This document shows positions 1 through 64,000 of a stretch of DNA of 64,000 nt, one piece after another. Numbering within the stretch: position 1 is the first letter of the stretch; each line of letters opens with the position of its first letter. The notes beneath the pieces are model-generated. The model did no database searches. It had not been told where the DNA came from and was given only the letters and a program-made list of their open reading frames with translations. The position numbers were made by a program, and so were the translations under genes. Source of the stretch: Candidatus Falkowbacteria bacterium (lineage in GTDB: Bacteria > Patescibacteriota > Patescibacteriia > CAIXNZ01); assembly GCA_016927685.1 (NCBI GenBank), contig JAFGMD010000021.1, positions 21,913 to 85,912 on the forward strand. The letters are read 5' to 3'.

Positions 1-521
1 ACATTGGCGTTGGAATAGCTATTGCTTGCATTGGATTTGTACTGGGCGGCATATTTGGCGGATTGGGTATATTTAGTCTTGTTCTAAGCGGAATTTTAAT
101 AGCTTTTTTCGGTATTTTTATGCCTGCCAGGACAAAAGAGGGGGTATTAGCCAAAGAGCATATTTTAGGATTAAAAATGTATCTAAATGTTGCTGAGAAA
201 GCTAGGATTGAATTTCATAATGCACCAGCTAAAAATCCAGAAACATTTGAAAAATATTTGCCCTTTGCCATGGTTTTGGGCGTGGAAAAAGCATGGGCTA
301 AACAGTTTGAAGATATATATAATACCAAGCCTGACTGGTATAATGATCCATCAACTTCCAGTTTCAATTCCATGGCGCTTGTTAATAATTTAAATACTTT
401 TAGCGCTGAAGCGCGCTCCACTTTATCTTCTGCACCAGCTTCTGCTTCCAGCGGTTCTAGCGGCTTTGGCGGTGGCGGTTCTGGCGGAGGAGGCGGTGGG
501 GGTGGGGGAGGATCTTGGTAA
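1..521 (+). CDS. C-terminal part of a membrane protein with a Gly-rich tail (DUF2207-like); 5'-truncated by the window edge
   Basis: The reading frame is open from the window start (IGVGIAIACIGFVLGG...). Hydrophobic helices are followed by a poly-Gly/Ser C-terminus (GFGGGGSGGGGGGGGGGSW). The family assignment is from memory of DUF2207-type C-termini. Confidence 0.45.
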   Translation, partial: IGVGIAIACIGFVLGGIFGGLGIFSLVLSGILIAFFGIFMPARTKEGVLAKEHILGLKMYLNVAEKARIEFHNAPAKNPETFEKYLPFAMVLGVEKAWAKQFEDIYNTKPDWYNDPSTSSFNSMALVNNLNTFSAEARSTLSSAPASASSGSSGFGGGGSGGGGGGGGGGSW

Positions 522-569
522 ATTCTAAATACTAAATTCTAAATCCTAAAAAATAGGAATATTATTTTA

Positions 570-1571
570 ATGAACAAATTCTATACTCAATTTAACGATA
601 TCTTAAAAAATCAGCCTGCTTATAGAGTAAAACAGATTAAGCAGGCGATTTTTGTTGAACTCATTGATAATTGGGATAAAGCCATGACTTTACCTAAAGA
701 CCTTAGAATAGAATTGGCAAAAAAATTACCCCTGGAAATTAAGGCGCAAATTTTTGAATCAAAAGATGAGGATGCTGCCAAGGCTTTAATAACCTTAAGC
801 GATGGCCTAAAAGTTGAAACAGTGTTGATGAAACATAATCGCCGAAATACTGTTTGCGTTTCTTCGCAAGTCGGTTGTCCTTTGGGGTGTAAATTTTGCG
901 CCACAGGCGCCATGGGGTTTAAAAGAAATTTGGAAACTTGGGAAATAGTCAGCCAGGTTTTATTTTTTGCCAGAATTTTAAAAGCCCAAGGTGATAGGGT
1001 AGACAATATCGTTTTTATGGGCATGGGTGAGCCATTTTTAAATTATGATAATGTCATGGAGGCGATTAGAATTATTAATGATCCTCATGGCCTGTCCATT
1101 GGCATTCGTCATTTTTCCATTTCTACAATTGGTATAATCGAAGGTATTGAAAAGTTTGCTGATGAGAAAATGCAGGTTAATTTGGCCATTTCTTTACATG
1201 CGCCAGATGACAGGACTAGGATTGGCATAATTCCTTGCGGTAAAAAGTATACTATTCATAAAATTTTAGAAGCAGTTGATAATTATATTGCCAAAACTAA
1301 TCGTAAGGTAATGTTTGAATATTTGCTCATAAAAGATGTGAATGATTCAGATGAATTTGCTTTAAAATTAGCCAAATTAATGAAAAAACCACTTTATTTT
1401 GTGAACTTAATAACGTATAATAAAACTGGGGCCTATCAGCCACCCTCCACTGATAAGATAAAGCATTTTAAAGATATTTTAGAGAAAAACAGGGTATTTA
1501 CCACCTTAAGATACCGCTTTGGTGCTGATATTGAAGCCGCTTGTGGGCAATTAGCAGCTAAGAACAAATAA
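570..1571 (+). CDS. rlmN: 23S rRNA (adenine2503-C2)-methyltransferase, radical SAM (RlmN)
   Basis: Radical SAM CxxxCxxC motif (CPLGCKFCATG), a conserved RlmN N-terminus (YRVKQIKQAIF), and the C-terminal Cys (EAACGQ). Confidence 0.9.
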   Translation: MNKFYTQFNDILKNQPAYRVKQIKQAIFVELIDNWDKAMTLPKDLRIELAKKLPLEIKAQIFESKDEDAAKALITLSDGLKVETVLMKHNRRNTVCVSSQVGCPLGCKFCATGAMGFKRNLETWEIVSQVLFFARILKAQGDRVDNIVFMGMGEPFLNYDNVMEAIRIINDPHGLSIGIRHFSISTIGIIEGIEKFADEKMQVNLAISLHAPDDRTRIGIIPCGKKYTIHKILEAVDNYIAKTNRKVMFEYLLIKDVNDSDEFALKLAKLMKKPLYFVNLITYNKTGAYQPPSTDKIKHFKDILEKNRVFTTLRYRFGADIEAACGQLAAKNK

Positions 1572-1573
1572 AA

Positions 1574-2038
1574 ATGAAGTTAAATTACATCACAATTCCG
1601 ATAATTACTATTGCCGTTTCAGTATTAGGTAGTTTTTTAACTAGCGCTGGTATGGATTGGTATAAAACTTTAAAATTGCCATCTATAGCGCCTGGCGGAA
1701 ATATAATTGGCAGTGTTTGGACAGTTATTTTTATACTTTCAACTATTTCAGCATTGATTGTTTGGAATAACATTCCTAAAACAAATTTATTCTGGTGGAT
1801 TATTGGATTATTTATAGCAAATGCGATTTTGAATGTGCTATGGAGCTTTATTTTCTTTTATTCTCAAAGCATTGGACCCTCAATTATTGAAATGATAATT
1901 TTAGAACTTACAGTTTTGTGTCTATGCATTTTAATTTGGCCATTTTCCAAGATCGCTTCAATTTTACTTTGGCCATACGCGGCTTGGGTTATTTTTGCTA
2001 CATATCTGGCCTATAATATTTGGATTTTAAATAAATAG
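1574..2038 (+). CDS. tspO: TspO/MBR family tryptophan-rich sensory protein
   Basis: About 154 aa with 5 TM helices, W-rich motifs (DWYKTLKLPSIAPGG, WPYAAWVIFATYLAYNIW) typical of TspO. Confidence 0.7.
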   Translation: MKLNYITIPIITIAVSVLGSFLTSAGMDWYKTLKLPSIAPGGNIIGSVWTVIFILSTISALIVWNNIPKTNLFWWIIGLFIANAILNVLWSFIFFYSQSIGPSIIEMIILELTVLCLCILIWPFSKIASILLWPYAAWVIFATYLAYNIWILNK

Positions 2039-2076
2039 GTCTTTTGACCTAATATCTAATAATTAACGTTAAAAAC

Positions 2077-2283
2077 ATGAGAAGATTAAATGTCATGGAT
2101 TTAATTGCTTTTATTCTAGTGATCGTTGGCGCACTTAACTGGGGCTTGGTTGGTATATTCAACCTTAACCTTGTTACTGCAATTTTAGGCTCAATCCCTG
2201 TTTTAGTAACAATTGTTTATGTTTTAGTCGGATTGGCAGGCGTTTATTGCATTTATTTGCTTTTAAACGTTGGCAAAAAATAA
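2077..2283 (+). CDS. DUF378 family small membrane protein
   Basis: 68 aa with two TM helices. The LIAFILVIVGALNWGLVGIFNLNLV motif matches the DUF378 consensus (GxLNWGLVG). Confidence 0.6.
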   Translation: MRRLNVMDLIAFILVIVGALNWGLVGIFNLNLVTAILGSIPVLVTIVYVLVGLAGVYCIYLLLNVGKK

Positions 2284-2363
2284 GAATTTTTCAAAAACCC
2301 TCTTGCTTTTTGGCCAGAGGGTTTTGAATTGAATTAATGTTTGAATTATGGTAAATTAGGCAT

Positions 2364-4166
2364 ATGCTAAATTCACAAATTGAAGAAATAAAATCAAAAA
2401 TTGATATTGTTGATTTGATCTCCGAATACACTGCTTTAAAGCCAGCTGGAACTAATTGGAAAGCGCGCTGTCCGTTTCATAATGAAAGAACACCGTCTTT
2501 TATGGTTTCGCGAGATAAGCAAATTTGGCACTGTTTTGGTTGTGGCGAAGGCGGAGATATTTTTGAATTTGTGCAAAAAATAGAGGGTATGGAATTTTCT
2601 GAGGCTTTAAGGCATTTAGCCGAGAAGGCCGGAGTAAAATTAAAGAAAGTTGACCCTGCCATTGTTTCGCAAAAAACTAAATTATTAGATATTCTTAAAG
2701 TAGCCGCTGAATTTTTTCATTTGTCTTTATTAAAAACCCAAGAAGGCAAAATTGGTCGTGATTATATTGAAAAACGAAATTTATCTCAAAAAACAGTTTC
2801 TGATTTTAAAATTGGTTATGCGCCTGATTCTTGGGACAAGCTTTTAAATTTTTTAATTAAAAAGGGTTTTAAGCAAAACGAAATTTTACTTTCTGGCATG
2901 GTTATAAAGAACGAAAAGGGGCAATGTTATGACCGTTTTAGGTTAAGATTAATGTTTCCGATTTTTGATCAGCATGGTGCTGTTGTTGGTTTTACCGGCA
3001 GAATTTTAAATGAAGAAAAGCAGGATCAAGGCGGTAAATATGTAAATACGCCGCAAACAACGATATATAACAAGAGTTTGGTAATTTATGGTTTAGATAA
3101 AGCAAAAAATGAAATAAAGAAAAAAGATTTGGCAGTTATTGTTGAAGGCAATATGGATGTAGTCGCCTCTCATCAAGCTGGCATAACTAATGTAGTGGCT
3201 TCATCTGGGACTGCTTTAACGCAAGAACAACTTAAATTGTTAAAGCGCTATACAAATAATATTGCCTTATCATTTGATGCTGATTTGGCTGGTCAAGCTG
3301 CTGCAGAAAGAGGAATTGATGCAGCGTTGGCTTTGGGATTTAATATTAAAATTATTCAGTTACCTAAAGAAATAAATGGCAAATCCATAAAAGACCCCGA
3401 TGATTGCATAAAACAAGGTCAGGAATTTTGGCAAAAAGCCATAGATTCAGCAATTTCTATTATGGATTTTTATTTTGATAAAGTTTTTTTAAAATATAAC
3501 AAGGATAATCCAGAACAACGCAAGGAAATAGCCAATAAACTCTTTAAGCAAATAGCTAAATTGCCGGATTTAGTGGAGCGGGATTTTTATCTGACAAAAT
3601 TAGCTCAAAAACTGGATGTTCCTGAGAATATTTTAAGAGAGGCCTTTCATCCTTTTAATGACTCAAAGCAAAAAAATACTAATGAAGAAACTCTCTTTAA
3701 TAAAAAGAAAATTGATAGAGAAATAATGTTGGCGAGGCAATTAGTAGCCATAATTTTAAAATATCCCCAAAACCTTGATTATGTAATTAGTCATTTGGAG
3801 GTAGAAACATTGCCCGATTCGCAATTACAGCAAATTTACAGGGAAATTATTTTATATTATAATGATAAGAAGGAGTTTGATTATTCTCAATTTGAAAAAA
3901 TATTATCAGACAAGACCAAAGAATTACTCAACCCAACTTCTACCTTGTTGCTATTAGCTGATAAGGATTTTTTTGATTTTACAGATGATCAAATAGAAAG
4001 AGAATTAATTAATATTGTTTCGGCTTTAAAAAAAGATTATATTAATAAAAAATTAAAACAGGTGCAAATGCTGATTGCTCAGGCGGAAAAACAAAAGAAT
4101 AAACAGCAAATCGAAGAACTGGCCAAGGAATTTTCAATCTTAACTTCAAAATTAAACAACTTATAA
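2364..4166 (+). CDS. dnaG: DNA primase DnaG
   Basis: CHC2 zinc finger ([34 protein letters not shown]) and a TOPRIM region ([16 protein letters not shown]); the length is typical of DnaG. Confidence 0.9.
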
Positions 4167-4171
4167 TATTT

Positions 4172-5401
4172 ATGCCTAAAAAAACAAAGAAAAAATTTTC
4201 TTCTAAAGTGAGAAAAATAAAAAAACTGCGTCCTAAAAAGAAATTAGGCAAGAAGGCTAAAAAAGCAGGCAGAAAGAAAAAAGCAGGCAGAAAGGGCAAG
4301 CGCGAAATAAAGAGGCCAACGGATGATCAATTAAATTTGCTTTTAGCCAAGGGCAGAAGTCGTGGTTTTGTGACTGAGCATGAATTATTAATGACCTTTC
4401 CTGAAGTTGAAGATTATATTGATACATTTGAAAAGTTTTTAGATATTTTAGACCAAAATAGCGTACAAATAGTATCTTTAAAAGGCGGAATGTTAATGAA
4501 AAGCAAGGAAAAAGATGAAGCACTTGGCAAAACAAGCACCGGCAAGGAAAGAAAAAAAATTGAATTAGCAGACATTAGCAGTGAAGATTCAATCCAAATG
4601 TATCTTCGCGAAATCGGTAAAGTCCCGCTTTTAAAAGGTGAGGAAGAAATGGCTTTGGCGCGCCGAAAAGATAAGGGTGATCAAGAAGCAGTAAAAAAAT
4701 TAATAGAAGCTAATTTGCGCTTAGTTGTGTCTATCGCCAAAAAATTCGTGGGAAAAAACATGTCTCTGCTTGATTTGATTCAAGAGGGTAATATGGGTTT
4801 ATTTAAAGCAGTAGAAAAATTTGACCCTAGCAAGGGCTATAAGTTCTCAACTTATGCTACTTGGTGGATAAGGCAGGCCATTACCAGATCTTTGGCTGAT
4901 CAATCAAGGACAATAAGAATTCCAGTCCATATGGTGGAAACAATAAATAAATTCCAGCAGGTCCAAAGGCGTTTAATTCAGGATTTGGGTCGCGAGCCAT
5001 TGCCAGAAGAAATTGCTGCTGAAATGGGGGAAGACGTAGAAAAGGTTAGGCATATTATTAATATTTCACAAGAAACAGTGTCATTAGAAACATCAGTGGG
5101 CGAGGATGAAGATGATTCAACATTAGAGGACTTCATTGAAGATGTAAAAAATATGGCGCCAGACCGTTCTGCTGCTTTACAGCTTTTAAGGGATTATGTT
5201 AAAGAAATTATCAGCGAATTATCACCTAGAGAGCAAAAAATATTAGAAATGCGCTTTGGTTTAACTGACGGCGTAGCTCATACCCTAGAAGAGGTTGGAA
5301 AGGAATTTGATGTGACTCGCGAACGTATCAGACAGATTGAAGCCAAGGCATTAGAAAAAATAAAAATGCATCACCAGATTGAAAAATTAAAAGATTTCTA
5401 A
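4172..5401 (+). CDS. rpoD: RNA polymerase sigma-70 factor RpoD with a Lys-rich N-terminal extension
   Basis: Region 1.2/2 ([44 protein letters not shown]), region 3 ([13 protein letters not shown]) and a region 4 HTH ([23 protein letters not shown]). Confidence 0.9.
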
Positions 5402-5404
5402 AAT

Positions 5405-5433
5405 AAAAAAGCCACGCGTTGCGTGGCTTTTTG
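5405..5433. terminator. bidirectional intrinsic terminator (rpoD / convergent 5436..5897 gene)
   Basis: GC hairpin gccacgcGTTgcgtggc flanked by an A-run upstream and a T-run downstream, between convergent genes. Confidence 0.6.
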
Positions 5434-5435
5434 AT

Positions 5436-5897
5436 TTAAGCCGACAAAAGCTCAAGTTCATGATAATGGCAGATAGAAATTGTAGGGTGGTCTTCACCAA
5501 TTTTATCCAAAACTTCTTTAGTTTTGTCTAGCCAGCGAGCATCGCAAGGCATAAGATCAGTCTGATTGAAACAAACAAGTGCGTCCTCTTTTGTTAAGAA
5601 AAGAGCAACTATTTTTGATGTACCAGCCCTCCACCACATAGTATTGACTATTTCAAGACGGCGCTCTTCTCCGGTCTGGGAAGATAACATACTATGAGCT
5701 TCGGGGATATAAAATTGTAAATTCTTAGCAATTGCTAACATAGGACCACTAATTTTTTCACTAATCTCTATTTTTCCTTCTTTTTTCTGGGCGATCTTTT
5801 CTGCAAAAGGCTGACCACTTTCATTCTTGGATATTACCATGTAAAGCGAATTCTTTGTTACAGCATAGAATTTTTCCAAAATTTCTGACATAAACAC
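5436..5897 (-). CDS. hypothetical protein
   Basis: 153-aa ORF with an RBS-like aaaggaggtg upstream of the ATG. No domain recognised. Confidence 0.4.
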   Translation of the reverse strand: MFMSEILEKFYAVTKNSLYMVISKNESGQPFAEKIAQKKEGKIEISEKISGPMLAIAKNLQFYIPEAHSMLSSQTGEERRLEIVNTMWWRAGTSKIVALFLTKEDALVCFNQTDLMPCDARWLDKTKEVLDKIGEDHPTISICHYHELELLSA

Positions 5898-6021
5898 CTC
5901 CTTTTATATATTTCTTTTATCAGCTTGAGAATATTTTGTCAATATAATATTAATTCATTGACTTGAAGATTTTTTTGTGCTATTATATCATATATAAAAC
6001 GAATTTCACTTCGTTTTTTTA

Positions 6022-6038
6022 TTCCGGGGTAGCGCAGT
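6022..6038 (+). repeat. 17-nt direct repeat copying the 5' end of tRNA-Asn (pseudo-tRNA fragment)
   Basis: ttccggggtagcgcagt at 6022-6038 is identical to 6344-6360, the 5' acceptor/D-arm of the tRNA. It is followed by two small hairpins (ccgccAGAggcgg, cagccTTCGgctg) and a ttaagggc motif that recurs after the tRNA at about 6461. Confidence 0.6.
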
Positions 6039-6092
6039 TTCCGCCAGAGGCGGATCAGCCTTCGGCTGAGGCTGTCTTAAGGGCTTAAAATT

Positions 6093-6338
6093 ATGTATTA
6101 TGTTTACGTATTAAAAAGCTTAAAGAATGGCAAAAGATATGTTGGCTTTACCAGTAAACAATTGAATGCTAGATTTAAGGAACACAATGCTGGTTCTAAT
6201 AAATGGACACGAGAAAATAGACCTTTTATAAATATATATTCAGAAGAATATAAAACAAAAACCGAAGCAATGAAACGCGAAAAATTTCTAAAATCTGGGC
6301 AAGGAAGAAAAATTTTAGATAGTATTATCGATAAGTAA
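6093..6338 (+). CDS. GIY-YIG nuclease family protein (small URI-domain, COG2827-like)
   Basis: 81 aa; YYVYVL...GKRYVGFT...RFKEHN...REKFLK matches the GIY-YIG core (GIY, YIG, Arg, Glu). It lies between the tRNA 5' repeat copies. Confidence 0.8.
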   Translation: MYYVYVLKSLKNGKRYVGFTSKQLNARFKEHNAGSNKWTRENRPFINIYSEEYKTKTEAMKREKFLKSGQGRKILDSIIDK

Positions 6339-6344
6339 TAATTT

Positions 6345-6419
6345 TCCGGGGTAGCGCAGTGGTAGCGCAGTTGGCTGTTAACCAATTGGTCGTGGGTTCG
6401 AATCCCACCCCCGGAGCCA
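6345..6419 (+). tRNA. tRNA-Asn (anticodon GTT)
   Basis: Manual fold: acceptor TCCGGGG/CCCCGGA, D-arm GCGC-AGTGGTA-GCGC, anticodon stem GTTGG/CCAAT with loop CTGTTAA (GTT), T-arm GTGGG-TTCGAAT-CCCAC, discriminator G and an encoded CCA. Confidence 0.85.
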
Positions 6420-8006
6420 TTCTGCACGAACAGAGGCGAGAGCCTCTGTTTTTGCTTTGTTTAAGGGCAGTATCTTTGGTTCTAACCTTAGATATTCTTT
6501 TTCTAAGACTGAATAACTATTTTTTATTGGGAGAAACCAATTATTGGCGGAAATAGTGAGTTTCCCGTCTTTCATCAAAAAGTTCGAGCCTAAAGCCATT
6601 ACAATGCTTTTCTTGGCTTGTAAATCTCCCAATAAGAAGTTTTTGTAAGCATAAGTAGCAAAGTTAAAGGTATTTTCAGTCAATTCTAACCAACGCTCTG
6701 CTCTGGCTTCGGTCTCCCGTAATTTTTCTTTTAGCTGAATTATTTTTGATTGGAGTAAATTTTTTTCTTTGGTAAAAGCTTCATCATCAATCAGCTCCCT
6801 ATATCGCATTTTGGTAAGCTCATCAATTTCTTTTTGGGTTTTTAGCAAATCAATGCTTAAGCTTTCGTGAATTTTACTTCGGTCTTCAATTTCCTTATCA
6901 TTTGACTGATTTAATACTCCCAAAGCCCAATCTCTAAAATCTGGTAAAATTGTAATGCTTTTTAGTTCATCCAAGATTTGATTTTCTAATTCTTCCTCTC
7001 TGATAACTTTTTTTTGGGAGCAATTTACTCTTATTGTTTTTCTGGTGCAATGGTAGTAAGTATATTTTTTAATCACCCCCGTGCTTTTAATAAACTTCTT
7101 TTTAATTTCAGCCGTATAAAGACAACCGCATTCAGCACATCTGATAAGTCCAGTAAAAGCGAATTTATATTTTTGCGGTCTTGGCTTGCCCTTTTTGCCA
7201 AGTAAAATCTGCACTCGGTCAAATTCTTCCAATGTAATAATTGGTTTGTGATTGCCCTGATATTGTTTGCCAGCCCAATCAATAATGCCAGCATAGAAAA
7301 TATTGTTAAAAATTCTGTATATCCCGCTTTTAGATAATTTGTTATCGCCAATCCTTTTATATTTTTTAGTTCTAAAGCCCCATTCATTATTAGCTAATTC
7401 AAGAATTTTAGGCGGTGTATAATTGCCAGTCAGCATTAAATCCCACATTTTCCTAACCAAGTTAAAACGCTCTGGGTCTTCAGCGATTGTTTTATTTTCT
7501 TTATCGTTGACATAGCCAAGGGGAGCTAAATTGGGCAACCAGCCTTTTTCTAATTTACTTTCCAAACCTCTTTTAGTATTTTTCTTTAAATCAAGGATGT
7601 ATTGATTGGCAACGCCAGTTTCAACACTAAAAAGCAGAACATTGTCATCTGGGAGATATTGCCTATCTATTGTTTGAATTGATTTAAGCGTCCCTTGCTG
7701 TAAAAGCCAGCCTAATTTACCGCTATCAATCGGATTTCTTGAAAGGCGGTTTATTTGCCAGCATAAAATCCCATCTGCTTCGCCTTGCTCTATTTTTTGT
7801 ATCATTTCATCAAATAGGGGTCTGTTATAGGGTTTCTTGGCAGATTTGGCTTCAGTATAAATCTTTTTAATGCTTAAATTCGTTTCTTGAGCTAATTTTT
7901 TTAAGCGGTTGATTTGGTCATCAATTGACTGGACTTGGCGGTCTTCACTTTCAGATGATTTTCTGGCGTAGAGAAAATATTTGATTTTTGATTTATTTTC
8001 GGTCAT
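6378..8006 (-). CDS. large serine recombinase (phage-integrase type; resolvase catalytic domain + recombinase domain + zinc ribbon + coiled coil)
   Basis: N-terminal resolvase motif (YARKSSESEDRQVQSIDDQ with catalytic Ser, WQINRLSRN), a Cys cluster (CAECGCLY...YYHC) and a C-terminal coiled coil. The last 14 codons (WLRGWDSNPRPIG) are the reverse-strand reading of the tRNA T-arm and acceptor; the stop codon falls in the anticodon loop. Confidence 0.85.
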   Translation of the reverse strand: MTENKSKIKYFLYARKSSESEDRQVQSIDDQINRLKKLAQETNLSIKKIYTEAKSAKKPYNRPLFDEMIQKIEQGEADGILCWQINRLSRNPIDSGKLGWLLQQGTLKSIQTIDRQYLPDDNVLLFSVETGVANQYILDLKKNTKRGLESKLEKGWLPNLAPLGYVNDKENKTIAEDPERFNLVRKMWDLMLTGNYTPPKILELANNEWGFRTKKYKRIGDNKLSKSGIYRIFNNIFYAGIIDWAGKQYQGNHKPIITLEEFDRVQILLGKKGKPRPQKYKFAFTGLIRCAECGCLYTAEIKKKFIKSTGVIKKYTYYHCTRKTIRVNCSQKKVIREEELENQILDELKSITILPDFRDWALGVLNQSNDKEIEDRSKIHESLSIDLLKTQKEIDELTKMRYRELIDDEAFTKEKNLLQSKIIQLKEKLRETEARAERWLELTENTFNFATYAYKNFLLGDLQAKKSIVMALGSNFLMKDGKLTISANNWFLPIKNSYSVLEKEYLRLEPKILPLNKAKTEALASVRAEWLRGWDSNPRPIG

Positions 8007-8032
8007 ATAATTATAATTTAATAATTAAAATG

Positions 8033-8150
8033 GACGGTTCTGGTTAACCCAACACACTTGCCCGAAGGTAGTTTTGTCGGCAGAACCGCCCATTAAAAGC
8101 GACAAAAAATAATAAATCCTTCGAACATAGATTGTGTGTGGGTTAACACT
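8033..8150. promoter_or_regulatory. nested imperfect inverted repeats immediately upstream of the recombinase start (candidate att-like or operator site)
   Basis: gttaacccaacacac (8044-8058) pairs with gtgtgtgggttaac (8136-8149). gacggttctg (8033-8042) pairs with cagaaccgcc (8081-8090). cccgaagg pairs with ccttcgaa. Confidence 0.45.
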
Positions 8151-8194
8151 TGTATTATAGCCTATTTTAAAGATTAAGTAAAATTAAATTTCAT

Positions 8195-9094
8195 CTAATT
8201 TATTTTCTCTTTTATCACTTCGCTTGCCTTGGGATAACTTGCATACATTTTATCATTTTCTTCCTTGCCATAAGTCATTGCTATAAGTTGCTTTACTCTT
8301 ATTTTAAACATTGCTTTTTGTTCTTCAGTTATTTCATTATTTGTCTGGTTAGACTGATTAAAATTATTTTGTTGAGAAACTAGAAATTTATTATTATCAA
8401 GCATTGCTGGCAAAAAACCAAATCTAACTAACAACTTATCAAGTTCATTTAAATGATTAGACAGTTTAGCAAGGGATATTTGTAAAAATTCATAACTTAA
8501 AACTAATGACTTGCTGGGCATTAAATCGCCTGCATTGGCTTTTTTAATTTTCTTTTTTAAATTGCCGATACCTTCTTCCATTGATAAAACAATACTTTCT
8601 GATTTTTGATATAATTTCACCCTTGCCGAAAAAATATCAAAATCTTTTAATACTCTGCCTATTTTAACTTCATCTCTTAGTCGCAATGCTATACCTTGAA
8701 CTTCAAGTTCTTGATTTTCCTTGCTCAACTTCTTTTTAAAATCATTTATACTAACAACGCTTGGTATAAGTTCTTTGGGTATATCTGGAAATTCTCTAAG
8801 CATATCTTCTAAAAAAAATGGGGCTGGAACGCTTAAGGTTATCAATGCTTTTATGGCAAACTCACGAAAACCTTTTTTGGTATTCATCAAATATCCAAGC
8901 TTCCCGCCATACTTTTTATACTTTATAGCAGTTTGAATATATTCTTTACCGACTGTATGTTTCTTTGGTTTAACATTAACTTGCTTATTCTCTTGCGGAT
9001 TTTTCTCTATTTGTAATTTTAATTTTGCCATAGTTGCTTTTTTTAGGTATTTTCTCTTTATTTCTCTATAATAAAGAAAGTTAATTATTATCAC
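8195..9094 (-). CDS. hypothetical protein (element cargo)
   Basis: 299-aa ORF; the likely true start is the internal MAKLKLQ. No recognised domain. Confidence 0.4.
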   Translation of the reverse strand: MIIINFLYYREIKRKYLKKATMAKLKLQIEKNPQENKQVNVKPKKHTVGKEYIQTAIKYKKYGGKLGYLMNTKKGFREFAIKALITLSVPAPFFLEDMLREFPDIPKELIPSVVSINDFKKKLSKENQELEVQGIALRLRDEVKIGRVLKDFDIFSARVKLYQKSESIVLSMEEGIGNLKKKIKKANAGDLMPSKSLVLSYEFLQISLAKLSNHLNELDKLLVRFGFLPAMLDNNKFLVSQQNNFNQSNQTNNEITEEQKAMFKIRVKQLIAMTYGKEENDKMYASYPKASEVIKEKIN

Positions 9095-9156
9095 TAAAGA
9101 AGTAATATATTAAGTATCAACACATTATAGGAATAGACTTTAAAGTTCTTTTATTT

Positions 9157-9174
9157 TGCTATATAGTATTATAA
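9157..9174. promoter_or_regulatory. perfect 18-bp palindrome in the promoter region of the 8195..9094 gene (candidate operator)
   Basis: atagtattataatactat reads identically on both strands. It sits in the AT-rich intergenic region upstream of a minus-strand gene. Confidence 0.3.
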
Positions 9175-9209
9175 TACTATTACTTTAGAATTCTATATCC
9201 ATTGCTAAA

Positions 9210-9527
9210 CTAATCCCTTTCGTTTATTGATTGGCTTATCAGATATTCAGTATGTTCAGTATTAAATTTTTCTAAAACTAACTTGCAAAATGAATTCCAC
9301 AGCTCCTTATCATCAGTCCAAAATATCTTTATCCATTTACCGCCCCCAGAACGATTAGCGGGCGGATATGCTACAAAGGGTTCTTTATTTTCAAATATTG
9401 ATTTTCTAATAGTGAAACCTCTGATTTCAAACTGCCCAATTATTAAAATCATTGTAGCTGGCATTTCTGGATTGTCAGTAAATTTGAATTTGAATTTTAA
9501 AGCATTTAAATCTATAGTCATAGTCAT
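9210..9527 (-). CDS. SpoVG-like protein
   Basis: 105 aa. The pattern ...IIGQFEIRGFTIRKS...EPFVAYPPANRSGGGKWIKIFWTDDKELWNSFCKLVLEKF resembles the SpoVG core (hDIRVIdg..GLFVAMPSrR...g.frDIahPI...R..I...VL). Confidence 0.4.
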   Translation of the reverse strand: MTMTIDLNALKFKFKFTDNPEMPATMILIIGQFEIRGFTIRKSIFENKEPFVAYPPANRSGGGKWIKIFWTDDKELWNSFCKLVLEKFNTEHTEYLISQSINERD

Positions 9528-9572
9528 TTATGTTAATAGCTTAAATAAATCGCTGTAATCGCCAATTTGCCC

Positions 9573-9800
9573 CTAATTTGGGCGGTCTTCAGAGGTGTTA
9601 GCAAAAAGCTCAAGATGTTTTAATATGCCCCTTTTATCGCTTTGGGAGTAATCGTCTTTAACTACCAGTCGATTAAACCAATGGCTGATTGTCTTTTTAG
9701 TAAAACCTCGACCCTTTATTGCCATCGCAAAGCAAAGATAAGAGCTGTAATAGGAATTTCTATTTTGGATTTTGGTAAATCTCCGTGCTAAAGATTTCAT
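9573..9800 (-). CDS. hypothetical small basic protein
   Basis: 75-aa ORF in the co-directional block. No domain recognised. Confidence 0.3.
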   Translation of the reverse strand: MKSLARRFTKIQNRNSYYSSYLCFAMAIKGRGFTKKTISHWFNRLVVKDDYSQSDKRGILKHLELFANTSEDRPN

Positions 9801-9834
9801 AATTTTAATGTTAATTATAATTATTTAAGGATTT

Positions 9835-10017
9835 TTAATTTTGTTTCATCTTCTCCCAAACTTCTTTAAATTCTGTTTCGGTCATCGGCTTGTAAATCAA
9901 TTTAAATAACTCAACGAGCTTTGCTCCCATATCATAGGCAACTTCACGGCTTATTTCCTTGCCGAAGTTTTTTTTATAGATATTCTGAAATTTTATTATT
10001 TGCTCATCGCTTAGCAT
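9835..10017 (-). CDS. hypothetical small protein
   Basis: 60-aa ORF, co-directional and tightly spaced. Confidence 0.3.
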   Translation of the reverse strand: MLSDEQIIKFQNIYKKNFGKEISREVAYDMGAKLVELFKLIYKPMTETEFKEVWEKMKQN

Positions 10018-10032
10018 AAGTAAGCATTTTAT

Positions 10033-10293
10033 TTATTCGCTATAAATCCTGTTTTTAAGCATTTTGATATTATCAAAAAGTGTGCGGGCATTAACTTTTA
10101 GGTTGTCTTGCCAGTAATTGTTTATGGCAAGGTCAATGCTTTCAGCACGCTTAAAAATAAACTGCACTTTTTTAGAATTGGTCTTGTCTAAACCAACCAA
10201 TTCATAATCAAGGGATACTAAGACAGAAGCCAATCCTAAATCAAAGGTTAAAAAAATTTCTGACGGCTGTAATTGGGAGCAATTTTTTGTCAT
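10033..10293 (-). CDS. DUF5659-like small protein (phage/plasmid-associated)
   Basis: 86 aa. The pattern FLTFDLGLASVLVSLDYELVGLD...KVQFIF...SIDLAINNYW...LKVNARTLFDNIKMLKNRIY matches my recollection of DUF5659. Confidence 0.35.
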   Translation of the reverse strand: MTKNCSQLQPSEIFLTFDLGLASVLVSLDYELVGLDKTNSKKVQFIFKRAESIDLAINNYWQDNLKVNARTLFDNIKMLKNRIYSE

Positions 10294-10303
10294 ATAATTT
10301 AAT

Positions 10304-10338
10304 GAATAATAAAAAAAGTAAGCTTAATGTTAGCTTAC
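10304..10338 (-). terminator. intrinsic terminator of the 10404..11114 gene
   Basis: Hairpin gtaagctTAATGTTagcttac; the plus-strand A-run before it gives a T-run after it on the minus strand. Confidence 0.45.
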
Positions 10339-10403
10339 TTAATTGTGTGTATTTTTGAGTAGTGGTTATTTGGGGTCTGTTTGGGGTTTATCTGGAGGCT
10401 GTT

Positions 10404-11114
10404 TTAAATATTTAATATAATATTTCCGCTATTATTTACAAATTCTTTTTGATTTAAGCCAGTCTTTAACCTAATATCTTTTACGACTTCATTTATTTTA
10501 TTGGTTATGGTTATTTCTCGTATTGATTTTTTTCTTATTGTTTCATCTCCCAAAGCTGATAATATTTTTCGAGGGTCAACGCCATTATCAACGCCATTAA
10601 GATTTAATACTTTAATAACATCTTCTCTTAAAATCTTCCTCCCCCTATTTTCAAAAGCCAAATCAAAAAGTTTTTTATATTTACCGCTATCTTTAAGCCG
10701 TTTAAATTTTTCGCCCCTCAATTCACCGTCTCCAGTTTCAGGATTATATTTAAAAATTCCATCTTGTCTTATATCTATTTTCTGAAATATAATTTGATAT
10801 TGTTTATAAACCTCATCAAATTTTGGCTGTAAAATATCTACTAAAACCGAAATAGATGTGGGCACTATCCCTAACCAATCCCATTCATACTCATTTAAAG
10901 GTGAAGGTAAATATTTTTCCTTGATTATATTTATAGCACTTTCATTATTTAATAATATCAGGGCTTTTTTCTGTTCTATTTTCGTTGGTATTGTTTTGGT
11001 AGGATTTTGAAATCTAAAATTAAGATACTCATCTTTAGGCGTGGTTAAAAATTCAGCCTTCAATTCTTGTAAAGTCCACCATACAGCTTTATTAAGTTTT
11101 TCTTCTGTTGTCAT
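10404..11114 (-). CDS. hypothetical protein (element cargo)
   Basis: 236-aa ORF. No domain recognised. Confidence 0.4.
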   Translation of the reverse strand: MTTEEKLNKAVWWTLQELKAEFLTTPKDEYLNFRFQNPTKTIPTKIEQKKALILLNNESAINIIKEKYLPSPLNEYEWDWLGIVPTSISVLVDILQPKFDEVYKQYQIIFQKIDIRQDGIFKYNPETGDGELRGEKFKRLKDSGKYKKLFDLAFENRGRKILREDVIKVLNLNGVDNGVDPRKILSALGDETIRKKSIREITITNKINEVVKDIRLKTGLNQKEFVNNSGNIILNI

Positions 11115-11227
11115 AGTAATTTAGGCTAATTTTCATAGTAATATATCTATATTTTAGCTTATTTTGATTACTTTTTCAAGATTTCAAAAGCCCTTTTAAA
11201 ATTTATCGTGTTTTGATACAATATAAG

Positions 11228-11350
11228 TGTTCACCCATAACGAAATAACCTAAAGGGAAGCTGTCCATTCATTAGCCAATTATGGCTGGAAATGGGCAGT
11301 CGAGTTCCATAATTGGCTCTCCCTTTGGGTGAACCGTTATGGGTGAACAG
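11228..11350. repeat. about 122-bp imperfect palindrome with an iteron-like GTTCACCC/ATAACG motif, followed by a small intrinsic terminator (11351-11373)
   Basis: The left arm (tgttcacccataacg ... aaaggga ... agccaattatgg) is mirrored by the right arm (ccataattggct ... tcccttt ... cgttatgggtgaac). gggtgaac occurs twice on the right. Then acagcTCGgctgt + ccttttttatt. Confidence 0.5.
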
Positions 11351-11411
11351 CTCGGCTGTCCTTTTTTATTTAACTTAAATATAAAATTAAATCTTAATCT
11401 TAATCATTTTT

Positions 11412-11999
11412 ATGGAAAACGAATTAAAAAACAACTCAAAAAGTAAAAAACCGATTTATAAAAAATGGTGGTTCTGGGTGATTATTTTCTTTTTTGTAAT
11501 GGGCATAAAGGGATTTATCGGAAATTCCATCATAACTACAGATAATACAAATAATCCCGTTAATGCTCCAAAAGAAATTGAAAATTGGAAATATGGTGAA
11601 AATGTAGATAAAATGACATCTGAAAAAATATATTATGCATACACAACTTCGACTAATCGGATTGACTTTGATTTCCCTTACAATGGTGGCTCAAATTTTC
11701 AACTGCTAGTTAGAAATGGGGGCAAAAAAAATGAGATACTTTTAAGTGTCTCTAAGGGGCAGTTTATGACAAGCATTGGTTATTCTGATGTAAGAGTTAA
11801 ATTTGATGACAATAAACCAATTGTTATAAATTATAGTTCTCCTTCAGATGGAAGTTATGATACTATATTTCTTAAGCAATCAGATACTTTAATATCTGAA
11901 TTAAAAAAGAGTAAGAAGGTCATTGTTGAAGCCGAATTTTTTGATGAAGGCAACCAACTAATAGAATTTAATGTAGAGGGTTTTAAATGGGATAAATAG
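11412..11999 (+). CDS. hypothetical membrane-anchored protein
   Basis: 195 aa with an N-terminal TM helix (WWFWVIIFFFVMGI) followed by a soluble domain. Confidence 0.4.
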   Translation: MENELKNNSKSKKPIYKKWWFWVIIFFFVMGIKGFIGNSIITTDNTNNPVNAPKEIENWKYGENVDKMTSEKIYYAYTTSTNRIDFDFPYNGGSNFQLLVRNGGKKNEILLSVSKGQFMTSIGYSDVRVKFDDNKPIVINYSSPSDGSYDTIFLKQSDTLISELKKSKKVIVEAEFFDEGNQLIEFNVEGFKWDK

Positions 12000-12071
12000 T
12001 TCTTCTTTCTCCCAAGGATAGTGAAATGGTATAAAAAAAGATGTATTTAAGATAATTAAATTAAAAAAATT

Positions 12072-12245
12072 ATGGAAGTCCTTTTTTATTGGTTGATAGT
12101 GTTGGGTATTTATTTTATACCAACCTTTCAAGCAATCAATTCACACAAGAAAAACAAAGGTGCTATTTTCGCTCTCAACTTATTGCTTGGGTGGACTATA
12201 ATTGGGTATATCGTTGCTCTTATTTGGAGTTTAACTAAGGATTAA
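12072..12245 (+). CDS. superinfection immunity protein (Imm_superinfect family)
   Basis: 57-aa ORF below the ORF-track size cutoff. LGIYFIPTFQAINSHKKNKGAIFALNLLLGWTIIGYIVALIWSL matches the family pattern (YFLP..IA..R.H.N..AIF.LNLLLGWT.IGW.VAL.WA). Confidence 0.6.
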   Translation: MEVLFYWLIVLGIYFIPTFQAINSHKKNKGAIFALNLLLGWTIIGYIVALIWSLTKD

Positions 12246-12375
12246 ATTAGGTATATAAATATACTCATTTGACTGCTTAAATATAGTTCTAATGTCATTC
12301 ACGATGTGGAGCAAGTATAATAAAAAGCCCTGCATTTATATCGCAGGGCTTTTAAAATATACAAAAATACGTTTA

Positions 12376-12633
12376 TTACCAGCCATTAGAGCTGGTACGG
12401 GCGCAGTCACTATCAGATTCACATAGATTGGGAATTGCGCATAAAAACTCAGGTAAAAGATATTTTATACGCTCTCCTAAAGTAAATTTACGCAAGTGTT
12501 TTTGTGGTTTATCCACCCATCTTAGCAAGGGCATCCTCGTATACCTGAACCAGATGCCGTCAGCTAATACTAGTGTGCCAATGCTGATAACAATGGTTAA
12601 GATAATTATCCCAGGTAAAAAAGCGTACCACAT
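12376..12633 (-). CDS. hypothetical small membrane protein
   Basis: 85 aa with an N-terminal TM helix. Confidence 0.3.
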   Translation of the reverse strand: MWYAFLPGIIILTIVISIGTLVLADGIWFRYTRMPLLRWVDKPQKHLRKFTLGERIKYLLPEFLCAIPNLCESDSDCARTSSNGW

Positions 12634-12825
12634 CTTTTCCTCCTTTCGCCTGTAAACAAACAGGCATTTTAAGACCTAAATTTTTTATACGAACCTATTT
12701 AAATTTTGCTCCACTTTTTCTTTTTTGTCAATATATTTTTTAAAAAGATTATGACTTGATTTATTTTAAAAATTCTGTTAAGTTTTTCTTATATTTGTTC
12801 TATCAAAATTCAAAGGAGAGAAATA

Positions 12826-14175
12826 ATGAAAAGAGCGTTTACTAAGGATCAAACCTGGCTACAATGCATGGATTGCGGCTATAGAGCTGATTTATTGAAT
12901 GAAAGATTCTTCCGCTGTCCAAAGTGTCAAGGACTTTATGACATTCATCATGATTTGAATCCACCCCTAAAAGCATTGGCTCGTGTTTATGAATTAGAAC
13001 GCCCTGATCTTACTTATAAGCGTGTATTTGATTTTAGAGCTGGGAAGGGTACTTCTTGGTCTGGTCCTGTTTTGTCTTCTGGTGTTTGGCGTTTTAAGGA
13101 ATTGATAATGCCATATTTACCGGAAAAGCACATTATTAGCCTACAAGAAGGTAATGTACCAATCGTACGTGCTGGAAAGTATTTACGGCAATGGGTTGGA
13201 GATTCAATTGATTTATACATTATTTTGGAAGGCCAATCTCCGACTGGCTCATTTAAGGACTTTGGCGGAACAGTGATGATGTCAATCGCCAAAGCGGCCG
13301 GCATTGAAGCGGTCTGCTGTGCTTCAACGGGTGATACCTCGGCCATGGCCGCTGCCTATGCTGCTGCTGCAAATATTCGTTGTGCAGTTCTTTTGCCAAA
13401 AGGCAAAGTAACACCAGCGCAATTAGTGCAGCCGCTTATTTATGGAGCACGAGTTATTACTTTACCAGGCGATTTCGATGATTGTATGCGCGTTATGCAG
13501 CATCTTGTGACTAATTACCGTATTTATCCTGCCAACAGCTTAAATCCCTCAAGAATTGAGGGGCATCAAGTAACAGTATTTCTTATCGCACAAAATTTCG
13601 AGTGGGAATTGCCTGATTGGATCGCTGTGCCAGTAGGAAATGGTAGTAATTGTTCTTCAGTGGGCAAGGGCTTGCGCCTTATGAGCCAAGTAGGATTTAA
13701 GGTTAAGACAAAAATTTTGGGATGCCAGTCCCAAGCCGCAAATCCTTTGGCATTGTCATGGAAAAATGCAATATCCATACAAGAATGGCAAAATGCTTAT
13801 AAGTCAATTAAGGTTGGCGAAACAACTGCTACTGCGGCACGAATCGGTAATCCTGTTTCTTGTAAAAAAGTCATGCGTGAAATCACGCTTTCAAACGGGG
13901 AAATGCAAACGGCTTCTGAAAAAGATCTTAATGAAGCAGTAGCGATTTGCGGTAGAGACGGATACTTTGTCTGTCCGCAAACAGGCATAGCCCTAGCTGG
14001 GGTAAAAAATGCAGTGCGGGATGGGCAGATTCAAAAAAATGAAAGAGTGGTGGTCGTATCTACAGCAACTGGCTTAAAATTTACTGACTCTGCATCTAAT
14101 AATCTGAAAAAGGAAATAATTTCAGCACCAAGTTGTAAAACTGAAACAGTGCTCAATCTCATTATGCACACTTAA
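12826..14175 (+). CDS. thrC: threonine synthase-like PLP-dependent enzyme with an N-terminal zinc ribbon
   Basis: N-terminal CxxC...CxxC (CMDCGY...CPKCQG). PLP-Lys motif SPTGSFKDFGG and a Gly-rich loop (VPVGNGSN) typical of the threonine synthase / cysteate synthase family. GC content is clearly higher than the surroundings. Confidence 0.65.
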   Translation: MKRAFTKDQTWLQCMDCGYRADLLNERFFRCPKCQGLYDIHHDLNPPLKALARVYELERPDLTYKRVFDFRAGKGTSWSGPVLSSGVWRFKELIMPYLPEKHIISLQEGNVPIVRAGKYLRQWVGDSIDLYIILEGQSPTGSFKDFGGTVMMSIAKAAGIEAVCCASTGDTSAMAAAYAAAANIRCAVLLPKGKVTPAQLVQPLIYGARVITLPGDFDDCMRVMQHLVTNYRIYPANSLNPSRIEGHQVTVFLIAQNFEWELPDWIAVPVGNGSNCSSVGKGLRLMSQVGFKVKTKILGCQSQAANPLALSWKNAISIQEWQNAYKSIKVGETTATAARIGNPVSCKKVMREITLSNGEMQTASEKDLNEAVAICGRDGYFVCPQTGIALAGVKNAVRDGQIQKNERVVVVSTATGLKFTDSASNNLKKEIISAPSCKTETVLNLIMHT

Positions 14176-14177
14176 AT

Positions 14178-14208
14178 TTTAAGAGGCAATCTAATGATTG
14201 CCTCTTTT
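14178..14208 (+). terminator. intrinsic terminator after the thrC-like gene
   Basis: aagaggcaatcTAATGattgcctctt followed by a T-run. Confidence 0.5.
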
Positions 14209-14387
14209 CTATTCTTGACATTTTTATAATTATATGATAAGTTAAAAAATCAAAAAGAATTTTAAAGAGTGAAAGAGGGGAGTTGGGTGAGACGACATTC
14301 CAGATGTTCTTAATTGAACTACTGTGGGTCTGTCTCGCCCCCTTTCCCTGACTATTAGTTGTTGATGGTCAAGGAAAGGAGGCAAGA

Positions 14388-14624
14388 ATGAGCAAAAAAA
14401 ATGAAAAAAAGTGGTCACCATTAGACAATGGTACAAAGGTTAGAACAACTCGATCCAAGACAAAGAAAAAAGATTGGACTCCCGAGGCATGGAAAAGCCG
14501 AAAATGGAATGTCGAGGGCTCAATAACGGGCTACCACGATTCCCACGGCCTTTGCTACGAAGTAAAGCATGACGATGGAACACTTGGATGCTATGACCCA
14601 TCAGAACTGAAAGTCCTCGAGTAA
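14388..14624 (+). CDS. hypothetical small protein (possibly DUF2945-like)
   Basis: 78 aa with an RBS ggaaaggagg. The C-terminus YEVKHDDGTLGCYDPSELK is reminiscent of DUF2945; the match is weak. Confidence 0.3.
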   Translation: MSKKNEKKWSPLDNGTKVRTTRSKTKKKDWTPEAWKSRKWNVEGSITGYHDSHGLCYEVKHDDGTLGCYDPSELKVLE

Positions 14625-14734
14625 ACCACTAAAAAAATTTTACGAGCTGTTGTTGCATAAAAAATTAAATCCCGTTGTCAAAAACAGCGGGATTTTTTTA
14701 TTTATGTTATAATTAAATCAATAATAAAATCTGT

Positions 14735-15007
14735 ATGAAAAAAATAATAATATTGATAAGCATGGTTTTGATTTTGAGTAGTTGTGTGCAAGAAAAATGT
14801 GCTAAAGAAGGTGAGAGAATAAGATTTGGGGATAATACTTTACCCGCAACTTGTTGCGGAAATTTAAAAGCTCTAAATTTAAGCTATTTTCCAGAAACTT
14901 GCGAGCAGGGTATTGGTGATATTTTGGGATGCAGTAAATGTGGTGATGGAATTTGTAATCCTCAAACATTTGAAAATAAATGCAATTGTCCTGAAGATTG
15001 CCGATAA
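14735..15007 (+). CDS. small secreted Cys-rich lipoprotein
   Basis: Signal peptide with a lipobox (LILSSC), then 11 further Cys residues. An intrinsic terminator (gagggttcTATTTgaaccctc) follows. Confidence 0.4.
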   Translation: MKKIIILISMVLILSSCVQEKCAKEGERIRFGDNTLPATCCGNLKALNLSYFPETCEQGIGDILGCSKCGDGICNPQTFENKCNCPEDCR

Positions 15008-15063
15008 AATTTATATAAAAAAAAGAGGGTTCTATTTGAACCCTCTTTGAATTTTTATTTAGA

Positions 15064-15837
15064 TTATTGCGTAAAAGTAATGGACTCAATACATATCCAG
15101 GATGCCCAATCGCCAGATTCCAATCCAAAGCTTATGTCATCTATTGTTAGTGTGTCGCTAATGTGGATGGAAATGGAACCGTAACTAGATGAGTTGCAGT
15201 CAAACGAAAAGTTTTTCGATTGAAGACCTGCCATTACCTCAAAAACTGGTTCATCGTAACATGTGTCTGCCCTTGCTCGATAGTCAAAAGAAATTGTCAT
15301 GGTTGATGGCACAATTAAAGTTGTGTTTAAACAATCAAGAACTTCGACCCCGGTAGTTGTGATATATGAGGATCCATGAGTACTAAAACCACACCTACTC
15401 TCAGGGCAGTCAAACCACGAAGTTTTTTGAACGCACATTCCATACCCATCATATATCGTAGTCGCATAGTCAGAATCAGAATATGGAGAATCTCCAGCTT
15501 TATTAAAGCCACGAGCTCGATAATAATACGTGGTTCCTGGCTTAAGTCCTGTATCGTCATAGTCATATCCATCCCCTATGGTTGCTATTTGAGTATAATT
15601 GGTTTCATCATCCTTGCTTCGCTCAATTTTTAATCCGTCTACATATACACCCATTGGTACTAATTCAAGATGGATTACTGATATTGAAACAGTATACGCA
15701 TAAAGACTGGGCTTAGGCGGAGGAACCTTTTCCTCCTCGTCTTCGTAATCAGTTGACCAGTTGCCACATGCTAAATGAACAAATATCAAGGAACAAAATG
15801 CCAGCATGACCAGAACCATTTTAACTAAATTTTTCAT
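15064..15837 (-). CDS. secreted protein with a fibronectin type III-like domain
   Basis: Signal peptide (MKNLVKMVLVMLAFCSLIFV). The FN3-like signature is YTQIATIGDGYDYDDTGLKPGTTYYYRARGFNKAGDSPYS. Confidence 0.5.
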   Translation of the reverse strand: MKNLVKMVLVMLAFCSLIFVHLACGNWSTDYEDEEEKVPPPKPSLYAYTVSISVIHLELVPMGVYVDGLKIERSKDDETNYTQIATIGDGYDYDDTGLKPGTTYYYRARGFNKAGDSPYSDSDYATTIYDGYGMCVQKTSWFDCPESRCGFSTHGSSYITTTGVEVLDCLNTTLIVPSTMTISFDYRARADTCYDEPVFEVMAGLQSKNFSFDCNSSSYGSISIHISDTLTIDDISFGLESGDWASWICIESITFTQ

Positions 15838-16013
15838 TTTACTACCTCCCGGCCTTTGGCCATTTTTGTGATGTACCCACTCTTTAAAAAATACCCTATT
15901 ATTAAAGGACTAATATCCTAATTTAAGATTACTACTGAATAAAATATTGTCAAATTGTTTTATTATGATTTAGATATGTTATAATACAATCAAGATAAAT
16001 AATAAAAAATTAT

Positions 16014-16748
16014 ATGGACAATCAAAAACAATCATTTGGCGCATTTGTTTGGGCAGGTTTAATTTTGGGCATATGTTTTATAATAGCAGCCGGACTCGGT
16101 TCTTATGCTTTTTATACTGTTAAATCATTTGATAATGCTTTGACTGTGACTGGTTCAGCTAAAAAACAAATAACATCTGATTTGGTCAAATGGCGCTCAA
16201 CGTTTTCGCGCAATATAACGCTGGATACAATAAAAGATGGCTATGCGTTAATGAAGTTAGATAATACTGCTGTTATAGCGTTTTTTGCGAAAAATGGTAT
16301 TGAAGAAGGAGATCTGACCATTTCTCCAGTGACTATGAATCAAATTTCTTGGGATAGAAATCAGGGTCCGATTGAATATGCGCTTACGCAAAATGTAGAG
16401 ATTCAATCAACTGACGTAGAGAAAATAACGCAAATTGCCAAAAATACAGAAGATTTAATTAATGCCGGAGTAATATTTTCTACGCAAGCACTAGAATATT
16501 ATTACACCAAACTGCCTGAAGCCAGAATAGAACTTTTAAGCGAAGCAGTGCAAGATGCGCAAAATAGAGCCGCCAAGCTGGTAGAATATAGCGGCAAGAG
16601 CGTAGGCAGTCTAAAATCAGCCAGCGTAGGCGTGGTTCAGTTAATGCCGGTTAATTCTACAGATGTGTCTGACTATGGCACTTATGACACTTCCACAATT
16701 GAAAAAGAAATAATGGTAACTGTCAGAACGCAATTTGTATTGAAATAA
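16014..16748 (+). CDS. SIMPL domain protein (DUF541, YggE-like)
   Basis: N-terminal TM anchor, LTVTGSAKKQI..., and a C-terminal ...VTVRTQFVL, as in SIMPL/DUF541 proteins. Confidence 0.6.
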   Translation: MDNQKQSFGAFVWAGLILGICFIIAAGLGSYAFYTVKSFDNALTVTGSAKKQITSDLVKWRSTFSRNITLDTIKDGYALMKLDNTAVIAFFAKNGIEEGDLTISPVTMNQISWDRNQGPIEYALTQNVEIQSTDVEKITQIAKNTEDLINAGVIFSTQALEYYYTKLPEARIELLSEAVQDAQNRAAKLVEYSGKSVGSLKSASVGVVQLMPVNSTDVSDYGTYDTSTIEKEIMVTVRTQFVLK

Positions 16749-16759
16749 AATTAACATTA

Positions 16760-16793
16760 AAAAACACCCCCGCGTGGTGGGGGTGTTTTTATT
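16760..16793. terminator. bidirectional intrinsic terminator
   Basis: acacccccGCGTGGTgggggtgt with an A-run before and a T-run after, between convergent genes. Confidence 0.6.
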
Positions 16794-16794
16794 A

Positions 16795-16974
16795 TTAGTA
16801 GCGATTTCTTTGTGGACGTCTTGCCCTGTGGCAATCTCTGCAAAGTAATTGATCCAATCTTGCTGGATCTGGTTCAAAAGGAAGCTCGGTAATATCAGCT
16901 CCGCAAGCAGAGCATTTCCAGTTACCTTGATACATCTTCCTTGGTTGAAAACCGCCTTGATTTCCAAAAGCCAT
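16795..16974 (-). CDS. small zinc-ribbon protein (59 aa; CxxC-x17-CxxC)
   Basis: Manual translation of the minus strand gives MAFGNQGGFQPRKMYQGNWKCSACGADITELPFEPDPARLDQLLCRDCHRARRPQRNRY. It is not in the ORF track (<60 aa). The track ORF 16641..16967 is in another frame and rejected. Confidence 0.5.
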   Translation of the reverse strand: MAFGNQGGFQPRKMYQGNWKCSACGADITELPFEPDPARLDQLLCRDCHRARRPQRNRY

Positions 16975-17165
16975 TTTGCTTTTCGTTAATAATTAAACTC
17001 GAAACAAAACGGCACTTATGTTATAAAACGAAAAATTTTATATTTATACTGCCTAATTTGCTCGATGATAATAGTATAGTACATATTAAGGTTTTTGTCA
17101 ATAAAGCTTTGACGTAAATTATTTATTAAGCTAAAATAATAAAATAAAAATAGGAGTCATTAAAT

Positions 17166-17480
17166 ATGCAAATAAAAAAGTTCCAAAGGAAAATTGAAGA
17201 TTTTATTTGTGAAAATTGCGGAAATAAAATTAAGGGCACTGGTTACACTGACCATTGCCCAAATTGTTTATATTCCAAACATGTGGATATTAATCCTGGC
17301 GACAGAAAGTCAGTATGCCACGGTTTAATGGAACCCATTAGCGTAGAACTAAAAGGTGATCAGAAAATAATTCATTACAAATGCCTTATGTGCGGTTTTG
17401 AACATCAAGTCAAGGCATTAGAATCAGATAATAAAGAAAAATTAATTGAATTGAGCACTAATCCTATAAAAATGCTATAA
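17166..17480 (+). CDS. RNHCP domain protein
   Basis: FICENCGNKI...YTDHCPNCLYSKHVDINPGDR...CHGLMEPI...YKCLMCGF matches the RNHCP Cys/His pattern. Confidence 0.55.
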   Translation: MQIKKFQRKIEDFICENCGNKIKGTGYTDHCPNCLYSKHVDINPGDRKSVCHGLMEPISVELKGDQKIIHYKCLMCGFEHQVKALESDNKEKLIELSTNPIKML

Positions 17481-17488
17481 TACAGTTA

Positions 17489-19627
17489 ATGATTAACGAA
17501 CTCTTAATTTATATTTCAGCGCTTTTGCCCAAAATCAGTCATTTGGGCTTTTTTGCATATTGGCTAGTAGCTGGCGTAACATTTTTAGAATCAATAGCTA
17601 TAATCGGAACATTTATTCCGGGCGCAATTATTATTGCTTTTTTTGGCTTTTTAGCGGGCCAAGACTATTTTGATTTCGGCGATTTAATTTGGTATGCGGC
17701 GATTGGCGCAATACTTGGTGATATTATCAGCTATTATTTTGGAAAATACGGCAAAAAAATATTTAAACCTAAAAATAGAATATTTAAAACAGAATATTTG
17801 TTAAGGGGAGAGAGGTTTTTTAAAAGGCATGGAGCAAAAAGCGTTTTTCTGGGCCGATTCTTGGCAGTTATTAGGCCAAATATTTCCTTTATCGCAGGAT
17901 TGTTTAAAATGGATGCTAAAAAATTCTATTTTTATAATATTACCAGCGCATTTTTGTGGTCTTTGCTATATTTAACAATTGGTTATTTTGTAGGCCAAAC
18001 AACTGCTTCGGTAGTAATTTGGTCAACTCGTATTGCCGTCTTTGTCTTATCAATCATTCTTTTCTTATTGCTAATAGATTTAATCAGATATTTAATAATC
18101 AAATACGGTAAGCCTTTTTATGCTTTTTGCAAATCAATAGCTATTTCAATCAAAGAAGCCATTTTTACAAATCCTGATGTTAAAAGAGCTCTTAAAAAAC
18201 ATCCTCGTTTTTTTGGGTTTTTGGGGGATAGACTTGAAATTAGAAAATTTACTGGGTTACCATTAGCATTACTATGCGTACTTTTTATATATTTTTTATC
18301 TTTATATTTTGATGTTACAAGCAGTATTTTGCGTACTACAGCAATCGTAGAAGCAGATTTGCGTATTGAAAAATTAGTTTTTGTATTTCGAGAGGGCAAT
18401 CTGATTAATTTTTTTACTTGGATTACTTTATTAGGTGAATGGCAATTTGTAATGTGCGTTATCGTGATTATATGCATTATTTTTTGGCTATATAAGAAAA
18501 AGGAATATATTCTATCATTTTTAATAACGACTGGCGGTACAGCTGTTTTTGGCGTGCTTAGTAAGGCCATTTTACATCGTCCTAGGCCGGAAATGGGTTT
18601 AATAGAAGAAACATCTTTTTCTTTTCCAAGCAATCATGCTGGCATAAGTATGGCGATTTTTGGCTATTTAATTTACTACATATGCAGAAATACTAAACCC
18701 TGGAAAACTCATCTAAATGTTTTTTTTGGCGGTTTAGTTATTATTATTGCCGTGGGTTTTAGCCGCATTTATTTGGGTGTACATTATTTAAGCGATGTTA
18801 TTGGGGGTTATTTATTGGGCTTGCTTTTTTTACTAATCGGCATAACCATAAATGAATGGTTAATACATAAAAAAATAATTAAGCGAGAGAGAATAAAGCA
18901 TAGAAAAAAAATACATTATATTTTTATCTGTTTAATTATTTTAATCGGTATAATATATTTTTGCCTTGGTATTTTTTTAAAGCCAGAAATTAGCCCAAAA
19001 ATAGAAAAAATAGAAACGCCTATAACTATATCCGGCATAATTAATATAAGTCCGATTTTTGAAAATAATAATTTGCCCAAATATTCTGAAACTTTGATTG
19101 GCACGATGCAAGAGCCGCTTCAATTTATTATTTTGGCAAAAAATGAAAATGATTTTATTAATATTTTTACCAAAGCAGGCTGGCATCTGGCAGAGGAACC
19201 CGATATATTTTCAGTTCTTAAAATTGCCAAATACGCCGCATTCAATGAGGAATATTTAACCGCTCCCATGACGCCTTCTTTTTGGGATGGTGAGGTTCAC
19301 GAGTCAGGATTTCAAAAACCCACTGAAACTAATTCTGTACGTTCTAGACATCATGTTAGATTTTGGAAAACTAATATAACTTCTGTTGATGGCAAGAAGG
19401 TTTATGTGGGCACGGCCAGTTTAGATACTAATATAAAATGGATCGTAGTGCATAAAATTGATCCAAATATTGATGCTGAGCGAGAAATAATATTTAAAAA
19501 CCTTTTGGATACCGGGCTTATTAAACAATATCAAAAAGAACAATTTGTCACGCCATTTTTGGGAGAAAATTTTGCCCGCGACCAATTTTTTACAGATGGA
19601 CAAATATACGTAATTGAACTAAAATAG
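17489..19627 (+). CDS. fusion membrane protein: DedA/VTT domain + PAP2 phosphatase + LssY-like C-terminal domain
   Basis: The N-terminus is DedA-like (GVTFLESIAIIGTFIPG...GDIISYYFGKYG). PAP2 motifs are KAILHRPRP, SFPSNHA and SRIYLGVHYLSDV. The C-terminal 200 aa are soluble and resemble the LssY_C domain that accompanies PAP2. Confidence 0.6.
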   Translation: MINELLIYISALLPKISHLGFFAYWLVAGVTFLESIAIIGTFIPGAIIIAFFGFLAGQDYFDFGDLIWYAAIGAILGDIISYYFGKYGKKIFKPKNRIFKTEYLLRGERFFKRHGAKSVFLGRFLAVIRPNISFIAGLFKMDAKKFYFYNITSAFLWSLLYLTIGYFVGQTTASVVIWSTRIAVFVLSIILFLLLIDLIRYLIIKYGKPFYAFCKSIAISIKEAIFTNPDVKRALKKHPRFFGFLGDRLEIRKFTGLPLALLCVLFIYFLSLYFDVTSSILRTTAIVEADLRIEKLVFVFREGNLINFFTWITLLGEWQFVMCVIVIICIIFWLYKKKEYILSFLITTGGTAVFGVLSKAILHRPRPEMGLIEETSFSFPSNHAGISMAIFGYLIYYICRNTKPWKTHLNVFFGGLVIIIAVGFSRIYLGVHYLSDVIGGYLLGLLFLLIGITINEWLIHKKIIKRERIKHRKKIHYIFICLIILIGIIYFCLGIFLKPEISPKIEKIETPITISGIINISPIFENNNLPKYSETLIGTMQEPLQFIILAKNENDFINIFTKAGWHLAEEPDIFSVLKIAKYAAFNEEYLTAPMTPSFWDGEVHESGFQKPTETNSVRSRHHVRFWKTNITSVDGKKVYVGTASLDTNIKWIVVHKIDPNIDAEREIIFKNLLDTGLIKQYQKEQFVTPFLGENFARDQFFTDGQIYVIELK

Positions 19628-19688
19628 GGAAAAATAAAAAACCCTCATGTTTATCAAGAGGGTTTTAAGTTTATTTCCAGCTAATATT

Positions 19689-20048
19689 TTAAATTCTCTT
19701 TCTCCCATTCTTCTTTCTTAGAATTTTAATGGATATGATGTGTCGGATATTTACTGCTTTAATGCATAAATGAGTTTTAGGATCCTTAATGGCAATAATT
19801 TTGTCAAATTCAATATGCGGTGATGGTTTGTCGAGCCAGCCATGTCCAATAATGCCTTTTACCATCATGGGCTGGCAATAATCTTCTTGATAACAAATGA
19901 TAGCCAGCTTACTGCGAAATTTGTCAAGAATGGCAATCTTTTTTTGAAACAGTTCCCTGTGAGCCTCTTTAATTTCAGCCATTTCTTTTCTAAAAGAATA
20001 AGATCTGCGCATCTTCATATTTATTTTCCTCCTTTTTTTAATGTTCAA
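19689..20048 (-). CDS. hypothetical protein
   Basis: 119-aa ORF. No domain recognised. Confidence 0.3.
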   Translation of the reverse strand: MNIKKRRKINMKMRRSYSFRKEMAEIKEAHRELFQKKIAILDKFRSKLAIICYQEDYCQPMMVKGIIGHGWLDKPSPHIEFDKIIAIKDPKTHLCIKAVNIRHIISIKILRKKNGRKRI

Positions 20049-20122
20049 ATTTACTAGAGTTTATTATAAATTCTATGATTTGTCAAGATTGTATAGTATA
20101 ATAATATAAATAATCTAAAATT

Positions 20123-20665
20123 ATGCAAAAAAATAAAACTTATTGGGTAATTTTGCTGTTTATCTCCATTTTATTTTTAGATATGTTGATTATGTATTTT
20201 ATTTATAGCAAAAAGCCCTCGGCTTATATTATTACTCAAGATGCTGCCATTCCATTAACTCTAAGCTCTGAAATTAAAAATAGTAATTTTAATACACAGC
20301 TTTATTATTATACAGTAACCCCAAATGAGATAAAATTTTATGATTTGGCAGGTAATTTATTAATGGATAAAAAAGGGAAATATAGTATATTTGGGATTTA
20401 TGATCAAGCAGGTAACTATTTAGTGTCTGAAGATAAATCATTGTTTGTAATTAATCTGCATAAAAAAGAAATGAATGAGATATTAGTTGCCAATAGTAAA
20501 ATTGTTAGCGCAATAGCATCTCCTGAGAATGAATTTATTACTTATGTAATAGAAAATAAAAATAATTACGAAATTTGGCAATATGATTTGGATGCAAGGG
20601 ACAATAAATTTTTAACCTCAATCCCTTCTGAATTTGATATTAATTTACTGGATTGGATAAAATAA
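20123..20665 (+). CDS. hypothetical membrane-anchored protein
   Basis: 180 aa with an N-terminal TM helix. Confidence 0.35.
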   Translation: MQKNKTYWVILLFISILFLDMLIMYFIYSKKPSAYIITQDAAIPLTLSSEIKNSNFNTQLYYYTVTPNEIKFYDLAGNLLMDKKGKYSIFGIYDQAGNYLVSEDKSLFVINLHKKEMNEILVANSKIVSAIASPENEFITYVIENKNNYEIWQYDLDARDNKFLTSIPSEFDINLLDWIK

Positions 20666-20666
20666 T

Positions 20667-21176
20667 ATGTACTTTGTCATTGTCTTGATTTTATTTTTAA
20701 TTTTATGGACCGTAGCTATAGCCGGACTTTCTTTTGCGCCGTGGGTTCCTTCAAAAAAACATGATTTTGAAAGAATATTTAAATTAGCAAATTTAAAGCC
20801 AGGTGAAATTTTTTATGATCTTGGTTGCGGAACCGGCAAAGTTGTAATTTATGCACATAAAAAATTTAAAGCTAAATCAATCGGACTTGAAATTGCTTTA
20901 CCATTTTATTGCATTTGTAAATGCAAACAAATTTTTAATCCTGGGGTTAATTTTAAATATAAAAATTTATATAAAGAGGATTTGTCCAGGGCAGACGTTA
21001 TATATTTTTTTGGTACTCCAAAAACAATAAATGAAAAATTGAAAGCTAAATTAGAAAGAGAAGTAAAAAAAGGCGCTAGAATTATTTCTTATGTTTTTGC
21101 TATTAATAACTGGTCGCCTGCCGTGGTTAGTAAGCCAGACGATAGCGCAGTACCCATTTACCTTTATCTTAGATAA
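20667..21176 (+). CDS. class I SAM-dependent methyltransferase (membrane-anchored)
   Basis: Motif I FYDLGCGTGKVV preceded by a TM helix; start is 2 nt after the upstream stop. Confidence 0.55.
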   Translation: MYFVIVLILFLILWTVAIAGLSFAPWVPSKKHDFERIFKLANLKPGEIFYDLGCGTGKVVIYAHKKFKAKSIGLEIALPFYCICKCKQIFNPGVNFKYKNLYKEDLSRADVIYFFGTPKTINEKLKAKLEREVKKGARIISYVFAINNWSPAVVSKPDDSAVPIYLYLR

Positions 21177-21309
21177 AACTGTTGAAAAATCGCTTGACAA
21201 AAAGTTAAATAATATTTATCATATTTTATATCCTAATAAGGATCCTAATTATTAAGGGTATTGTAAACTATGTTAGACGCTCTATCATTGCTAGATTTAA
21301 GAGTCTTGG

Positions 21310-21426
21310 CAATGTCTGATGAAGAAGAGGGAGAAGAAATGGATGAAGAAACAGAAGAAGAGGGTGAGGAAGAAGAAGAGGGTGAGGAAGAAGAAGTTGA
21401 GGGTGATGACGAAGAAGAGGCCATGT
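21310..21426 (+). CDS. possible small highly acidic peptide (38 aa) encoded by purine-rich GAAGAAGAG repeats
   Basis: Manual translation gives MSDEEEGEEMDEETEEEGEEEEEGEEEEVEGDDEEEAM. The low-complexity sequence makes coding status uncertain. Confidence 0.2.
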
Positions 21427-21496
21427 AAAAAGTAGTGTTTTATATAAAAAAGGGTAAAATTATGCCCTTTTTTATTTTTGCTTTATTCACTAATTT

Positions 21497-22147
21497 TTGT
21501 TAAGCTTAATATTAAGTTTAATCTTATTTTTAAAAAATATGCAAAAAATTCTTAAAATTATATATATTATAATCGGCTCCGTTATTGTGGTCGCTATTTT
21601 AATAATGTCAGGTTTGCAAATAAATAAAATTATTTTTGACAAACAACTTAATCAGGCGAAAGAGCAAGTTAAAAATTATAATGCATATAAGTTTGGCGCG
21701 GGAGAGTATAATAAATTAAAAAAGAGCGAAAAAAATGAAGTATATTATTATGCAGCTGATGGCAAAAGATATGTCTTTCCGGATACAAATACTTATCAAT
21801 CGTGGTTTGGCCCAATATCAATAGAAGATCTTAATACTTATGATTTATTGAAATTATATGAAACTCCCCTGGGTGGGAATGTAACGTGCAGACCAGGCAC
21901 CTTACTAAAAACCATTACAGACCCAAATACTTATATTGTTATTGGAAATGGTCATATCAAAGCTGTTGATAATAAGATTTTAGATCAAGTATTTGATAAA
22001 AATTGGCAAAAAAATGTTATTGATATTGCTAATTATTATTTTACAAATTATAAAGTGGATAAACCTATAGAAAATTTATCTGAATTTCCAGAAATACCCT
22101 TAAGTATAACGATAGATCAAGATAAAGATCTAAAAAATGATAAATAA
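21497..22147 (+). CDS. hypothetical membrane-anchored protein with repeat motifs related to the 54179..55579 protein
   Basis: N-terminal TM helix. The GKRYVFPDTNTYQSWFG and NTYIVIGNGHIKAVDNKIL modules resemble the repeats in the putative cell-wall hydrolase. Confidence 0.35.
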   Translation: MLSLILSLILFLKNMQKILKIIYIIIGSVIVVAILIMSGLQINKIIFDKQLNQAKEQVKNYNAYKFGAGEYNKLKKSEKNEVYYYAADGKRYVFPDTNTYQSWFGPISIEDLNTYDLLKLYETPLGGNVTCRPGTLLKTITDPNTYIVIGNGHIKAVDNKILDQVFDKNWQKNVIDIANYYFTNYKVDKPIENLSEFPEIPLSITIDQDKDLKNDK

Positions 22148-23297
22148 AATAAAAACCTTCTTGCTTATTATTTTTAATATTTTCCTGCTGACCATAATCG
22201 TCACTGTAATTTTTTATTCTTCAAAAAACACCCAGATATTGGCACAAAATGATAAGTATGCCCTTAATTTTACTACAGATTTTTCTTATAAAGGGGAGAT
22301 AAAAACAATTACTAAGCGTGAGAAGGTAAAAGAAAAAGAAATTCGTGGATTATACTTAACTTCATATTCAGGCGGAAATGGTGCGAAGATAGATGAAATA
22401 ATAAATGCCATAAAAGGTAGCCAACTTAATGCTGTTGTTATTGATATAAAAGATTATTCTGGCCAGATTTCTTACGATAGCAATATTCCATTAATAAATG
22501 AATTGCAAACAGATCGAAATACAATTAAAAACATCTCTGCATTGATTAAAAAATTACATGATAATGGCATTTATGTCATTGCCAGACAAACCGTATTTCA
22601 GGACCCTGAATTGTCTGATAAAAAACCGGAATGGGCAGTAAAAAATAGCGCCACGGGTGGTGTTTGGCGCGACAATAAGGGTTTGGCTTGGCTGGATCCG
22701 ACAATTAAAGAAAATTGGGTTTATAATTTGGATATTGCAAAAGAATCAATTGGGTTGGGCTTTGATGAAATAAATTTTGATTATATAAGATTTCCATCGG
22801 ATGGCAAAATGGCTTTGATGAAATTTGCTAATTTAGGCAATACAACAAAAGCCACTGTTATGAGAAATTTTTTTCAATTTTTATATGATAATCTGAAAGA
22901 TGAGCCCGCCTATATTTCCGGAGATTTATTTGGTTTTACCACGGAAAGAGATGATGATATGCAAATTGGCCAGCAAATAGAAGATGCGGCTGCTTATTTT
23001 GATTATGTTTGCCCTATGGTTTATCCATCTCATTATCCATATGGTCATTTAAATTTTGAAAATCCCGCAGCTCATCCCTATGAAGTAGTTAAAATGGCCC
23101 TCGTAAAAGGCGAAGAAAGTTTAAACAAAGTAGAGGGGATTAGAGCAAAAATTAGACCCTGGCTTCAGGCCTTTGATATGGGAGCTGATTATACGCCAGC
23201 CATGATTGATTTGCAGATTACAGCAGCAGCTGAAGCTGGTAGTTATGGCTATATGCTCTGGAATGCCAGAAATGTTTATGATTATATTCCTAAATAA
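22137..23297 (+). CDS. putative glycoside hydrolase-like protein (DUF4015 / GHL family)
   Basis: N-terminal TM helix, then IRGLYLTSYSGGNG...LNAVVIDIKDYSGQISYDS...GIYVIARQTVFQDPEL...WLDP...FDEINFDYIRFPSDG, characteristic of the DUF4015 TIM-barrel family. Confidence 0.55.
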   Translation: MINKIKTFLLIIFNIFLLTIIVTVIFYSSKNTQILAQNDKYALNFTTDFSYKGEIKTITKREKVKEKEIRGLYLTSYSGGNGAKIDEIINAIKGSQLNAVVIDIKDYSGQISYDSNIPLINELQTDRNTIKNISALIKKLHDNGIYVIARQTVFQDPELSDKKPEWAVKNSATGGVWRDNKGLAWLDPTIKENWVYNLDIAKESIGLGFDEINFDYIRFPSDGKMALMKFANLGNTTKATVMRNFFQFLYDNLKDEPAYISGDLFGFTTERDDDMQIGQQIEDAAAYFDYVCPMVYPSHYPYGHLNFENPAAHPYEVVKMALVKGEESLNKVEGIRAKIRPWLQAFDMGADYTPAMIDLQITAAAEAGSYGYMLWNARNVYDYIPK

Positions 23298-23354
23298 TAT
23301 TGACAATTTTAAATAAACAGAATAAGGTCAAGTATAGTTCTGATAAAAAGGAGG

Positions 23355-23597
23355 GTGAAAATGAATTCATGCTTATTCCTATTGCCGATTGGATATTTGG
23401 TGCTCGGAGCATTGATTTATTTAAGCTGGCTGTTCTCTGAATTAAAGATGGGTACAAAATTTCTGGAAAATGGAGAAAAACAGACAATCAAGCTATTTGT
23501 CGGAGTAATTTTCTGGCAAGTTATTATCTCTATTCTTTTCTGTTTTTTTTGGCCACTATATCTTCTACTCTATCTCTTATCTTACGATCCAGCCTAA
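23355..23597 (+). CDS. small membrane protein
   Basis: 80 aa with two TM helices and an RBS aaaaggaggg. Confidence 0.3.
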   Translation: MKMNSCLFLLPIGYLVLGALIYLSWLFSELKMGTKFLENGEKQTIKLFVGVIFWQVIISILFCFFWPLYLLLYLLSYDPA

Positions 23598-23609
23598 AAG
23601 GAGGAGAAA

Positions 23610-23927
23610 ATGCTCACAGTAGAAAGAATCGCGAGAATCAGGGTTTGCGGCGATAATGTAGAACTTTATCAGCAAAAGTCGCCGCCAAGGTTTGATGGTC
23701 CAGGTTTTATTGTCTGGCGCGACAAAAAGCACCAGATAGCCACGGTCTTGATGAATGGCCTAACTCGCGGTGGAATTGAAGTTGCTGCCAAGGCCTTCAG
23801 AGAAAATGGGATGAATCCCACGAATCTTGTTCTTGAGCAAGATCGTCTGAAACAAGTCGGACACAGTCAAGTCAAACTTACCAGACTTGGAAGAAGCGAA
23901 AAATTCGTATTAAAGATGATGCATTGA
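23610..23927 (+). CDS. hypothetical protein
   Basis: 105 aa with an RBS aaaggaggag and raised GC. Confidence 0.3.
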   Translation: MLTVERIARIRVCGDNVELYQQKSPPRFDGPGFIVWRDKKHQIATVLMNGLTRGGIEVAAKAFRENGMNPTNLVLEQDRLKQVGHSQVKLTRLGRSEKFVLKMMH

Positions 23928-24014
23928 CATCTAAATCCCATCCAAATAGGGTGGGATTTTTTATTTAAAAATGGTATAATAAATTCATAATTGTTAATTC
24001 ATAATTAATATAAT

Positions 24015-24734
24015 ATGGCCAAAAAAATAAATAAAAAAGTATCCAAGATTCCAACCCTACCAGGTCCCGGACCCGAGAAAAGAATTTCCTTACAGAAAAT
24101 GTCAGATATTACCTGGCGAATTTTCCGTATCATGTCCGAATTTGTGGAAGGCTTTGAATTCCTTTCTAAGCTAAAAAAAGAAGTGACTATTTTTGGCTCA
24201 GCGCGCTTGGATCACCAAAATCGCTGGTGTAGGGAGGCAGAAAAGCTGGCCAAAATTTTAGTTAAGCATAAATTTACTGTTATTACTGGAGGCGGTCCAG
24301 GCATCATGGAGTCCGCTAATAAAGGCGCTTATAGCATTGATCCGAGCAAATCAGTGGGGATTAATATCCAATTGCCAACCGAACAAAGGATTAATCCTTA
24401 TGTTAAAAAAAGCGTAGGATTATATTATTTCTTTACTCGCAAGGTTATGCTGGCCGCTTCCGCTCAAGCTTACATATTCTTTCCCGGAGGGTACGGCACA
24501 ATTGATGAATTCACAGAAATTCTTTGTCTAATCCAAACCGGTAAAATGCAAAAAACCCCCATGATTTTAGTTGGAAAGGAATTTTGGTCCCCGATGGTTA
24601 ACTGGTTTGAAAAAACAATGGTAAAAAAATATAGGACTGCAAAACCGCAAGATTTAAAATTATTTCATGTGGTTGATACCGCAGAGCAGGCCTTTAAATA
24701 TATCAAGGGGTCACACGAAAGAACAATATTTTAG
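24015..24734 (+). CDS. LOG family protein (TIGR00730; cytokinin riboside 5'-monophosphate phosphoribohydrolase-like)
   Basis: VTIFGSARL...FTVITGGGPGIMESANKGA...PGGYGTIDEF...ILVG motifs. Confidence 0.75.
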   Translation: MAKKINKKVSKIPTLPGPGPEKRISLQKMSDITWRIFRIMSEFVEGFEFLSKLKKEVTIFGSARLDHQNRWCREAEKLAKILVKHKFTVITGGGPGIMESANKGAYSIDPSKSVGINIQLPTEQRINPYVKKSVGLYYFFTRKVMLAASAQAYIFFPGGYGTIDEFTEILCLIQTGKMQKTPMILVGKEFWSPMVNWFEKTMVKKYRTAKPQDLKLFHVVDTAEQAFKYIKGSHERTIF

Positions 24735-24871
24735 AAAAAAACAATATTATATTTTTTTTAATAAAGCCGCCGAAATCGTTAGATTGAGGCGGTTTTATTA
24801 TTGACATGAAATATATAAACATGCTAATTTAAACTATCAAGGGTTCTTTTAAATTAAAAGGAGGTAATATC

Positions 24872-25675
24872 ATGGCCATGCCAAATGATTTAGTGTTGGT
24901 ACGTCATGGAGAATCAGAGGGAAATGTGATTAAGCACGCACAAGAACAAGACAAAAAGATTAAAATTCCCGCTGCATACTATGAACGTCATTCAACTGAT
25001 TGGAGATTAACCAAATTAGGCGTTAAACAAGCGAAAATGGCTGGAAAATGGTTAAGAGAGAATGTCGATATGCAATTTGATAGATACTATACATCTAGCT
25101 ATAACAGAGCCAAAGAAACAGCCGCGCACTTACAATTGCCAAATGCCCATTGGTTTCCTACGCCATATTTAGGTGAAAGGAATTGGGGCATATTAGATCA
25201 ATATCCAGTAGAAGTCAGAATAAAAAAGTTCCAGGCAGATTTTAAAAGCAAAGAAATAAACGCCTTTTACTGGGCGCCTCCTCGCGGAGAATCAATGGTC
25301 CAAATATGTATGCGGGTTGACCGCGTCCTTGATACATTACATCGTGAATGTGACGGTAAAAGAGTAATAATTGTCTGTCATGGTGAAATTATGTGGGCAT
25401 TTCGCATCAGGATAGAACGCATGACTGTTGAACAATTTTTAGGGCTTGACCAATCAGAAAATCCATTTGACCGTATTAACAATTGCCAGATTATTCATTA
25501 CACCAGAAAAGATCCGCAGAGTAAAAAAGTCACTTCTCACATGGATTGGATGAAATCGGTTTGCCCGACTAATTTAAGTTTATCAAGGAATGAATGGGTA
25601 AAAGTTACGCGGCATTCCTTTACCAACGAAGACCTTTTACAGGAAGCCGAGAAAATTAAGCGGCTTATCAATTAG
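24872..25675 (+). CDS. histidine phosphatase family protein (phosphoglycerate mutase-like)
   Basis: N-terminal LVLVRHGESEGN (catalytic RHG motif) and a later conserved His (CHGEIM). Confidence 0.65.
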   Translation: MAMPNDLVLVRHGESEGNVIKHAQEQDKKIKIPAAYYERHSTDWRLTKLGVKQAKMAGKWLRENVDMQFDRYYTSSYNRAKETAAHLQLPNAHWFPTPYLGERNWGILDQYPVEVRIKKFQADFKSKEINAFYWAPPRGESMVQICMRVDRVLDTLHRECDGKRVIIVCHGEIMWAFRIRIERMTVEQFLGLDQSENPFDRINNCQIIHYTRKDPQSKKVTSHMDWMKSVCPTNLSLSRNEWVKVTRHSFTNEDLLQEAEKIKRLIN

Positions 25676-25680
25676 AATTC

Positions 25681-25714
25681 AAACCCGCCCGGCTAAAGCC
25701 GAGGCGGGTTTTTT
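25681..25714 (+). terminator. intrinsic terminator (copy 1 of a near-identical pair)
   Basis: aaacccgcccggctaaagccgaggcgggttttttatt. Confidence 0.6.
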
Positions 25715-25781
25715 ATTTGACAAACCTCAATTTCAAATGTTAAATTAGGGTATTCGTACTTTGAAAATAAGGAGGTAATAA

Positions 25782-27179
25782 ATGAAATCATATAATGACA
25801 CCGCTAAACAGCTATCCAGAGAAAAAGAACTCGATTTTATATCACAACACCTGCGAAATGAAATTTTAGCACCTCATAACATTAAAGTTGTGTGTCTCGA
25901 ATCCGAAGAACTTCTCGAGATAATTAATGTATTTGATAAATTGGGAGTGCCGAGAAAAAACATAAGGGTTATCGAAAGAAATGAAGAAATAGCAAAAAGA
26001 ATTTATGAAAAAGGTAATGGCGTATGGGTTTACAATTATCTTGATCATCATTTTTTTGCAACCACCCGCGAACAATTCGATATAATCAGTCTTGATTATA
26101 CTGGCAAAAAAAATCAAAGGATTATAGAGAGCATACGATTGATCACTGGGAGAAAATTGTTGAAGAAAAAAGGAATATTAATTATTAACACCTTCTCGGC
26201 TCGCGAAAATCGAGAAAAATTATTCTTAATGCCAGTTGCAAATATGATTGATATTTCTTATTCGAGAACTAACGACAAAAATGTAATTTCGGAAAATGAG
26301 TGTCTAGAAAATGCCCTGAAAGAAATTGAAACATTTAATGAAGGCGGAGCTTCGCTTGAAAGTTCTAGAGATTCTTTTACGGATTTCATAATCGCCAACA
26401 TATTTGACTCTGGATCGACTAAATTCACGGAATTCAATCGCCTTTATCCCCAAGTCAAGGACACTGATGAACTCATAAAGCAAGAATTAGAGAAAATGGA
26501 ATTTTCTGATGCTACGCAGAAAGAAAATGCTCGTTTACTCCTATCAGCCAATCTTCATCGTCGAGAAATGTGCCTTCATCTGGGAAGACTTTTCGGAAAT
26601 TCTGACTATAGAGTAACATGCTTCTTGTATTATGGCCTCAGAGCTATTTTTGAGATGAAATATAAAATTGATGCAATTGAACGCTATAAATATATCAGTT
26701 CAAACGGAGCACCTATGGAATTTGATCTTTATGCATTCAGTGATATCGAAAATCAATTTTCTAGTCTTCGTTCATATTTTTATCTTCAGGATTCAGCGTT
26801 TGGGGGAAAAATTATGCGAGTCAAGAGTGATAAAATCCGCAATTCAAAAAAATGGCAGGAGATAGCGACAAATGTTTACAATGCAAACTTCCTAATAAGG
26901 CTCCCGCCAATCCCTGAAAGGGTTTTTCTGGGTTCATCTGCCAAAAATGGAAAGGAGGATGACGAAATGGCAAGGCCAAAAAAAGTTGAAAAACAACAGG
27001 AAGACTCATCAATCTTGGCGAATATCAAACCCGGTGACACAATAACCAAGGAGCAAGCGATCGAGCTGCTCGATGCTGGCTGGACCGCCAAGCAAATAGC
27101 CAAAATTTTTAAAGGCTTCACTAAAATGCAAATCGCAGCTTTTAAAGCTCATATTACCATGGGGACATATCAAGAGTGA
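25782..27179 (+). CDS. hypothetical protein (Rossmann-like N-terminal region, possible C-terminal HTH)
   Basis: 465-aa ORF with an RBS ataaggaggtaataa; flanked by near-identical terminators. Confidence 0.4.
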   Translation: MKSYNDTAKQLSREKELDFISQHLRNEILAPHNIKVVCLESEELLEIINVFDKLGVPRKNIRVIERNEEIAKRIYEKGNGVWVYNYLDHHFFATTREQFDIISLDYTGKKNQRIIESIRLITGRKLLKKKGILIINTFSARENREKLFLMPVANMIDISYSRTNDKNVISENECLENALKEIETFNEGGASLESSRDSFTDFIIANIFDSGSTKFTEFNRLYPQVKDTDELIKQELEKMEFSDATQKENARLLLSANLHRREMCLHLGRLFGNSDYRVTCFLYYGLRAIFEMKYKIDAIERYKYISSNGAPMEFDLYAFSDIENQFSSLRSYFYLQDSAFGGKIMRVKSDKIRNSKKWQEIATNVYNANFLIRLPPIPERVFLGSSAKNGKEDDEMARPKKVEKQQEDSSILANIKPGDTITKEQAIELLDAGWTAKQIAKIFKGFTKMQIAAFKAHITMGTYQE

Positions 27180-27184
27180 TATTT

Positions 27185-27220
27185 AACCCGCCCGACTAAA
27201 GCCGAGGCGGGTTTTTTATT
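27185..27220 (+). terminator. intrinsic terminator (copy 2, 1 mismatch to copy 1)
   Basis: aacccgcccgactaaagccgaggcgggttttttatttt. Confidence 0.6.
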
Positions 27221-27247
27221 TTGCTAAAATTTTGCTAAAATTAATCT

Positions 27248-28330
27248 ATGTTCAAGAAAAAACAAAAAGTTGCGATTGCTATGAGCGGAGGAGTTGATTC
27301 TTCAGTTGCCGCCGCATTACTAAAAAAACAAGGCCTTGATGTTGTTGGTATTTTTATGCATTTTTGGTCAGACCCTCATTATGCGCCAAAACAAACCATT
27401 GCCAATAAATGCTGTTCAATTGACGCTGAAACAGATGCGCGTCGCGTGGCTGAAAGGCTTAATATTCCGATTTATACGATTAATCTTGATAATAATTTTA
27501 AAAAATACATAGTAGATAATTTTTTAGATGAATATAAAAGGGGCAGGACGCCTAATCCCTGTGTACGCTGTAATCAATTTATTAAATTTGGAGAATTTTG
27601 GATAAAAGCTAAATCTCTGGGCTGTGATTTTATTGCCACGGGCCATTATACTCAAATTAAAAAAGATAAAAACGGATTTCATTTACTTGAAGCCAAAGAT
27701 AAATCTAAAGACCAGTCATATTTTTTGTATCGTTTAAATCAGAAAATTCTATCTCATTGTTTATTTCCTCTTGGCGATTATAAAAAGGAAGAGATCAGAA
27801 AAATCGCGCAAAAATTAAAACTGCCAGTTTTTGCGAAAAAGGACTCGCAAGAAGTTTGCTTTATAAAAGAAAAAACGCCAGCAGAATTTTTAAAGAGGTA
27901 TTTAAAACCTCGAATGGGGGAGATAATTACGACTGGAGGCAAGGTTATGGGCAAACATCTTGGCTTGCCATATTATACAATCGGCCAAAGAAAGGGTTTG
28001 GGTTTAAGCGGAGGTCCTTGGTACGTTATTAATCTTAATGTTCAAAAAAATCAACTAATCATAACTGATGATCCGGGACATTCAGTGCTTTTTAATGATA
28101 TAATGTATGTATCGCAAATAAATTGGATAAACAATATTCCCAAAATGCCGGTTAAGGTTGAAATAAAAATCCGTTCTATGAATAAAAAACAATCGGGAAT
28201 CATTAGAAAAGAAAAAAATAGTTATCAAATTAAATTTAAAAATAAACAAAGGGCCATCACGCCTGGCCAATCAGCTGTTTTTTATAAAAAAGATGAAGTG
28301 CTCGGTGGTGGCATAATTATAAAAAAATGA
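27248..28330 (+). CDS. mnmA: tRNA-specific 2-thiouridylase MnmA
   Basis: PP-loop VAIAMSGGVDSSVAA, catalytic Cys (NPCVRCN), conserved QSYFL and the C-terminal domain. Confidence 0.9.
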   Translation: MFKKKQKVAIAMSGGVDSSVAAALLKKQGLDVVGIFMHFWSDPHYAPKQTIANKCCSIDAETDARRVAERLNIPIYTINLDNNFKKYIVDNFLDEYKRGRTPNPCVRCNQFIKFGEFWIKAKSLGCDFIATGHYTQIKKDKNGFHLLEAKDKSKDQSYFLYRLNQKILSHCLFPLGDYKKEEIRKIAQKLKLPVFAKKDSQEVCFIKEKTPAEFLKRYLKPRMGEIITTGGKVMGKHLGLPYYTIGQRKGLGLSGGPWYVINLNVQKNQLIITDDPGHSVLFNDIMYVSQINWINNIPKMPVKVEIKIRSMNKKQSGIIRKEKNSYQIKFKNKQRAITPGQSAVFYKKDEVLGGGIIIKK

Positions 28331-29493
28331 ATGGGTTATCAGTAAAACAAAAAATGCAAGGATTATTAGCAATTGCTTTTTTAATAGCGCTTAATTTTGC
28401 TTTTTTTGCATATGTTGAATCTACGTTCTTGAATCAATTCTTTACCCTAGAATTTATTGGTATTGTATTTTTTGTATCATATTTGATTACATTTTTCGCT
28501 ATAAACAAGTATCCGGATTTTATTACTAGATTTAATAATTACCATACAATTATTTTTTCTATCATTTTAGAAATTATCAGCATTGTTATTTTTCTTTTTT
28601 TCCAAAATCCAATTTTAGTAATCATAGGGTTCGTATTGTATATTGTCTCAACAAATTTGATTTGGATTAATTTTGATATATTTCTTGAGGCCTATACGTC
28701 AGATTCTGCTACCGGTAAAATCAGGGGGATATATTATACAATTCATAATCTTGGCTGGGTATGCGCGCCTTTTTTTGCTGGCAGCATATTACAAAACATC
28801 GGGTTTGATTGGATTTTTTATTGTGTAATTTTATTAGCCATATTACTTTTGGCTATTATTAAATTTATTTTTTCCAGTTTTAGAGTTAAATATGAAAGAA
28901 ACCATTTTAGTCTGAAAAGTACTGTTATTTCTGTAGTAAGGGATAGGAATATGGAAAGAATATTTTTTATTGCTATGCTTTTGCAGGTATTTTATGCAAC
29001 TATGGTAGTATATATGCCCATATATTTAAACCAATATATGGGACTTAATTGGTCTCAAATCGGCTTGATTTTTATGATAATGCTTTTGCCATTTATATTT
29101 TTGCAATATCCTGCTGGCTATCTGGCAGATAAATTTTGGGGCGAGAAAGAAATGCTTACTGCCGGCTTGGTAATTATGGCTATAAGTTCAATAAGTGTCT
29201 TTTTTATTGAAAGCAATAGTATGCTTCTTTGGGCATTTATTCTATTTTTTAGCAGAATTGGCGCCAGCATAACTGAAATAATGAGAGATACTTATTTTTT
29301 CAAAAAAGTAGATGTTGAGAATATTCATATAATAAATGCTTTCCGTTCTACAACTCCCTTGGCTTATATAATAGTGCCTATTTTTTCTAGTATTTTGCTT
29401 TATTTCTTGCCATTTAATTATATTTTTTTAATTTTAGGATTGTTTATAACCAGCGGGCTGACTTTTTCATTGACATTGAGAGATACAAAATAA
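28327..29493 (+). CDS. MFS-type transporter
   Basis: About 12 predicted TM helices in two halves; overlaps the mnmA stop. Confidence 0.55.
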   Translation: MNGLSVKQKMQGLLAIAFLIALNFAFFAYVESTFLNQFFTLEFIGIVFFVSYLITFFAINKYPDFITRFNNYHTIIFSIILEIISIVIFLFFQNPILVIIGFVLYIVSTNLIWINFDIFLEAYTSDSATGKIRGIYYTIHNLGWVCAPFFAGSILQNIGFDWIFYCVILLAILLLAIIKFIFSSFRVKYERNHFSLKSTVISVVRDRNMERIFFIAMLLQVFYATMVVYMPIYLNQYMGLNWSQIGLIFMIMLLPFIFLQYPAGYLADKFWGEKEMLTAGLVIMAISSISVFFIESNSMLLWAFILFFSRIGASITEIMRDTYFFKKVDVENIHIINAFRSTTPLAYIIVPIFSSILLYFLPFNYIFLILGLFITSGLTFSLTLRDTK

Positions 29494-29536
29494 ATAAAAA
29501 TACACCCCAATCAAGGGGTGTTTTTTTATTTAAAAA

Positions 29537-29998
29537 TTATTTAATTACCCAGGAAGGCAAAATAGTGAAATTTAGATTAATTTTAAAAACATCAAAATAA
29601 GCAAGAATAATAATTAATACAGTGTAAATTAGAGTGATTAATGCTTGTTTCCAAAGCGTTTCTTTTTCTTCTGATTTGCCAGTAATGCTATAATGAATCA
29701 TTAAAAATCCTAATAAATTAGTTAAAAAGTATCCGACAATAAATAAAATTATAAAAAACCAGCGAGGGATCAAAATAAAAATATGAATTATTCTGCCCAC
29801 TGCATAGGCAAATCCGTAAGCAAGGGGAAAATTGATAAAAATATCATTCCACCAGGAAAGGGGAGATAGTAAAAATCCTATAACAGCCAGCGTGCCCCTT
29901 TTAAGCCAAGTTGTAATTTTAAAATATTGTTCAGCCATAAATAAATTATAACCAAAAATTTCTAAAAGAAAAAGGGCCTGGTCTAAAACCAAGCCCAT
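29537..29998 (-). CDS. integral membrane protein (unknown function)
   Basis: 153 aa with 4 TM helices. Confidence 0.35.
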   Translation of the reverse strand: MGLVLDQALFLLEIFGYNLFMAEQYFKITTWLKRGTLAVIGFLLSPLSWWNDIFINFPLAYGFAYAVGRIIHIFILIPRWFFIILFIVGYFLTNLLGFLMIHYSITGKSEEKETLWKQALITLIYTVLIIILAYFDVFKINLNFTILPSWVIK

Positions 29999-30009
29999 TT
30001 TTTTAAATT

Positions 30010-30948
30010 TTATTTTATCGCGAAAACGCGCGATTTACCTGCTCTTTTGGCTTTACGCATCAGCTCATTGGCCCTGCGCACTGCCCGAACCAGATTTTCT
30101 TCTTCTGGCGTATTGACCTGATAAAGGCCGGCCGAGAAGGAAATGGACTGCTCCTCGAATCCTCCTTCTTTGAGAGTGAAATCGCTGAAGTGCTCGAGAA
30201 TAGCATTCATTCTTTTTTGCATGATTTCAAGCGGCTGGCGCCAGATGACCACGAATTCGTCTCCGCCGACTCGGGCGAAAATGTCATCGCTGCGTAAAAG
30301 GCGTCGCAATTCGGAAACGAAAGCAATAAGCAGTTTGTCTCCGAATGCCTCCAGATGGCGCTTGTTGACCTGGCCGAATTCGTCCAAATCAATGTAAGCC
30401 ACTGAAACAGGCACATGCGGCGAGCGAAGTAGTTCGCTCTGCAGTTCTTTCATCTTCCATTCCAAGCCGCGACGATTCAAGATGCCGGTCAATGGATCGG
30501 TAAAGCGGAAGTTGTCTATGTTGGTCCGTTGGCGGAAGACCTCATCCAGGAACAAACCTACTGAACCTAGCATTTCTACCTGGCCCTGAGTAAAATTCCT
30601 GGCCTTGGTCGTATCATCGAGTGCCAGCAAAGCAACGATTTCGTCGCCGTCATGGATCGAAACATAGATGTCCCAGCCGATGCCACTGGTCGGATTTCTG
30701 ATAATCCTGTTGCTGAGGTCAAATCTGAATTCATGGCGCGAATCAAGCACGTCTGTGCCGATCTGCCCATGAATGCCCCTCAAGATAAATTCGTCCGTGT
30801 TGCCGCTATCCGCTCTGACAAAGATCGCCAAGCGGTTAACGTGCAGATCGATGGACAAATTCTTGAGCAAAACCTTCACGAACTCATGTATGCCTTTTGT
30901 TAGGGCGGCGATCAATTCTGTGATTCGACGATAATGGTCTGCAATCAT
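30010..30948 (-). CDS. GGDEF-domain diguanylate cyclase with an N-terminal sensor-like domain
   Basis: GGDEF signature (LTGILNRRGLE...AYIDLDEFGQVN...RVGGDEFVVI). GC is about 50-55% against about 33% in the surroundings. Confidence 0.8.
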   Translation of the reverse strand: MIADHYRRITELIAALTKGIHEFVKVLLKNLSIDLHVNRLAIFVRADSGNTDEFILRGIHGQIGTDVLDSRHEFRFDLSNRIIRNPTSGIGWDIYVSIHDGDEIVALLALDDTTKARNFTQGQVEMLGSVGLFLDEVFRQRTNIDNFRFTDPLTGILNRRGLEWKMKELQSELLRSPHVPVSVAYIDLDEFGQVNKRHLEAFGDKLLIAFVSELRRLLRSDDIFARVGGDEFVVIWRQPLEIMQKRMNAILEHFSDFTLKEGGFEEQSISFSAGLYQVNTPEEENLVRAVRRANELMRKAKRAGKSRVFAIK

Positions 30949-31054
30949 TTATACCTCCTTATTTTTTTGTTAAACATCAATCATTACATTAAATCATATT
31001 TTCCATATTTTGTCAATATTTCGCCTTGCTTTAAGCCCTTAAATCAGCTATAAT

Positions 31055-32875
31055 TTGTATATGGAAGCACACGAACTGCGCAAAAAATATATAGATTTTT
31101 TTGTATCAAAGGGGCATACACATATACCTAGCGCTTCTTTAATTCCAGAAAATGACCCCTCTGTACTCTTTACCACAGCTGGCATGCATCCCTTAGTTCC
31201 TTATTTAATGGGAGAAGCGCATCCTGGCGGTAAAAGAGTTGTTAATGTGCAAAAATGCATCAGAACATCTGATATTGATGAAGTGGGAGATAATCGTCAT
31301 TTAACTTTTTTTGAAATGATGGGAAATTGGTCCTTTGGCGATTATTTTAAAAAAGAGGCTATAGAGTGGAGTTGGGAATTTTTAACTGATCCCGCTTGGC
31401 TTGGCTTGGATCCGCAAAGGATTTATGTCACGGTTTTTAGGGGCGAAGAGGGGATACCTAAAGATGAGGAATCGGTTAAAATCTGGCAAACCATTTTTAA
31501 GCAAGAAGGCCTTACCCACGAAATTGCTAAAAACGAAAAAGTAGATGACACTACCAGAATTATTCCGCTTGGCAAAGAAGATAATTTTTGGATAGCAGGC
31601 GCGACAGGCCCTTGCGGCGCAGACACTGAAATGTTCTATGACACTAATCCGCAAGCAGGTCCATTAACTGGTAATTTTAGTGATTTAGTTAAAAGTGGCA
31701 GGCTTATTGAAATCTGGAATGATGTTTTTATGGAATTTAATAAAACGCCAGAAAATAAGTATGTGCCGCTTAAACAGCAAAATGTAGATACTGGCATGGG
31801 TCTAGAGAGAACAATTACAGTACTCAATGGTTTTGAAAATGTTTTTCAGACAGAATTTTTTCAGCCGTTTTTTAAAGAGATAGAAAAACTTTCTGATAAA
31901 AAATATTCTGAGGAAGAAAATACGCACGCTTTTAGAATTATTGCGGACCACATTAAAACCGCTACCTTTATCTTGGGAGATCCTAAAGGGCTAACGCCCT
32001 CTAATGTAGATCGGGGTTACATTTTACGTCGACTTATTCGTCGTGCAGTCAGGTTTGGTAAACTTTTAGGCATAAAAAATATTTTTACCTTTAAACTTGC
32101 CGAACAAGTTATAAAAATGTATAAGGATACTTACCCGGAGCTAAAAGACAATAAAGAATTCATAGTCAATCAGCTTTCTTTAGAAGAGGAAAAATTTAAT
32201 AAGACCTTAAGTCAGGGTCTTAAAGAGCTAGAAAAAATGTCTAAAGATAAAAATATTTCAGGGAAAGAAGCGTTTATTTTATTTACAACTTACGGCTTCC
32301 CCTTTGAAATGACTAAAGAAATAGCTGAAGAAAATGGATTTAAGATAAATGATAAAGAATTTAATGATGAATTTAAAAAACATCAACAGCTTTCCCGTAC
32401 TGCCAGCGCCGGTATGTTTAAGGGAGGGCTAGCCGATACCTCTGATGCCACAAAAAAATTACACACTGCCGCTCATTTAATGTTGGCAGCTTTAAGAAAA
32501 GTTTTGGGTGCAGAAGTTTATCAAAAGGGAAGTAATATCACGGCTGACCGTTTAAGATTTGATTTTAGTTATGATAAAAAAATGACTCCCGAACAAATTA
32601 GGGAGGTGGAGGATTTAGTTAATGAAAAAATAAAAGAGAAAATTCCTGTTAATTGTGAAGAAATGGATACTGAAGAAGCTAAAAGGCAAGGCGCTATGGG
32701 CGTCTTTGGCCATAAATATGGGGACAAGGTAAAAGTCTATTCTGTTGGTAGCTTTAGCAAAGAAATATGTGGCGGTCCTCATGTAGAAAATACTGGGGAT
32801 TTGGGACATTTTAAGATTCAAAAAGAGGAGAGTTCTTCTGCTGGGGTTCGCAGAATTAAAGCAATTTTAGAATAA
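31055..32875 (+). CDS. alaS: alanine--tRNA ligase (short form lacking the C-Ala domain)
   Basis: The class II catalytic core is FTTAGMHPLVPYLMG, RHLTFFEMMGNWSFGDYFK; the editing-domain motifs are HTAAHLMLAAL...CGGPHV. 606 aa; the likely start is ATG 31061 (MEAHELRKKYIDFF). Confidence 0.85.
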   Translation: MYMEAHELRKKYIDFFVSKGHTHIPSASLIPENDPSVLFTTAGMHPLVPYLMGEAHPGGKRVVNVQKCIRTSDIDEVGDNRHLTFFEMMGNWSFGDYFKKEAIEWSWEFLTDPAWLGLDPQRIYVTVFRGEEGIPKDEESVKIWQTIFKQEGLTHEIAKNEKVDDTTRIIPLGKEDNFWIAGATGPCGADTEMFYDTNPQAGPLTGNFSDLVKSGRLIEIWNDVFMEFNKTPENKYVPLKQQNVDTGMGLERTITVLNGFENVFQTEFFQPFFKEIEKLSDKKYSEEENTHAFRIIADHIKTATFILGDPKGLTPSNVDRGYILRRLIRRAVRFGKLLGIKNIFTFKLAEQVIKMYKDTYPELKDNKEFIVNQLSLEEEKFNKTLSQGLKELEKMSKDKNISGKEAFILFTTYGFPFEMTKEIAEENGFKINDKEFNDEFKKHQQLSRTASAGMFKGGLADTSDATKKLHTAAHLMLAALRKVLGAEVYQKGSNITADRLRFDFSYDKKMTPEQIREVEDLVNEKIKEKIPVNCEEMDTEEAKRQGAMGVFGHKYGDKVKVYSVGSFSKEICGGPHVENTGDLGHFKIQKEESSSAGVRRIKAILE

Positions 32876-33030
32876 AACTTGACAATTTTTTACATTTCTA
32901 TATAATTTAGATATATAATTTAATTAGCTAAATTATAAGCAAACAAATAAAACAACCGGTTTTTTGCAAAAGATTCTTGCAAAGAATCCTTTTTTTTGTT
33001 ATTATTTAAAACACGTCAAAAAAACACACT

Positions 33031-33270
33031 ATGGTTGATAGCGAAAATGCTAATAAAACCAGTAAAAATTTTATTGAAACAAAAGGTGTTGTTATTGAAC
33101 TTTTACCAGCCGGCAGTTTTAAGGTGAAATTGGAAAATGGGCAAGAAATCCTGGGATTTCTTTCGGGCAAAATGAGAATGAATAAAATTAGAATTTTGCC
33201 GGGCGATGAAGTAAAAGTTGAAATGACACCCTATGACCTCTCCAAGGGTCGCATCATCTATCGTTTCTAA
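33031..33270 (+). CDS. infA: translation initiation factor IF-1
   Basis: S1-like fold, [25 protein letters not shown]...RILPGDEV. Confidence 0.9.
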
Positions 33271-33312
33271 TTAATTGAAATTAAGAATAGACCAAAAGTC
33301 TTTTTATTTTCT

Positions 33313-33426
33313 ATGAAAGTTAGAGCATCAGTAAAACCAAGATGCCGAGATTGTAAAGTTATCAGACGCAAAAAACGCGTTTGGGTAATTTGCAAGAACC
33401 CTAAACATAAGCAACGCCAGGGTTAA
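33313..33426 (+). CDS. rpmJ: 50S ribosomal protein L36
   Basis: Manual translation [37 protein letters not shown] (37 aa), below the ORF-track cutoff. Confidence 0.85.
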
Positions 33427-33480
33427 GTTTTTATTATTCCAATCCCTAATTACTAATTACCAATTCCTAATTACTATCAT

Positions 33481-33873
33481 ATGTCAATTCGTATCGCAGG
33501 CGTTACAATCCCACAAGATAAAAGAATAGAGGTTGCTTTAACCTATATTTATGGCATTGGCCGTCCTGCGGCTGCTAAAATTTTAAAAGACTTAAAAATT
33601 GATCCTAATGTCAGGACAAAAAATTTGACAGCTGTTGATGAAGGCAAGTTAAGAGATTATTTAAAAGATAATTATAAAGTTGAAGGAGATTTAAAAAGAG
33701 AGGTACTGGGCAATATTAAAAGATTAAAAGAAATTAGAAGTTATAGAGGTGTTAGACACGAAAGACATTTGCCTGTACGTGGACAAAGAACTAAAACTAA
33801 TTCAAGAACTGTACGAGGCAATAAGAGGGTTACTTTAGGTAGTGGTAGAAAACCAGCAGCTCAAAAGACATAA
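33481..33873 (+). CDS. rpsM: 30S ribosomal protein S13
   Basis: [31 protein letters not shown]...[21 protein letters not shown]. Confidence 0.9.
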
Positions 33874-33886
33874 TATTTAATTAAAT

Positions 33887-34450
33887 ATGGCAGAAAAAAT
33901 TAAAAAAGAATCCACTTCCGCTCTGGCTTCGGCCAAGACGAGCAAAACTGCGGTGGATAAAGAAAAAGAAGTTTTGAAAGACGAAAAGGTTGTAAAACAG
34001 CCCGAAATTAAAATTGAAAAAATAGAAGAAAAAAAGGAAGATATTAAAGATGTTACCTCTGAAAAACCAATTAAAGTTATCAAAAAGAAAAAAAATATTA
34101 GGCAAATTACACACGGTCGTGCTTATATTCAGGCAACTTATAATAATACCATAATCACCTTGACAGATTTAAATGGTAATGTTTTGTCATGGTCAAGTGC
34201 GGGACAAAACGGCTTTAAAGGGCCTAAAAAAGCCACCCCTTATGCGGCTTCTGTTATTGTAAAAGATGCTGTTGAAAAGGCCAGTGTTTATGGCTTAAAA
34301 AATGTTAATGCATTCGTTAAAGGAGTTGGCTCAGGACGTGAAGCAGCTGTACGCGCTTTAAATACGTATGGCTTAAATGTTATATCAATTAAAGATATAA
34401 CACCCATTCCGCATAATGGTTGCCGCGCTAGAAAGCCAAGAAGAATTTAA
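33887..34450 (+). CDS. rpsK: 30S ribosomal protein S11 with a Lys/Glu-rich N-terminal extension of about 60 aa
   Basis: The C-terminal 125 aa match S11 ([29 protein letters not shown]...TPYAA...[13 protein letters not shown]). Confidence 0.9.
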
Positions 34451-34491
34451 TTAATTCATATTTCATAATTCATAGTTCATATTTAATCAAA

Positions 34492-35118
34492 ATGGCAAGA
34501 AATATTAATGCAAAATGTAAACAGTGTCGTAGGGAAGGAACTAAACTATTTCTTAAGGGTGAGCGCTGTATGTCTCCAAAATGCGCCATGGTTAAGAGAA
34601 ATTTTCCACCCGGCGTTCATGGCGGAAAAGGTTACCCCCGCTCAACTTCTTATGGTTTGCAATTGCGAGAAAAACAGAAAACAAAGAAAATTTACAGACT
34701 TTTAGAAGCTCAATTTTATAATTATTTCGTTAAAGCTTCAAAATCTCGCGCAAATACAGAAGAAGTTCTTTTTCAATTATTGGAAATGAGGTTTGATAAT
34801 ATAATTTATCGTGCTGGTTTCGCAAAATCTCGCGATTTAGCCAGACAGCTTATCGGCCATAAACATTTTTTGGTTAATAATAAAAGGGTTAATATTCCAT
34901 CATATCGTATAAAAGTAGGCGATACTATTAGCGTTAAAGAAAAAAGCTTGATGTTAAAAGCATTCAGTAATATTAAGGAACAAGTTAAAAAAGTAGAAGG
35001 GTTAAGCTGGCTTTCAATTACTCCAGATAAATTGGAAATAAAAGTTGTAGATAAACCAAAACTAGCAGATTTAAAAGAATTTAACCCGAAATTAATCGTA
35101 GAATTTTATTCAAAATAA
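34492..35118 (+). CDS. rpsD: 30S ribosomal protein S4
   Basis: An N-terminal zinc-binding region (CKQCRREGTKLFLKGERCMSPKC) and an S4 domain. Confidence 0.9.
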   Translation: MARNINAKCKQCRREGTKLFLKGERCMSPKCAMVKRNFPPGVHGGKGYPRSTSYGLQLREKQKTKKIYRLLEAQFYNYFVKASKSRANTEEVLFQLLEMRFDNIIYRAGFAKSRDLARQLIGHKHFLVNNKRVNIPSYRIKVGDTISVKEKSLMLKAFSNIKEQVKKVEGLSWLSITPDKLEIKVVDKPKLADLKEFNPKLIVEFYSK

Positions 35119-35148
35119 AAATAAATTTTTAAAATTAATCTTTTTTTT

Positions 35149-35922
35149 ATGGAAAATCTCTTCTTGCCAAATAAAATTGAACTAAAAAAAGGTATAGATG
35201 AAAATGAGGGTGTCTTAGTAATAGAACCCTTATTTCATGGCTATGGCACAACAATAGGGAATGCTTTGAGAAGAGTATTGTTATCGTCTTTACCAGGCGC
35301 TGCAGTTACTTCATTTAAAATCAAAGGGGCCACTCATGAATTTTCAGCTGTAAAGGGAGTTCAAGAAGATGTCTTGCAGATTGTACTAAACCTTAAGCAG
35401 TTGCGTTTAAAAATGTTTGTAGATGAACCAGTTGTTTTAAAATTGCACAAAAAGGCTGAGGGCGCGGTTACCGCTGCTGATATAGATAAGGATGCCAGTG
35501 TGCAAATTATAAATGGGGATTTAAAAATTGCTACTATTACGGACAAAGGAACGGAATTAAACATGGAAATTACCGTTGAAAAAGGTTTGGGTTTTGATCC
35601 AACAGAAAATAGAGATAAAACAAAATTGCCGGTTGGCGCTATTGCTATTGATGCAATTTTTACTCCAATCAAGGATATTGGCTTTAAAGTGGAAGATACG
35701 CGTGTCGGGCAGATTACTAACTATGACAAATTAACCATGAATATTAAGACAGATGGCACAATTACGCCATCATATGCTATTAATTTTGCCGCTAAATTAT
35801 TAATAGATCATTTTAGCTTAGTCACTAATGAACAAAATATTCCCGTGGAAATGACTAAGGAGGTAAAGACTGAAACTAAAAAAGCTAAAAAGCCCAGAGC
35901 AACTAAAAAAACCAAAAAATAA
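35149..35922 (+). CDS. rpoA: DNA-directed RNA polymerase alpha subunit, N-terminal domain only (no alpha-CTD), with a Lys-rich tail
   Basis: The alpha-NTD is recognisable (GYGTTIGNALRRVLLSSLPGAAVT; insert/dimerisation regions). The protein ends at 257 aa with KKAKKPRATKKTKK, and rplQ starts 3 nt later. Confidence 0.8.
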   Translation: MENLFLPNKIELKKGIDENEGVLVIEPLFHGYGTTIGNALRRVLLSSLPGAAVTSFKIKGATHEFSAVKGVQEDVLQIVLNLKQLRLKMFVDEPVVLKLHKKAEGAVTAADIDKDASVQIINGDLKIATITDKGTELNMEITVEKGLGFDPTENRDKTKLPVGAIAIDAIFTPIKDIGFKVEDTRVGQITNYDKLTMNIKTDGTITPSYAINFAAKLLIDHFSLVTNEQNIPVEMTKEVKTETKKAKKPRATKKTKK

Positions 35923-35924
35923 TT

Positions 35925-36275
35925 ATGAGGCATGCGAATAAAAAGAAAATTTTAGATAGAGCTAGTGCTCAAAGAAAAGCCTTGCTAAGAAGTTTAGCAA
36001 CCAGCTTAATTTTATATGAAAAAATTAAAACAACTCAGGCCAAGGCTAAGGTTTTAAGGCCTTTTGTGGAAAAACTCATTACCAAAGGCAAAAAAAATGA
36101 TTTATTAGCCAGAAGAGACTTGAAAAAGGTTCTGTATAAAGAAACTGCAGTAAAAAAGGTGTTAGAGGTATTAAGCCCTCGTTATAAGGAAAGAAAAGGG
36201 GGCTATACTAGAATAATTAAACTTAGCGCAAGAAAAGGTGACGCGGCTAAGATGGCTATCATTGAATTTGTATAA
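35925..36275 (+). CDS. rplQ: 50S ribosomal protein L17
   Basis: MRHANKKKILDRASAQRKALLRSLATSL...TRII. Confidence 0.9.
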   Translation: MRHANKKKILDRASAQRKALLRSLATSLILYEKIKTTQAKAKVLRPFVEKLITKGKKNDLLARRDLKKVLYKETAVKKVLEVLSPRYKERKGGYTRIIKLSARKGDAAKMAIIEFV

Positions 36276-36279
36276 ATTT

Positions 36280-36675
36280 ATGAAATCAACAAATTTAAAC
36301 GTAAAAACTCAAAGAAAAACCATAACTCTTGATGCTAAGGGCGTACCAGTTGGTCGTTTAGCTACTCAAATTGCCAAGATATTGATGGGCAAACATAAAG
36401 TTGGTTATACGCCGCATATTAATGATGGTGATTTTGTAGTAGTTATAAATTCAGATAAAATAATTTTTACTGGAAATAAACTAGCGCAAAAAGTTTATAG
36501 GCATCATAGCGGTTATCCGGGAGGTCTAAAAGAAATTAAAGTGCAAAAAGTTTTTTCTGAAAATCCTGGCAAGGTTATAATTCATGCGGTAGATAAGATG
36601 TTGCCTAAAAATAGACAAAGAAAAGAAATGTTAAAAAGATTGACCGTGCTTCGCCCAGGCGAGCATATTAAATAA
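36280..36675 (+). CDS. rplM: 50S ribosomal protein L13
   Basis: MKSTNLNVKTQRKTITLDAKGVPVGRLATQIAKIL...; the start was moved to the in-frame ATG 36280 after the rplQ stop. Confidence 0.9.
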   Translation: MKSTNLNVKTQRKTITLDAKGVPVGRLATQIAKILMGKHKVGYTPHINDGDFVVVINSDKIIFTGNKLAQKVYRHHSGYPGGLKEIKVQKVFSENPGKVIIHAVDKMLPKNRQRKEMLKRLTVLRPGEHIK

Positions 36676-36676
36676 T

Positions 36677-37099
36677 ATGGATAAAGCTCAAATTAAAACA
36701 AAAGATACATTAAGTAAATATTCTTTTGCGGTTGGACGCAGAAAAACATCTATTGCCAGAGTTAAACTATTTGTTAGGGGCAAGGGCGAAATTACTATTA
36801 ACGGTAAAAAATCACAGGAATATTTACCCGATTATGTATTACAGGAAACTATTAATGCTCCCTTGAAACTTGTTAATTTGGCAAAGGCAGATGTTATAGC
36901 GGTTGTTAGTGGTGGCGGAAAAAGGGGACAGGCAGAGGCTCTTAGACTGGCAATTGCCAGAGCTTTAATAAAATCCGATAAGGATTTGCGTAAAACTTTG
37001 AAAGTCGCCGGCTTTTTACACAGGGATCCAAGAATTAAAGAAAGAAAGAAACCAGGACTTAAACGAGCCAGACGCGCGCCACAATGGCAAAAACGTTAA
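36677..37099 (+). CDS. rpsI: 30S ribosomal protein S9
   Basis: AVGRRKTSIARV..., and a C-terminal KPGLKRARRAPQWQKR. Confidence 0.9.
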   Translation: MDKAQIKTKDTLSKYSFAVGRRKTSIARVKLFVRGKGEITINGKKSQEYLPDYVLQETINAPLKLVNLAKADVIAVVSGGGKRGQAEALRLAIARALIKSDKDLRKTLKVAGFLHRDPRIKERKKPGLKRARRAPQWQKR

Positions 37100-37207
37100 T
37101 ACTCATATACAAAAACACTCCAGGAATGGGGTGTTTTTGAATTTATTAGTATTTGACAAAATTGTATTTCTGTGTTAATATATAAAATTATAAAAAAGGA
37201 GGTGAAG

Positions 37208-37726
37208 GTGTTCATTAAAACAAACCAATTTATTATTAGGCCATTTAAGCTTTCAGATGCAGCAGATTTAGCAAGGAACATAAATAATGCTAAGGTTGCC
37301 AGATATACAACTTCGATTCCTTATCCCTACAAATTGCAATACGCTCATGATTGGCTAGCAAAACAAATAAAAACATACGAGGAAAAACGGCCAGAAAATA
37401 TTGTTTGGGCAATTGAAATTGATAGGGAAGTAGTCGGTGCCATTGGCATCCATAAAATTATTTATGGGCATAAGGCTGAACTTGGCGCTTGGATCGCCCA
37501 AAAACATTGGAATAAGGGAATCATGACTCAGGTTATTAAAATTATGACTGATTATGCTTTTAAGTCTTTTAAGCTCAAAAGAATCTACGCCAGAATTTTT
37601 ACGCCAAATTTAGGCTCAAAAGCAGTGGCGGAAAAAAATGGTTTTAAATTAGAAGGTATTATGAAAAAAGATGCGAAAAAAGATGGTAAATATTATGACG
37701 TTTATCTGCTTTCTAAAACAAAATAA
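37208..37726 (+). CDS. GNAT family N-acetyltransferase (RimL/RimJ-like)
   Basis: Acetyl-CoA binding-region pattern (VVGAIGIH...AELGAWIAQKHWNKGIMT). The likely GTG start at 37208 has an RBS aggagg 7 nt upstream; the track ORF begins at 37172. Confidence 0.55.
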   Translation: MFIKTNQFIIRPFKLSDAADLARNINNAKVARYTTSIPYPYKLQYAHDWLAKQIKTYEEKRPENIVWAIEIDREVVGAIGIHKIIYGHKAELGAWIAQKHWNKGIMTQVIKIMTDYAFKSFKLKRIYARIFTPNLGSKAVAEKNGFKLEGIMKKDAKKDGKYYDVYLLSKTK

Positions 37727-37776
37727 AAACGACAAAAAGCGCCTTAACGTATTTAGCAAGGCGCTTTTTTATTTTT

Positions 37777-39279
37777 GTGTTTTATGTTAAAATTACATTA
37801 AATATGGCGGAAAATCCTCAAAATATTGCTAAAAATACGACTTGGCTAACCTCGGCATATATCTTCCAAAAGATATTTGCCTTTATTTATTTTACTCTAA
37901 TCGCCCGCTGGTTAGGCGCAACTGATATTGGAGTTTATACCTTTGCAATTTCTTTGACAACATTAATGGCGATTTTTATAGATTTTGGTTTGTCTAATGT
38001 TTTAATTCGGGAAGCAGCTAAATATAAAGATAAAGCTAATGACTATCTAAACAACATAATAAGCTTAAAATTGCTATTTTCTGTTATAACCTATATTTTG
38101 GTCGTTATTATTATTAACCTGCTAAATAAAAGCCATATTTCATTAATAATGGTCTATTTAGCGGGCATAGCAATGGTTTTTGACTCTTTTACTCTTAGTT
38201 TTTGGGCAATTTTTCGTGCTTATCAAAATTTAAAATATGAGGCAATTAGTATTGTTATTAATCAGATTTTAATTTCTATAGTGGGTATTATTGGCTTATT
38301 ATTAAAATTTCCTCTTTATATTTTAATTATTGCCTTAGTTTGCGGCAGTTTATTTAGTTTTTTATATTCGCTGATTCTTCTAAAAACAAAATTGAAATTT
38401 ATTTTTAAATTAGATTGGAATAAGCAAGTAATAAAATTTTTATTTTATATTGCAGTACCCTTTGCTTTGGCTGGCATATTTGCCAGAGTTTACAGTTATA
38501 TTGATCAAATTTTACTTTCGGTTTTGATAGGCGATAAATATTTGGGTTGGTATGAAATTGGATACAAGATTACTTTTGCCCTGCAGTTTGTCCCGGCTGC
38601 TTTTGCTGCGGCAGTTTATCCGGCTATGAGCCATTCGTTTGTAAATGATAAAGAGCGTTTAAAAATAATATTTGAAAAATCCATATTTTTATTACTTATA
38701 TTTTCTGTACCTGCAGCAGCCGGAATTGCCCTGTTATCAGATCAAATAATCTTATTGCTCTATACCAGCGAATTTCAGCCGTCTATTTTAGCCATGCAAA
38801 TTATTATCTTCAGCATCATTGCTATGTTTTTAAATTATCCAATAGGTTCATTGCTTAATTCTTGCGACAAGCAAATTGTTAATACGATTAATGTCGGCAT
38901 AGCCATGCTTTTAAATATAATTTTAAATATAATCTTAATTCCTTTATATCAACATATTGGTGCTGCCATTGCTTGTCTAATATGTCAATTTCTTTTATTT
39001 ATACTAAATCTAATTTGGGTACCAAAAATAATCAATTATAATTGGAAATATTTGCTTATTAAAACATTGAAAACAATATTTTCAGCAATACTAATGTCTA
39101 TAGCGGTAATTTATTTAAAAACTTATCTTAATTTCATAATTGTGGCCATAATCGGAGCATTGCTTTATGGTTCGATTATGTATTTAATTAAGGGTTTTAC
39201 CAAGGAAGATATTATATATTTAGTACAGGCAATATTTAAAAAAACTCCTTATGAAAAAGAGCTTATTGATAACAATTGA
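37777..39279 (+). CDS. Wzx-like oligosaccharide/polysaccharide flippase (MOP superfamily)
   Basis: About 14 TM helices in the Wzx/MATE-like architecture. The likely start is ATG 37804 (MAENPQ). Confidence 0.6.
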   Translation: MFYVKITLNMAENPQNIAKNTTWLTSAYIFQKIFAFIYFTLIARWLGATDIGVYTFAISLTTLMAIFIDFGLSNVLIREAAKYKDKANDYLNNIISLKLLFSVITYILVVIIINLLNKSHISLIMVYLAGIAMVFDSFTLSFWAIFRAYQNLKYEAISIVINQILISIVGIIGLLLKFPLYILIIALVCGSLFSFLYSLILLKTKLKFIFKLDWNKQVIKFLFYIAVPFALAGIFARVYSYIDQILLSVLIGDKYLGWYEIGYKITFALQFVPAAFAAAVYPAMSHSFVNDKERLKIIFEKSIFLLLIFSVPAAAGIALLSDQIILLLYTSEFQPSILAMQIIIFSIIAMFLNYPIGSLLNSCDKQIVNTINVGIAMLLNIILNIILIPLYQHIGAAIACLICQFLLFILNLIWVPKIINYNWKYLLIKTLKTIFSAILMSIAVIYLKTYLNFIIVAIIGALLYGSIMYLIKGFTKEDIIYLVQAIFKKTPYEKELIDNN

Positions 39280-40363
39280 TTTTCCGCCAAAAACCGGAGG
39301 CGTAGCCAATTATTTATCTAATTTGAGCGAAAATTTGCCTCATGATAAAATAGTTGTTTTGGCTGATAAAAAAGTAGGGCAAAAGTTGCATCATGAAATA
39401 AAATATCAATTGATTAAAGTTGATTTGTTTTTTAAATATTTCTGGCCTCACTGGTTAAAATCTTACTTTGAGGCCAAGAAAGTAATTAATGAACATAAAA
39501 TTGAACAATTGATTATCAGTCATGTTATTCCTATGGGTTATGTTTGTTTAATGCTTAAATTGCCTTATTTTGTGATTTTACACGGTTATGACATTGTTTT
39601 GGCCAGAAGATCTGCCTGGAAAAGATATTGGCTTGAAAAAATATTGAATAAATCAGAGCATATTATTGTAAATAGTAATTTTACGAAAAATGAAGTTTTG
39701 ACTCTCGGTATTAAGGAAAACAAAATAACTATAGTTAATCCATGTCCTAATTTTGTTAAAATGCAAATAAATGAAACTGAAAGGCAAATCATTAAAAATG
39801 AATTAGATTTACATCATAAAAAAATATTATTATCAGTTGGCCGGCTTATTCCCAGAAAAGGTTTTGATAAAGTTATTGAAGCCTTGCCGCAAGTTATAAA
39901 ACAAATACCAAATTTAACTTACATGATTGTGGGTAACGGTTCTGATGATAAACGCCTAGAAAAAATAGCTCAAGATTTGGGCGTTCTCAAAAATATCACA
40001 ATTATCAAAGATGTGCCTGATACAAATTTGCCTGCTTATTATTCTTTGGCAGATATTTTCATTATGCCTTCCAGAATTATAAATAAAAGTGATGTTGAGG
40101 GGTTTGGCATTGTTTATTTGGAAGCAAATCTTTTAGGCAAACCAGTTATTGCTGGAAAAAGCGGGGGAGTAGAAGACGCTGTTATTGATAATCAAACTGG
40201 TCTATTAGTTGATCCGGAAGATGTAAATAGCATTGCTATAGCTATTATTAAATTATTTACTGATCAAAATTTAGCGAACACATTGGGTGTTCAGGGTAAA
40301 GAAAGGGTAGAAAAAGAATTTTGTTGGTCAAAACAAATTGGTAAAATAGAAAATTTATTGTAA
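39251..40363 (+). CDS. glycosyltransferase family 4 (GT-B, group 1)
   Basis: C-terminal GT4 motifs (SRIINKSDVEGFGIVYLEANLLGKPVIAGKSGGVEDAV). Confidence 0.7.
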   Translation: MKKSLLITIDFPPKTGGVANYLSNLSENLPHDKIVVLADKKVGQKLHHEIKYQLIKVDLFFKYFWPHWLKSYFEAKKVINEHKIEQLIISHVIPMGYVCLMLKLPYFVILHGYDIVLARRSAWKRYWLEKILNKSEHIIVNSNFTKNEVLTLGIKENKITIVNPCPNFVKMQINETERQIIKNELDLHHKKILLSVGRLIPRKGFDKVIEALPQVIKQIPNLTYMIVGNGSDDKRLEKIAQDLGVLKNITIIKDVPDTNLPAYYSLADIFIMPSRIINKSDVEGFGIVYLEANLLGKPVIAGKSGGVEDAVIDNQTGLLVDPEDVNSIAIAIIKLFTDQNLANTLGVQGKERVEKEFCWSKQIGKIENLL

Positions 40364-40400
40364 GTAAAAACCCCTTGATATTATCGCGGGGTTTTGGTGG

Positions 40401-40583
40401 CTATTTTTGCGTAAAAATGACGACAAGCGCAAATTTGTCTTCTTGATACTCACTTGATGTATAATGTGAAAATTCAACAGATGGAATTACCTGGAGAACT
40501 TTTTTGTCACTAGCTTTAAAAAAGCTGTCAAAACTTTTTTCTACTTTTTCAGCATCTCCCCTAAATATTTTGCATTTTGTCAT
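40401..40583 (-). CDS. Cse60-like small protein (copy 1)
   Basis: Exactly 60 aa. MTKCKIFRGDAEKVEKSFDSFF...VLQVIPSVEFSHYT...KFALVVIF aligns with my recollection of the Cse60 family (M.KVK.FD..HEKDLE...FL....IIDIKYQVS.......YCFSALIIF). Strong RBS aaggaggtag. Confidence 0.4.
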   Translation of the reverse strand: MTKCKIFRGDAEKVEKSFDSFFKASDKKVLQVIPSVEFSHYTSSEYQEDKFALVVIFTQK

Positions 40584-40664
40584 TTTCTACCTCCTTATTT
40601 TATTGATTTATTAATTTATCATAATATTTATATAATGTCAAGCAATCCCAAATTGAATATCATA

Positions 40665-40730
40665 ATGTTTAACATGTCAAAATATGGCGATTGGCAAAAA
40701 GGAATTGCCAAGATTGAAAATTTATTGTAA
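40665..40730 (+). pseudogene. chimeric 21-codon remnant: the 5' end of the downstream GT gene fused to the 3' end of the upstream GT gene
   Basis: MFNMSKYGDWQKGIA|KIENLL*. The first part matches the 40996 gene N-terminus (MFNMSKYSDWQKGIA) and the last part matches the 39251 gene C-terminus (GKIENLL*). It is followed by a copy of that gene's terminator. Confidence 0.5.
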
Positions 40731-40775
40731 ATATAAAAACCCCTAATATATTTAATCAGGGGTTTATAAATGGCC

Positions 40776-40937
40776 TTAATAAATAACTGTGATGATTAAA
40801 TGCTTTCGGTCATCTGGCAAGTCTCCCGTATAATTATAATATGATTGTACTACGTGAAGCGGTTTCTTATCGCGTAGAAACCTATTCAACTTATTCTGCA
40901 CTTCTTTAATCGGACCGTCAAATATACGACACTTCAT
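40776..40937 (-). CDS. Cse60-like small protein (copy 2, paralog)
   Basis: Manual translation gives MKCRIFDGPIKEVQNKLNRFLRDKKPLHVVQSYYNYTGDLPDDRKHLIITVIY (53 aa). Strong RBS aaaggaggtgaaaaaa. The N-terminus parallels copy 1 (M.KC.IF.G...V...). Confidence 0.35.
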   Translation of the reverse strand: MKCRIFDGPIKEVQNKLNRFLRDKKPLHVVQSYYNYTGDLPDDRKHLIITVIY

Positions 40938-40995
40938 TTTTTTCACCTCCTTTGCTATTTTTAAGTTATCACAGTACTTAATTTATGTCAATTTT

Positions 40996-42183
40996 ATGCA
41001 AAAATTAAATATTATAATGTTTAACATGTCCAAATACAGCGATTGGCAAAAAGGAATTGCCAATCGTAATTATCATATTTTGCATAATTTAGTTAAGCAT
41101 GAGGAAATAAACAAAGTTATTGCTGTAGATTTTCTACCTTTTAACTGGAAAAGGGCAATTAAAACTTTTATTTATGATCAAATTATTAAAGATACTAGGG
41201 GCAAGATAATTTTTGGCGATTTAACTTCTAGATGCTGGCAAATCTCCAGCAAAATATTAGTTTATTCAACCATTGATTCTATGTTGAATAAAGAAAGGAT
41301 TATTTCGGAATTAAAAAGGATTATAGATAAAGAGGGGATGAACAGTAATTTAATTGTCTGGAATTATAATCCTATGTTTGTTGATTATTTTAATCAATTT
41401 GGCCAAAAGCTTAATATTTTTGATACAGTAGATAATTGGCTAGAACATTCAAGTTATGAAACATACAAAAAGGTTCTGCAGAAAAATTATAATTTAATTA
41501 AAGATGGCAGTGATTTAATTTTTACTGTTTCAGAAAATTTAAAACAAAGCTTATTTAGTAACCAAGAAAATACATATTGGATCCCTAATGCAGTAGATTT
41601 AGAATATTTTCAAAGCCAAACAAATATTTCAGAAAAATTAAAAAATATTCCCAAACCAATAATTGGTTTTTTAGGTATCTTACAAGATAGAATTGATGAT
41701 GAAATCTTGCTATATTTAGCTAAAAAAAATCCAGACAAATCACTGGTTTTAGCTGGACCTATCTGGAAAAACTTTCCTAAGAAAAAATTTGAAGGACTAA
41801 AAAATGTCTATTTTTTGGGGCAAATAAATCATTTAGAAATACCATCGCTTTATAATGGTTTTGATGTGGGCATTATTCCTTATAAAATCAATGCCTTTAT
41901 CAAATCCACTGACCCCATGAAATATTATGAATATATAGCCGCTAATTTGCCAGTTGTTTCAACTCCAGCGCCAGGCATTGATCGCTTTGGGAATTTAATT
42001 TCCATTGCTAATAATCTTGAAGATTTTAATGATTTTGTTAATCAAGCGATTAAAGGGGGGAAAGAAAAAAAGAAAGATGAAAGAATTAAGATTCTTCATG
42101 GAAATACTTGGAATGATAGAATCGAACAGATGCTTAAATTGGTAAACGCAAAACTCAACCCCCATAGTCATTCCGAGCGTTAG
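40996..42183 (+). CDS. glycosyltransferase (GT-B fold, group 1-like); the C-terminal 6 codons and the stop are supplied by an inserted TIR element
   Basis: The GT-B C-terminal region (GILQDRIDDE...LAGPIW...GFDVGIIPYK). The tail ...PHSHSER* is encoded by the left arm of the GIY-YIG element. Confidence 0.6.
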   Translation: MQKLNIIMFNMSKYSDWQKGIANRNYHILHNLVKHEEINKVIAVDFLPFNWKRAIKTFIYDQIIKDTRGKIIFGDLTSRCWQISSKILVYSTIDSMLNKERIISELKRIIDKEGMNSNLIVWNYNPMFVDYFNQFGQKLNIFDTVDNWLEHSSYETYKKVLQKNYNLIKDGSDLIFTVSENLKQSLFSNQENTYWIPNAVDLEYFQSQTNISEKLKNIPKPIIGFLGILQDRIDDEILLYLAKKNPDKSLVLAGPIWKNFPKKKFEGLKNVYFLGQINHLEIPSLYNGFDVGIIPYKINAFIKSTDPMKYYEYIAANLPVVSTPAPGIDRFGNLISIANNLEDFNDFVNQAIKGGKEKKKDERIKILHGNTWNDRIEQMLKLVNAKLNPHSHSER

Positions 42184-42575
42184 CGAGGAATCCAAAACAT
42201 CTGATATATGAAACAATATTGCGTTTATATAATGACCAACAAAATCGACTCAGTTGACTATACTGGAATAACAAATGATTTATTTAGAAGAGTCTATGAG
42301 CACAAAACTCATTTTAATGAAAAAAGTTTTACCTCAAAGTATAATATAAATAAATTAGTATATTTTGAAGAATATAATAATCCCAAGCAAGCCATTAACC
42401 GAGAGAAGCAAATCAAGGGCTTGAGTCGGGAAAAGAAATTTAATCTAATTAAAACAATAAATCCTAATTTTAATGACTTAGCAAGGGATTGGTATAAAGA
42501 TAACCAGGCCGAGCATAAGGAACAACCGACTTAACCTAGGTTATAGATTCCACGCTGCGCTCTGAATGACAGTTG
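42163..42575. mobile_element. TIR-bounded element carrying a GIY-YIG nuclease gene (putative autonomous member of the MITE family seen at 44967-45050)
   Basis: The left arm gtcattccgagcgttagcgaggaatcc (42167-42193) and the right arm ggttatagattccacgctgcgctctgaatgacag (42539-42572) are about 80% identical to the two arms of the 84-bp MITE. The GIY-YIG ORF replaces the central loop of the MITE. Confidence 0.55.
42208..42534 (+). CDS. GIY-YIG nuclease family protein (COG2827-like)
   Basis: 108 aa; CVYIMTN...DYTGITNDLFRRVYEHK...FTSKY...LVYFEEY...REKQIKG matches the GIY-YIG core and is paralogous to the 6093..6338 protein. Confidence 0.8.
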   Translation: MKQYCVYIMTNKIDSVDYTGITNDLFRRVYEHKTHFNEKSFTSKYNINKLVYFEEYNNPKQAINREKQIKGLSREKKFNLIKTINPNFNDLARDWYKDNQAEHKEQPT

Positions 42576-42598
42576 CGGCTCGGCTTTCATAAATATAT

Positions 42599-43468
42599 AT
42601 GGACTTATCAATAATTATAGTAAGCTGGAATGTAAAGGAGTTATTGGAAAAATGCTTAAAATCTATTTATGAAAAAACTCAAGGCATTGAGTTTGAAGTT
42701 GTTTTAATTGATAATGCCTCGAAAGATGGCTCCGCACAAATGGTTTTAACTAAATTCCCGCAAGTGATCTTAATCGCGTCCAATGAAAATCTTGGTTTTG
42801 CCAAAGCTAACAATTTGGCATTAGAACAAGCAAGCGGCAAATATGTTTTATTCATGAACCCGGATATGGAGCTAATAGAAAATTCATTTCCTAAATTAAT
42901 TGAATTGATGGATAAAGATCCCAAAATCGCTTTATCAACCTGTCAATTAATTTACCCTGATGGTTCAAAACAAAATAATGTTAAGAATAATCCTAGACTT
43001 TGCGACCAGCTTTTAATACTTCTAAAACTTCATCATTTTTTTCAGCCTCAATGCTTAAAAAGATATTTAGCCAAAGATTTTGATTATGCCAAAGAACAAG
43101 AGGTTAAACAGATAATGGGTGCGTTTATGTTTGGCAGGGCAGATATAATAAAAGAAATGGAGGGATTTGATATTGATTATTTTTTATGGTGGGAAGATTT
43201 AGATTTATGTAAAAGAGTACAAGATGCCGGTTATAAAATTATTTATACTCCAATTACAAAAGTTATTCATTACGAGGCTAAGTCCTTTGAGCAGCAACAA
43301 AGTTTAGAAAAACAAATTAGGTTTAATAGGGGAATGAGATTGTATTTTAGAAAACATTTTGGTTTATTAGTTTATTGGTTAATTGGTTTATTTGGATTCA
43401 TAAGTTTAGGCCTAGCTTGGCTAAGCCAGATCCTTAAAATCAAGTCAAAACCACAGTCAAAAATTTAA
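42599..43468 (+). CDS. glycosyltransferase family 2
   Basis: LSIIIVSWN...IDNASKDGS...NLGFAKANN...FMNPDME...DEDLDLC, a typical GT2 N-terminus with DxD and ED motifs. Confidence 0.75.
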   Translation: MDLSIIIVSWNVKELLEKCLKSIYEKTQGIEFEVVLIDNASKDGSAQMVLTKFPQVILIASNENLGFAKANNLALEQASGKYVLFMNPDMELIENSFPKLIELMDKDPKIALSTCQLIYPDGSKQNNVKNNPRLCDQLLILLKLHHFFQPQCLKRYLAKDFDYAKEQEVKQIMGAFMFGRADIIKEMEGFDIDYFLWWEDLDLCKRVQDAGYKIIYTPITKVIHYEAKSFEQQQSLEKQIRFNRGMRLYFRKHFGLLVYWLIGLFGFISLGLAWLSQILKIKSKPQSKI

Positions 43469-43477
43469 AATAAAAAG

Positions 43478-44200
43478 CCCCACATTTTATGTGAGGCTGT
43501 AAATTCGCCGGTGAGGAGGTTGCTTGGCATCCAGATTACTCTGGACGAGCATAGAGTTCTCTTGGTGCTTGCCGAAGTGGACCCGAGAATCTATCCTCGC
43601 TTTGATATCCGAGTACTTTTCTATCGCAAGCCCTGACAAATTTCCCTGGACATCTCTGGCGGCATCGAAGTCCAGACACATACCGTGCATTTCTACGTTC
43701 GTCAACGTAGTTGAGCGTAGCCATTTGGCCTTGTAAAACCCCTGCACTAATACATGCCCAGAAAGCCACCCTCTCTCCTCCTCGATCTGTAATAAACATT
43801 AACAAACGAATAAAATAATGTCAAATAAAAAGCCCCACATTGCTGCAGGGCTGAATTTACAAATGATTGGAAGGGTTAGAACAGCATTGCTGAACAACAA
43901 TGCCGACGGCGACCAAATGGGTCTGCTCCTAACCTGACGTTTTTATAATGGCTCGGTCAGCGCCCTTTGTCCATCCAACCATTTACCTGATGGCAAGTCG
44001 TGGGAGAGGAAAGGCTTTGGAAAGAAAAGGCAGTTATTGCCCTTGCGTATTTCAACGCAAATTTCCTTCTTTTCTGCCCAGATGCTCTTGCCAGCTTACT
44101 AGGCAGTATTCCCACTTCAGGATTTGAATAATGATGATCGCTACCAAGGACAAAGCCCATGGGAGTGATGCTAATAAAATATCAAATGGATCAGTTTTTG
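43478..44200. other. GC-rich (about 48%) segment with no credible ORF; contains two terminator-like hairpins sharing the head aaaaagccccacatt
   Basis: Only short overlapping ORFs in several frames (43487..43747-, 43524..43736+, 43536..43805-, 43957..44160-) with implausible composition. aaaaagccccacattttatgtgaggct at 43475 and aaaaagccccacattgctgcagggct at 43831. Confidence 0.4.
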
Positions 44201-44207
44201 TCAACAT

Positions 44208-45761
44208 ATGAATATTCTCAAAAAAAATAAAATTCTCACCGTATTTTTACTGATTTTTTTAGTGGAAATGTTATCACTAATCAGTTTTAAAATTGCCTGG
44301 CTTTCGGGCTTATTTTTTGTTCTGATTTGTACTGGAGTATTTTTAATTACTTGGAAAAAATTAGAATATGGGATATATGTCGTTTTAACAGAATTAATAA
44401 TTGGATCGCAGGGGTATTTATTTTATCTGGTTTTACCTGGATTTAAAGCATCAATTCGCTTGGGAATTTTTCTAATTGTCTTTTTTGTCTGGCTGATAAA
44501 ATATTTGAAACCCAGGATTTTTCTCAATTTATTGAAAAGAGATGCACTTGTTCAAAATTTTATCTTGCTTTTAATTTTTGTCGCCTTCGGAACGATTAAT
44601 GGAATAATAAATAAAAATGGTTTGACTAATGTCTTTTTTGATGTAAATGGCTATTTGTATTTCGGTTTATTTTTCGCTTTTCTTGAAGTATTCAAATCAA
44701 TTGAGCAAATTAAAAAATTTTTAAAAATATTTATTGGCGCCATGATATATGAATGCACTAAGGTATTTTTAACTCTCTATTTATTTTCCCATGATTATTT
44801 CATTAATGCCTCTGATTTATTTTATCACTGGATTCGCGATACCCGAGTAGGGGAGATAACTTATGCCGGAGGCAATTTTTTTAGAATATTTTTTCAGTCG
44901 CAAATTTGGGCTTTGATAGGAATTTTTATTATTATTTGTTTAATAATTTGGGTGATGCAAAAAAAACCGCTCTGTCATCCAGAGCGTAGCGAAGGATCTA
45001 AGACATTGGGGGTTATAGATTCCTCACATTCGTTCGGAATGACAGAGCGGGTTTGGCTTTTTTTGCTGTTAACTATAATCCAAACATCAATTATAATTTC
45101 CTTTTCCCGCAGTTTCTGGGTTGGTGCTATAGCTGCTTTTATAATTTTACTTGGTTATCTAGTCTTTATTTATAAACCAGGATTTAAGATAATAAGCAAA
45201 ATAATTGGTATTTCTGCCAGCTCATTAATTTTAAGTATTTTTTTGGTTATTTTTATTGCCAATTTCCCCATTCCCAAACCATCATCAGAATTATCAGCGC
45301 AGTTAATCGGCGCCAGATTTTTATCCTTTTTTGGCGAAGCAGGAGTTTCTAGCCGTTGGAATGAATTGCCGTCGCTCCTGGAAAAAATAAAACAAAGCCC
45401 CGTATTTGGTTCTGGCCATGGCACAACCATAACTTTTAAATCTGAAGATCCTAGAATTAAAAATGAGCAAAACCCCGAGGGTTGGTATACAACTTATACT
45501 TTTGAATGGGGCTATTTAGACACGCTTATAGAGATAGGAATTCTAGGTTTGCTGGTATGTCTGGTATTTATCGGTCAAATCGCTTATATGGGCCTTAAAA
45601 CGCTTAAAAACAAGGAATATGGCCTGATTTCAGCCGGTTTACTGCTTGGCCTAGTTGCCATGTTAGTCACCCATATGTTTAGCCCTTATTTGAATCATCC
45701 CCTGGGAATAGGATATCTAATGCTGTGCGCCAGCATCTTTAAATCAAAGCCGTCAGATTAA
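44208..45761 (+). CDS. O-antigen ligase / Wzy-like polysaccharide polymerase family membrane protein, with an in-frame MITE insertion
   Basis: A multi-TM protein with a Wzy_C-like block (SFSRSFWVGAIAAFIILLGYLVF) and a large loop. Codons for ...KKPLCHPERSEGSKTLGVIDSSHSFGMTERVWLF... are contributed by the 84-bp palindromic element. Confidence 0.5.
   Translation: MNILKKNKILTVFLLIFLVEMLSLISFKIAWLSGLFFVLICTGVFLITWKKLEYGIYVVLTELIIGSQGYLFYLVLPGFKASIRLGIFLIVFFVWLIKYLKPRIFLNLLKRDALVQNFILLLIFVAFGTINGIINKNGLTNVFFDVNGYLYFGLFFAFLEVFKSIEQIKKFLKIFIGAMIYECTKVFLTLYLFSHDYFINASDLFYHWIRDTRVGEITYAGGNFFRIFFQSQIWALIGIFIIICLIIWVMQKKPLCHPERSEGSKTLGVIDSSHSFGMTERVWLFLLLTIIQTSIIISFSRSFWVGAIAAFIILLGYLVFIYKPGFKIISKIIGISASSLILSIFLVIFIANFPIPKPSSELSAQLIGARFLSFFGEAGVSSRWNELPSLLEKIKQSPVFGSGHGTTITFKSEDPRIKNEQNPEGWYTTYTFEWGYLDTLIEIGILGLLVCLVFIGQIAYMGLKTLKNKEYGLISAGLLLGLVAMLVTHMFSPYLNHPLGIGYLMLCASIFKSKPSD
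44967..45050. mobile_element. 84-bp MITE-like palindromic element with 12-bp perfect terminal inverted repeats
   Basis: ccgctctgtcat...atgacagagcgg. The arms (ccgctctgtcatccagagcgtagcgaaggatctaagacatt and ttatagattcctcacattcgttcggaatgacagagcgg) are joined by ggggg. It is in-frame inside the Wzy-like ORF. Confidence 0.6.
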
Positions 45762-45845
45762 TCAAGAGCTAAAATTTGATCCTTAGACGAGGATCTTTTT
45801 TATTTCTCTTGTGTTCGGTCTTTGTTCGGGTTATAATGTAAGTTG

Positions 45846-45896
45846 AAACACAGATACTTAATCGCTGATAGCACAGATAATATCAGTGAATATCTG
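45846..45896. promoter_or_regulatory. operator-like repeats (cacagata x2 direct, tatctgtg inverted) overlapping the promoter of the 45886..46170 gene
   Basis: acacagatacttaatcgctgatagcacagataatatcagtgaatatctgtg, with a tataat-like -10 (ttataatg) just upstream. Confidence 0.3.
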
Positions 45897-46170
45897 TGAA
45901 AAAAATCCGTGGTTCAAATCTATGCATCTCATTAAAGAAAAACAACCTATCGAAGTTATTACCATCTTTAAAAAAGACGGTCCCAAACCATATGCCATCA
46001 AATGGGGCGGCAAAAAATACATTATTGAAAAAATCAATCTGCGCTATGAAAAAAGAGCAGGCGATGGTAAATTGGTTTATTTTTCTGTGACCAGCGAAGA
46101 TAATTATTTTAAGCTGGTTTTTGATACTAATAATTTAAAGTGGTATTTGGAGGAGGCGTACCATGAATAA
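45886..46170 (+). CDS. hypothetical protein
   Basis: 94-aa ORF (possibly starting at the internal MHLIKEK). No domain recognised. Confidence 0.35.
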   Translation: MNICEKNPWFKSMHLIKEKQPIEVITIFKKDGPKPYAIKWGGKKYIIEKINLRYEKRAGDGKLVYFSVTSEDNYFKLVFDTNNLKWYLEEAYHE

Positions 46171-46216
46171 AAAAAGCCGCGACTTGATAGCCGTGGCTTT
46201 AAGGCCAATCACTAAA

Positions 46217-46816
46217 TCAGTTAGGAGGAAGAGGGCATAATTCCGGGATTTCTGCCTCGAAATTTCTACCTTCTTGATACCACTCGGTTTCCTTCTTGTC
46301 AGTGGTCACATCCTTCGCAAAGAAATATACAATTCTATATAATTTTCTTGAAGAAGCATCGACGGGAATATCCTTTACCACCGCTCTTACCATGCCGTTG
46401 GAAAAATAGTCCGTAACCGGTAAGAACACGCCGTTATAATTAATGCCTATCCACATTTTTGCTTCTGAATCAATGAAGGCAGAGGACCCATGTTTTTTGA
46501 TATAAACACAATCGGCGACATGGACCTGAAGGAGAAGATCCCTGGTCAAGTATTGTGCGACTTTGGCCTCCTCCTCCTTGGTGGGCATATTCAGGGCCTG
46601 TCGAATATTGTTATCAACATCACCCTGCAGCGAAATATCCTTTTCTACGGTTATTTTCCCCGTCGTGGGCGAAATAACCGTCAGGTGGATCGCTGACTCA
46701 TCTGCTTTGGGCTTTCTCTCGCAACCGAGCGAGAAAACTGCCATAACACAAACCCCAATAATCACGAACATTCTCTTCATCTCTTCCTCCTTTTTTAAAG
46801 AATTTATATAGCTCAA
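46217..46816 (-). CDS. hypothetical lipoprotein
   Basis: Signal peptide plus lipobox (VFSLGC), an RBS aaaaaaggagg, and GC somewhat raised. Confidence 0.4.
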   Translation of the reverse strand: MSYINSLKKEEEMKRMFVIIGVCVMAVFSLGCERKPKADESAIHLTVISPTTGKITVEKDISLQGDVDNNIRQALNMPTKEEEAKVAQYLTRDLLLQVHVADCVYIKKHGSSAFIDSEAKMWIGINYNGVFLPVTDYFSNGMVRAVVKDIPVDASSRKLYRIVYFFAKDVTTDKKETEWYQEGRNFEAEIPELCPLPPN

Positions 46817-46836
46817 ATTATCACTCTAATCATTTT

Positions 46837-48093
46837 TTGTCAATGTCCAACTTCATCTTGCATCTCGACATGAATTCTTACTTTGCCTCTGTAGAACAGC
46901 AGGCCAATTCTTTTTTGCGCGGAAAACCAGTGGGTGTTTGTGCTTATTTGGCACCGCGGGGTTGTATTATTGCATCATCCAAAGAAGCCAAAAAACTAGG
47001 CATTAAAGTCGGCTGTACGGTAGAAAAAGCCAAGCAAATTTATCCTAAAATTATATTGGTAGAAAATGAACCAGCTAAATACAGATCAACCACTAAAAAA
47101 ATATTTAATATTTTGAGCGACTACACCGACAGAATTGAACCCTATAGCATTGATGAGGCCTTTTTAGATATGACTGGCCATATTAAAAACTGGCAACAAG
47201 GCGAAAAAATAATATTGGAAATTAAAGCCAGAATTAAAAAAGAAGTGGGGGAATGGCTGGCTTGTTCAGCTGGCTTATCTTGGACGCGCTTTTTAGCCAA
47301 ATTCGCTTCTGACATTTGTGAAAAAGATAGTTATTTACTTATTGATTCAATTGCCAAAATGGAAGATATTTTTAATCGTGTTAAAATTACTGAGGCCTGG
47401 GGCATTAAAGAAAGAATGCAAGTTCATTTAAACCGTTTGGGTATATTCAACCTGCTGGATTTAAAAAACTTTCCAGTTGCCAATATTATGCAGGCTTTGG
47501 GCAAACCCGGCTATTATCTCTGGGCCAATGCCAATGGCGTGGAAGTACAGGGCATTAGAACGCAAGAAGAAATCTTGCCAAAATCAATTGGTCATTCTTA
47601 TTGTATGCCTCGGCATACGACTGACTTAAAATACCTGGCTGGAATTTTAATGAAACTCTCAGAAAAAACTGGTAGGCGTTTGCGCATCCAGGGATTAGAG
47701 GCGCGCGGCATATACGCTGGCTATTGGCTAAAATATGGTGGCGGGTTTTTCAAAAGCAAAAAAGTTCCCAGCGCCTTGTTTACCACTGAGGAAATCTTTA
47801 AAGCGGCACAGAATTTACTATTCAAAACTTTGCCGCCGCGCGCCGTCACCATGCTGGCTGTTTCAGTTACTCAATTACAACCCTTGACTAATCAATTGGA
47901 TTTATTTTACAGCTTGGATAAAAAACGCTTTGCCTGTCAGGCCATGGATAAAATTAATGATAAATTCGGCGAATACACGATTTTTAATGGCACTATGTGG
48001 GGCTTGGGCGATCAGGCACATGACAGAATCGGTTTTAGAAAATCAGTAGAAATTATGGACAAATTAGATAGATTTAGTTATGAACCGATTTAA
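46837..48093 (+). CDS. dinB: DNA polymerase IV (Y-family translesion polymerase)
   Basis: ILHLDMNSYFASVEQ (the catalytic Asp/Glu region), SIDEAFLD, and little-finger domain length. Confidence 0.85.
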   Translation: MSMSNFILHLDMNSYFASVEQQANSFLRGKPVGVCAYLAPRGCIIASSKEAKKLGIKVGCTVEKAKQIYPKIILVENEPAKYRSTTKKIFNILSDYTDRIEPYSIDEAFLDMTGHIKNWQQGEKIILEIKARIKKEVGEWLACSAGLSWTRFLAKFASDICEKDSYLLIDSIAKMEDIFNRVKITEAWGIKERMQVHLNRLGIFNLLDLKNFPVANIMQALGKPGYYLWANANGVEVQGIRTQEEILPKSIGHSYCMPRHTTDLKYLAGILMKLSEKTGRRLRIQGLEARGIYAGYWLKYGGGFFKSKKVPSALFTTEEIFKAAQNLLFKTLPPRAVTMLAVSVTQLQPLTNQLDLFYSLDKKRFACQAMDKINDKFGEYTIFNGTMWGLGDQAHDRIGFRKSVEIMDKLDRFSYEPI

Positions 48094-48142
48094 TTGACAA
48101 AATTATTTATCTTTGCTTAAATATAAAAAAAGGAGGATAAAA

Positions 48143-48328
48143 ATGGCAAAAAATAAACTTAATTATTTTGCGTTACCATTTGCCGAGGAAAATCAATGGC
48201 TAAGGTTAGAATGCCCTAATTGCGAATCCAGTGCCTATAAAAGCTCAGAAGAGGAGACTCAACAGGGTACCCAAACAATATATACCTGCACAAAATGCCA
48301 AACGAAATTTAGAAATCCCAAAAAATAA
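48143..48328 (+). CDS. small zinc-ribbon protein
   Basis: CPNC...CTKC, an RBS aaaaaggaggat and its own intrinsic terminator (aaaaccgctccaactggggcggtttt). The start was moved to ATG 48143. Confidence 0.4.
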   Translation: MAKNKLNYFALPFAEENQWLRLECPNCESSAYKSSEEETQQGTQTIYTCTKCQTKFRNPKK

Positions 48329-48431
48329 AAACCGCTCCAACTGGGGCGGTTTTACTTTAAAATGTAGTGATTGACAAAAATATAATTTAATGATAAAATG
48401 TAAAAATATCATAAATAGGAGGAGGGATAAA

Positions 48432-48635
48432 ATGTCTGAAATGCAGGGAGGAAAAATGCTGAAAGCTGTGTCTCTGAAGAGCCAAACTAAAATAGGCATC
48501 TTGAAAAAAGGCGAAACAAAATGCCCATTTTGCGGAGATCAGATCTATTATCACCATGCAACTGAAGAAAAGGATGCAGAAGGCAGACAAATTATTGTCT
48601 GTACTGGCTGCTACAATAAGTATGTGGAAGTTTAA
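48432..48635 (+). CDS. small zinc-ribbon protein
   Basis: CPFCGD...CTGC, an RBS aggaggaggg and a terminator (aaaaccgccctccgcgacacggagagcggtttttt). The start was moved to ATG 48432. Confidence 0.4.
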   Translation: MSEMQGGKMLKAVSLKSQTKIGILKKGETKCPFCGDQIYYHHATEEKDAEGRQIIVCTGCYNKYVEV

Positions 48636-48678
48636 AATAAAAACCGCCCTCCGCGACACGGAGAGCGGTTTTTTCTTT

Positions 48679-49629
48679 TTATGCTAATATTGTGCCAATT
48701 ATTTTGGGGTGACCATTAATAAATTCCTTGACAGACATTTTATTTTTTCCTTCAAGCTGTAATTCAACTAATTCTAGTTGTTCTTGTCCACATTGAACTT
48801 TTAAAATTCCATTAACTTCATAAATCTCACCCGTTACCTTATTAACCTCGTCAACCCAATGAACTTCAGATTTTAGTATCTTTAAATTCTTGCCTTCCCA
48901 ATTTGTAAAAGCGCCTGGCCAAGGATTAAAGGCGCGAACTTGGCGTTCAATTTCGTTGGCTGGTTTATGCCAGTCAATTTTACCATCTAACTTTGTAATT
49001 AATTTGCAATAAGTTGCATCAGTATCTTTTTGTTTTTTACCTTGCAATTGCCCGCCCAAATATTTTGGCAATATCTCAATTAATAATTTTGCGCCCAAAT
49101 CAGCCAGCTTGTCATGCAGAGTAGCAAAATCATCATAGGGTAATATTTTAACTTTATTTTGGGATAAAATCGGGCCATGGTCCATTTGCTCATCTAAAAT
49201 CATTATTGTTACCCCGGTTTGTTCATCGCCATTTAAAATAGCTGATTGTATGGGGGAAGCGCCGCGATATTTTGGTAATAAAGAAGCATGTGCATTAATA
49301 ACTCCAAATTTTGGAATTACTAATAATTCTTTTGGTAAAATAAAGCCATAAGCCACCACTACAATTAAATCTGGATTCAATTCTTTTATTTGTTTAAGAA
49401 ATTCTGGATTGCCCCTAACTTGTTCTGGCTGCAAAACTGGAATACTATTTTGTAGAGCAATTTGTTTAGTGGGTGGGGGAGTAAGCACTTGATTTCTTCC
49501 AACTTTTTTATCTGGTTGAGTAACAACCGCAATCACATTGGCATTTTCTATTAACATTTTTAAACAAGGCGCGCCAAAATCTGGCGTGCCCATAAAAATG
49601 ATTTTTTCTTCTTTCAAATTGATTGCCAT
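48679..49629 (-). CDS. fmt: methionyl-tRNA formyltransferase
   Basis: IIFMGTPDFGAP...VVTQPDKKVGR...INAHASLLPKYRGASPIQ (an SLLP motif). Confidence 0.9.
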   Translation of the reverse strand: MAINLKEEKIIFMGTPDFGAPCLKMLIENANVIAVVTQPDKKVGRNQVLTPPPTKQIALQNSIPVLQPEQVRGNPEFLKQIKELNPDLIVVVAYGFILPKELLVIPKFGVINAHASLLPKYRGASPIQSAILNGDEQTGVTIMILDEQMDHGPILSQNKVKILPYDDFATLHDKLADLGAKLLIEILPKYLGGQLQGKKQKDTDATYCKLITKLDGKIDWHKPANEIERQVRAFNPWPGAFTNWEGKNLKILKSEVHWVDEVNKVTGEIYEVNGILKVQCGQEQLELVELQLEGKNKMSVKEFINGHPKIIGTILA

Positions 49630-49636
49630 AGTAGCT

Positions 49637-50083
49637 TTATTTTATTTCCGGTTTATCAGTAATCAACTTACCATTCAAATGATCTAGTTCGTGCTGTATT
49701 ACACGGGCAAAAAGTCCACGTGCCCTGAAAAATAAATATTTACCATTTTCATTTTTAGTTAAAACCCAAATTGATTTTGCTCTTTTTACTTTCTTAAAAA
49801 TACCAGGACAGCTTAAGCAACCCTCTTCTTCAACCTCTTTTCTAAATGATCTCCATAAAATTATTGGATTAATAAGAGCCAGGGCGCCTTCGCCAGTATT
49901 AATAGTTACTAAACGTACATTTAGACCAATTTGTGGGGCAGCCAAGCCAATGCCATCACTAGCTTTCATTGTTTCTACCATATCTAAAATAAGCTGTTTT
50001 ACTTCTGGCGTAATAGCTTTAATTTTGGCGTTTTTGGCGCGCAAAATTGGATTTGGCTCTGTAATTATTTGTAATCTTGACAT
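49637..50083 (-). CDS. def: peptide deformylase
   Basis: GIGLAAPQIG, EGCLS and QHELDHLNG motifs. Confidence 0.9.
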   Translation of the reverse strand: MSRLQIITEPNPILRAKNAKIKAITPEVKQLILDMVETMKASDGIGLAAPQIGLNVRLVTINTGEGALALINPIILWRSFRKEVEEEGCLSCPGIFKKVKRAKSIWVLTKNENGKYLFFRARGLFARVIQHELDHLNGKLITDKPEIK

Positions 50084-50164
50084 ATTATAAAATATAGTGT
50101 AAATTTAGTTATCTGCTATTATAGCAGTTGTTCATAAAAAAATCAAGATGAAGGAGGCCTTTAG

Positions 50165-50755
50165 ATGACAGAGAGAAAAGAGGTTAAGGTAGCAATTTTT
50201 GTTGATGGCCCGAATCTTTACCATATGACTAAAAATCTTGGCTACAGGATTAATTTCAAGGAATTGATTTATACGCTTTGCAATGAAGAAGGCGTTTATC
50301 CTACTATTTTGGAATATTTCTATGATTTTAATCCTAAAAAACCATTGACTGATGGCTTTAATCAATTTCTTGGCATGCTAAAAAGTCTTAGTTTTAACAT
50401 TATACCAGTTGAATTAAAATCATACTACGGCAAAAATCAGTATAAAGATTTCAAAAGCAGAACAGATTCGGCCATAAATTTCAGAGTTGGAAAATATCTT
50501 GCTCAAAATATTTTTGACACCATTATTTTGATTTCTGGAGATAGTGATTTTGAATATTTAACTAAAGAATGCAAGAATGCCGGAAAGCAAGTTATTATTA
50601 TTGCCATCACTGAGCAGATAGCAAATAATTTATATAACTATGCGGATATGGTTCTTTGTCTTGATAAATTAAATCAAAAAGGAAGGAAGCTTCTTTTGCC
50701 TATTCCAGAAAGGCACGATGAAGCTGATGAATTTCCTCAAGAAAATACAAGATAA
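50165..50755 (+). CDS. NYN domain (LabA-like) protein
   Basis: VKVAIFVDGPNLYH...ILISGDSDFEYL...VIIIA, the acidic-residue pattern of NYN/LabA nucleases. A palindrome ctgctattatagcag sits in the divergent promoter region (50121-50137). Confidence 0.7.
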   Translation: MTERKEVKVAIFVDGPNLYHMTKNLGYRINFKELIYTLCNEEGVYPTILEYFYDFNPKKPLTDGFNQFLGMLKSLSFNIIPVELKSYYGKNQYKDFKSRTDSAINFRVGKYLAQNIFDTIILISGDSDFEYLTKECKNAGKQVIIIAITEQIANNLYNYADMVLCLDKLNQKGRKLLLPIPERHDEADEFPQENTR

Positions 50756-50801
50756 AACACTAGTTAAATTTATAACCTGTCATTAAAAATGACGGGTTTT
50801 T

Positions 50802-52712
50802 TTATATCAAACTTAGCGGCTTAACATCGATAATAACATCGTCGGGCAATTTTTTTAAAAAATCTATATTTGTATTATCTTTTAATATTTTTATAATCAT
50901 TTGCCAGCGAAAACGGCCACGCACCTGTTGTGAATAAATTAAATTAGGGGAACTAATAAAAACTTCATTATTTTTTGCCTGTAACTCTAATATTTTATAA
51001 ATTTCGTTTGCTTCCTTTTGTCCGGCATTAAATTTATAACTTTGGTAAATAAGTTTAATTATTTTTACAAATGGTGGCAAATTAACTGCTTTTCTTTCCT
51101 CTAATTCTTGTCCGTAAAAACTTTGAAAATCAAGCTTGATTAAATATTTAAAAATATAATTATTTATGGCAAGAGTTTGGATTATTATTTTTTTATTTTC
51201 TTTTCCTAAAAATAAAATCATTTTTGCTAGTAAATCGAAAGTTCTTTCTGTGCTTTTAAAATCAGGTATATACAGCGAAGTATCAGCGCTGATTACTCCA
51301 ATAAGATTTATCGTTTGCCAGTTTATAAAATCAAAAGCATACTGCGTGCCAATAATAATGTCATAATTGGACAAATCTTTTTCTGGTTGCGGAGTTTTTA
51401 TGTCAATCTTGGTAATTTTAGCTTTGGGAAAAAGTTTTTTTATTTCCTGCTCTACTTTCTCGGTTCCTGCGCCAGACAATTTAATATTTGGGCTTTTGCA
51501 TTCTGGGCAAAATAAGGTTAAATCTTCTTCAAAACCGCAATGACCGCAAGTCATTTTTTTATTGGCATAATAGGTAAGGGGCAATTTACAAGCAGGACAT
51601 TGTAAGGATTGTCCGCAATCCTGGCAAATTGCTAATGTGGCTATGCCTTTGCGATTTAAAAATAAAAATATTTTTTCTTTCTTTTTTAAATTATTTTCTA
51701 TATCCTTAATTAATTCCTCGCTAAAAATACTATAATTGCCCTTTTTAAATTCTTCTTTTTTATCAATAATTTTGATTTGGGGTAATTGGGTGGCCTTATT
51801 AATTTCAAAAAACTCCCAATCGCCATTTTTAGTTTTATAAATACTATCCAGTGATGGTGTTGTAGAAGTCAAAATCAACTTCGCCCCTAATAAATCTTTA
51901 ATTTTTGAAGCTACTGCTTTGGCATTATAACGGGGGTTTGGCTCTTCTTGCTTATGATTTTCATTATCTTCTTCATTAATTATTATCAGGTCCAGATTAT
52001 TAAATGGCGCAAAAATCGCGCTACGAGTACCAATAATAATTTTTGCTTGCCCTGATTTAATCTTATTGTATTCTTCAAAATATTTATTCATGGGCAAATC
52101 ATTTAAAAAAACAGAGGTTTGCTCTTTATAATCTCCCAAGTACTGGAAAATCTTTTTAATATTGATTAATTGCGGGCAAATAATGGCAACTTGCTTATTT
52201 TGCTTAATAACTTTTTCAACTGTGCCTAAATAAATTTTAATTTTTGTGTCAGCGTCAAAATATTGTAATAAAACTGGCTTGGTTAGATTATAAAAATCAT
52301 TAATATCAATTTTTTCTTTTGGCGCTGAAATAAATTGTAAATTTTTTAAAAATTTTTCTTCCGAACTCTTGACTCGTTTAGGTATATCGGGGATTATCAT
52401 TTTCAATAAAACCCCCATGGAAACAAAATAATATTCTGATAAATCTCTGATTAAATCCAATTGCCATTTAGCTAAAAAGGGTAGAGGATCGATAATTTTA
52501 CTAATTGGTTTTAATTCAAATTCATTCTGGCTTTTTTCACCCGTCAAATTTAAAATAACCCCTTTAACAAATTGTTTTCTAAAGGGGATTTCTACTAATT
52601 GTCCAACTTGCGCTTGCTCTTGCATATTCGAAGGTATCTCGTAATCAAAAAAATGCATGTCACGCTTTAAGCGCAAAGCGGGAATAACTTGGGCAATCCT
52701 ATTTTTCCTCAT
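50802..52712 (-). CDS. priA: primosomal protein N' (PriA helicase)
   Basis: Walker A and DEED-like (IINEEDNE) motifs, and a Cys-rich zinc-binding region (CQDCGQSLQCPACKLPLTYY...CGHCG...CPEC). The likely start is the internal Met (MRKNRIAQVIP); the track ORF extends to 52784. Confidence 0.85.
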   Translation of the reverse strand: MRKNRIAQVIPALRLKRDMHFFDYEIPSNMQEQAQVGQLVEIPFRKQFVKGVILNLTGEKSQNEFELKPISKIIDPLPFLAKWQLDLIRDLSEYYFVSMGVLLKMIIPDIPKRVKSSEEKFLKNLQFISAPKEKIDINDFYNLTKPVLLQYFDADTKIKIYLGTVEKVIKQNKQVAIICPQLINIKKIFQYLGDYKEQTSVFLNDLPMNKYFEEYNKIKSGQAKIIIGTRSAIFAPFNNLDLIIINEEDNENHKQEEPNPRYNAKAVASKIKDLLGAKLILTSTTPSLDSIYKTKNGDWEFFEINKATQLPQIKIIDKKEEFKKGNYSIFSEELIKDIENNLKKKEKIFLFLNRKGIATLAICQDCGQSLQCPACKLPLTYYANKKMTCGHCGFEEDLTLFCPECKSPNIKLSGAGTEKVEQEIKKLFPKAKITKIDIKTPQPEKDLSNYDIIIGTQYAFDFINWQTINLIGVISADTSLYIPDFKSTERTFDLLAKMILFLGKENKKIIIQTLAINNYIFKYLIKLDFQSFYGQELEERKAVNLPPFVKIIKLIYQSYKFNAGQKEANEIYKILELQAKNNEVFISSPNLIYSQQVRGRFRWQMIIKILKDNTNIDFLKKLPDDVIIDVKPLSLI

Positions 52713-53229
52713 GTCTGCTAACCGTGAATTTATAAACCACAAATTTATCGGCCTTAGGATCAATGCCTGCTTTTTGGCAGGCAATATTAATCTGCTTTTC
52801 TACGGTATTTACTCCTTCCAAATTGGGGAGGAGTAAGCCGCTGGCAAAACCATCTTCCGTTTTAACCATAACGCCATGAACTTTTGGATTCAGCTTCTTG
52901 ATATCTTTTTCTGCAACTAGCTCAGGAGTGCTGAGAACATCAATTGAAACAGTTACGTCCCTCAACTCTTTAGCAGATACCGGCAAAAAACGGGGATCTT
53001 GCGTGGCAGCTGAAATTGTACTATTAATAATTTCTTCTGCCACATTTTCCTGCGTTGGCATATAGGTGCCAATGCAACCACGCAATTCGCCCTTGTTTTT
53101 GAAACAGACAAAAACACCTGCCTGCGTATTTAGCATTTCAGCAGGCAGATCTTTTGACGGCTCAATGGTCTTGCCATGCAAAAGATATTCTTTGATTGCC
53201 TCTTTGGCTAAATTTATATAAGCGTCCAT
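52699..53229 (-). CDS. AMMECR1 domain protein (AmmeMemoRadiSam system protein A-like)
   Basis: GVFVCFKNKGELRGCIGTYMP...DPRFLPV matches the AMMECR1 signature (CxG ... DPRF). Confidence 0.8.
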   Translation of the reverse strand: MDAYINLAKEAIKEYLLHGKTIEPSKDLPAEMLNTQAGVFVCFKNKGELRGCIGTYMPTQENVAEEIINSTISAATQDPRFLPVSAKELRDVTVSIDVLSTPELVAEKDIKKLNPKVHGVMVKTEDGFASGLLLPNLEGVNTVEKQINIACQKAGIDPKADKFVVYKFTVSRHEEK

Positions 53230-53301
53230 ATGGTATATAGTAGCATAAATAAAATAAAATAAAAAAGCCGCGGGATTTCTCTTACGGCTTTTTAACTATA
53301 T

Positions 53302-54090
53302 TTATAGAAATTTAAAATTGGCCACTAAATAACCCACTCCAAAGGGGCCTTCGTAAGAATAAACTTCTGGCTCATATTTATATTCGTCTAAAATGCCTAA
53401 TAAAATTATAAATGAACGCAGACCGCACTCTGCTGCCTTATCAATTAATTTAGGATCCATTTTTATGATGCCGCGTACATCTTTGCGCTGTAATAATTGT
53501 ATGAATTTTTTATCAAATTCTGCTCCCTTAGGCGAATAGCGGGCTGGCGCGTCTTCTGTCAATGCGTGAGACATATCACCAGAAGCAATCACAGCAATTC
53601 TTTTTTCGCTTTTAGCAATTTCTTTTTTTAATAACTGACCAAATTCAAAATGGCTCTGATAATCTAAAAAACTGTAGCAAATTGGCAGAATTTCAATTCC
53701 TTTAAGGTGTTTGGTTAAATAAAATAAGGGAACTCCGATTCCGTGATCAAGTTGTTCTATGCTGGTTAAAACTATGGGCAATGTGCCTTCAATCCTTTCT
53801 TTTATTTTCATGGCTAAAAGGGAAGAGCTGCGGAATTCCATTTTAGTTGTAAAATCTCCAAATTGCTCGAAATTAGCATTATATTTGGTATTTAAATTCA
53901 AACAAAAGGCATCGGGAATTATTTCGCCATGAGGCGATATAACTATAATAATATCTGGCTTACTGGCATATAAATCAGTTTCCAATTTTTTCATGGCCTC
54001 TGCTGTATTTTTAATTTTATCTAAATTGTCCTTTCCAATTGTAGGAATTAAAATTGGCGGATGAGGACAAATAGCTGAGAAGACTAGCAT
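53302..54090 (-). CDS. MEMO1-family protein (AmmeMemoRadiSam system protein B-like; LigB-type fold)
   Basis: AICPHPPILIP (compare Memo IAPHAGY), IVISPHGEI (compare ILGPSHH), and a size of about 260 aa. It lies directly upstream of the AMMECR1 gene on the same strand. Confidence 0.6.
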   Translation of the reverse strand: MLVFSAICPHPPILIPTIGKDNLDKIKNTAEAMKKLETDLYASKPDIIIVISPHGEIIPDAFCLNLNTKYNANFEQFGDFTTKMEFRSSSLLAMKIKERIEGTLPIVLTSIEQLDHGIGVPLFYLTKHLKGIEILPICYSFLDYQSHFEFGQLLKKEIAKSEKRIAVIASGDMSHALTEDAPARYSPKGAEFDKKFIQLLQRKDVRGIIKMDPKLIDKAAECGLRSFIILLGILDEYKYEPEVYSYEGPFGVGYLVANFKFL

Positions 54091-54178
54091 AATTTTAAAA
54101 TATGAAATACGAAATATGAAATACAGAAAAAATTAATCATCCAATCACTTATTTCCAATTTCTTATTTCTTATATCAG

Positions 54179-55579
54179 TTAATTATTTGTCGCAATTGTT
54201 GCGGTTGGAATTAATAAGTCCAAATTTTCACCCTGCGGATGTAAGCTCAAGACTTTATCAGTCACGTCAAATATATCTGTCCAGCTATAACCTAAGGATA
54301 TAAAAGTATTTTCATTAGCAACCCAGCGACGCTGACCATTAGAAATTACATATACCTTGGGATCGCTAGGACTTTTTATTAAAATACCGTCACGAATTTT
54401 TAAGCCGTTAGCTGCTGTAACATATTTATCAAGTTCTTCGGTAGTGACTTTAATAGTGCTGTATTTTTTATTGTAATTAATATTTAAAACATCTTTTGAC
54501 CAAATAGGATATTTTATGCCATCTTCAACATAAAATACACCCCCCGTTTTTGAATCCTGAAGCAGAGCGCCCTGTGGATATAAGCTAGTAAGTGTTATTT
54601 TTCTACCCTCCAAATAATAGCCAAGCTCTTCATCAGTAACATCTATGATCTCATCTGGATTATAACCTATAGCGCGAAAAACTTCATCTGATTCAATTTC
54701 CTTTTTTTCATTGCCGACAATTAAATATATTTTATTGGCAGGGGAGCGAAGTAATGAAAAATTAGCATACTTAATGGGATAGCCCTCTTCATATCTTAAT
54801 AAATCATTTTTAGAAATTTCAATAATTTTGGCATTGGCATAACGGCTGGTTAGGGCTAAATTAGACCAGAATAATCTTCGTTTGCCATTGGCTATTAAAT
54901 ATATTTTAGAATCGCCTGTTTGTTTAACGATTGTACCATCAGGGAAAATTTTAGCAAACCATCGATTCCAAATATTCCAAAAATTAAAATTACCATGCAG
55001 ATGTGGCGTATAATTATATAAATTTGCTGTTGATTGATTATAAGGAACTATTGTCTGATTATCAACTATACTGGATTTGCCTGGTAGAAAATTAAAGTCA
55101 GAAGCATGATCATAATAATATCTTATTCTCCAAGTACCGCGGTCAACTTGCGTGCCAAAACCCTTAAACATGGCAACTTGGGGGTCATCAATAGAACAAG
55201 AATCGCAAACTGCATAACCCATAGCCCAATCAATATTTTTTTGCGATGGAGTCGGATTTGTAATCAAGCTCTGTTCCTTTTGAAGTGTTGCTAAAATCCA
55301 TTTGGGATTTATTTTATATGTCTGGGCAGCATTAAAAATTATTTCAGCCGCTAATTTTTGAACACCATAATTATCAGGAGTTATAAGGCTTTTTAAAACT
55401 CCATTTTGGTTATTTAAAAATTCTGCAATAGCAGATAAATTCATGGACTGAAAATCAGTCAAATCTCCATCAGAAATAATATCATTTGGATCAAATTCAA
55501 AAGCCAAAAGCTGGCCAAATGGCGCTAAAATAAAACTTATAACAACAATAAAAATAATAATTTTATGATAAATTTTCAT
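54179..55579 (-). CDS. secreted putative peptidoglycan hydrolase (glucosaminidase-like N-terminal region) with 3-4 C-terminal repeats of about 45 aa
   Basis: A signal peptide. INPKWILATLQKEQSLI resembles the glucosaminidase motif. The repeats are KIYLIANGKRRLFWS..., KIYLIVGNEKKEIES..., KVYVISNGQRRWVAN.... Confidence 0.4.
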   Translation of the reverse strand: MKIYHKIIIFIVVISFILAPFGQLLAFEFDPNDIISDGDLTDFQSMNLSAIAEFLNNQNGVLKSLITPDNYGVQKLAAEIIFNAAQTYKINPKWILATLQKEQSLITNPTPSQKNIDWAMGYAVCDSCSIDDPQVAMFKGFGTQVDRGTWRIRYYYDHASDFNFLPGKSSIVDNQTIVPYNQSTANLYNYTPHLHGNFNFWNIWNRWFAKIFPDGTIVKQTGDSKIYLIANGKRRLFWSNLALTSRYANAKIIEISKNDLLRYEEGYPIKYANFSLLRSPANKIYLIVGNEKKEIESDEVFRAIGYNPDEIIDVTDEELGYYLEGRKITLTSLYPQGALLQDSKTGGVFYVEDGIKYPIWSKDVLNINYNKKYSTIKVTTEELDKYVTAANGLKIRDGILIKSPSDPKVYVISNGQRRWVANENTFISLGYSWTDIFDVTDKVLSLHPQGENLDLLIPTATIATNN

Positions 55580-55712
55580 ATATTATATTTTATCATAAAT
55601 TCATGCTTCTTTCAATAAATAAAAAGATCGCCTGCATAATTACGGACCTAACCCTCTAACCCCGGATTCAGCGAAAGCTGATACCGGGGTCTTTTTCTAT
55701 CCAAAAAATATT

Positions 55713-55742
55713 TTGACATATTCTTTTACTATTGCTAATATA
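55713..55742 (+). promoter_or_regulatory. sigma-70-like promoter (TTGACA -N18- TAATAT) driving the candidate ncRNA
   Basis: ttgaca at 55713-55718 and taatat at 55737-55742, with no ORF downstream. Confidence 0.45.
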
Positions 55743-55749
55743 TTTTTAC

Positions 55750-56113
55750 GAGGGAATATGTCTGTGAAAAATAGCTCGGTTTGCTAGCGACAAAGAGCGA
55801 AAAGGCCATCCAATTGAAATACGCATTAACACTATGTGGCAGAAATGTCAGGTGGATGCGTTCCTCATGAAAAAATTGTGGGGTGGTGCCATACCCTGCG
55901 TACTGCACTGAGCGAGGTGCGCGGGAGCAAACCTGCCCATGATGCCGAAACCCCCATGTTTCTCGTTTTGCGGGACCGCATGCCAACGGGAACCTAGGGC
56001 GGCTGTCGCCACGTGCCTAGTTATGGGACCGGAGAAAAAAGCTCTGTTTTTACAGACTACCTCAAGTCGTGCCCCGGCGAGTTATGTACAAACTTGCCGG
56101 GGCCTTTTTTATT
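55750..56113 (+). ncRNA. candidate structured ncRNA of about 360 nt (unclassified), GC-rich, bounded by a promoter and a strong intrinsic terminator
   Basis: No ORF longer than 25 codons on the plus strand. The only track ORF (55735..55986 minus) has an implausible composition. The terminator is ccccggcgag-TTATGTACAAA-cttgccgggg + ccttttttatt (56071-56113). No tmRNA, RNase P or SRP motifs were found. Confidence 0.3.
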
Positions 56114-56202
56114 GACAAAAAGAGTTATATTTGTTAAGCTGCCAATAATAACAGTGAGCTGACCTGGCATATAGGATGCTATGGGAACGGCTCGCCCCTC
56201 CA

Positions 56203-56245
56203 AGCCCCGCTTTCACTGATCATGATTGCGGGGCATTTTTTATTT
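56203..56245 (+). terminator. second plus-strand intrinsic terminator, ending a possible ~100-nt transcript that starts after the ttgaca at 56112
   Basis: ccccgc-TTTCACTGATCATGATT-gcgggg + cattttttattt. Confidence 0.4.
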
Positions 56246-56290
56246 AAAAATTAAAAAAGAAACGGATTTACCGCTTCTTTTTTGTTTTAT

Positions 56291-58912
56291 TTATTTAAAA
56301 ACTACTTTATCTTTTATAACATCCACTCTAACCTTTTGCCCTTCTTTTATCTTGCCTTCAATAATTTGCAAGGCTAAATCATCAAGAATTTGATTTTGAA
56401 TCACGCGCTTGAGCGGGCGAGCGCCAAATTGGGGATCAAAACCCTTATTAGCCAAATATTCTTTAAGCGCTTCTGTAAAATCAACTTTAATTTTTTTATC
56501 CAATAATCTTTTTCTGACAATTTCCAACTGCAATTCAATAATTTTTTCGATTTCTTTTTTTGCCAGAGGATGAAAAATAATTATTTCATCCAAACGATTA
56601 ATAAATTCCGGCTTGAAATGCGACTTTAAAGCTTCATTAACTCGTTCTTTCATTTTCTCCTCATCAACTTTTTCATTTGTTCTGACTGACTTATCTTCAA
56701 AACCAAGAGTAACTTCTTTTAAAAGCTGATTGCCTAAATTAGAAGTCATAATTATAATAGCATTTTTAAAATTTACTATTCGGCCCTTGGCATCAGTCAA
56801 ACGGCCATCATCAAGTAACTGCAACAGAATATTAAAAACCTCTGGATGAGCTTTTTCAATTTCATCAAATAAAACCACAGAATATGGACGTCTACGAATC
56901 TGTTCAGTTAATTGTCCGCCTTCATCATAGCCAATATAACCGGGAGGGGAGCCAATAAACTTGGAAATAGAATGTTTCTCCATATATTCTGACATATCCA
57001 CGCGAATCATGGCATCTTCATCACTAAACATAAATTCTGCCAAGGCCTTGGCTAATTCAGTTTTGCCTACGCCGGTTGGGCCCAAGAAGATAAATGAGCC
57101 AATTGGCTTATTTTCCTCGCCAACGCCTGCGCGTGAGCGTCTAATAGCGTTTGCCACGGCTGAAATGGCCTCTTCCTGGCCAATTACGCGCTTTTTTAAC
57201 TCATCTTCAGCGTGAGCAAGCTTAGCCATTTCTGATTGCAGCATTTTGGAAACAGGAATGCCTGTCCAGCGAGAAACAACTGCCGCTATATCTTCCTCAG
57301 TTACTTCTTCTTTTAATATTTTATTTTCTTTTTGAATGAGGGCTAATTTTTTTTCTAAAGACTTGATGTCTTTTTCCAAAGCCGGAATCGTGCCATAGCG
57401 AATTTCTGCAACTTTTTGCAATTCTGATTTTCTTTCCAAAATATCTGCTTCTTGTTTTAGAGAATCAATTTTCTTTTTAGCCTCGCGGATTTTTGTAATA
57501 ATTTCCTTTTCATTTTTCCAGTGTAATTCCAATTGGTTTGATTTTTCTTTCAAATCATTCAGTTCCTTATTTAGATTTTTCAAATTTTCTTTGGCCTCTT
57601 TTTCTGATTCATTTTTTAGCGCGGCTTTTTCGATTTCCAACTGTTTAATTTTTCTTTTCATTTTGTCCAAATCTTCGGGCATAGAATCAATTTCCATGCG
57701 CAAGGCCGATGTTGCTTCGTCAATCAAATCAACTGCCTTATCAGGCAAAAAACGATCGGTGATATAGCGCTGTGAAAATTCAGCTGCTGCAGTAATTGCT
57801 GAATCAGTAATTCTCACACCGTGATGAACTTCATATTTTTCTTTAATGCCACGCAAAATGGCAATCGTATCTTCAATTGACGGCTCTAAAACCATAACCG
57901 GTTGAAATCTGCGTTCTAGGGCCGGATCTTTTTCAATATGTTTTTGATATTCTTTCAGGGTTGTTGCGCCAATGGCATGCAATTTACCGCGAGCCAAAGC
58001 AGGCTTTAACATATTAGAAGCATCCATCGAGCCTTCGATAGCGCCGGCGCCCACTACAGTATGCAATTCATCTATAAATAAAATAATCTGGCCATTGGAA
58101 TTTTCTACTTCTTTTAAAACAGCTTTTAATCTATCTTCAAATTCACCACGAAATTTTGTACCTGCTATCAAAGATCCCAAATCCAAAGCAATCACTTCTT
58201 TATTTTTTAAAGTTTCCGGCACATCACCGGCTACAATTCTTTGTGCCAGGCCTTCGGCAATAGCAGTTTTGCCAACACCTGCTTCGCCGATTAAAACCGG
58301 GTTATTTTTTGTCCTGCGAGAAAGTACTTGCATAACACGTCTAATTTCAGAATCACGGCCAATAACGGGGTCTAATTTTTCCTGTCTGGCCATCTCAGTT
58401 AAATTTTGCGCGTATTTTTCTAAAACCTGAAATTTTGATTCTGGCTCGGGATCAGTTATTCTGGTTGAACCGCGTAATTGCGCTAAGAGCTTTAAAACCT
58501 CGTCATATTTAATTTCAAAACTTTCCAAAAGCGTTTTAACTTTGGATTTAGTATTGAGCATGGAGAGAAATAAATGCTCTGTAGAAATATATTCATCCTT
58601 GAGATCTTTAGCTTCTTTTTCACTTCCAGCTAAAATGCGCGCCAAATCTTCAGTTAAAAACATCTGGGTTAAATTAACTTCAACCTTGCTTTTAGGCATT
58701 GATTCAATGGCACGCGAAATTTCTTTTTTTAAATTTGCCGCTTCTACTTCCAGCTTTTTTATAATAGTCAAAACCAAGCTGTCTTCTTGAAGTAATAGAG
58801 CAGCGAGTAAATGCAGAGCATCAACTTGCTGATTATGATTGTCAACAGCTATTTCTTGCGCGTGGCGCAAAGCCTCCTGCGATTTTGTAGTAAATTTGTT
58901 TATATTAAACAT
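56291..58912 (-). CDS. clpB: ATP-dependent chaperone ClpB
   Basis: Two AAA+ modules ([15 protein letters not shown]; [15 protein letters not shown]), a long middle coiled-coil domain, and 873 aa. Confidence 0.9.
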
Positions 58913-59068
58913 AGTATTAAGATTGTAAAATAATTAGCACTCTCACTTTACGAGTGCTAATACTAGTATAAAAAAACAAATGCATATTGTCAAGTAATTG
59001 AGTTGACAAAATTTAATATAGTGTTAAGTTTAATTTGTACCTTAAAATCAAATAAAAAGGAGGTTGTT

Positions 59069-60148
59069 ATGGAGTACGGATTTCGCGGTGTTAAAATTTT
59101 TGCATTGGAAGGGTCTGATCTCCTGGCTAATAAGGTTTGCCAGGAGCTAAACAACAAACTGCCTGATTCAATGAAGCCAGATGATGGTCTTAAGCTGATA
59201 AAGGTTGTGCTTGATGATTTTGACAACGAAAATGTCCAGGTGCAGATTGAAAAAGTTCGGGGCTACTTCACGGTCGTTATTCACACCCAATGCCCGCCAG
59301 TAAATACTCGGCTGATGGAATTATTCGCCTTGCTGGACGCTATTTACAATTCTAATCCGGCTGATTTGCTTCTGGCCTTTCCTTACATGCCTTATGCGCG
59401 TTCAGACCGCAAGGACCAGCCCAGGATTTCTGTCATGAGCAAGGTCCTGGCAGAAACATTCAATAATGTGCTGGGCGTCAGACGAGTTTTGTTGCTTGAC
59501 CCACATGACTCTCATGTTAAGCATTATTTCAAGCCTTCGGCTGATGAAATCTCTTCAATTTATATGTATGCTGATTTTCTGCTCTATTGGATTGAAGAAA
59601 ACTTGGGCGGCAAAAAAGACGATGTCCTTATTGCTTTTTCAGACGGCGGAGCAGCCAAGCGCTTTCACAAATTGCCAAAAATTACTGGCTTACGTCACGA
59701 CTACATTGACAAGATAAGACTTGACAATAAGGGAACTATTAAAATTGAAAGAGACATTGATTGTCAGGGAAAAACCTGCTTTATGGTTGACGATGAACTT
59801 TGCTCAGGCGGAACAGCCATTGAAGATGCCAAAGCCTTGAACAAAAACCGAGCAGCTAAAATTATTATGCTTGCTCCTCATGCGCCGTTGTCCAAAAAAC
59901 GCATGGAGTCCAGGGATCTGATTGCCCGTTTGAATGATTCGCCAATTGATCATTTTTTGTTCACTGACACGATACCGAGTGATGACAAAATTCAGGGAGA
60001 AAAAAAATTTCACATCTTATCAGTTGCTGGTCTTTTAGCTGAAGCCATTGCCCAAACCATTGCCAATGATTCAGTTACTAAGCTCCATGAGCCTGACAAT
60101 GTCCAACTCTACCGTCCAGATTACTCCAAACTAATACTGCCTCTTTAA
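59069..60148 (+). CDS. prs: ribose-phosphate pyrophosphokinase (PRPP synthetase)
   Basis: The PRPP-binding and flexible-loop motifs are FPYMPYARSDRK and FMVDDELCSGGT. The start was moved to ATG 59069 (RBS aaaggagg); the track ORF begins at 59003. Confidence 0.8.
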   Translation: MEYGFRGVKIFALEGSDLLANKVCQELNNKLPDSMKPDDGLKLIKVVLDDFDNENVQVQIEKVRGYFTVVIHTQCPPVNTRLMELFALLDAIYNSNPADLLLAFPYMPYARSDRKDQPRISVMSKVLAETFNNVLGVRRVLLLDPHDSHVKHYFKPSADEISSIYMYADFLLYWIEENLGGKKDDVLIAFSDGGAAKRFHKLPKITGLRHDYIDKIRLDNKGTIKIERDIDCQGKTCFMVDDELCSGGTAIEDAKALNKNRAAKIIMLAPHAPLSKKRMESRDLIARLNDSPIDHFLFTDTIPSDDKIQGEKKFHILSVAGLLAEAIAQTIANDSVTKLHEPDNVQLYRPDYSKLILPL

Positions 60149-60199
60149 TTAAAACAAGCCCTTCTTATAAAAGAAGGGCTTTTTTATTTTCAAAAGTAT

Positions 60200-61222
60200 T
60201 TATTTTAGTACCAAGTCTATTTTTTCACTGCATTTTGGGCATTTACCATCTCTATCAAAGCGTTTTATATCATAACCTTTACGCTCAATTACTAATTCGT
60301 TACAATTTGGGCAATAAGTATTCTCCAATTTTTCGCCTAAAACATTACCGCCATAGACATATTTCAAGCCAGCTTCTTTACCTAATTGCACCGCAGTATA
60401 GATTCGCTCCTCCTCTGTGGGGTCAGTATCTTGTAACTTATATTGTGGATAAAAACGAGAGAGATGCCAAGGTACGCATTTGCCCAATTCATTTTTTATA
60501 AACATAGCAATTTGTAAAAGTTCGTCATCGGAATCATTAAATCCTGGAATAACCAAGGTCGTAATTTCCAGCCAAATCTTTTTTTTCTTTAAAACTTTTA
60601 AATTATCCAAAACGGGTTGAAGTTTACAACCGCAAACTTTTAAATAGGTTTCATTTTTAAAAAATTTTAAATCAACATTAATGGCATCCAGATAGGGAAG
60701 TATCTTTGGCCAAGCTTCTTTAGACGTATAACCATTGGAAACCCAAACATTTCTTAATCCTGCTTTTCTAGCCAGCTTCATGCAGTCAATGGCAAACTCG
60801 GCAAAAATTGTTGGCTCAGTATAAGTATAGGCAATTGACTGGCAACCAGATGCTTTTGCCCGCTCAATAACTTGTTCTGGGGTGGTATTATGACCAGGCA
60901 CAACATTTTCTTTAAATTGTTCCTCGATAGGGTATTGGGAAATATCAGCATTTTGGCAATGCATACATCGCAAATTACAGCCCACTGTGGCAATTGAATA
61001 AGTCAAACTTCCGGGCAGAAAGTGGAAAAGCGGTTTTTTCTCAATGGGATCATTATCATTTTCAGAAATCAGTTTACCATAAACCAATGAATGCAATTCG
61101 CCATTTATGTTTTTTCTGACAGCGCAAACACCGACTTTGCCTTCTGAAATTAAGCAGTAGTGATTGCAAAGCTGGCATTGGATTTTATTATCTTTTTTTG
61201 TCCAAAATTGAGCGAGTTTCAT
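60200..61222 (-). CDS. AmmeMemoRadiSam system radical SAM enzyme
   Basis: MKLAQFWTKKDNKIQCQLCNHYCLISEGKVGVCAVRKNINGELHSLVYGKLISENDNDPIEKKPLFHFLPGS...ATVGCNLRCMHCQN closely follows the family N-terminal pattern as I remember it, with CxxxCxxC (CNLRCMHC). Confidence 0.8.
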   Translation of the reverse strand: MKLAQFWTKKDNKIQCQLCNHYCLISEGKVGVCAVRKNINGELHSLVYGKLISENDNDPIEKKPLFHFLPGSLTYSIATVGCNLRCMHCQNADISQYPIEEQFKENVVPGHNTTPEQVIERAKASGCQSIAYTYTEPTIFAEFAIDCMKLARKAGLRNVWVSNGYTSKEAWPKILPYLDAINVDLKFFKNETYLKVCGCKLQPVLDNLKVLKKKKIWLEITTLVIPGFNDSDDELLQIAMFIKNELGKCVPWHLSRFYPQYKLQDTDPTEEERIYTAVQLGKEAGLKYVYGGNVLGEKLENTYCPNCNELVIERKGYDIKRFDRDGKCPKCSEKIDLVLK

Positions 61223-61321
61223 GCCTTTATTATAACATAAATTGTTTGACTTTTGTGGTAATTTTTGTTAATCTTCTGAATTAGAAAGATGAACCTTAAA
61301 AATTTAAAAAAGGAGGAAATA

Positions 61322-62707
61322 ATGAAGCTATTTGAAATTCTGAAAAATATCAAACATTATATCAGAGTCAAAGAGCCACAACATCGCCTAAGAAAAGGTC
61401 AGCACAACATTTTCATGTCTTTATATGAATTTTTGAAAAAGGGCATGACAATGGGTTATCTTATGCTGCCTAGCGGTGTCGGCAAAACCAATATTGCTAT
61501 TGAATTAGCAATAGCCGGTGACTTTAAAAAGGTATTATTTTTAGTGCCAACTGTCACGCTCGTTGATCAAACCAAGGAGCGATTCAGGAAATTTTCAAGT
61601 TTCACGGTTGATGTATTTACTGGGGCTCGCAAAAATATGTCCGAACAAATTACTGTTGCCACTTATCAATCGATACAAAGGCGGCATTTGCTGCCAGAGA
61701 AATTTGACCTTGTCATCTTTGATGAGGTGCATGAAGCTTTAAGTCCAGGCCGCCAAAACATCAGAAAACATTTTGGGCCAGAGACTATTCAAATCGGTTT
61801 AACTGCCTCTGATACTTATAACGAAACAAAGCAAGTTTCAAGTTATTTTCCGCTTATTGCTAAAATGACAATTGAAGAAGCGATTAAGCTTGGTATGCTT
61901 TGTCATGTTCAAAATTGGCTTGCGCAAACAAATATTGATATTTCGAAAATAACCAGACGTAGAGGTGACTATGATGTAAGGGAGCAGAAGCGCTATATTG
62001 ATGTATCTCGACGCAATAAGGCAGCGCTTGATATTTATAAGCGCTTCTTAAACGGTCAGACATGTTTAATAACATGTATAAATGTTAATCATGCTATAAA
62101 AGTTGCTCGGATATTTCAACGCTCTGGCATACCGAGTAAGGCAGTCTGGGGATCAACCCAAAAACATCTATTATCAAGAGCGGATTTAAGACAGCGATTG
62201 AGCGATTTTAAAACGGGTAAAATCAAAGTATTGACCACAGTCGATCTCGTTGATAAGGGGTTTGATAACACTCTTATCACTGCTTTGATTAATTTGCGTA
62301 TAACCAGTTCTGTTGTTAAGGCAACCCAGCGCGGAGGACGAGTTCTGCGACTTTTTAGTGAGGATGACAGAATACAGCCAATCGCCCAAAAAATGCTAAA
62401 AAAATTTCATGTCAAACTTGCTACTGTCGTTGATTTTCTTGATGAGTGTAAAAATCACACTTTCAGGCCAGTTCTTTTCAGTGATATTTTGGCACAAACC
62501 TACCGTTTACCAACGGAAATAGAACGTTCTATCAGTAATGGAACGCGAAAGGGAGAAGTTGATCTGTGGCCATCAGGTGGCCCAATCAAGATTAAATTAA
62601 TCACAAACGTAACTCAAATAGCCAAAATTACATCTAAATTAACCACTTATGTGAATTTACCAGTATCCGATGAGAGGGAAATTTTTTTCCTCCCAGTAAA
62701 ACGTTAA
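61322..62707 (+). CDS. SF2 helicase (DEAD/DEAH-box, ResIII-like N-terminal domain + helicase C domain)
   Basis: Motif I LPSGVGKT, motif II FDEVHE, motif III TAS, motif VI QRGGRVLR. The likely start is ATG 61322 (RBS aggagg), and an intrinsic terminator follows at 62717-62747. Confidence 0.65.
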   Translation: MKLFEILKNIKHYIRVKEPQHRLRKGQHNIFMSLYEFLKKGMTMGYLMLPSGVGKTNIAIELAIAGDFKKVLFLVPTVTLVDQTKERFRKFSSFTVDVFTGARKNMSEQITVATYQSIQRRHLLPEKFDLVIFDEVHEALSPGRQNIRKHFGPETIQIGLTASDTYNETKQVSSYFPLIAKMTIEEAIKLGMLCHVQNWLAQTNIDISKITRRRGDYDVREQKRYIDVSRRNKAALDIYKRFLNGQTCLITCINVNHAIKVARIFQRSGIPSKAVWGSTQKHLLSRADLRQRLSDFKTGKIKVLTTVDLVDKGFDNTLITALINLRITSSVVKATQRGGRVLRLFSEDDRIQPIAQKMLKKFHVKLATVVDFLDECKNHTFRPVLFSDILAQTYRLPTEIERSISNGTRKGEVDLWPSGGPIKIKLITNVTQIAKITSKLTTYVNLPVSDEREIFFLPVKR

Positions 62708-62817
62708 TTATTTTTAAAACCCGACAATATTATTGCCGGGTTTTTTATTGACTTTTTTTATTATTAATGTTAATCTTCATTGTTGAACTTTGACAAAATA
62801 ATAGAAAGGAGGCAGAA

Positions 62818-64000
62818 ATGAATCTTAATGAATTAGTAAAAAAATACGGCCTCCTTCAAGATGAAGAGGGGCGGTATTATGTGATCGATGAAGGCATTAA
62901 AAAAGAACCATACTGTCCTATTAAATTATTAACTAAAGTTCTAGGGCTGAGTATCAGCGCAATAAAAAAAAGAATTTTAAACTTAACTCCGTTCGCTGGT
63001 AGAATTTACAAGGGACGCGCTACAAATTTTTTTAATCTTAATGACGTTAAGAAACTATGCTCTGATTTATCGGAAAATAGTGACCTGCTATTAGTGAATG
63101 AAGGTGATTGGATATTGAAAGGTGGCAAAAAATATGCATCTATCCGCGTGATATCAAAGAAAATAAGATTATCGCAAACAGCAATAAAATCGCGCATTAA
63201 GAACTTAGAACCGGTTAAAAGCAAAAAACGTGGACATATCATAAATATTTACAGACTTGATCAAGTTAGGCAGGCCTGTTCAGATCTCCTCGATAGAAAT
63301 CTGCTGATAGTAAATAATAATGGTTGGGCAATTAAAAATGGACAGAAATATGCCACCGCCCTTACTATTGCTCAAAAATTAAAAATATCTGACGCTACTG
63401 TAAGAAAATATGCAGAAAATATGCCTAAAGTCAGGGGAAGAGATAAATGTGGACGAGTTGCAGATCTTTTCAATTTTGAAAAAATAAAAGCTGCTTGTGA
63501 TAACTTAATTACTTGTGAGCTTTTAGCCGATAATGACGGCTGGGCTGAAAAAGATGGACAAAAATATGCTCCTATTAGTGTTATTGCTAAAGAATTAGAC
63601 CTTTCTCATGATACAATGAAAAAATATATAAAGAGATTAACTCCTCTTCATGGCCGTCTCCCTAGAAAAATGGTTACTGATTTTTATAACTTTGAGGAGT
63701 CTAAAAAGGCCTGCTCGGATTTTATTAATGAAGACATTCTATTTCTGGACAAAAAAGGCTGGGCAATTAAAAACGGACAGAAATATGCTTCTATAAAAGC
63801 AATTGCAAAGGAATTGGGTCTATCTCATAGTGCAATAGCATTACGTATAAAAAGTTTAACACCTACTAGGGGTATAAATTTAAAGGGTAGGCTTGTGAAA
63901 GTATTCAACTTTAATCAAGTCGAAAATTCTTGTGCCGATCTTCTCGATGCAAACCTGCTAATTACTGATAAACATGGCTGGGCTGAAAAAGATGGACAAA
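62818..64000 (+). CDS. tandem-repeat protein (at least 5 diverged ~72-aa repeats, each with an HTH-like module), 3'-truncated by the window edge
   Basis: RBS aaaggagg + ATG 62818. It is absent from the ORF track because no stop codon is reached. Manual translation shows in-frame repeats with period 213-216 nt: ...GW(A/E)IKNGQKYA.I..IAKEL.LSH..I..RIK.L.P..G......F.NF..V...C.DLL..NLL.... Confidence 0.6.
   Translation, partial: MNLNELVKKYGLLQDEEGRYYVIDEGIKKEPYCPIKLLTKVLGLSISAIKKRILNLTPFAGRIYKGRATNFFNLNDVKKLCSDLSENSDLLLVNEGDWILKGGKKYASIRVISKKIRLSQTAIKSRIKNLEPVKSKKRGHIINIYRLDQVRQACSDLLDRNLLIVNNNGWAIKNGQKYATALTIAQKLKISDATVRKYAENMPKVRGRDKCGRVADLFNFEKIKAACDNLITCELLADNDGWAEKDGQKYAPISVIAKELDLSHDTMKKYIKRLTPLHGRLPRKMVTDFYNFEESKKACSDFINEDILFLDKKGWAIKNGQKYASIKAIAKELGLSHSAIALRIKSLTPTRGINLKGRLVKVFNFNQVENSCADLLDANLLITDKHGWAEKDGQ

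Follow-up and report, generated by a model that had tools for sequence, protein, structure and literature searches.

An AmmeMemoRadiSam trio in Candidatus Falkowbacteria, probably intact and pulled apart by stepwise gene insertions

The 64-kb stretch of DNA analyzed here (the window), from Candidatus Falkowbacteria (Patescibacteria, CPR), in all likelihood carries an intact copy of the known AmmeMemoRadiSam trio that has been pulled apart by stepwise insertions. Component A (AMMECR1), component B, and the radical SAM enzyme (rSAM) are encoded by three intact minus-strand ORFs (Table 1), the N-termini of which agree with those of their homologues. A preliminary description had placed the A and B genes next to each other on this strand, and they are found there. 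The distance from the rSAM stop (60200) to the B start (54090) is 6.1 kb, in good agreement with the ∼6 kb proposed earlier. The glucosaminidase-like gene (X466), the candidate ncRNA (within a 711-nt non-coding gap), clpB, and prs that were said to intervene are all present, with the correction that prs is on the opposite strand. The trio is contained in 8.5 kb, and each gene is single-copy within the 64-kb window, across which a search for further copies of Memo, AMMECR1, or rSAM returned none. Co-occurrence of the three genes in one genome, by which the system is recognized, is seen here, though the genes are non-contiguous. At the edges of the locus, the probable start of priA is Met25 of the listed ORF and overlaps the end of A by 14 nt, an overlap that is also called in the related locus L001; prs probably starts at 59069, which gives the 359 aa protein that is called on the identical Logan contig L089.

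Table 1. Features of the locus, with coordinates in the 64-kb window.
Feature	Coordinates	Strand	Remarks
priA	50802..52712	-	TIGR00595 356 bits
AmmeMemoRadiSam system protein A	52699..53229	-	AMMECR1 domain, 176 aa; NCBI MBN1325928.1
System protein B, LigB-type, not canonical Memo	53302..54090	-	class III extradiol-dioxygenase fold (predicted), 262 aa; NCBI MBN1325929.1
X466, CPR-specific, membrane-anchored, wall-hydrolase-like (modeled); outside the system	54179..55579	-	466 aa
Non-coding gap, candidate structured RNA(s) on plus strand	55580..56290	+	fold z, hairpin, promoter-like site
Promoter-like site 5' of X466	55587..55615	-	TTGAAA-17-TAAAAT
clpB	56291..58912	-	873 aa; TIGR03346 1284 bits
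prs (ribose-phosphate diphosphokinase)	59003..60148	+	TIGR01251 191.7 bits, cut-off 113
Bidirectional terminator-like hairpin, convergent rSAM/prs genes	60156..60181	.	11-bp stem, T-runs both strands
AmmeMemoRadiSam system radical SAM enzyme	60200..61222	-	340 aa; NCBI MBN1325933.1

The profile searches that the preliminary description had proposed for the trio bear it out, comfortably for TIGR04335 and TIGR04337 and marginally for TIGR04336, and the NCBI names of the three proteins (AmmeMemoRadiSam A, B, and radical SAM enzyme) agree. Protein A scores 134.4 bits against TIGR04335 (cut-off 99; E = 2.6e-39) and 151.6 bits against Pfam AMMECR1. It contains the LRGCIGT motif, in which Cys52 is invariant in 50/50 homologues; L49, R50, G51, C52, I53, G54, and T55, all (near-)invariant among these 50, are all found in the window protein. 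By its TIGR04335 match and the LRGCIG cysteine motif, it is an AmmeMemoRadiSam component A. The enzyme proposed as the cognate radical SAM partner matches TIGR04337 over its full length with 347.9 bits (cut-off 220; E = 4.9e-104), and neither its N-terminal Cys16/19/23/33 nor its CX3CX2C motif (Cys82/86/89) varies in any of 47 sequences; the TIGR04337 match and the CX3CX2C motif identify it as the AmmeMemoRadiSam radical SAM enzyme. Assignment as a PflA-type activase, which had been named as a result that would count against the system, was rejected, with scores of 72.8 (TIGR02493), 60.6 (TIGR02494), and 74.1 bits (TIGR04041) versus cut-offs of 231.75, 174.35, and 250.2, respectively.

Component B is the LigB-type variant of this system rather than a canonical Memo. 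It matches Pfam LigB (PF02900) over its full length with 147.4 bits (gathering score 26.3; E = 5.6e-43), compared with 40.6 bits for a partial match (residues 113-243) to Pfam Memo (PF01875) and 32.1 bits for NF001987 (MEMO1 family, cut-off 295). The E-values of A, rSAM, and B given here are all well outside what chance would produce. The score against TIGR04336 is 36.5 bits (cut-off 26) with only residues 114-239 aligned, so that B qualifies as component B by this profile, if marginally; the match is marginal and partial because B is a LigB-type variant. The best NCBIfam match by score is HpaD_Fe, with 42 bits versus a cut-off of 316, and other dioxygenase equivalog models give 27-35 bits versus cut-offs of 290-467, so by sequence scores B falls in no named dioxygenase equivalog. 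In the AF2 model (pLDDT 87.8), B resembles most closely TK2203 (5hee, TM 0.84) and then the LigB clade; Foldseek matches to TK2203, aminophenol dioxygenase, HpaD, DesB, DODA, and LigAB have TM 0.72-0.84 and E from 1e-19 to 1e-12, versus TM 0.58-0.68 at rank 32 or lower for MEMO1. A profile search of PDB sequences with B at E < 0.01 recovered no Memo chain. B is thus a LigB (PF02900) protein by domain and by predicted fold, and it is not a member of the MEMO1 family proper, since the Memo models are not its best full-length match and its fold is not nearest to MEMO1.

Residues H10, H54, D115, D172, H175, E221, and C222 of B are conserved in 80-84 of 84 sequences, and in the alignment with HpaD (8iq8) the counterparts of H54, H175, and E221 are likewise His, His, and Glu. 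By alignment and conservation, B is predicted to carry the 2-His-1-carboxylate iron ligand set and the catalytic His; we infer from position only that H10 is the first iron ligand. The His, His, and Cys of B stand at positions that may match those of the MEMO1 metal site. The family also has invariant ECG and YEGPFGVGY motifs of its own. B had been described as MEMO1-like, and its reassignment to the class III extradiol dioxygenases had been named as evidence against the system. The protein does fall nearer to that class in sequence and in fold, and the MEMO1-like label does not hold. The system stands nevertheless: LigB-type proteins are the B component in the operons of other phyla, and the placement of window B orthologues in tight rSAM-B-A or B-A-rSAM operons marks the protein as the cognate B component all the same.

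These operons were found by comparing synteny across 80+ loci. Tight operons with B orthologues (gaps of 5-110 nt) have the order rSAM-B-A at 18 loci (seen in Chloroflexota and basal CPR) or B-A-rSAM at 15 loci (seen in Bacillota), and Armatimonadota are also among the hosts. The B orthologues in these 33 three-gene operons are 36-65% identical to window B, and six of them have the same HMM profile as window B. A recurrent fourth gene was sought in the non-CPR operons and none was found. CPR relatives keep the order A-priA-def and form a graded series at the other end of the cluster: rSAM-B-A-priA-def in L041, rSAM-X466-B-A-priA in L027 and L035, and rSAM-clpB-X466-B-A-priA-def in L001, L003, L004, L006, L007, L009, and L086. 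The order rSAM-X466-B without clpB occurs in L017, L018, L027, and L035, and prs is missing from the slot in all of the relatives compared, including L086, whose B is 85% identical. In a crude NJ tree of B, the tight arrangements are basal and the X466 clade is derived. The synteny shows that the split arose by gene insertion at the rSAM/B junction of an ancestral tight operon. The ancestral CPR string would have been rSAM-B-A-priA-def, with unrelated genes inserted later at that junction; X466 and clpB would have entered early, in common to a whole clade within CPR and in an order that is tentative (the series puts X466 first), and prs would have joined very recently, reversed, in this lineage only. 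The earlier suggestion that clpB-prs had inserted into an ancestral operon therefore holds as to insertion and not as to the two genes entering together, clpB being old and prs recent. The split is an ordinary gene-order change.

The X466 protein has no Pfam or NCBIfam match. It has 1161 homologues, and among the 120 listed all that are named are from CPR and nearly all are annotated "hypothetical". Its AF2 model (pLDDT 85.8) combines an N-terminal domain that weakly resembles the GH73 autolysins AtlE, LytB, and Acp with C-terminal repeats like those of EccB. The gene directly upstream of B is X466 at 34 CPR loci and at no non-CPR locus. X466 was rejected as a component of the system because it is modeled as an extracytoplasmic, wall-hydrolase-like protein and is confined to CPR. 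In the adjoining gap, the plus strand has a promoter-like site (55713-55741) and a terminator hairpin (56071-56103), and positions 55750-56108 have a fold z of -4.19. Rfam gave no relevant match at the gathering threshold over the whole window or at E <= 1 over 55500-56400, and ARAGORN called no tmRNA and no tRNA in the gap. In nhmmer and blastn searches against all loci, only a 68-nt piece common to L086 and L087 was recovered, and a MAFFT alignment of the gaps has little conservation, so that the candidate RNA is not conserved in close relatives.

Promoters and terminators were assigned from consensus matches alone, and in DNA as AT-rich as this, promoter-like sites are common (72 found versus 45 expected). 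clpB has a promoter-like match, TTGACA-17-TATACT, at 58993-58965 and a 3' hairpin of 13 bp with a T-run at 56283-56253. The hairpin between rSAM and prs, with 5 G-C pairs in its 11 bp stem, is detected on both strands. The promoter-like site of X466 has an upstream TG and a 10/12 match and is the likely start of a putative X466-B-A-priA unit; no terminator-like sites were found between X466 and B (88 nt) or between B and A (72 nt). This pattern suggests three transcription units, namely rSAM alone, clpB alone, and X466-B-A-priA. The system would then be expressed from at least two units, rSAM, which would end at the bidirectional hairpin, and X466-B-A-priA, with clpB as a third between them. 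Because these units appear to be separate, co-transcription is evidently not required.

Residues that are conserved in at least 95% of homologues are all kept in window A, B, and rSAM, and identity to the L001 orthologues is 88% for rSAM, 82% for A, and 83% for B. Of the 27 X466-clade loci whose flanks are adequate, 10 have both A and rSAM, 14 have neither, 3 have rSAM alone, and none has A alone, where absence means absence within 10 kb and not from the genome. The Fisher test for co-retention gives p = 3e-5, calculated over loci that share ancestry and not corrected for phylogeny. As the invariant residues are kept, and as A and rSAM stay or disappear as a pair at the B loci of related CPR genomes, the system is probably functional despite the split. 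The 14 loci at which B has neither partner within 10 kb could also be read as signs of a lineage in the process of dismantling the system, as could the origin of four of five ligand-substituted B proteins (L032, L037, L039, L042) from loci without A/rSAM and the seeming transcriptional isolation of window rSAM. We consider this improbable for the window, in which no family-invariant residue has been lost and no component is diverging faster than the others from L001, and rSAM is co-retained in 10/10 loci that keep A. A reading of the same counts that we would put somewhat higher, although it is still doubtful, is that in a large Patescibacteria clade B has been uncoupled, with A and rSAM an obligate pair and B persisting beside X466 in about half of the sampled genomes. 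The metal site of the lone B proteins is mostly intact.

That the rSAM-clpB-X466-B-A block is itself a functional unit, with ClpB and/or X466 (and the gap RNA) recruited into an extended CPR-specific system, we regard as very improbable. The order of the block is kept across relatives with B 58-85% identical, and X466 is the most constant CPR neighbor of B, but the housekeeping genes priA, def, and fmt are equally conserved, which points to plain synteny. The locus lacks X466 and clpB in basal CPR and in all of the non-CPR phyla, clpB is lacking in the four rSAM-X466-B loci named above, and clpB has a strong promoter match and a terminator-like hairpin of its own; X466 is modeled as an extracytoplasmic wall enzyme anchored in the membrane, away from the cytoplasm in which radical SAM chemistry takes place. 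It is scarcely credible that B is a true extradiol dioxygenase that cleaves aromatic rings, has nothing to do with A and rSAM, and lies next to AMMECR1 by coincidence. Its LigB score, top-scoring NCBIfam model, nearest sequences and folds, and 2-His-1-Glu set would all fit such an enzyme; however, B scores far below every dioxygenase equivalog cut-off, at least four phyla have its orthologues in fixed three-gene operons alongside A and rSAM, the family has its own invariant motifs, and no aromatic-catabolism genes recur near B across the compared loci. Many of the hosts belong to anaerobic lineages, and B is probably not an O2-dependent aromatic ring-cleaving dioxygenase because its family is also found in the anaerobic Dehalococcoides and Thermoanaerobacterium lineages.

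For the intact trio that we favor, published comparative genomics suggests three cytoplasmic enzymes that would act on one substrate. The radical SAM enzyme would generate a 5'-deoxyadenosyl radical and with it activate a C-H bond, the metal center of B, His/His/Glu(+Cys), may perform a step of redox or ring chemistry, and AMMECR1 may carry or transfer an intermediate through its invariant Cys (LRGCIG). The target could be an isoprenoid, as was reportedly proposed by Burroughs et al. in 2019. It could instead be an RNA base or other nucleotide (PMC2034487): Balaji and Aravind reported in 2007 that AMMECR1 is associated with both a radical SAM enzyme and a ring-opening dioxygenase, and they put forward a role for its conserved Cys along with possible RNA base modification (PMC2034487). 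Public sources already contain the system, its LigB-type partner, and annotation for exactly these proteins. Our literature search found no experimental study of the prokaryotic system in any lineage and no functional or CPR-specific study of AmmeMemoRadiSam or AMMECR1. This agrees with the earlier remark that the system is uncharacterized in reduced-genome lineages; the presence of B in such a genome is not unusual, since Patescibacteria have many members of the B family (it has 6153 homologues, and all named matches among the best 120 are from CPR).

By itself the finding is of little weight. The split gene order shows only that co-transcription is dispensable, which is unsurprising, and there is modest value in documenting stepwise operon insertion in streamlined CPR genomes. 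Should the B-only genomes really lack A and rSAM, B would have a stand-alone function, and the CPR presence/absence series would amount to a genetic dissection of a system that has been without a known function for ∼20 years. The joint retention or loss of A and rSAM, together with lone B, could guide biochemical work on AMMECR1 and on Memo-type proteins; both are linked to human disease.

Among known proteins, MEMO1 (human Memo; 3bcz, 7kq8, 7l5c) has a superfamily fold in common with B (Foldseek probability 1.0, E ∼2e-9), but unlike MEMO1, B retains the LigB-type Glu (E221) beside the Cys. The class III extradiol dioxygenases (LigAB 1bou, HpaD 8iq8, aminophenol dioxygenase 3vsh, DODA 8in2) and TK2203 (5hee) are the best sequence and fold matches of B, yet B is only 14-22% identical to them and has the family-specific invariant Cys222 and C-terminal YEGPFGVGY; AMMECR1 and a radical SAM enzyme, rather than aromatic catabolism genes, accompany it in the genome. 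The glycyl-radical-enzyme activases (PflA, YjjW, NrdG) have a core related to that of rSAM, which has the CX3CX2C motif and scores 74 (YjjW) and 73 bits (PFLA); rSAM differs from them in falling far short of their cut-offs (232-250 bits) and in its extra invariant N-terminal four-Cys motif. In the neighborhoods of Balaji and Aravind (PMC2034487), the genes are clustered or fused, whereas the cluster in the window is interrupted and apparently divided into separate transcription units. As in AmmeMemoRadiSam (TIGR04335/TIGR04336/TIGR04337), all three families are above their curated cut-offs here; in contrast to the usual clustered form, the window rSAM is separated from B-A by 6.1 kb that hold X466, the RNA-like gap, clpB, and a reversed prs.

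The AmmeMemoRadiSam system in the window is intact, publicly annotated, already known and ordinary. Its three genes encode the AMMECR1-domain protein A, component B and the radical SAM enzyme (rSAM), and the ORF listing agrees exactly with the coordinates and minus-strand orientation assigned to them in the preliminary description. None of the three has a second copy within the window, where G+C is 28-43% and the encoded proteins are identical to those of a 107-kb contig assigned to Candidatus Falkowbacteria (Patescibacteria). Four features lie between B and rSAM (the gene for the 466-aa protein X466, an intergenic gap, clpB and prs), and the sole correction to the layout as first described is that prs is on the plus strand, opposite to the others. 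The gene next after A is priA, which overlaps A by 14 nt if its start is Met25 of the ORF; the overlap is equal in L001, one of the homologous loci and contigs (L001-L089) compared with the window.

Features of the AmmeMemoRadiSam region, in window coordinates
Feature	Position	Strand	Remarks
NYN-domain gene	50165-50755	+	Pfam NYN 62.6 bits; between priA and def
A	52699..53229	-	ORF, 176 aa
B	53302..54090	-	ORF, 262 aa
X466	54179..55579	-	ORF, 466 aa
Gap between X466 and clpB	55580-56290		711 nt
X466 promoter match	55615-55587	-	10/12, upstream TG; consensus scan
Third gap hairpin	55661-55690		by eye
Gap promoter match	55713-55741	+	
Main candidate RNA in gap	55750-56108	+	folding z = -4.19
Strong terminator hairpin in gap	56071-56103	+	
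Possible second gap unit	~56113 (TTGACA); ~56196-56240 (hairpin and T-run)		by eye
clpB 13-bp hairpin and T-run	56283-56253	-	just beyond stop
clpB	56291..58912	-	
clpB promoter match	58993-58965	-	11/12; consensus scan
prs	59003..60148	+	likely start 59069 (359 aa), as called on identical contig L089
11-bp hairpin, T-runs on both strands	60156-60181		between convergent rSAM and prs
rSAM	60200..61222	-	ORF, 340 aa
ResIII/DEAD-type helicase gene	61289-62707	+	472 aa; divergent from rSAM

The family assignments proposed for A and rSAM hold in the HMM check, with scores above cut-off for TIGR04335 (A, 134.4 bits, cut-off 99) and TIGR04337 (rSAM, 347.9 bits over the full length, cut-off 220); A also scores 151.6 bits against Pfam AMMECR1 (cut-off 25). 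A PFL-activase-type identity for rSAM was rejected, as these models give 60-74 bits, under their cut-offs of 174-250. The NCBI names are AmmeMemoRadiSam system protein A (MBN1325928.1), protein B (MBN1325929.1) and radical SAM enzyme (MBN1325933.1). The three window proteins retain every residue that at least 95% of homologues across phyla share, including the LRGCIGT motif of A (50 sequences), H10, H54, D115, D172, H175, E221, C222 and the C-terminal YEGPFGVGY motif of B (84 sequences), and C16, C19, C23, C33 and C82, C86, C89 of rSAM (47 sequences).

Searching the GTDB species representatives with the B alignment yielded 80 loci, onto which the window proteins were mapped by tblastn. Tight operons, with genes mostly 5-110 nt apart, have the order rSAM-B-A at 18 loci (Chloroflexota/Dehalococcoidia, a cyanobacteria-labelled MAG and basal Patescibacteria, here CPR) and B-A-rSAM at 15 loci (Bacillota, Armatimonadota). 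In a neighbour-joining tree of B, the tight arrangements are basal and the X466-bearing loci all group in a single derived CPR clade; this crude tree does not firmly resolve whether X466 or clpB was inserted first. Gene order runs from a tight rSAM-B-A-priA-def in the basal CPR locus L041, through rSAM-X466-B-A-priA in L027 and L035, to rSAM-(variable slot)-clpB-X466-B-A(-priA-def) in L001, L003, L004, L006, L007, L009, L033 and L086, and the window has this last order with prs reversed in the slot. Elsewhere the slot holds an 89-aa ORF (L001), a reversed HAMP-guanylate cyclase gene (L003) or an 88-aa ORF (L004), or is empty (L086, whose B is 85% identical to window B); among the loci compared, prs occupies it in the window lineage only. 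The operon was thus opened by stepwise insertions. The question raised earlier, whether clpB-prs had inserted into an ancestral operon, is answered in favor of insertion into a tight rSAM-B-A, but not of a joint event, since X466 and clpB entered long ago and prs very recently.

Several smaller observations concern the same neighborhood. L006 carries a distant prs-like gene (29% identity) elsewhere, between clpB and X466 (7448-8317, minus strand), and the prs region of the window has a G+C of 0.39, slightly above the neighboring DNA. In L003, clpB (5470-8094) is called as three consecutive ORFs of 587, 75 and 227 aa, which suggests frameshifts, from assembly errors or in a pseudogene. The NYN-domain gene, on the opposite strand to its neighbors, has one copy in L087, two in L003 and none in L001 or L004, so it is a further insertion that varies between relatives within the otherwise conserved string priA-def-fmt. 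The position of the helicase gene is conserved in L001 (83% identity) and L089 and not in more distant relatives.

The intervening genes are probably not part of the system. By HMM, both clpB and prs are ordinary housekeeping genes; among the loci compared, no recurrent fourth gene accompanies the trio outside CPR, and the conserved CPR neighbors (priA, def, fmt, a WecG-type transferase gene, gltX) indicate plain synteny. X466 has no family match in Pfam or NCBIfam. Of its 1161 homologues 120 were listed, and every named entry among these comes from CPR, almost always as a "hypothetical" protein. Given its N-terminal hydrophobic (membrane) anchor and a model (pLDDT 85.8) with a domain weakly like GH73 N-acetylglucosaminidase autolysins followed by EccB-like C-terminal repeats, X466 is predicted to be an extracytoplasmic wall enzyme, in keeping with its first label, "glucosaminidase-like"; the autolysin-like domain has an invariant QKE motif (residues 100-102). 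We note that X466, with homologues in L001, L003-L031 and others, lies directly upstream of LigB-type B in 34 CPR loci and is a more constant neighbor of B in CPR than A.

Transcription features were taken from consensus scans, which detected no terminator-like site in the X466-B (88 nt) or B-A (72 nt) spacer. It is likely that rSAM and clpB are each transcribed on their own and X466-B-A-priA as one unit, an assignment that stays inferential because promoter-like matches are common in this AT-rich DNA (72 found, 45 expected). The clpB-X466 gap includes a GC-rich stretch with the main candidate RNA, for which comparison with Rfam, tRNA and tmRNA gave no match. In relatives the equivalent position is also occupied by a GC-rich gap, of 480-1400 nt; its sequence is not conserved even where the proteins are 85% identical, except for 68 nt (~56190-56253) matching L086/L087.

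Whether the split trio still acts as one system was approached through 27 X466-clade loci with adequate flanks, presence being defined as within 10 kb of B. Both A and rSAM are present at 10 loci, both are absent at 14, and rSAM alone is present at three and A alone at none (Fisher's exact test, p = 3e-5, not corrected for phylogeny); on the B tree, loci with both genes are intermingled with loci that have neither. This co-retention of two genes flanking B, clpB and X466 on opposite sides argues for their continued functional coupling. B itself is common in CPR (6153 homologues, with the best matches from Falkowbacteria, Buchananbacteria, Uhrbacteria and Parcubacteria), and many Patescibacteria keep it with neither partner within 10 kb, often then with priA or def directly after it (L010-L016, L019-L025, L028-L032, L036, L037, L039, L042). 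Five B proteins have substitutions at putative metal ligands, and four of these come from loci lacking A and rSAM: L032 (C222A), L037 (E221A), L039 (E221Q) and L042 (H175Q and E221A). A stand-alone role for B in the many CPR genomes without A and rSAM at the locus is a reading we consider doubtful.

No experimental work on the prokaryotic AmmeMemoRadiSam system was found in the literature searched. Burroughs et al. reportedly proposed, in JBC in 2019, that the target is a nucleotide base or an isoprenoid. In the best-supported model, three cytoplasmic enzymes would act on one shared substrate: rSAM would perform C-H activation, B would use its metal center for a redox or ring step, and an intermediate would be carried by the invariant Cys of AMMECR1. 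Classical O2-dependent ring cleavage by B seems unlikely because B orthologues occur in Dehalococcoides and Thermoanaerobacterium alongside an oxygen-sensitive enzyme class. An RNA base has been proposed as the target (PMC2034487).

The ambiguous member of the trio is the middle gene, B, because it scores 147.4 bits over its full length against Pfam LigB (cut-off 26.3), 40.6 bits against Pfam Memo (residues 113-243, cut-off 27), 36.5 bits, partial, against TIGR04336 (cut-off 26) and 32 bits against the MEMO1 family NF001987 (cut-off 295). A profile of 15 B homologues matched the PDB sequences of TK2203 (5hee), HpaD, DODA and aminophenol dioxygenases, and no Memo chain at E < 0.01. Since scores and fold both fit the class III extradiol dioxygenases, the "MEMO1-like" of the preliminary description gives way to a LigB-type family and fold, yet B is still the system's B partner. 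This identity, formally the outcome that the preliminary description had named as refuting, does not refute the system, because B orthologues (36-47% identical to window B) sit in the tight operons with A and rSAM. Six such operon-embedded proteins have the HMM profile of window B (LigB 147-224 bits, Memo 20-41 bits, TIGR04336 22-44 bits); a LigB-type protein is therefore the regular B partner across a broad set of phyla, and "Memo" should better be replaced by "LigB-type B component".

The His, His and Glu of HpaD align with H54, H175 and E221 of B, so B keeps the LigB-type set, with a Cys adjoining the Glu that we take to be the counterpart of the Memo metal-site Cys. The AlphaFold model of B (pLDDT 87.8) matches TK2203 and the LigB clade with TM 0.72-0.84 (E 1e-19 to 1e-12), whereas MEMO1 is the more distant fold, ranking 32nd or lower (TM 0.58-0.68).

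Follow-up and report, generated by a model that had tools for sequence, protein, structure and literature searches.

A candidate gene for a large structured non-coding RNA next to clpB in Candidatus Falkowbacteria

The transcription unit between clpB and its neighbouring gene

The DNA analysed here is a stretch of 64 kb (the window) from a metagenome-assembled genome of Candidatus Falkowbacteria, a member of the CPR/Patescibacteria. Two genes of the - strand enclose the region of interest: one encodes a 466-aa protein (54179-55579) that is identical to NCBI JW977_03035, and the other is clpB (56291-58912). The 711-nt gap between the 466-aa gene and the end of clpB holds a transcription unit, named unit 1, which lies on the + strand and is convergent with clpB; from its end at 56111 up to clpB the ORF listing contains no + strand gene. 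The array of units is bounded by the bidirectional terminator of clpB (56253-56283, - strand); this element and a third hairpin at 55660-55689 had been missed in the preliminary description of the locus.

The promoter of unit 1, located at 55713-55741 by a promoter scan, is composed of TTGACA, a 17-nt spacer and TAATAT, with a TG two bases ahead of the latter hexamer (TG-n-TAATAT, an extended -10 element). The near-consensus hexamers had been described before, with a spacer of 18 nt that has to be corrected to 17. The window contains eight sites of this quality that include the TG, while about 1.3 would be expected according to Markov shuffles; they therefore represent the promoter type of the organism, the unit 1 site being among its best examples. 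The same promoter is kept in a related genome, L016. If transcription starts about 7 nt past the -10 hexamer, the unit 1 RNA would extend from 55748 to 56111 (+ strand) and be about 365 nt long. The intrinsic terminator (56071-56111) consists of a hairpin at 56071-56103, with 13 pairs (9 G-C) and a 7-nt loop, followed by a T-run, and bears out the terminator first reported; it is kept in L017, a genome that carries a full-length orthologue of unit 1 and whose neighbouring 466-aa protein is 81% identical. The body of unit 1 has a GC content of 57-61%, compared to 34% window-wide, and no other 200 nt of the window are as rich in GC as the segment 55880-56079 (0.60 versus a mean of 0.344, SD 0.059). 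The earlier picture of a GC-rich, promoter-to-terminator unit thus stands, and unit 1 can be treated as a predicted independent + strand transcription unit of about 365 nt.

The same description had stated that no ORF exceeds 25 codons, which is not the case: there are ORFs of 53 and 58 aa on the + strand and of 83 and 54 aa on the - strand, none of them gene-like. Frames are open in several phases and on both strands, in unit 1 as well as in the L017 orthologue, as is expected because the sequence is GC-rich. It is extremely improbable that the region codes for one or more small proteins, even though ORFs of 53-83 aa are present and the 58-aa one has an ATG with GGGAG 11 nt upstream. In fact, open frames on both strands argue against coding, and the 58-aa ORF differs from its L017 counterpart by five non-synonymous and only one synonymous codon change, distributed 6/1/1 over codon positions 1/2/3 and hence mostly at position 1; it also crosses the terminator hairpin. 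L017 lacks the GTG with which the 53-aa ORF starts, a Pfam search returned no match, and gene callers applied to an independent Logan assembly, SRR13394437, in which the identical contig occurs, predicted no gene at unit 1.

Predicted fold, conservation and the family of tandem units

The predicted fold of unit 1 is more stable than that of shuffled sequences, with z = -3.67 on the + strand and -1.98 on the - strand, and it includes many G-U pairs that are compatible with the + strand only. It is multi-branched and almost fully paired, it is closed by a long-range helix after which the terminator follows, and the most conserved parts of the sequence lie inside it. The closing helix, P1, was obtained with RNAalifold from unit 1 and the L017 orthologue and joins GUCUGUGAAAA at 55760-55770 to UUUUUACAGAC at 56047-56057 (both + strand). 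Among its 11 pairs, two are changed on both sides between the sequences (A-U to U-A and A-U to G-C) and one goes from G-U to A-U; an outer extension, read from the sequence, would pair GAGG (55750-55753) with CCUC (56060-56063). P1 is followed on the 5' side by a short helix, H1 (55774-55798, + strand), formed by GCUC (55774-55777) and GAGC (55795-55798), whose loop bears the conserved GCUAGCGACA. Next come an A-rich junction strand and the start of the following helix, GAAAAGGCC (55799-55807, + strand), for which the family consensus is RAAAAGGCS, and a GAAA-capped hairpin, UGGCA-GAAA-UGUCA (55837-55850, + strand), with compensatory changes against L017. The most conserved core extends over 55866-56042 (+ strand), with four substitutions against L017 in the 140 nt of 55903-56042.

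All 92 of the 92 pairs predicted by RNAalifold are standard pairs in both sequences, and each of the 15 paired columns that carry a substitution stays pairing-compatible. Changes on both sides affect four pairs, two in P1 and two in the GAAA-capped hairpin, where another pair is altered on one side. When partners are slid by one to three columns as a control, pairing falls to 35-45%; a shuffle control is weak, as 27 of 500 shuffles reach the observed values and only two sequences are compared. Moreover, these figures refer to a fold predicted from the same two sequences that serve to test it and in which most helices are invariant. At the sequence level, core columns 64-293 are 92.6% identical to L017, compared to 76.6-79.7% for the flanking coding DNA. 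A third orthologue was sought through ClpB homologues and was not found, the closest match being the other contig of the L017 genome. The claim of a structured non-coding RNA is therefore borne out by a fold more stable than that of shuffled sequences, by pairs kept with compensatory changes and by a core conserved above the flanking genes. The comparison of clpB-linked loci that had been proposed as a check for covariation gave, besides the four compensatory pairs from one orthologue, a covarying H1 over five units, as described below. Unit 1 thus has two of the features by which non-coding RNA genes are generally recognised, namely its own promoter and terminator and a conserved structure, with a power that is limited by the single orthologue.

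Syntenic loci were fetched from seven related genomes with the 466-aa neighbour as anchor (neighbour identity 61-82%), and the range of the family is known only from these seven genomes reached by synteny. Five units in four genomes belong to it: unit 1 of the window, L017_u1, L017_u2, L001_uB and L016_uX. They align in a 5' module that reads (G/A)UGC-UA-GNNC-(loop with GCUAGCGACA)-GNNC-RAAAAGGC(G/C) and is followed by a hairpin, which is GAAA-capped in all but one of them; none of the five departs from AAAAGGC. H1 takes the complementary forms GCUC/GAGC, GCCC/GGGC, GCAC/GUGC and GUCC/GGAC, with a C-A mismatch in L001_uB, and covariation is seen at three of the four pairs. The GGCG of three paralogues is complementary to, and pairs with, a CGCC directly ahead of the 3' strand of their closing helix (...CGCC-CU-GCAC..., read from the sequence), and these RNAs would therefore form a three-way junction with the strands UA, RAAAA and CU; in unit 1 itself, the GGCC next to the A-rich strand has an ambiguous partner. 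The GAAA-capped hairpin recurs at the same position in L017_u2 and L001_uB, with GAAG in L016_uX. Loop hexamers remain palindromic though their sequence changes (GCUAGC in three units, GCAUGC in L016_uX), a pattern that hints at self-association through kissing loops. The remainders of the RNAs differ among the paralogues.

With a covariance model built from the 5' module, the five units, which also served to train it, score 68-91 bits, and nothing else exceeds 17 bits in 159 kb. With this model, no relation to the family is detectable for L001_uA, L013_u2, the units of L015, L019 and L021, or a second locus of the window. This second locus (44204-43470, - strand) contains two further units of about 330-350 nt, so that at least three large units are found within 64 kb. 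A metagenome pattern scan with a 20-nt 5' motif gave nine matches, all by chance and in GC-rich or coding DNA; in viral contigs the module pattern gave 15 chance matches in coding DNA, and a 22-nt core none.

In all relatives, what separates clpB from the 466-aa gene is a variable island of small autonomous cassettes, located on the strand equivalent to the + strand of the window. Cassettes start with a TTGACA-type promoter, or with a -10-like element in the two most distant relatives (L025 and L027), and end mostly with a GGCCCCG...CGGGGCC hairpin and a T-run. Some of them consist of a small ORF and its AAGGAGG ribosome-binding site; others lack ORFs, are rich in GC and 150-520 nt long, and their 5' and 3' ends pair just ahead of the terminator. 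Units occur in tandem in L001, L016 and L017: the latter two have two family members side by side, and L001 has one (uB) flanked by two further units.

Traces of this turnover are also visible in the window. The segment 55625-55695 (+ strand), named unit 0, is the decayed 3' end of a unit with its terminator (hairpin 55660-55689 and T-run), and it aligns with the 3' end of L016_uX, with which it shares CGCC-UGCA, CGGAC, ACCCUC, the terminator and the spacer up to the next TTGACA. L016 has a complete uX upstream of its unit 1 copy, of which the window retains the last ~70 nt; a deletion of about 330 nt appears to have removed the promoter and body of unit 0.

Downstream of unit 1, a second unit of about 100 nt had been proposed from a TTGACA and a hairpin with T-run. 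Both elements are there, but the -10 hexamer is weak and there is no comparative support for a separate gene. The putative promoter (56112-56140, + strand), read from the sequence, combines TTGACA (56112-56117), a 17-nt spacer and TAAGCT (56135-56140), which is the best second hexamer available, matches three of six consensus positions and is unlisted by the promoter scan. Unit 2 itself (56147-56245, + strand; fold z = -2.93) would consist of a hairpin at 56154-56195, unpaired CCCUCCAA at 56196-56203 and a terminator hairpin at 56204-56234 with its T-run, the two together lying at 56204-56241. Over its last 60 nt it is 80% identical to the 3' end of L013_u2, a unit of 285 nt, BLAST found no homologue for its first 50 nt, and it is probably a 5'-truncated copy of a longer unit type.

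The relic hypothesis, according to which the region is non-functional GC-rich DNA (a decayed mobile element, an intron fragment or horizontally acquired DNA), has in its favour that the island is highly variable and contains decayed copies. It is nevertheless very improbable, given that conservation of the unit 1 core exceeds that of the neighbouring coding DNA, that all helix substitutions are pairing-compatible and that promoter and terminator signals are of host type. Moreover, intron and mobile-element RNA families are unmatched, and a BLAST search of the intergenic region against the whole window gave AT-rich noise only, with no repeats, terminal repeats, template/variable-repeat pairs as in diversity-generating retroelements, or antisense targets.

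A closing helix that adjoins a terminator is also found in OFF-type riboswitches, and small ORFs follow on the same strand in L013, L015, L017, L019 and L021; unit 1 might accordingly be read as a cis-acting leader (riboswitch or attenuator), whose terminator controls read-through to downstream units or small ORFs. This is very improbable, though by a shade more likely than the relic hypothesis. No + strand gene follows in the window or in L001, and each downstream unit or small ORF has a TTGACA promoter of its own. The length of 365 nt exceeds any known aptamer, no riboswitch family matched, and an alternative antiterminator pairing, looked for by eye, was not seen.

Another explanation, unlikely although the least so of the alternatives to a folded trans-acting RNA, is that the units are base-pairing regulatory sRNAs. 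They are orphan promoter-to-terminator units, and tandem sRNA paralogues are common in bacteria. The succession of a 5' hairpin, an unpaired stretch and a terminator predicted for unit 2 fits such RNAs, its CCCCUCC would mask the Shine-Dalgarno sequence GGAGG, as in the C-rich RsaE/RoxS, and the genes of the window do have strong AAGGAGG ribosome-binding sites. That the unpaired CCCUCCAA could mask Shine-Dalgarno sequences is a speculation drawn from the predicted fold, and no Rfam match to the RsaE/RoxS type was obtained for unit 2. Against the sRNA explanation, the 365 nt of unit 1 are almost fully paired, with the conserved parts inside the fold and no exposed seed, and BLAST found no extended complementarity elsewhere in the window. 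Unit 2 has a weak promoter and a 5' half without homologue, and the homologous C-rich stretch of L013, as read from the sequence, may be the 3' strand of a closing helix, in which case its exposure in unit 2 is a by-product of truncation.

Comparison with known RNA families

The size of unit 1 had suggested a divergent RNase P RNA or tmRNA, together with the option of a novel RNA. The Rfam search recommended at that stage was run, and no known family, RNase P, tmRNA, 6S and SRP included, was matched. With Rfam 15 at the gathering score, the whole window gave no match at unit 1; at E <= 10, the surrounding 901 nt and the 331-nt body returned terminator-like noise only, in a search that lists nothing below about 12 bits. 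Taken together, the Rfam searches of the window, the region, the isolated unit and eight related loci yielded nothing but tRNAs and terminator-like noise, and none of the ORF-less units of the relatives was matched.

RNase P RNA is among the known RNAs that come close to unit 1 in outline: it measures about 350-400 nt, is GC-rich in an AT-rich genome, is multi-branched with a GNRA tetraloop, and ends in a closing helix and then a terminator. The size and this arrangement of the 3' end fit a highly divergent RNase P RNA, diverged forms of which are known from CPR bacteria, and the E <= 10 limit would miss matches as weak as 5 bits. Such weak scores do occur, as 10 of 35 circular CPR genomes required RF00010 thresholds down to 5 bits (Lui et al. 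2021, PMC8172020). Searches of the window, the 901 nt and the 331 nt with RF00010 and RF00011 gave no match in unit 1. As matches below 12 bits are unlisted, the rejection of RNase P RNA rests also on topology and on comparative data.

A stretch of unit 1, GAGCAAACCUGCC, resembles the J11/12-P12 stretch of the E. coli M1 RNA, and is noted as a lead only. The best match to GGAAAGUCC, which is GAAAAGGCC without the conserved U, has two mismatches, the best match to ACAGAANNNGGCUUA has four, and both are misplaced; in fact, the positions of the best matches to CR-I (GGAAAGUCC) and CR-V (ACAGAA...GGCUUA) are not able to pair. The order of elements at the 3' end of RNase P RNA is P2', junction, P4', P1', P4 being a pseudoknot. 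In the unit 1 model the 3' strand of the inner helices lies at most 4 nt from the 3' strand of P1 (columns 294-295, then 300-310), and a P4 3' strand would therefore not fit in. The gene for RNase P RNA is single-copy and its core universally conserved, but at the locus next to clpB some of the genomes with a neighbouring protein 71-82% identical hold diverged paralogues, two or three apiece, and the relative L013, with a neighbour 73% identical, has a unit that the family model does not detect. Thus unit 1 differs from RNase P RNA by the absence of a model match, of CR-I and of CR-V, and by belonging to a multi-copy family that diverges fast among close relatives; we give an RNase P identity almost no credence, as little as the coding of small proteins.

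For tmRNA, ARAGORN reported in the window one tRNA-Asn, elsewhere, and no tmRNA; the best T-loop match in unit 1 has three mismatches, there is no CCA-type end, and Rfam gave no match. The absence of the conserved motifs of RNase P RNA and tmRNA, already remarked on in the preliminary description, was thus confirmed by a motif scan without any acceptable match. The suggestion of a divergent member of either family finds no support, in view of the missing Rfam and ARAGORN matches and motifs, the unfit P4 topology and the diverged paralogues and unrelated units of the relatives; the alternative of a novel RNA, named in the same place, fits best.

Among other candidates, SRP RNA was rejected, the best match to its domain IV motif having three mismatches and Rfam giving no match. 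The 6S RNA model was not matched either, and the fold of unit 1 is multi-branched. 6S RNA, which is abundant and stable, has in common with unit 1 the paired ends, a poor sequence conservation and sometimes two paralogues, but it forms a rod with a central bubble and measures about 180-200 nt, whereas unit 1 is twice as long. Of the resemblances picked up by eye, a tRNA interrupted by a group I intron was dismissed for want of a T-arm and an acceptor end. The elements of a T-box (GGGUGGUGCC) and of a cobalamin B12-box (GAGC..ACCUGCC) stand in the wrong order, with the models unmatched in both cases. A hammerhead-like three-way junction was set aside because CUGANGA is absent, and a CsrB-like sponge because the seven GGA counted by hand, with about five expected, lie outside loops.

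The large orphan RNAs OLE, GOLLD, ROOL, raiA and HEARO are like unit 1 in being stand-alone genes of several hundred nt with an ornate fold, a narrow range and an unknown role, and the palindromic hexamers of the family (GCUAGC, GCAUGC) would permit a self-association such as occurs in some of them. Their models matched neither the window nor the eight related loci. Unit 1 is smaller than GOLLD, ROOL and OLE, its family consists of tandem diverged paralogues with their own promoters, and it has no associated protein gene, unlike HEARO (IscB) or OLE (ole-associated proteins). In its organisation, the family resembles the Qrr, RsmX, LhrC and PrrF arrays, which are arranged head-to-tail, with a promoter and an intrinsic terminator for each copy, a conserved module with divergent remainders and a varying copy number. 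These RNAs are 70-150 nt long and act with short exposed motifs, in contrast to the 365 nt of unit 1, which are almost entirely paired; GGA-loop repeats or an exposed seed were not found in unit 1.

Proposed nature of the RNA and its meaning

We consider it probable that unit 1 is a true gene with a transcription of its own, that it encodes a highly structured RNA of about 365 nt, non-coding, belonging to a tandem family and acting in trans through its fold, and, as part of the same judgement, that the family is undescribed and restricted to a small clade of Patescibacteria around the Candidatus Falkowbacteria genome. According to this explanation, a sigma-70-type consensus promoter would start the transcript and the intrinsic terminator would end it. 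The two ends of the RNA would pair in a long helix just ahead of the terminator, and the paired ends may be expected to protect both termini and to favour a stable RNA. Family members would share the 5' module (closing helix, UA, covarying GCUAGCGACA hairpin and RAAAAGGC), with a remainder that seems to diverge fast, and would stand in tandem between clpB and the 466-aa gene, each one with a promoter and a terminator. The family would evolve by duplication, divergence and deletion, and 55625-55695 and probably unit 2 would be decayed copies.

As to function, our best guess is an abundant and stable RNA that acts in trans through its fold, either as a protein-binding scaffold or as a self-assembling RNA. 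From the comparisons above, we infer that a trans-acting folded RNA is to be preferred over a housekeeping ribozyme, a cis-regulator or a simple antisense RNA. Stand-alone structured non-coding RNAs are as such a known kind of gene. The novelty lies in the family, in its organisation as tandem paralogues within a CPR genome and in how densely such units appear to be packed.

A broader and more tentative possibility, which we regard as appreciably less probable than the nature proposed for unit 1 itself, is that the clade has a repertoire of abundant structured RNAs of 300-500 nt, with several unrelated-looking families per genome, encoded in autonomous cassettes subject to tandem duplication and decay. 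The unit 1 family would then adopt a defined tertiary fold, built from a three-way junction with its invariant A-rich strand together with a GNRA and a palindromic loop. Its members might work as ribozymes, assemble with themselves or form a new kind of RNA-protein particle, and their role might lie in phage defence or in the episymbiotic lifestyle.

The genomes of CPR/Patescibacteria are tiny and leave little space for non-essential sequence, and to our knowledge their non-coding RNAs have hardly been explored. A large RNA that has a consensus promoter, is more tightly conserved than nearby genes and has been duplicated and reshuffled among close relatives suggests an active, lineage-specific RNA function, which current annotation misses entirely. 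GC-rich ORF-less stretches of CPR genomes should thus not be presumed to be the 'missing' RNase P RNA or tmRNA. Should the unit density of the window apply to the whole genome, such RNAs would constitute a notable part of the biology of these organisms, and they would offer new RNA folds to structural and functional studies.

The unit 1 family: loop hexamer and a remnant copy

The units of the family to which unit 1 (the ~365-nt candidate RNA gene beside clpB) belongs share helix H1, whose loop hexamer (55783-55788 in the window, with equivalent loops in the related loci L017, L016 and L001) changes in sequence yet remains palindromic: three units carry GCUAGC and L016_uX has GCAUGC, and the loop of L001_uB has GCGC. 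Such a palindrome would allow loop-to-loop self-pairing of these RNAs, as judged from sequence. A further member of the family has left its 3' remnant, terminator included, at 55625-55695 of the window; the full copy is intact in L016, and its promoter and body were lost here through a deletion of ~330 nt.

Other units in the islands of related genomes

Large units at the equivalent site in L015 (~3400-3910), L019 (~3580-3910) and L021 (~3400-3925), all on the - strand of the locus and 330-525 nt long, form a family different from that of unit 1; they have in common a conserved 3' hairpin (GCCGGCGUAGUGC...GCACAUAGUAUGCCGG) with some compensatory change, and each is closed by GUGUGGGGA/UCCCCACAC. 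Directly after the large unit, L019 (~3431-3580, -) and L021 (~3256-3400, -) carry an ORF-less unit of ~145 nt, 88% identical between the two and ending in a GGGCUC...GAGCCC terminator. Immediately beside the clpB stop, the overlapping contigs of L043 (7427-7540, -) and L017 (1-130, -) together give a ~90-nt unit with a consensus promoter, and its terminator also serves clpB.

Protein genes are found in the same variable island as the RNA units. Small hypothetical proteins of one family (~93-111 aa; both 93-aa members start with MNFTIDES...) are encoded, each from its own promoter, in L013 (3141-3422), L017 (139-430) and L019 (3041-3376), on the - strand of each locus; the window and L001 have no members of this family. 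In the distant relative L002, whose neighbouring protein is 35% identical, the island is occupied by a protein gene instead, accompanied by a GC-rich imperfect hairpin of ~75 nt (GGGGUGCCAUAGUCCCCGCC...GGCGGGGCUGUGGCACCCC; ~5290-5370, -), for which Rfam gave no match at gathering score.

A second tandem locus and small-gene cassettes in the window

The architecture of the clpB-side RNA locus recurs on the - strand at 43470-44204, where two promoter-to-terminator units of ~350 and ~330 nt lie in tandem, the first running from a TTGACA at 44204 to a terminator at ~43850-43825, and the second from TTGACA-17-TAATGT at ~43823 to a terminator at ~43496-43470. Their GC content is 46-48% and their folding z-scores are -3.4 and -3.7; neither Rfam nor Pfam matched them, and in sequence they do not resemble the clpB-side units. 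In the second unit GGAGG is followed 8 nt on by a GTG opening a 78-aa Arg/Cys-rich frame, and on these signals the unit may code for protein.

Two small zinc-ribbon-like proteins with CxxC pairs, of 61 aa (48143-48328, +) and 67 aa (48432-48635, +), are each encoded with their own TTGACA promoter, AAGGAGG ribosome-binding site and terminator, and small genes of this genome therefore seem to be normally laid out as single-gene cassettes.

Follow-up and report, generated by a model that had tools for sequence, protein, structure and literature searches.

Several described systems resemble parts of the locus examined here, in which a helicase gene is followed by a gene encoding a chain of predicted winged-helix units (the array) at one end of the window, the 64-kb stretch of DNA that was analyzed. 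BldC and RdfS form head-to-tail oligomers on DNA (PMC5859096, PMC11963761). These two proteins, as well as Xis and TorI, consist of a single domain of 50-70 aa and oligomerize non-covalently, whereas the members of the array family carry 2-13 modules in one chain. The array further differs from them in (i) an extra N-terminal hairpin in each unit, (ii) a nearly invariant Cys in the units, (iii) a Lys-rich tail, and (iv) a helicase partner; membership in this group is not detectable by sequence, and the likeness is one of predicted fold. The MerR-like winged helices of pSK1 Par and RacA bind centromere or chromosome-anchoring sites; each of these proteins combines one DNA-binding domain with a coiled coil, and they have neither repeats nor a helicase partner, unlike the array. 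The CRISPR repeat-binding protein Cbp1 of Sulfolobus also contains several HTH modules per chain and is thought to read repeated DNA; however, it is archaeal, has three imperfect HTH repeats of a different HTH type, and lacks a helicase partner. The match of the array to the NCBIfam model of Cbp1 is weak (E 0.003, 17.5 bits versus a cut-off of 140).

On the helicase side, the nearest solved or curated relatives of the core are XPB/Rad25 (the TFIIH translocase; archaeal XPB-Bax1) and RadD. XPB is a duplex translocase held by partner proteins, and the same mechanism is proposed below for the helicase and the array, although the helicase has no N-terminal damage-recognition domain and its putative partner is a winged-helix array rather than Bax1 or TFIIH. 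In type I restriction enzymes (HsdR anchored by HsdS/HsdM), a ResIII-type motor obtains its DNA contact from a separate variable subunit, as here, and the anchored motor pumps DNA into loops. In contrast to these enzymes, the helicase-array pair lacks nuclease, methyltransferase and HsdS-type recognition domains and is found in a housekeeping setting. DbpA/YxiN is similar in logic, since a nucleic-acid-binding module appended to the SF2 core, the C-terminal domain, holds the helicase on its substrate, 23S rRNA; there, a DEAD-box core is combined with a single rRNA-binding RRM, whereas here a DExH/ResIII core accompanies an array of DNA-type winged helices. No description of the helicase-array pair or of the array family was found in the literature, and the module is undescribed.

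The helicase gene (61322..62707, plus strand) encodes an SF2 DExH protein of 461 aa, the length given in NCBI record P0156; an exact look-up of the 472-aa start form returned no protein record, and that of the 461-aa form led only to a 5.6-kb contig that breaks off within the array gene. The protein was characterized using Pfam, NCBIfam and PDB sequence searches, orthologs, which are 51-84% identical, and their alignment. The core matches ResIII (91.2 bits, cut-off 22.5, E 9e-26) and Helicase_C (35.8 bits, cut-off 23.5), and Pfam DEAD also matches. The motifs PSGVGKT, DEVH, LTAS and QRGGRVLR, identified in the alignment, are those of a ResIII-type SF2 enzyme, and the core is followed by the motif FRPVLFSDIL and a C-terminal tail (...NLPVSDEREIFFLPVKR). 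The initial annotation placed a DEAH-type SF2 helicase at this position; the SF2 assignment stands by the ResIII and Helicase_C matches, whereas the DEAH label does not, because motif II reads DEVH, and hence the protein is a DExH helicase.

More specific assignments of the helicase were considered and rejected. The PDB sequence search identified XPBII as the nearest solved relative (1.7e-16); however, the XPB/Rad25 score in NCBIfam is 46.5 bits versus a cut-off of 610, motif I lies only ~45 residues from the N-terminus, and the position of the RED motif reads TASDTYNE. For RadD (YejH), the NCBIfam score is 62.7 bits versus a cut-off of 720, and the C-terminal region is subfamily-specific. A DEAD-box RNA helicase is contradicted by the DEVH motif II and by the RhlE, DbpA, CshA and CsdA models (14-23 bits versus cut-offs of 520-990). 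With type I/III restriction enzymes, the motor core alone is shared (EcoAI R subunit, 52 bits versus 550; a partial PADLOC REase_I match), and no nuclease domain, HsdM or HsdS was found in the helicase or nearby genes. Comparison with the PADLOC-DB 2.0 defense systems yielded partial matches to the helicase core (mREase_IV, PbeA, HamB), none of them system-specific, and for the array only short HTH pieces, none passing individually. The helicase sequence by itself does not discriminate between DNA and RNA as the substrate; the protein is most likely a ResIII/XPB-like SF2 DExH ATPase that functions as a DNA translocase or helicase.

Downstream of the helicase gene, a reading frame begins with ATG 62818 and runs stop-free for 394 codons to base 63999, being open at the window edge; such a long stop-free stretch at the ~33% GC of the window is not due to chance. 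As noticed initially, this gene is missing from the ORF track, which leaves out ORFs running off the end of the source and lists instead an antisense ORF of 78 aa (63006..63242, minus strand) that is spurious, since it lies wholly within the conserved plus-strand gene. The full length of the array is known from a protein record alone: P0001, a 600-aa "hypothetical protein" of Candidatus Falkowbacteria, is 100% identical to the window ORF across 394 aa and contains eight repeats of 72-73 aa followed by a Lys-rich tail (...CANVKKKKNK). The length and full identity of P0001 imply that the gene stops ~620 nt past the window without a frameshift. Thus, the gene is real and is unterminated solely through the window end, and the decay of the downstream repeats, raised as a possible objection in the initial annotation, is contradicted by the complete protein.

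Within the window, the array comprises five complete units and eight residues of a sixth, with boundaries at residues 97, 169, 241, 314 and 387, all on the plus strand. The N-terminal head (MNLNELVKKYGLLQDEEGRYY...) and unit 1 (residues 1-96, 62818..63105) were delineated by an alignment of nine proteins and by conservation between orthologs, whereas repeat boundaries and the AF2 model delimit units 2 (residues 97-168, 63106..63321), 3 (residues 169-240, 63322..63537) and 4 (residues 241-313, 63538..63756). Unit 5 (residues 314-386, 63757..63975) was chosen for a single-unit model, and the start of unit 6 occupies 63976..64000; in P0001, units 6-8 and the Lys-rich tail follow beyond the window. 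The expected minimum of five ~72-aa copies is therefore reached in the window and exceeded in the full protein. Successive DNA copies of the repeat lie 216, 216, 219 and 219 nt apart, with an identity of only 60-76% in the best 51-nt piece, and the units of the full protein are 25-59% identical in pairs, which agrees with the earlier view of an expansion that is not recent. Tandem Repeats Finder did not detect the 216-219-nt period because the DNA copies are too diverged, and the repeats were defined at the protein level instead; the unit profile recognizes family members with domain E-values from 1e-14 to 1e-31. Conservation is concentrated at the N-terminus: 13 of the 24 invariant columns in the nine-protein alignment fall within residues 1-81, unit 1 is the unit best conserved between orthologs, and the head is the best-kept part of the protein. 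The internal units show scant positional conservation. Of 640 units, 73% retain the Arg of the recognition helix and ~90% the Gly-Lys/Arg of the wing, and the protein is basic (pI ~9.7; range 9.4-10).

Summed over the repeats, the array matches several models of the Pfam HTH clan above their gathering scores, namely HTH_24 (52.2 bits, cut-off 21.9), HTH_50 (46.8 bits, cut-off 27), HTH_11 (45.3 bits, cut-off 25), the AsnC-type HTH (45.0 bits, cut-off 27) and HTH_36 (43.9 bits, cut-off 25); one repeat alone scores just 17-18 bits (E ~3e-3). In the AF2 model of the full-length protein (pLDDT 86), every unit folds as hairpin, helix, helix, hairpin, helix, and unit 5 modeled singly has a pLDDT of 93.6 and a pTM of 0.77. 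DSSP assigned the order E-E-H-H-E-E-H to every unit of both models, which is the MerR/excisionase-type winged-helix topology, and a profile alignment of the unit to ArsR/TrmB-like winged helices spans the HTH, the wing and the following helix. Each unit is confidently predicted by these models to be a winged helix, a more exact description of the HTH core recognized earlier, and no known non-DNA-binding domain was matched. The structural neighbors of the unit are DNA binders, and Foldseek with the single unit ranks the same set, with no match at E < 0.1; the Foldseek matches of the full-length model to CBS-domain repeat proteins are of low probability and were dismissed as spurious. Membership in the MerR family was also rejected: MerR and HTH_17 are both absent among the best 25 of the 37 Pfam matches of the window protein, which has no coiled-coil or effector domain, and the chain consists of repeats from end to end. 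A distant member of the array family (P0020) matches HTH_17 at 35.3 bits. DNA binding by the array is a prediction; no tandem or periodic DNA repeats that could form a candidate target were found in the 64-kb window.

Analysis of the array family, which includes at least 218 clusters (E<=1e-30, 50% identity), revealed three distinct genomic neighborhoods in which the helicase gene stands immediately 5' of one to three array genes: (i) with ClpB and a radical-SAM gene upstream and ThpR downstream, (ii) with trigger factor downstream, and (iii) with tRNA_SAD upstream and L10 and L7/L12 downstream. In at least 15 of the 153 family representatives, from other uncultured bacteria, the array is fused to N-terminal ResIII and Helicase_C domains; the neighbors of the fused genes are RF, a sigma factor, TilS, RsmG and S20, or RNase J and Dus. 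In one of the fusions (P0054), the helicase part can be aligned with its counterpart in the window across 364 aa (E 3e-17), and the aligned region contains the motif of the subfamily, FRPxLxxD(I/L)L. Moreover, the C-terminal tail of the split helicase aligns with the junction between the helicase and unit 1 of the fused proteins. This similarity is short (~13 aa, E 0.016-0.2 with a unit HMM in the junction register), and the junction register alone finds the tail, weakly, whereas a unit HMM in the hairpin-first register does not match the helicases. Arrays that start with MIERYAT lack a helix and a strand, which might be provided by the tail of the helicase. At one locus (L013), a head of the array type is joined to seven DUF4379 zinc fingers instead of winged helices, next to a helicase ortholog. 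Up to four array paralogs occur per helicase, and the arrays are 33-46% identical between relatives, versus 51-84% for the helicases. At another locus (L017), array genes are chained, with no helicase in the covered part of the contig. The initial annotation regarded the partnership as suggestive but unproven and proposed looking for such pairs in related genomes; with conserved adjacency in different contexts, natural fusions and homology at the junction, it is now well supported that the helicase and the array belong together.

Both genes of the window are preceded by promoter-like sites of the same layout, in which TTGACT is separated by a 17-nt spacer from the extended -10 element TGnTAATCT (61246..61274 for the helicase and 62748..62776 for the array, plus strand). 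This layout recurs before orthologs at other loci, and TTGAC(A/T) with a TAA-type -10 element is kept before every array gene examined; a generic consensus promoter scan picked neither site, and the candidates are based on cross-locus conservation. As proposed earlier, the helicase gene has its own intrinsic terminator (62716..62750, plus strand), a hairpin at 62716-62744 (-11.6 kcal/mol, z = -4.0) followed by a U-run, and an equivalent hairpin precedes array genes at other loci. The two genes also have in common a 12-nt leader motif on the plus strand, GAACCTTAAAAA at 61291..61302, 31 nt 5' of the helicase ATG, and GAACTTTGACAA at 62785..62796, 33 nt 5' of the array ATG, where it is followed by the ribosome-binding site AGGAGG (62807-62812). 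The pattern GAACYTTRAMAA, derived from these two instances, has exact matches in the 64-kb window at 61291 and 62785 only, and its exact matches at other loci stand 5' of family genes. No Rfam match was found in the helicase-array region.

The reading that we favor, with a probability of roughly 0.55, is that the helicase and the array constitute one machine with a housekeeping role, in which multivalent arrays, exchangeable for one another, tether a motor to DNA. The array, with its eight covalently linked winged helices of the predicted MerR/excisionase type and its Lys-rich tail, would serve as a strongly basic partner of the helicase. Along duplex DNA, each unit could make contact by its recognition helix with the conserved Arg and by its basic Gly-Lys wing, so that the chain would be a covalent counterpart of the head-to-tail filaments of the single-domain BldC, Xis and RdfS. 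The conservation of the N-terminal head suggests that it docks on the helicase, probably on the C-terminal tail, and in the fused relatives a peptide bond would replace this docking. The array would tether or target the motor, and ATP-driven translocation against the anchor may remodel, loop or locally unwind DNA or nucleoprotein. Paralogous arrays, and even the zinc-finger array with the same head, would then be interchangeable adaptors for one helicase. To judge from the chromosomal setting, which is of a housekeeping type, the putative role is in DNA maintenance or chromosome organization rather than in defense. Helicase and array genes form separate transcription units with a terminator in between. 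Because their paralogs outnumber the helicase, the arrays may act alone too.

In the best surviving alternative, the array acts on its own, as an abundant protein of the nucleoid-associated or architectural kind or as a global regulator, with the helicase as a mere conserved neighbor and no complex between them. Such autonomy would be consistent with a consensus-like promoter, strong ribosome-binding site and terminator for each array gene, with the multiple paralogs, with the basic character and Lys-rich tails of the proteins, and with the chained arrays at L017; in addition, the poor positional conservation of internal units suggests generic rather than site-specific binding. Against it stand the natural fusions in at least 15 of the 153 representatives, the adjacency that persists through three changes of neighborhood, the homology of the helicase tail to the fusion junction and the leader motif common to both genes, and we consider this alternative unlikely.

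The faster divergence of the arrays relative to the helicase, their paralog expansion and the swap of array type could also be signs of an anti-phage or anti-plasmid defense or restriction-like module, in which the helicase would be the motor and fast-evolving, swappable arrays the sensors or specificity subunits. Although the helicase core matches those of type IV restriction, PbeA, Hachiman HamB and type I HsdR in PADLOC, and the phage helicase phrog_16 at 7e-52, the matches are limited to generic SF2 cores, and nuclease, toxin and other effector domains as well as a system-level PADLOC match are absent. The stable synteny among housekeeping genes and the absence of integrases, transposases and further hallmarks of an island also argue against defense, which we regard as quite improbable.

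The same low standing is given to an RNA role, for instance in ribosome biogenesis, with an RNA-anchoring array assisting the helicase in the manner of DbpA/YxiN. Translation-related neighbors are frequent (trigger factor, L10, L7/L12, GluRS, tRNA_SAD and 2'-5' RNA ligase) but carry little weight, because translation genes are plentiful in such genomes. The Pfam DEAD match of the helicase and the ability of certain winged helices to bind RNA are countered by the top helicase matches, which are DNA enzymes (ResIII, XPB/Rad25, RadD and the type I R subunit), by a motif II that is DEVH, not DEAD, and by the DNA-binding structural neighbors of the unit. A further idea, equally speculative, is a programmable DNA motor: one SF2 translocase would accept interchangeable reader arrays of 4-13 winged helices, or of treble-clef zinc fingers, via a common docking head. 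With a few base pairs recognized per module by variable recognition-helix positions, an array would define a long composite address, as in TALE and zinc-finger arrays, and bring the motor to it. If true, natural modular arrays for DNA recognition that are coupled to an ATPase would form a new class. Least credible of all is an origin from the replication module of a prophage or plasmid, of which a phage-type helicase and an HTH initiator or antirepressor-like protein would be left, since the PHROG matches to phage helicases, DnaD-like loaders, replication initiators and small terminase HTH regions, and the faint Pfam matches to P22_AR_N and NUMOD1, are offset by array matches that are short and HTH-only with no stretch passing by itself, by the absence of other phage genes nearby, and by the synteny of the pair across genera beside core genes.

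Patescibacteria (the candidate phyla radiation) account for a large share of bacterial diversity, and their tiny genomes are full of unassigned genes. For one widespread family of hypothetical proteins, the present analysis provides (i) a predicted domain architecture, in which MerR/Xis-like winged helices are joined covalently and end in a Lys-rich tail, (ii) a partner, a specific SF2 helicase subfamily that is fused to the array in some organisms, and (iii) a likely docking element, the conserved head, along with the leader motif of both genes. An anonymous ORF is thus turned into a testable two-component system, and the modular arrays might be of interest as DNA-binding scaffolds. A covalent chain of winged helices of the type that otherwise forms non-covalent filaments would be an unusual route to a long DNA footprint, and its link with a motor suggests that these organisms organize or remodel DNA in a way not described before.

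The array gene (+ strand) starts at ATG 62818 and remains open for 394 codons, reaching the final complete codon before the window edge. The mechanical ORF list lacks it because its frame runs off the window end, and an antisense 78-aa ORF (63006..63242) is listed in its place. The translated part comprises five full units, each 72-73 aa long, and eight residues at the start of a sixth, with the consensus GWAxKxGQKYAxIxxIAKxLxLSxxxIxxRIKxLxPxxGxxxxGxxxxxFNFxxVxxxCxDLLxxxLLIxDxxx. In the DNA, the copies are spaced by 216, 216, 219, and 219 nt and share only 60-76% identity over the best 51 nt; Tandem Repeats Finder did not detect them at this level. The public protein P0001 ('hypothetical protein JW977_03060 [Candidatus Falkowbacteria bacterium]', 600 aa, encoded on a 107,389-bp contig) is 100% identical to the frame across all 394 residues and has eight units and the C-terminus ...ACANVKKKKNK; thus, the gene ends about 620 nt past the window. 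These results uphold the initial annotation in its open frame, its at least five DNA-diverged repeats of about 72 aa, and the omission from the ORF list, and the decay by downstream frameshifts or stops that it had considered is absent: the gene is intact. The encoded protein is basic (pI 9.7).

The helix-turn-helix-like core suspected in each repeat was recovered by profile search and structure prediction alike. The Pfam models HTH_24, HTH_50, HTH_11, AsnC-type, and HTH_36 score above cut-offs on the summed repeats, a single repeat being marginal. The AlphaFold2 model of the whole protein, based on a nine-protein alignment, has a pLDDT of 86 but a pTM of 0.38, which points to confident modules of undefined mutual orientation; every unit in it is built of a beta-hairpin, two helices, a beta-hairpin, and a helix. 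A single extended unit, modelled with an alignment of 55 units, is predicted to be a winged helix (pLDDT 93.6, pTM 0.77). Its Foldseek ranking contains many MerR regulators, excisionases (Pukovnik Xis, TorI, RdfS), GlnR/TnrA, BldC, and a small terminase, as well as the P1 ParA N-terminus, XPA, and DdrC, none at E<0.1. The unit is thus modelled as a MerR/excisionase-class winged helix that carries one more strand at its N-terminus, the resemblance being modest and at the fold level; by sequence, the window protein was not found to belong to MerR or HTH_17. The single-domain relatives BldC and RdfS form head-to-tail filaments (PMC5859096, PMC11963761). A profile search of PDB sequences aligned the unit to ArsR/TrmB-like winged helices across the HTH, the wing, and the next helix. 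In this alignment, the post-wing helix (..VKxxCxDLL) corresponds to helix 1 of the following winged helix, so the array protein begins with such a helix (MNLNELVKKYGLL) and has an extra C-terminal one before its Lys tail. Across 640 units (153 family proteins), conservation is highest for the unit-opening Gly, Tyr-Gly/Ala-Thr ahead of helix 1, the recognition-helix Arg (73%), the wing Gly-Lys/Arg (~90%), Phe-Tyr after the wing, and the last-helix Cys (88%); the recognition helix varies at its first positions.

A word-indexed search for relatives yielded nine clusters only; an exhaustive profile search of 1.84 billion representatives yielded 218 at E<=1e-30 and 568 at E<=1e-3, which are about 200 to 1967 aa long. 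The best 153 representatives contain 2 to 13 units, mostly 5-8, and about half of them have a C-terminal tail rich in Lys/Arg. The named members belong to Falkowbacteria, Buchananbacteria, Parcubacteria, and the 'Patescibacteria group', and the GC content of the loci with family genes ranges from 33% to 62%. One contig (L003, CAZHFK010000008.1) is titled 'uncultured Gammaproteobacteria bacterium', yet it is probably mis-binned or mislabelled, because its gene content and helicase-array module match Patescibacteria loci. The head (N-terminal 80 residues) holds 13/24 invariant columns of the nine-protein alignment, and unit 1 is the best conserved between orthologues. In locus L013, a 566-aa protein (8517-10217) adjoining the helicase orthologue shares its head and first winged helix with the arrays but continues with seven treble-clef zinc fingers of DUF4379 (E 2e-116), and a normal array gene comes next; the repeat type has been swapped behind a common head. 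Arrays of the 'MIERYAT' branch begin at strand 2 of a unit, a domain that the tail of their helicase might complete. Three of their genes are chained in L017 (2-3593) with overlapping stop and start codons (ATGA), an arrangement suggestive of translational coupling; the window's branch differs in that every gene there is provided with a promoter and a terminator of its own.

The upstream SF2 helicase (61322..62707, +; 461 aa, the length of its NCBI record) matches ResIII (9e-26) and Helicase_C (1e-8) and contains the motifs PSGVGKT, DEVH, LTAS, and QRGGRVLR. Its nearest solved relatives among PDB sequences are archaeal XPBII/Rad25 (1.7e-16, N-terminal lobe only). Curated models for RadD, XPB, type I R-subunits, and DEAD-box proteins all scored far below their cut-offs, so the helicase forms a subfamily of its own. 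It is much better conserved between orthologues than the arrays (51-84% versus 33-46% identity). In more distant helicases of this subfamily (P0176-P0180), the C-terminal tandem repeats are of different kinds; four of these proteins (P0176, P0177, P0178, P0180; 715-786 aa) have an extra N-terminal region of ~110 aa and repeats of ~55-65 aa, e.g. 'LSFEELKEAVKKAG...W.GWEKF' and 'APEGW.T....YRKTNPDWFK.Y', without a Pfam match.

The helicase partnership, initially only suggestive, is strongly supported by adjacency in differing neighborhoods and by gene fusion. Wherever a locus extends far enough upstream, the array genes have a helicase orthologue next to them, which lies directly upstream of one to three of them except in L006, where two further array paralogues precede it. 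Three types of neighborhood recur: (i) ClpB, PRPP synthase, and radical-SAM genes upstream and ThpR-like and GluRS genes downstream (the window, L002, L014), (ii) unrelated genes upstream and trigger factor downstream (L003, L005, L006, L007), and (iii) tRNA_SAD upstream and L10 and L7/L12 downstream (L008-L010, L012, L013). Moreover, in 15/153 best representatives, the first 400-500 residues match the window helicase, and several others have similar N-termini. In P0032, P0037, P0039, and P0054, Pfam finds ResIII and Helicase_C followed by the array, and the sequences of these proteins contain the family's units and Lys tails. For P0054, the alignment to the window helicase spans 364 residues (26% identity, E 3e-17) and takes in the post-core motif FRPxLxxD(I/L)L. 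The split helicases end in a helix and NLPVA(N/D)xxG(I/V)xFLPV; the aligned stretch in the fused proteins is ELPQA(D/N)xxGFIxL, after which their chain runs straight on into unit 1 (GERYGT...). A junction-register HMM picks up the tail at the very end of the split helicases, a weak signal (E 0.016-0.2) whose position is always the same. Fused genes have housekeeping neighbors, which are RF, sigma factor, TilS, RsmG, and S20 at one locus and RNase J and Dus at a second.

As initially proposed, the helicase gene has its own terminator (+ strand; hairpin 62716-62744 and U-run, z = -4.0). Upstream of each of the two genes lie TTGACT and TGnTAATCT, separated by a 17-nt spacer, and then AGGAGG as the ribosome-binding site. 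The leader pattern GAACYTTRAMAA, defined from its instances at 61291 and 62785, has no other exact match in the 64 kb; in other loci, exact matches lie upstream of helicase/array genes, usually 29-33 nt before the ATG. Because the motif keeps a set distance from the start codon and not from the -10 box, it may be an element of the mRNA leader. The fused genes of GC-richer organisms lack it. A similar leader, GTACTTTGAAAA, lies 26 nt before the ATG of a further gene (25756-27179, +), which has a terminator-promoter unit of its own and encodes a 465-aa protein with a C-terminal HTH-like stretch and no Pfam match; this resemblance suggests possible co-regulation with the helicase and array genes.

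Elsewhere in the window, the ~600 nt between gene 54179..55579 (-) and ClpB (56291..58912, -) contain no credible ORF. This region (55700-56290, +; GC 0.42-0.46 versus ~0.33 nearby) has a TTGACA-type promoter at ~55718 that opens onto a GC-rich stretch of ~370 nt with a strong terminator at its end (~56075-56112), followed by a second promoter and a ~100-nt unit with its own terminator. An RNA fold there has z = -4.65, Rfam gave no family match, and the start is partly conserved in the syntenic L002; we consider the region a candidate for a structured RNA that lacks annotation. Just ahead of ORF 21497..22147, at 21321-21420, is an imperfect tandem repeat of the GAAGAAGAGGGT type with up to 6.6 copies and periods of 12-39 nt; if it is translated, the product would be acidic and rich in Glu.

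Both components, winged helix and SF2 helicase, are of known kinds. In Pfam, NCBIfam, PHROGs, PADLOC, and the papers searched, we found no description of (i) as many as 13 MerR/Xis-like winged helices joined in one covalent array, (ii) an obligate-looking pairing or fusion of such arrays with an SF2 helicase subfamily dedicated to them, or (iii) a swappable array behind a common head. For the architecture and helicase-array linkage demonstrated here, we propose, with a probability of roughly 55%, a tethered motor: the array would bind along duplex DNA in the manner of the BldC/RdfS filaments but as one covalent chain, its head would dock on the helicase, and the anchored motor would then translocate or unwind. 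Such a motor would resemble XPB, which is held within TFIIH, and HsdR, which is held by HsdS/M in type I enzymes. Rival explanations are that the array protein is an autonomous nucleoid protein, that the helicase is RNA-directed, or that the pair is a phage remnant. A defence module is a further rival, against which stand the housekeeping neighbors of the fused genes, the lack of any nuclease or toxin domain found in the module, and a PADLOC search with generic core matches only. For these reasons, the tethered helicase and array would more plausibly serve DNA maintenance or chromosome organization than defence.
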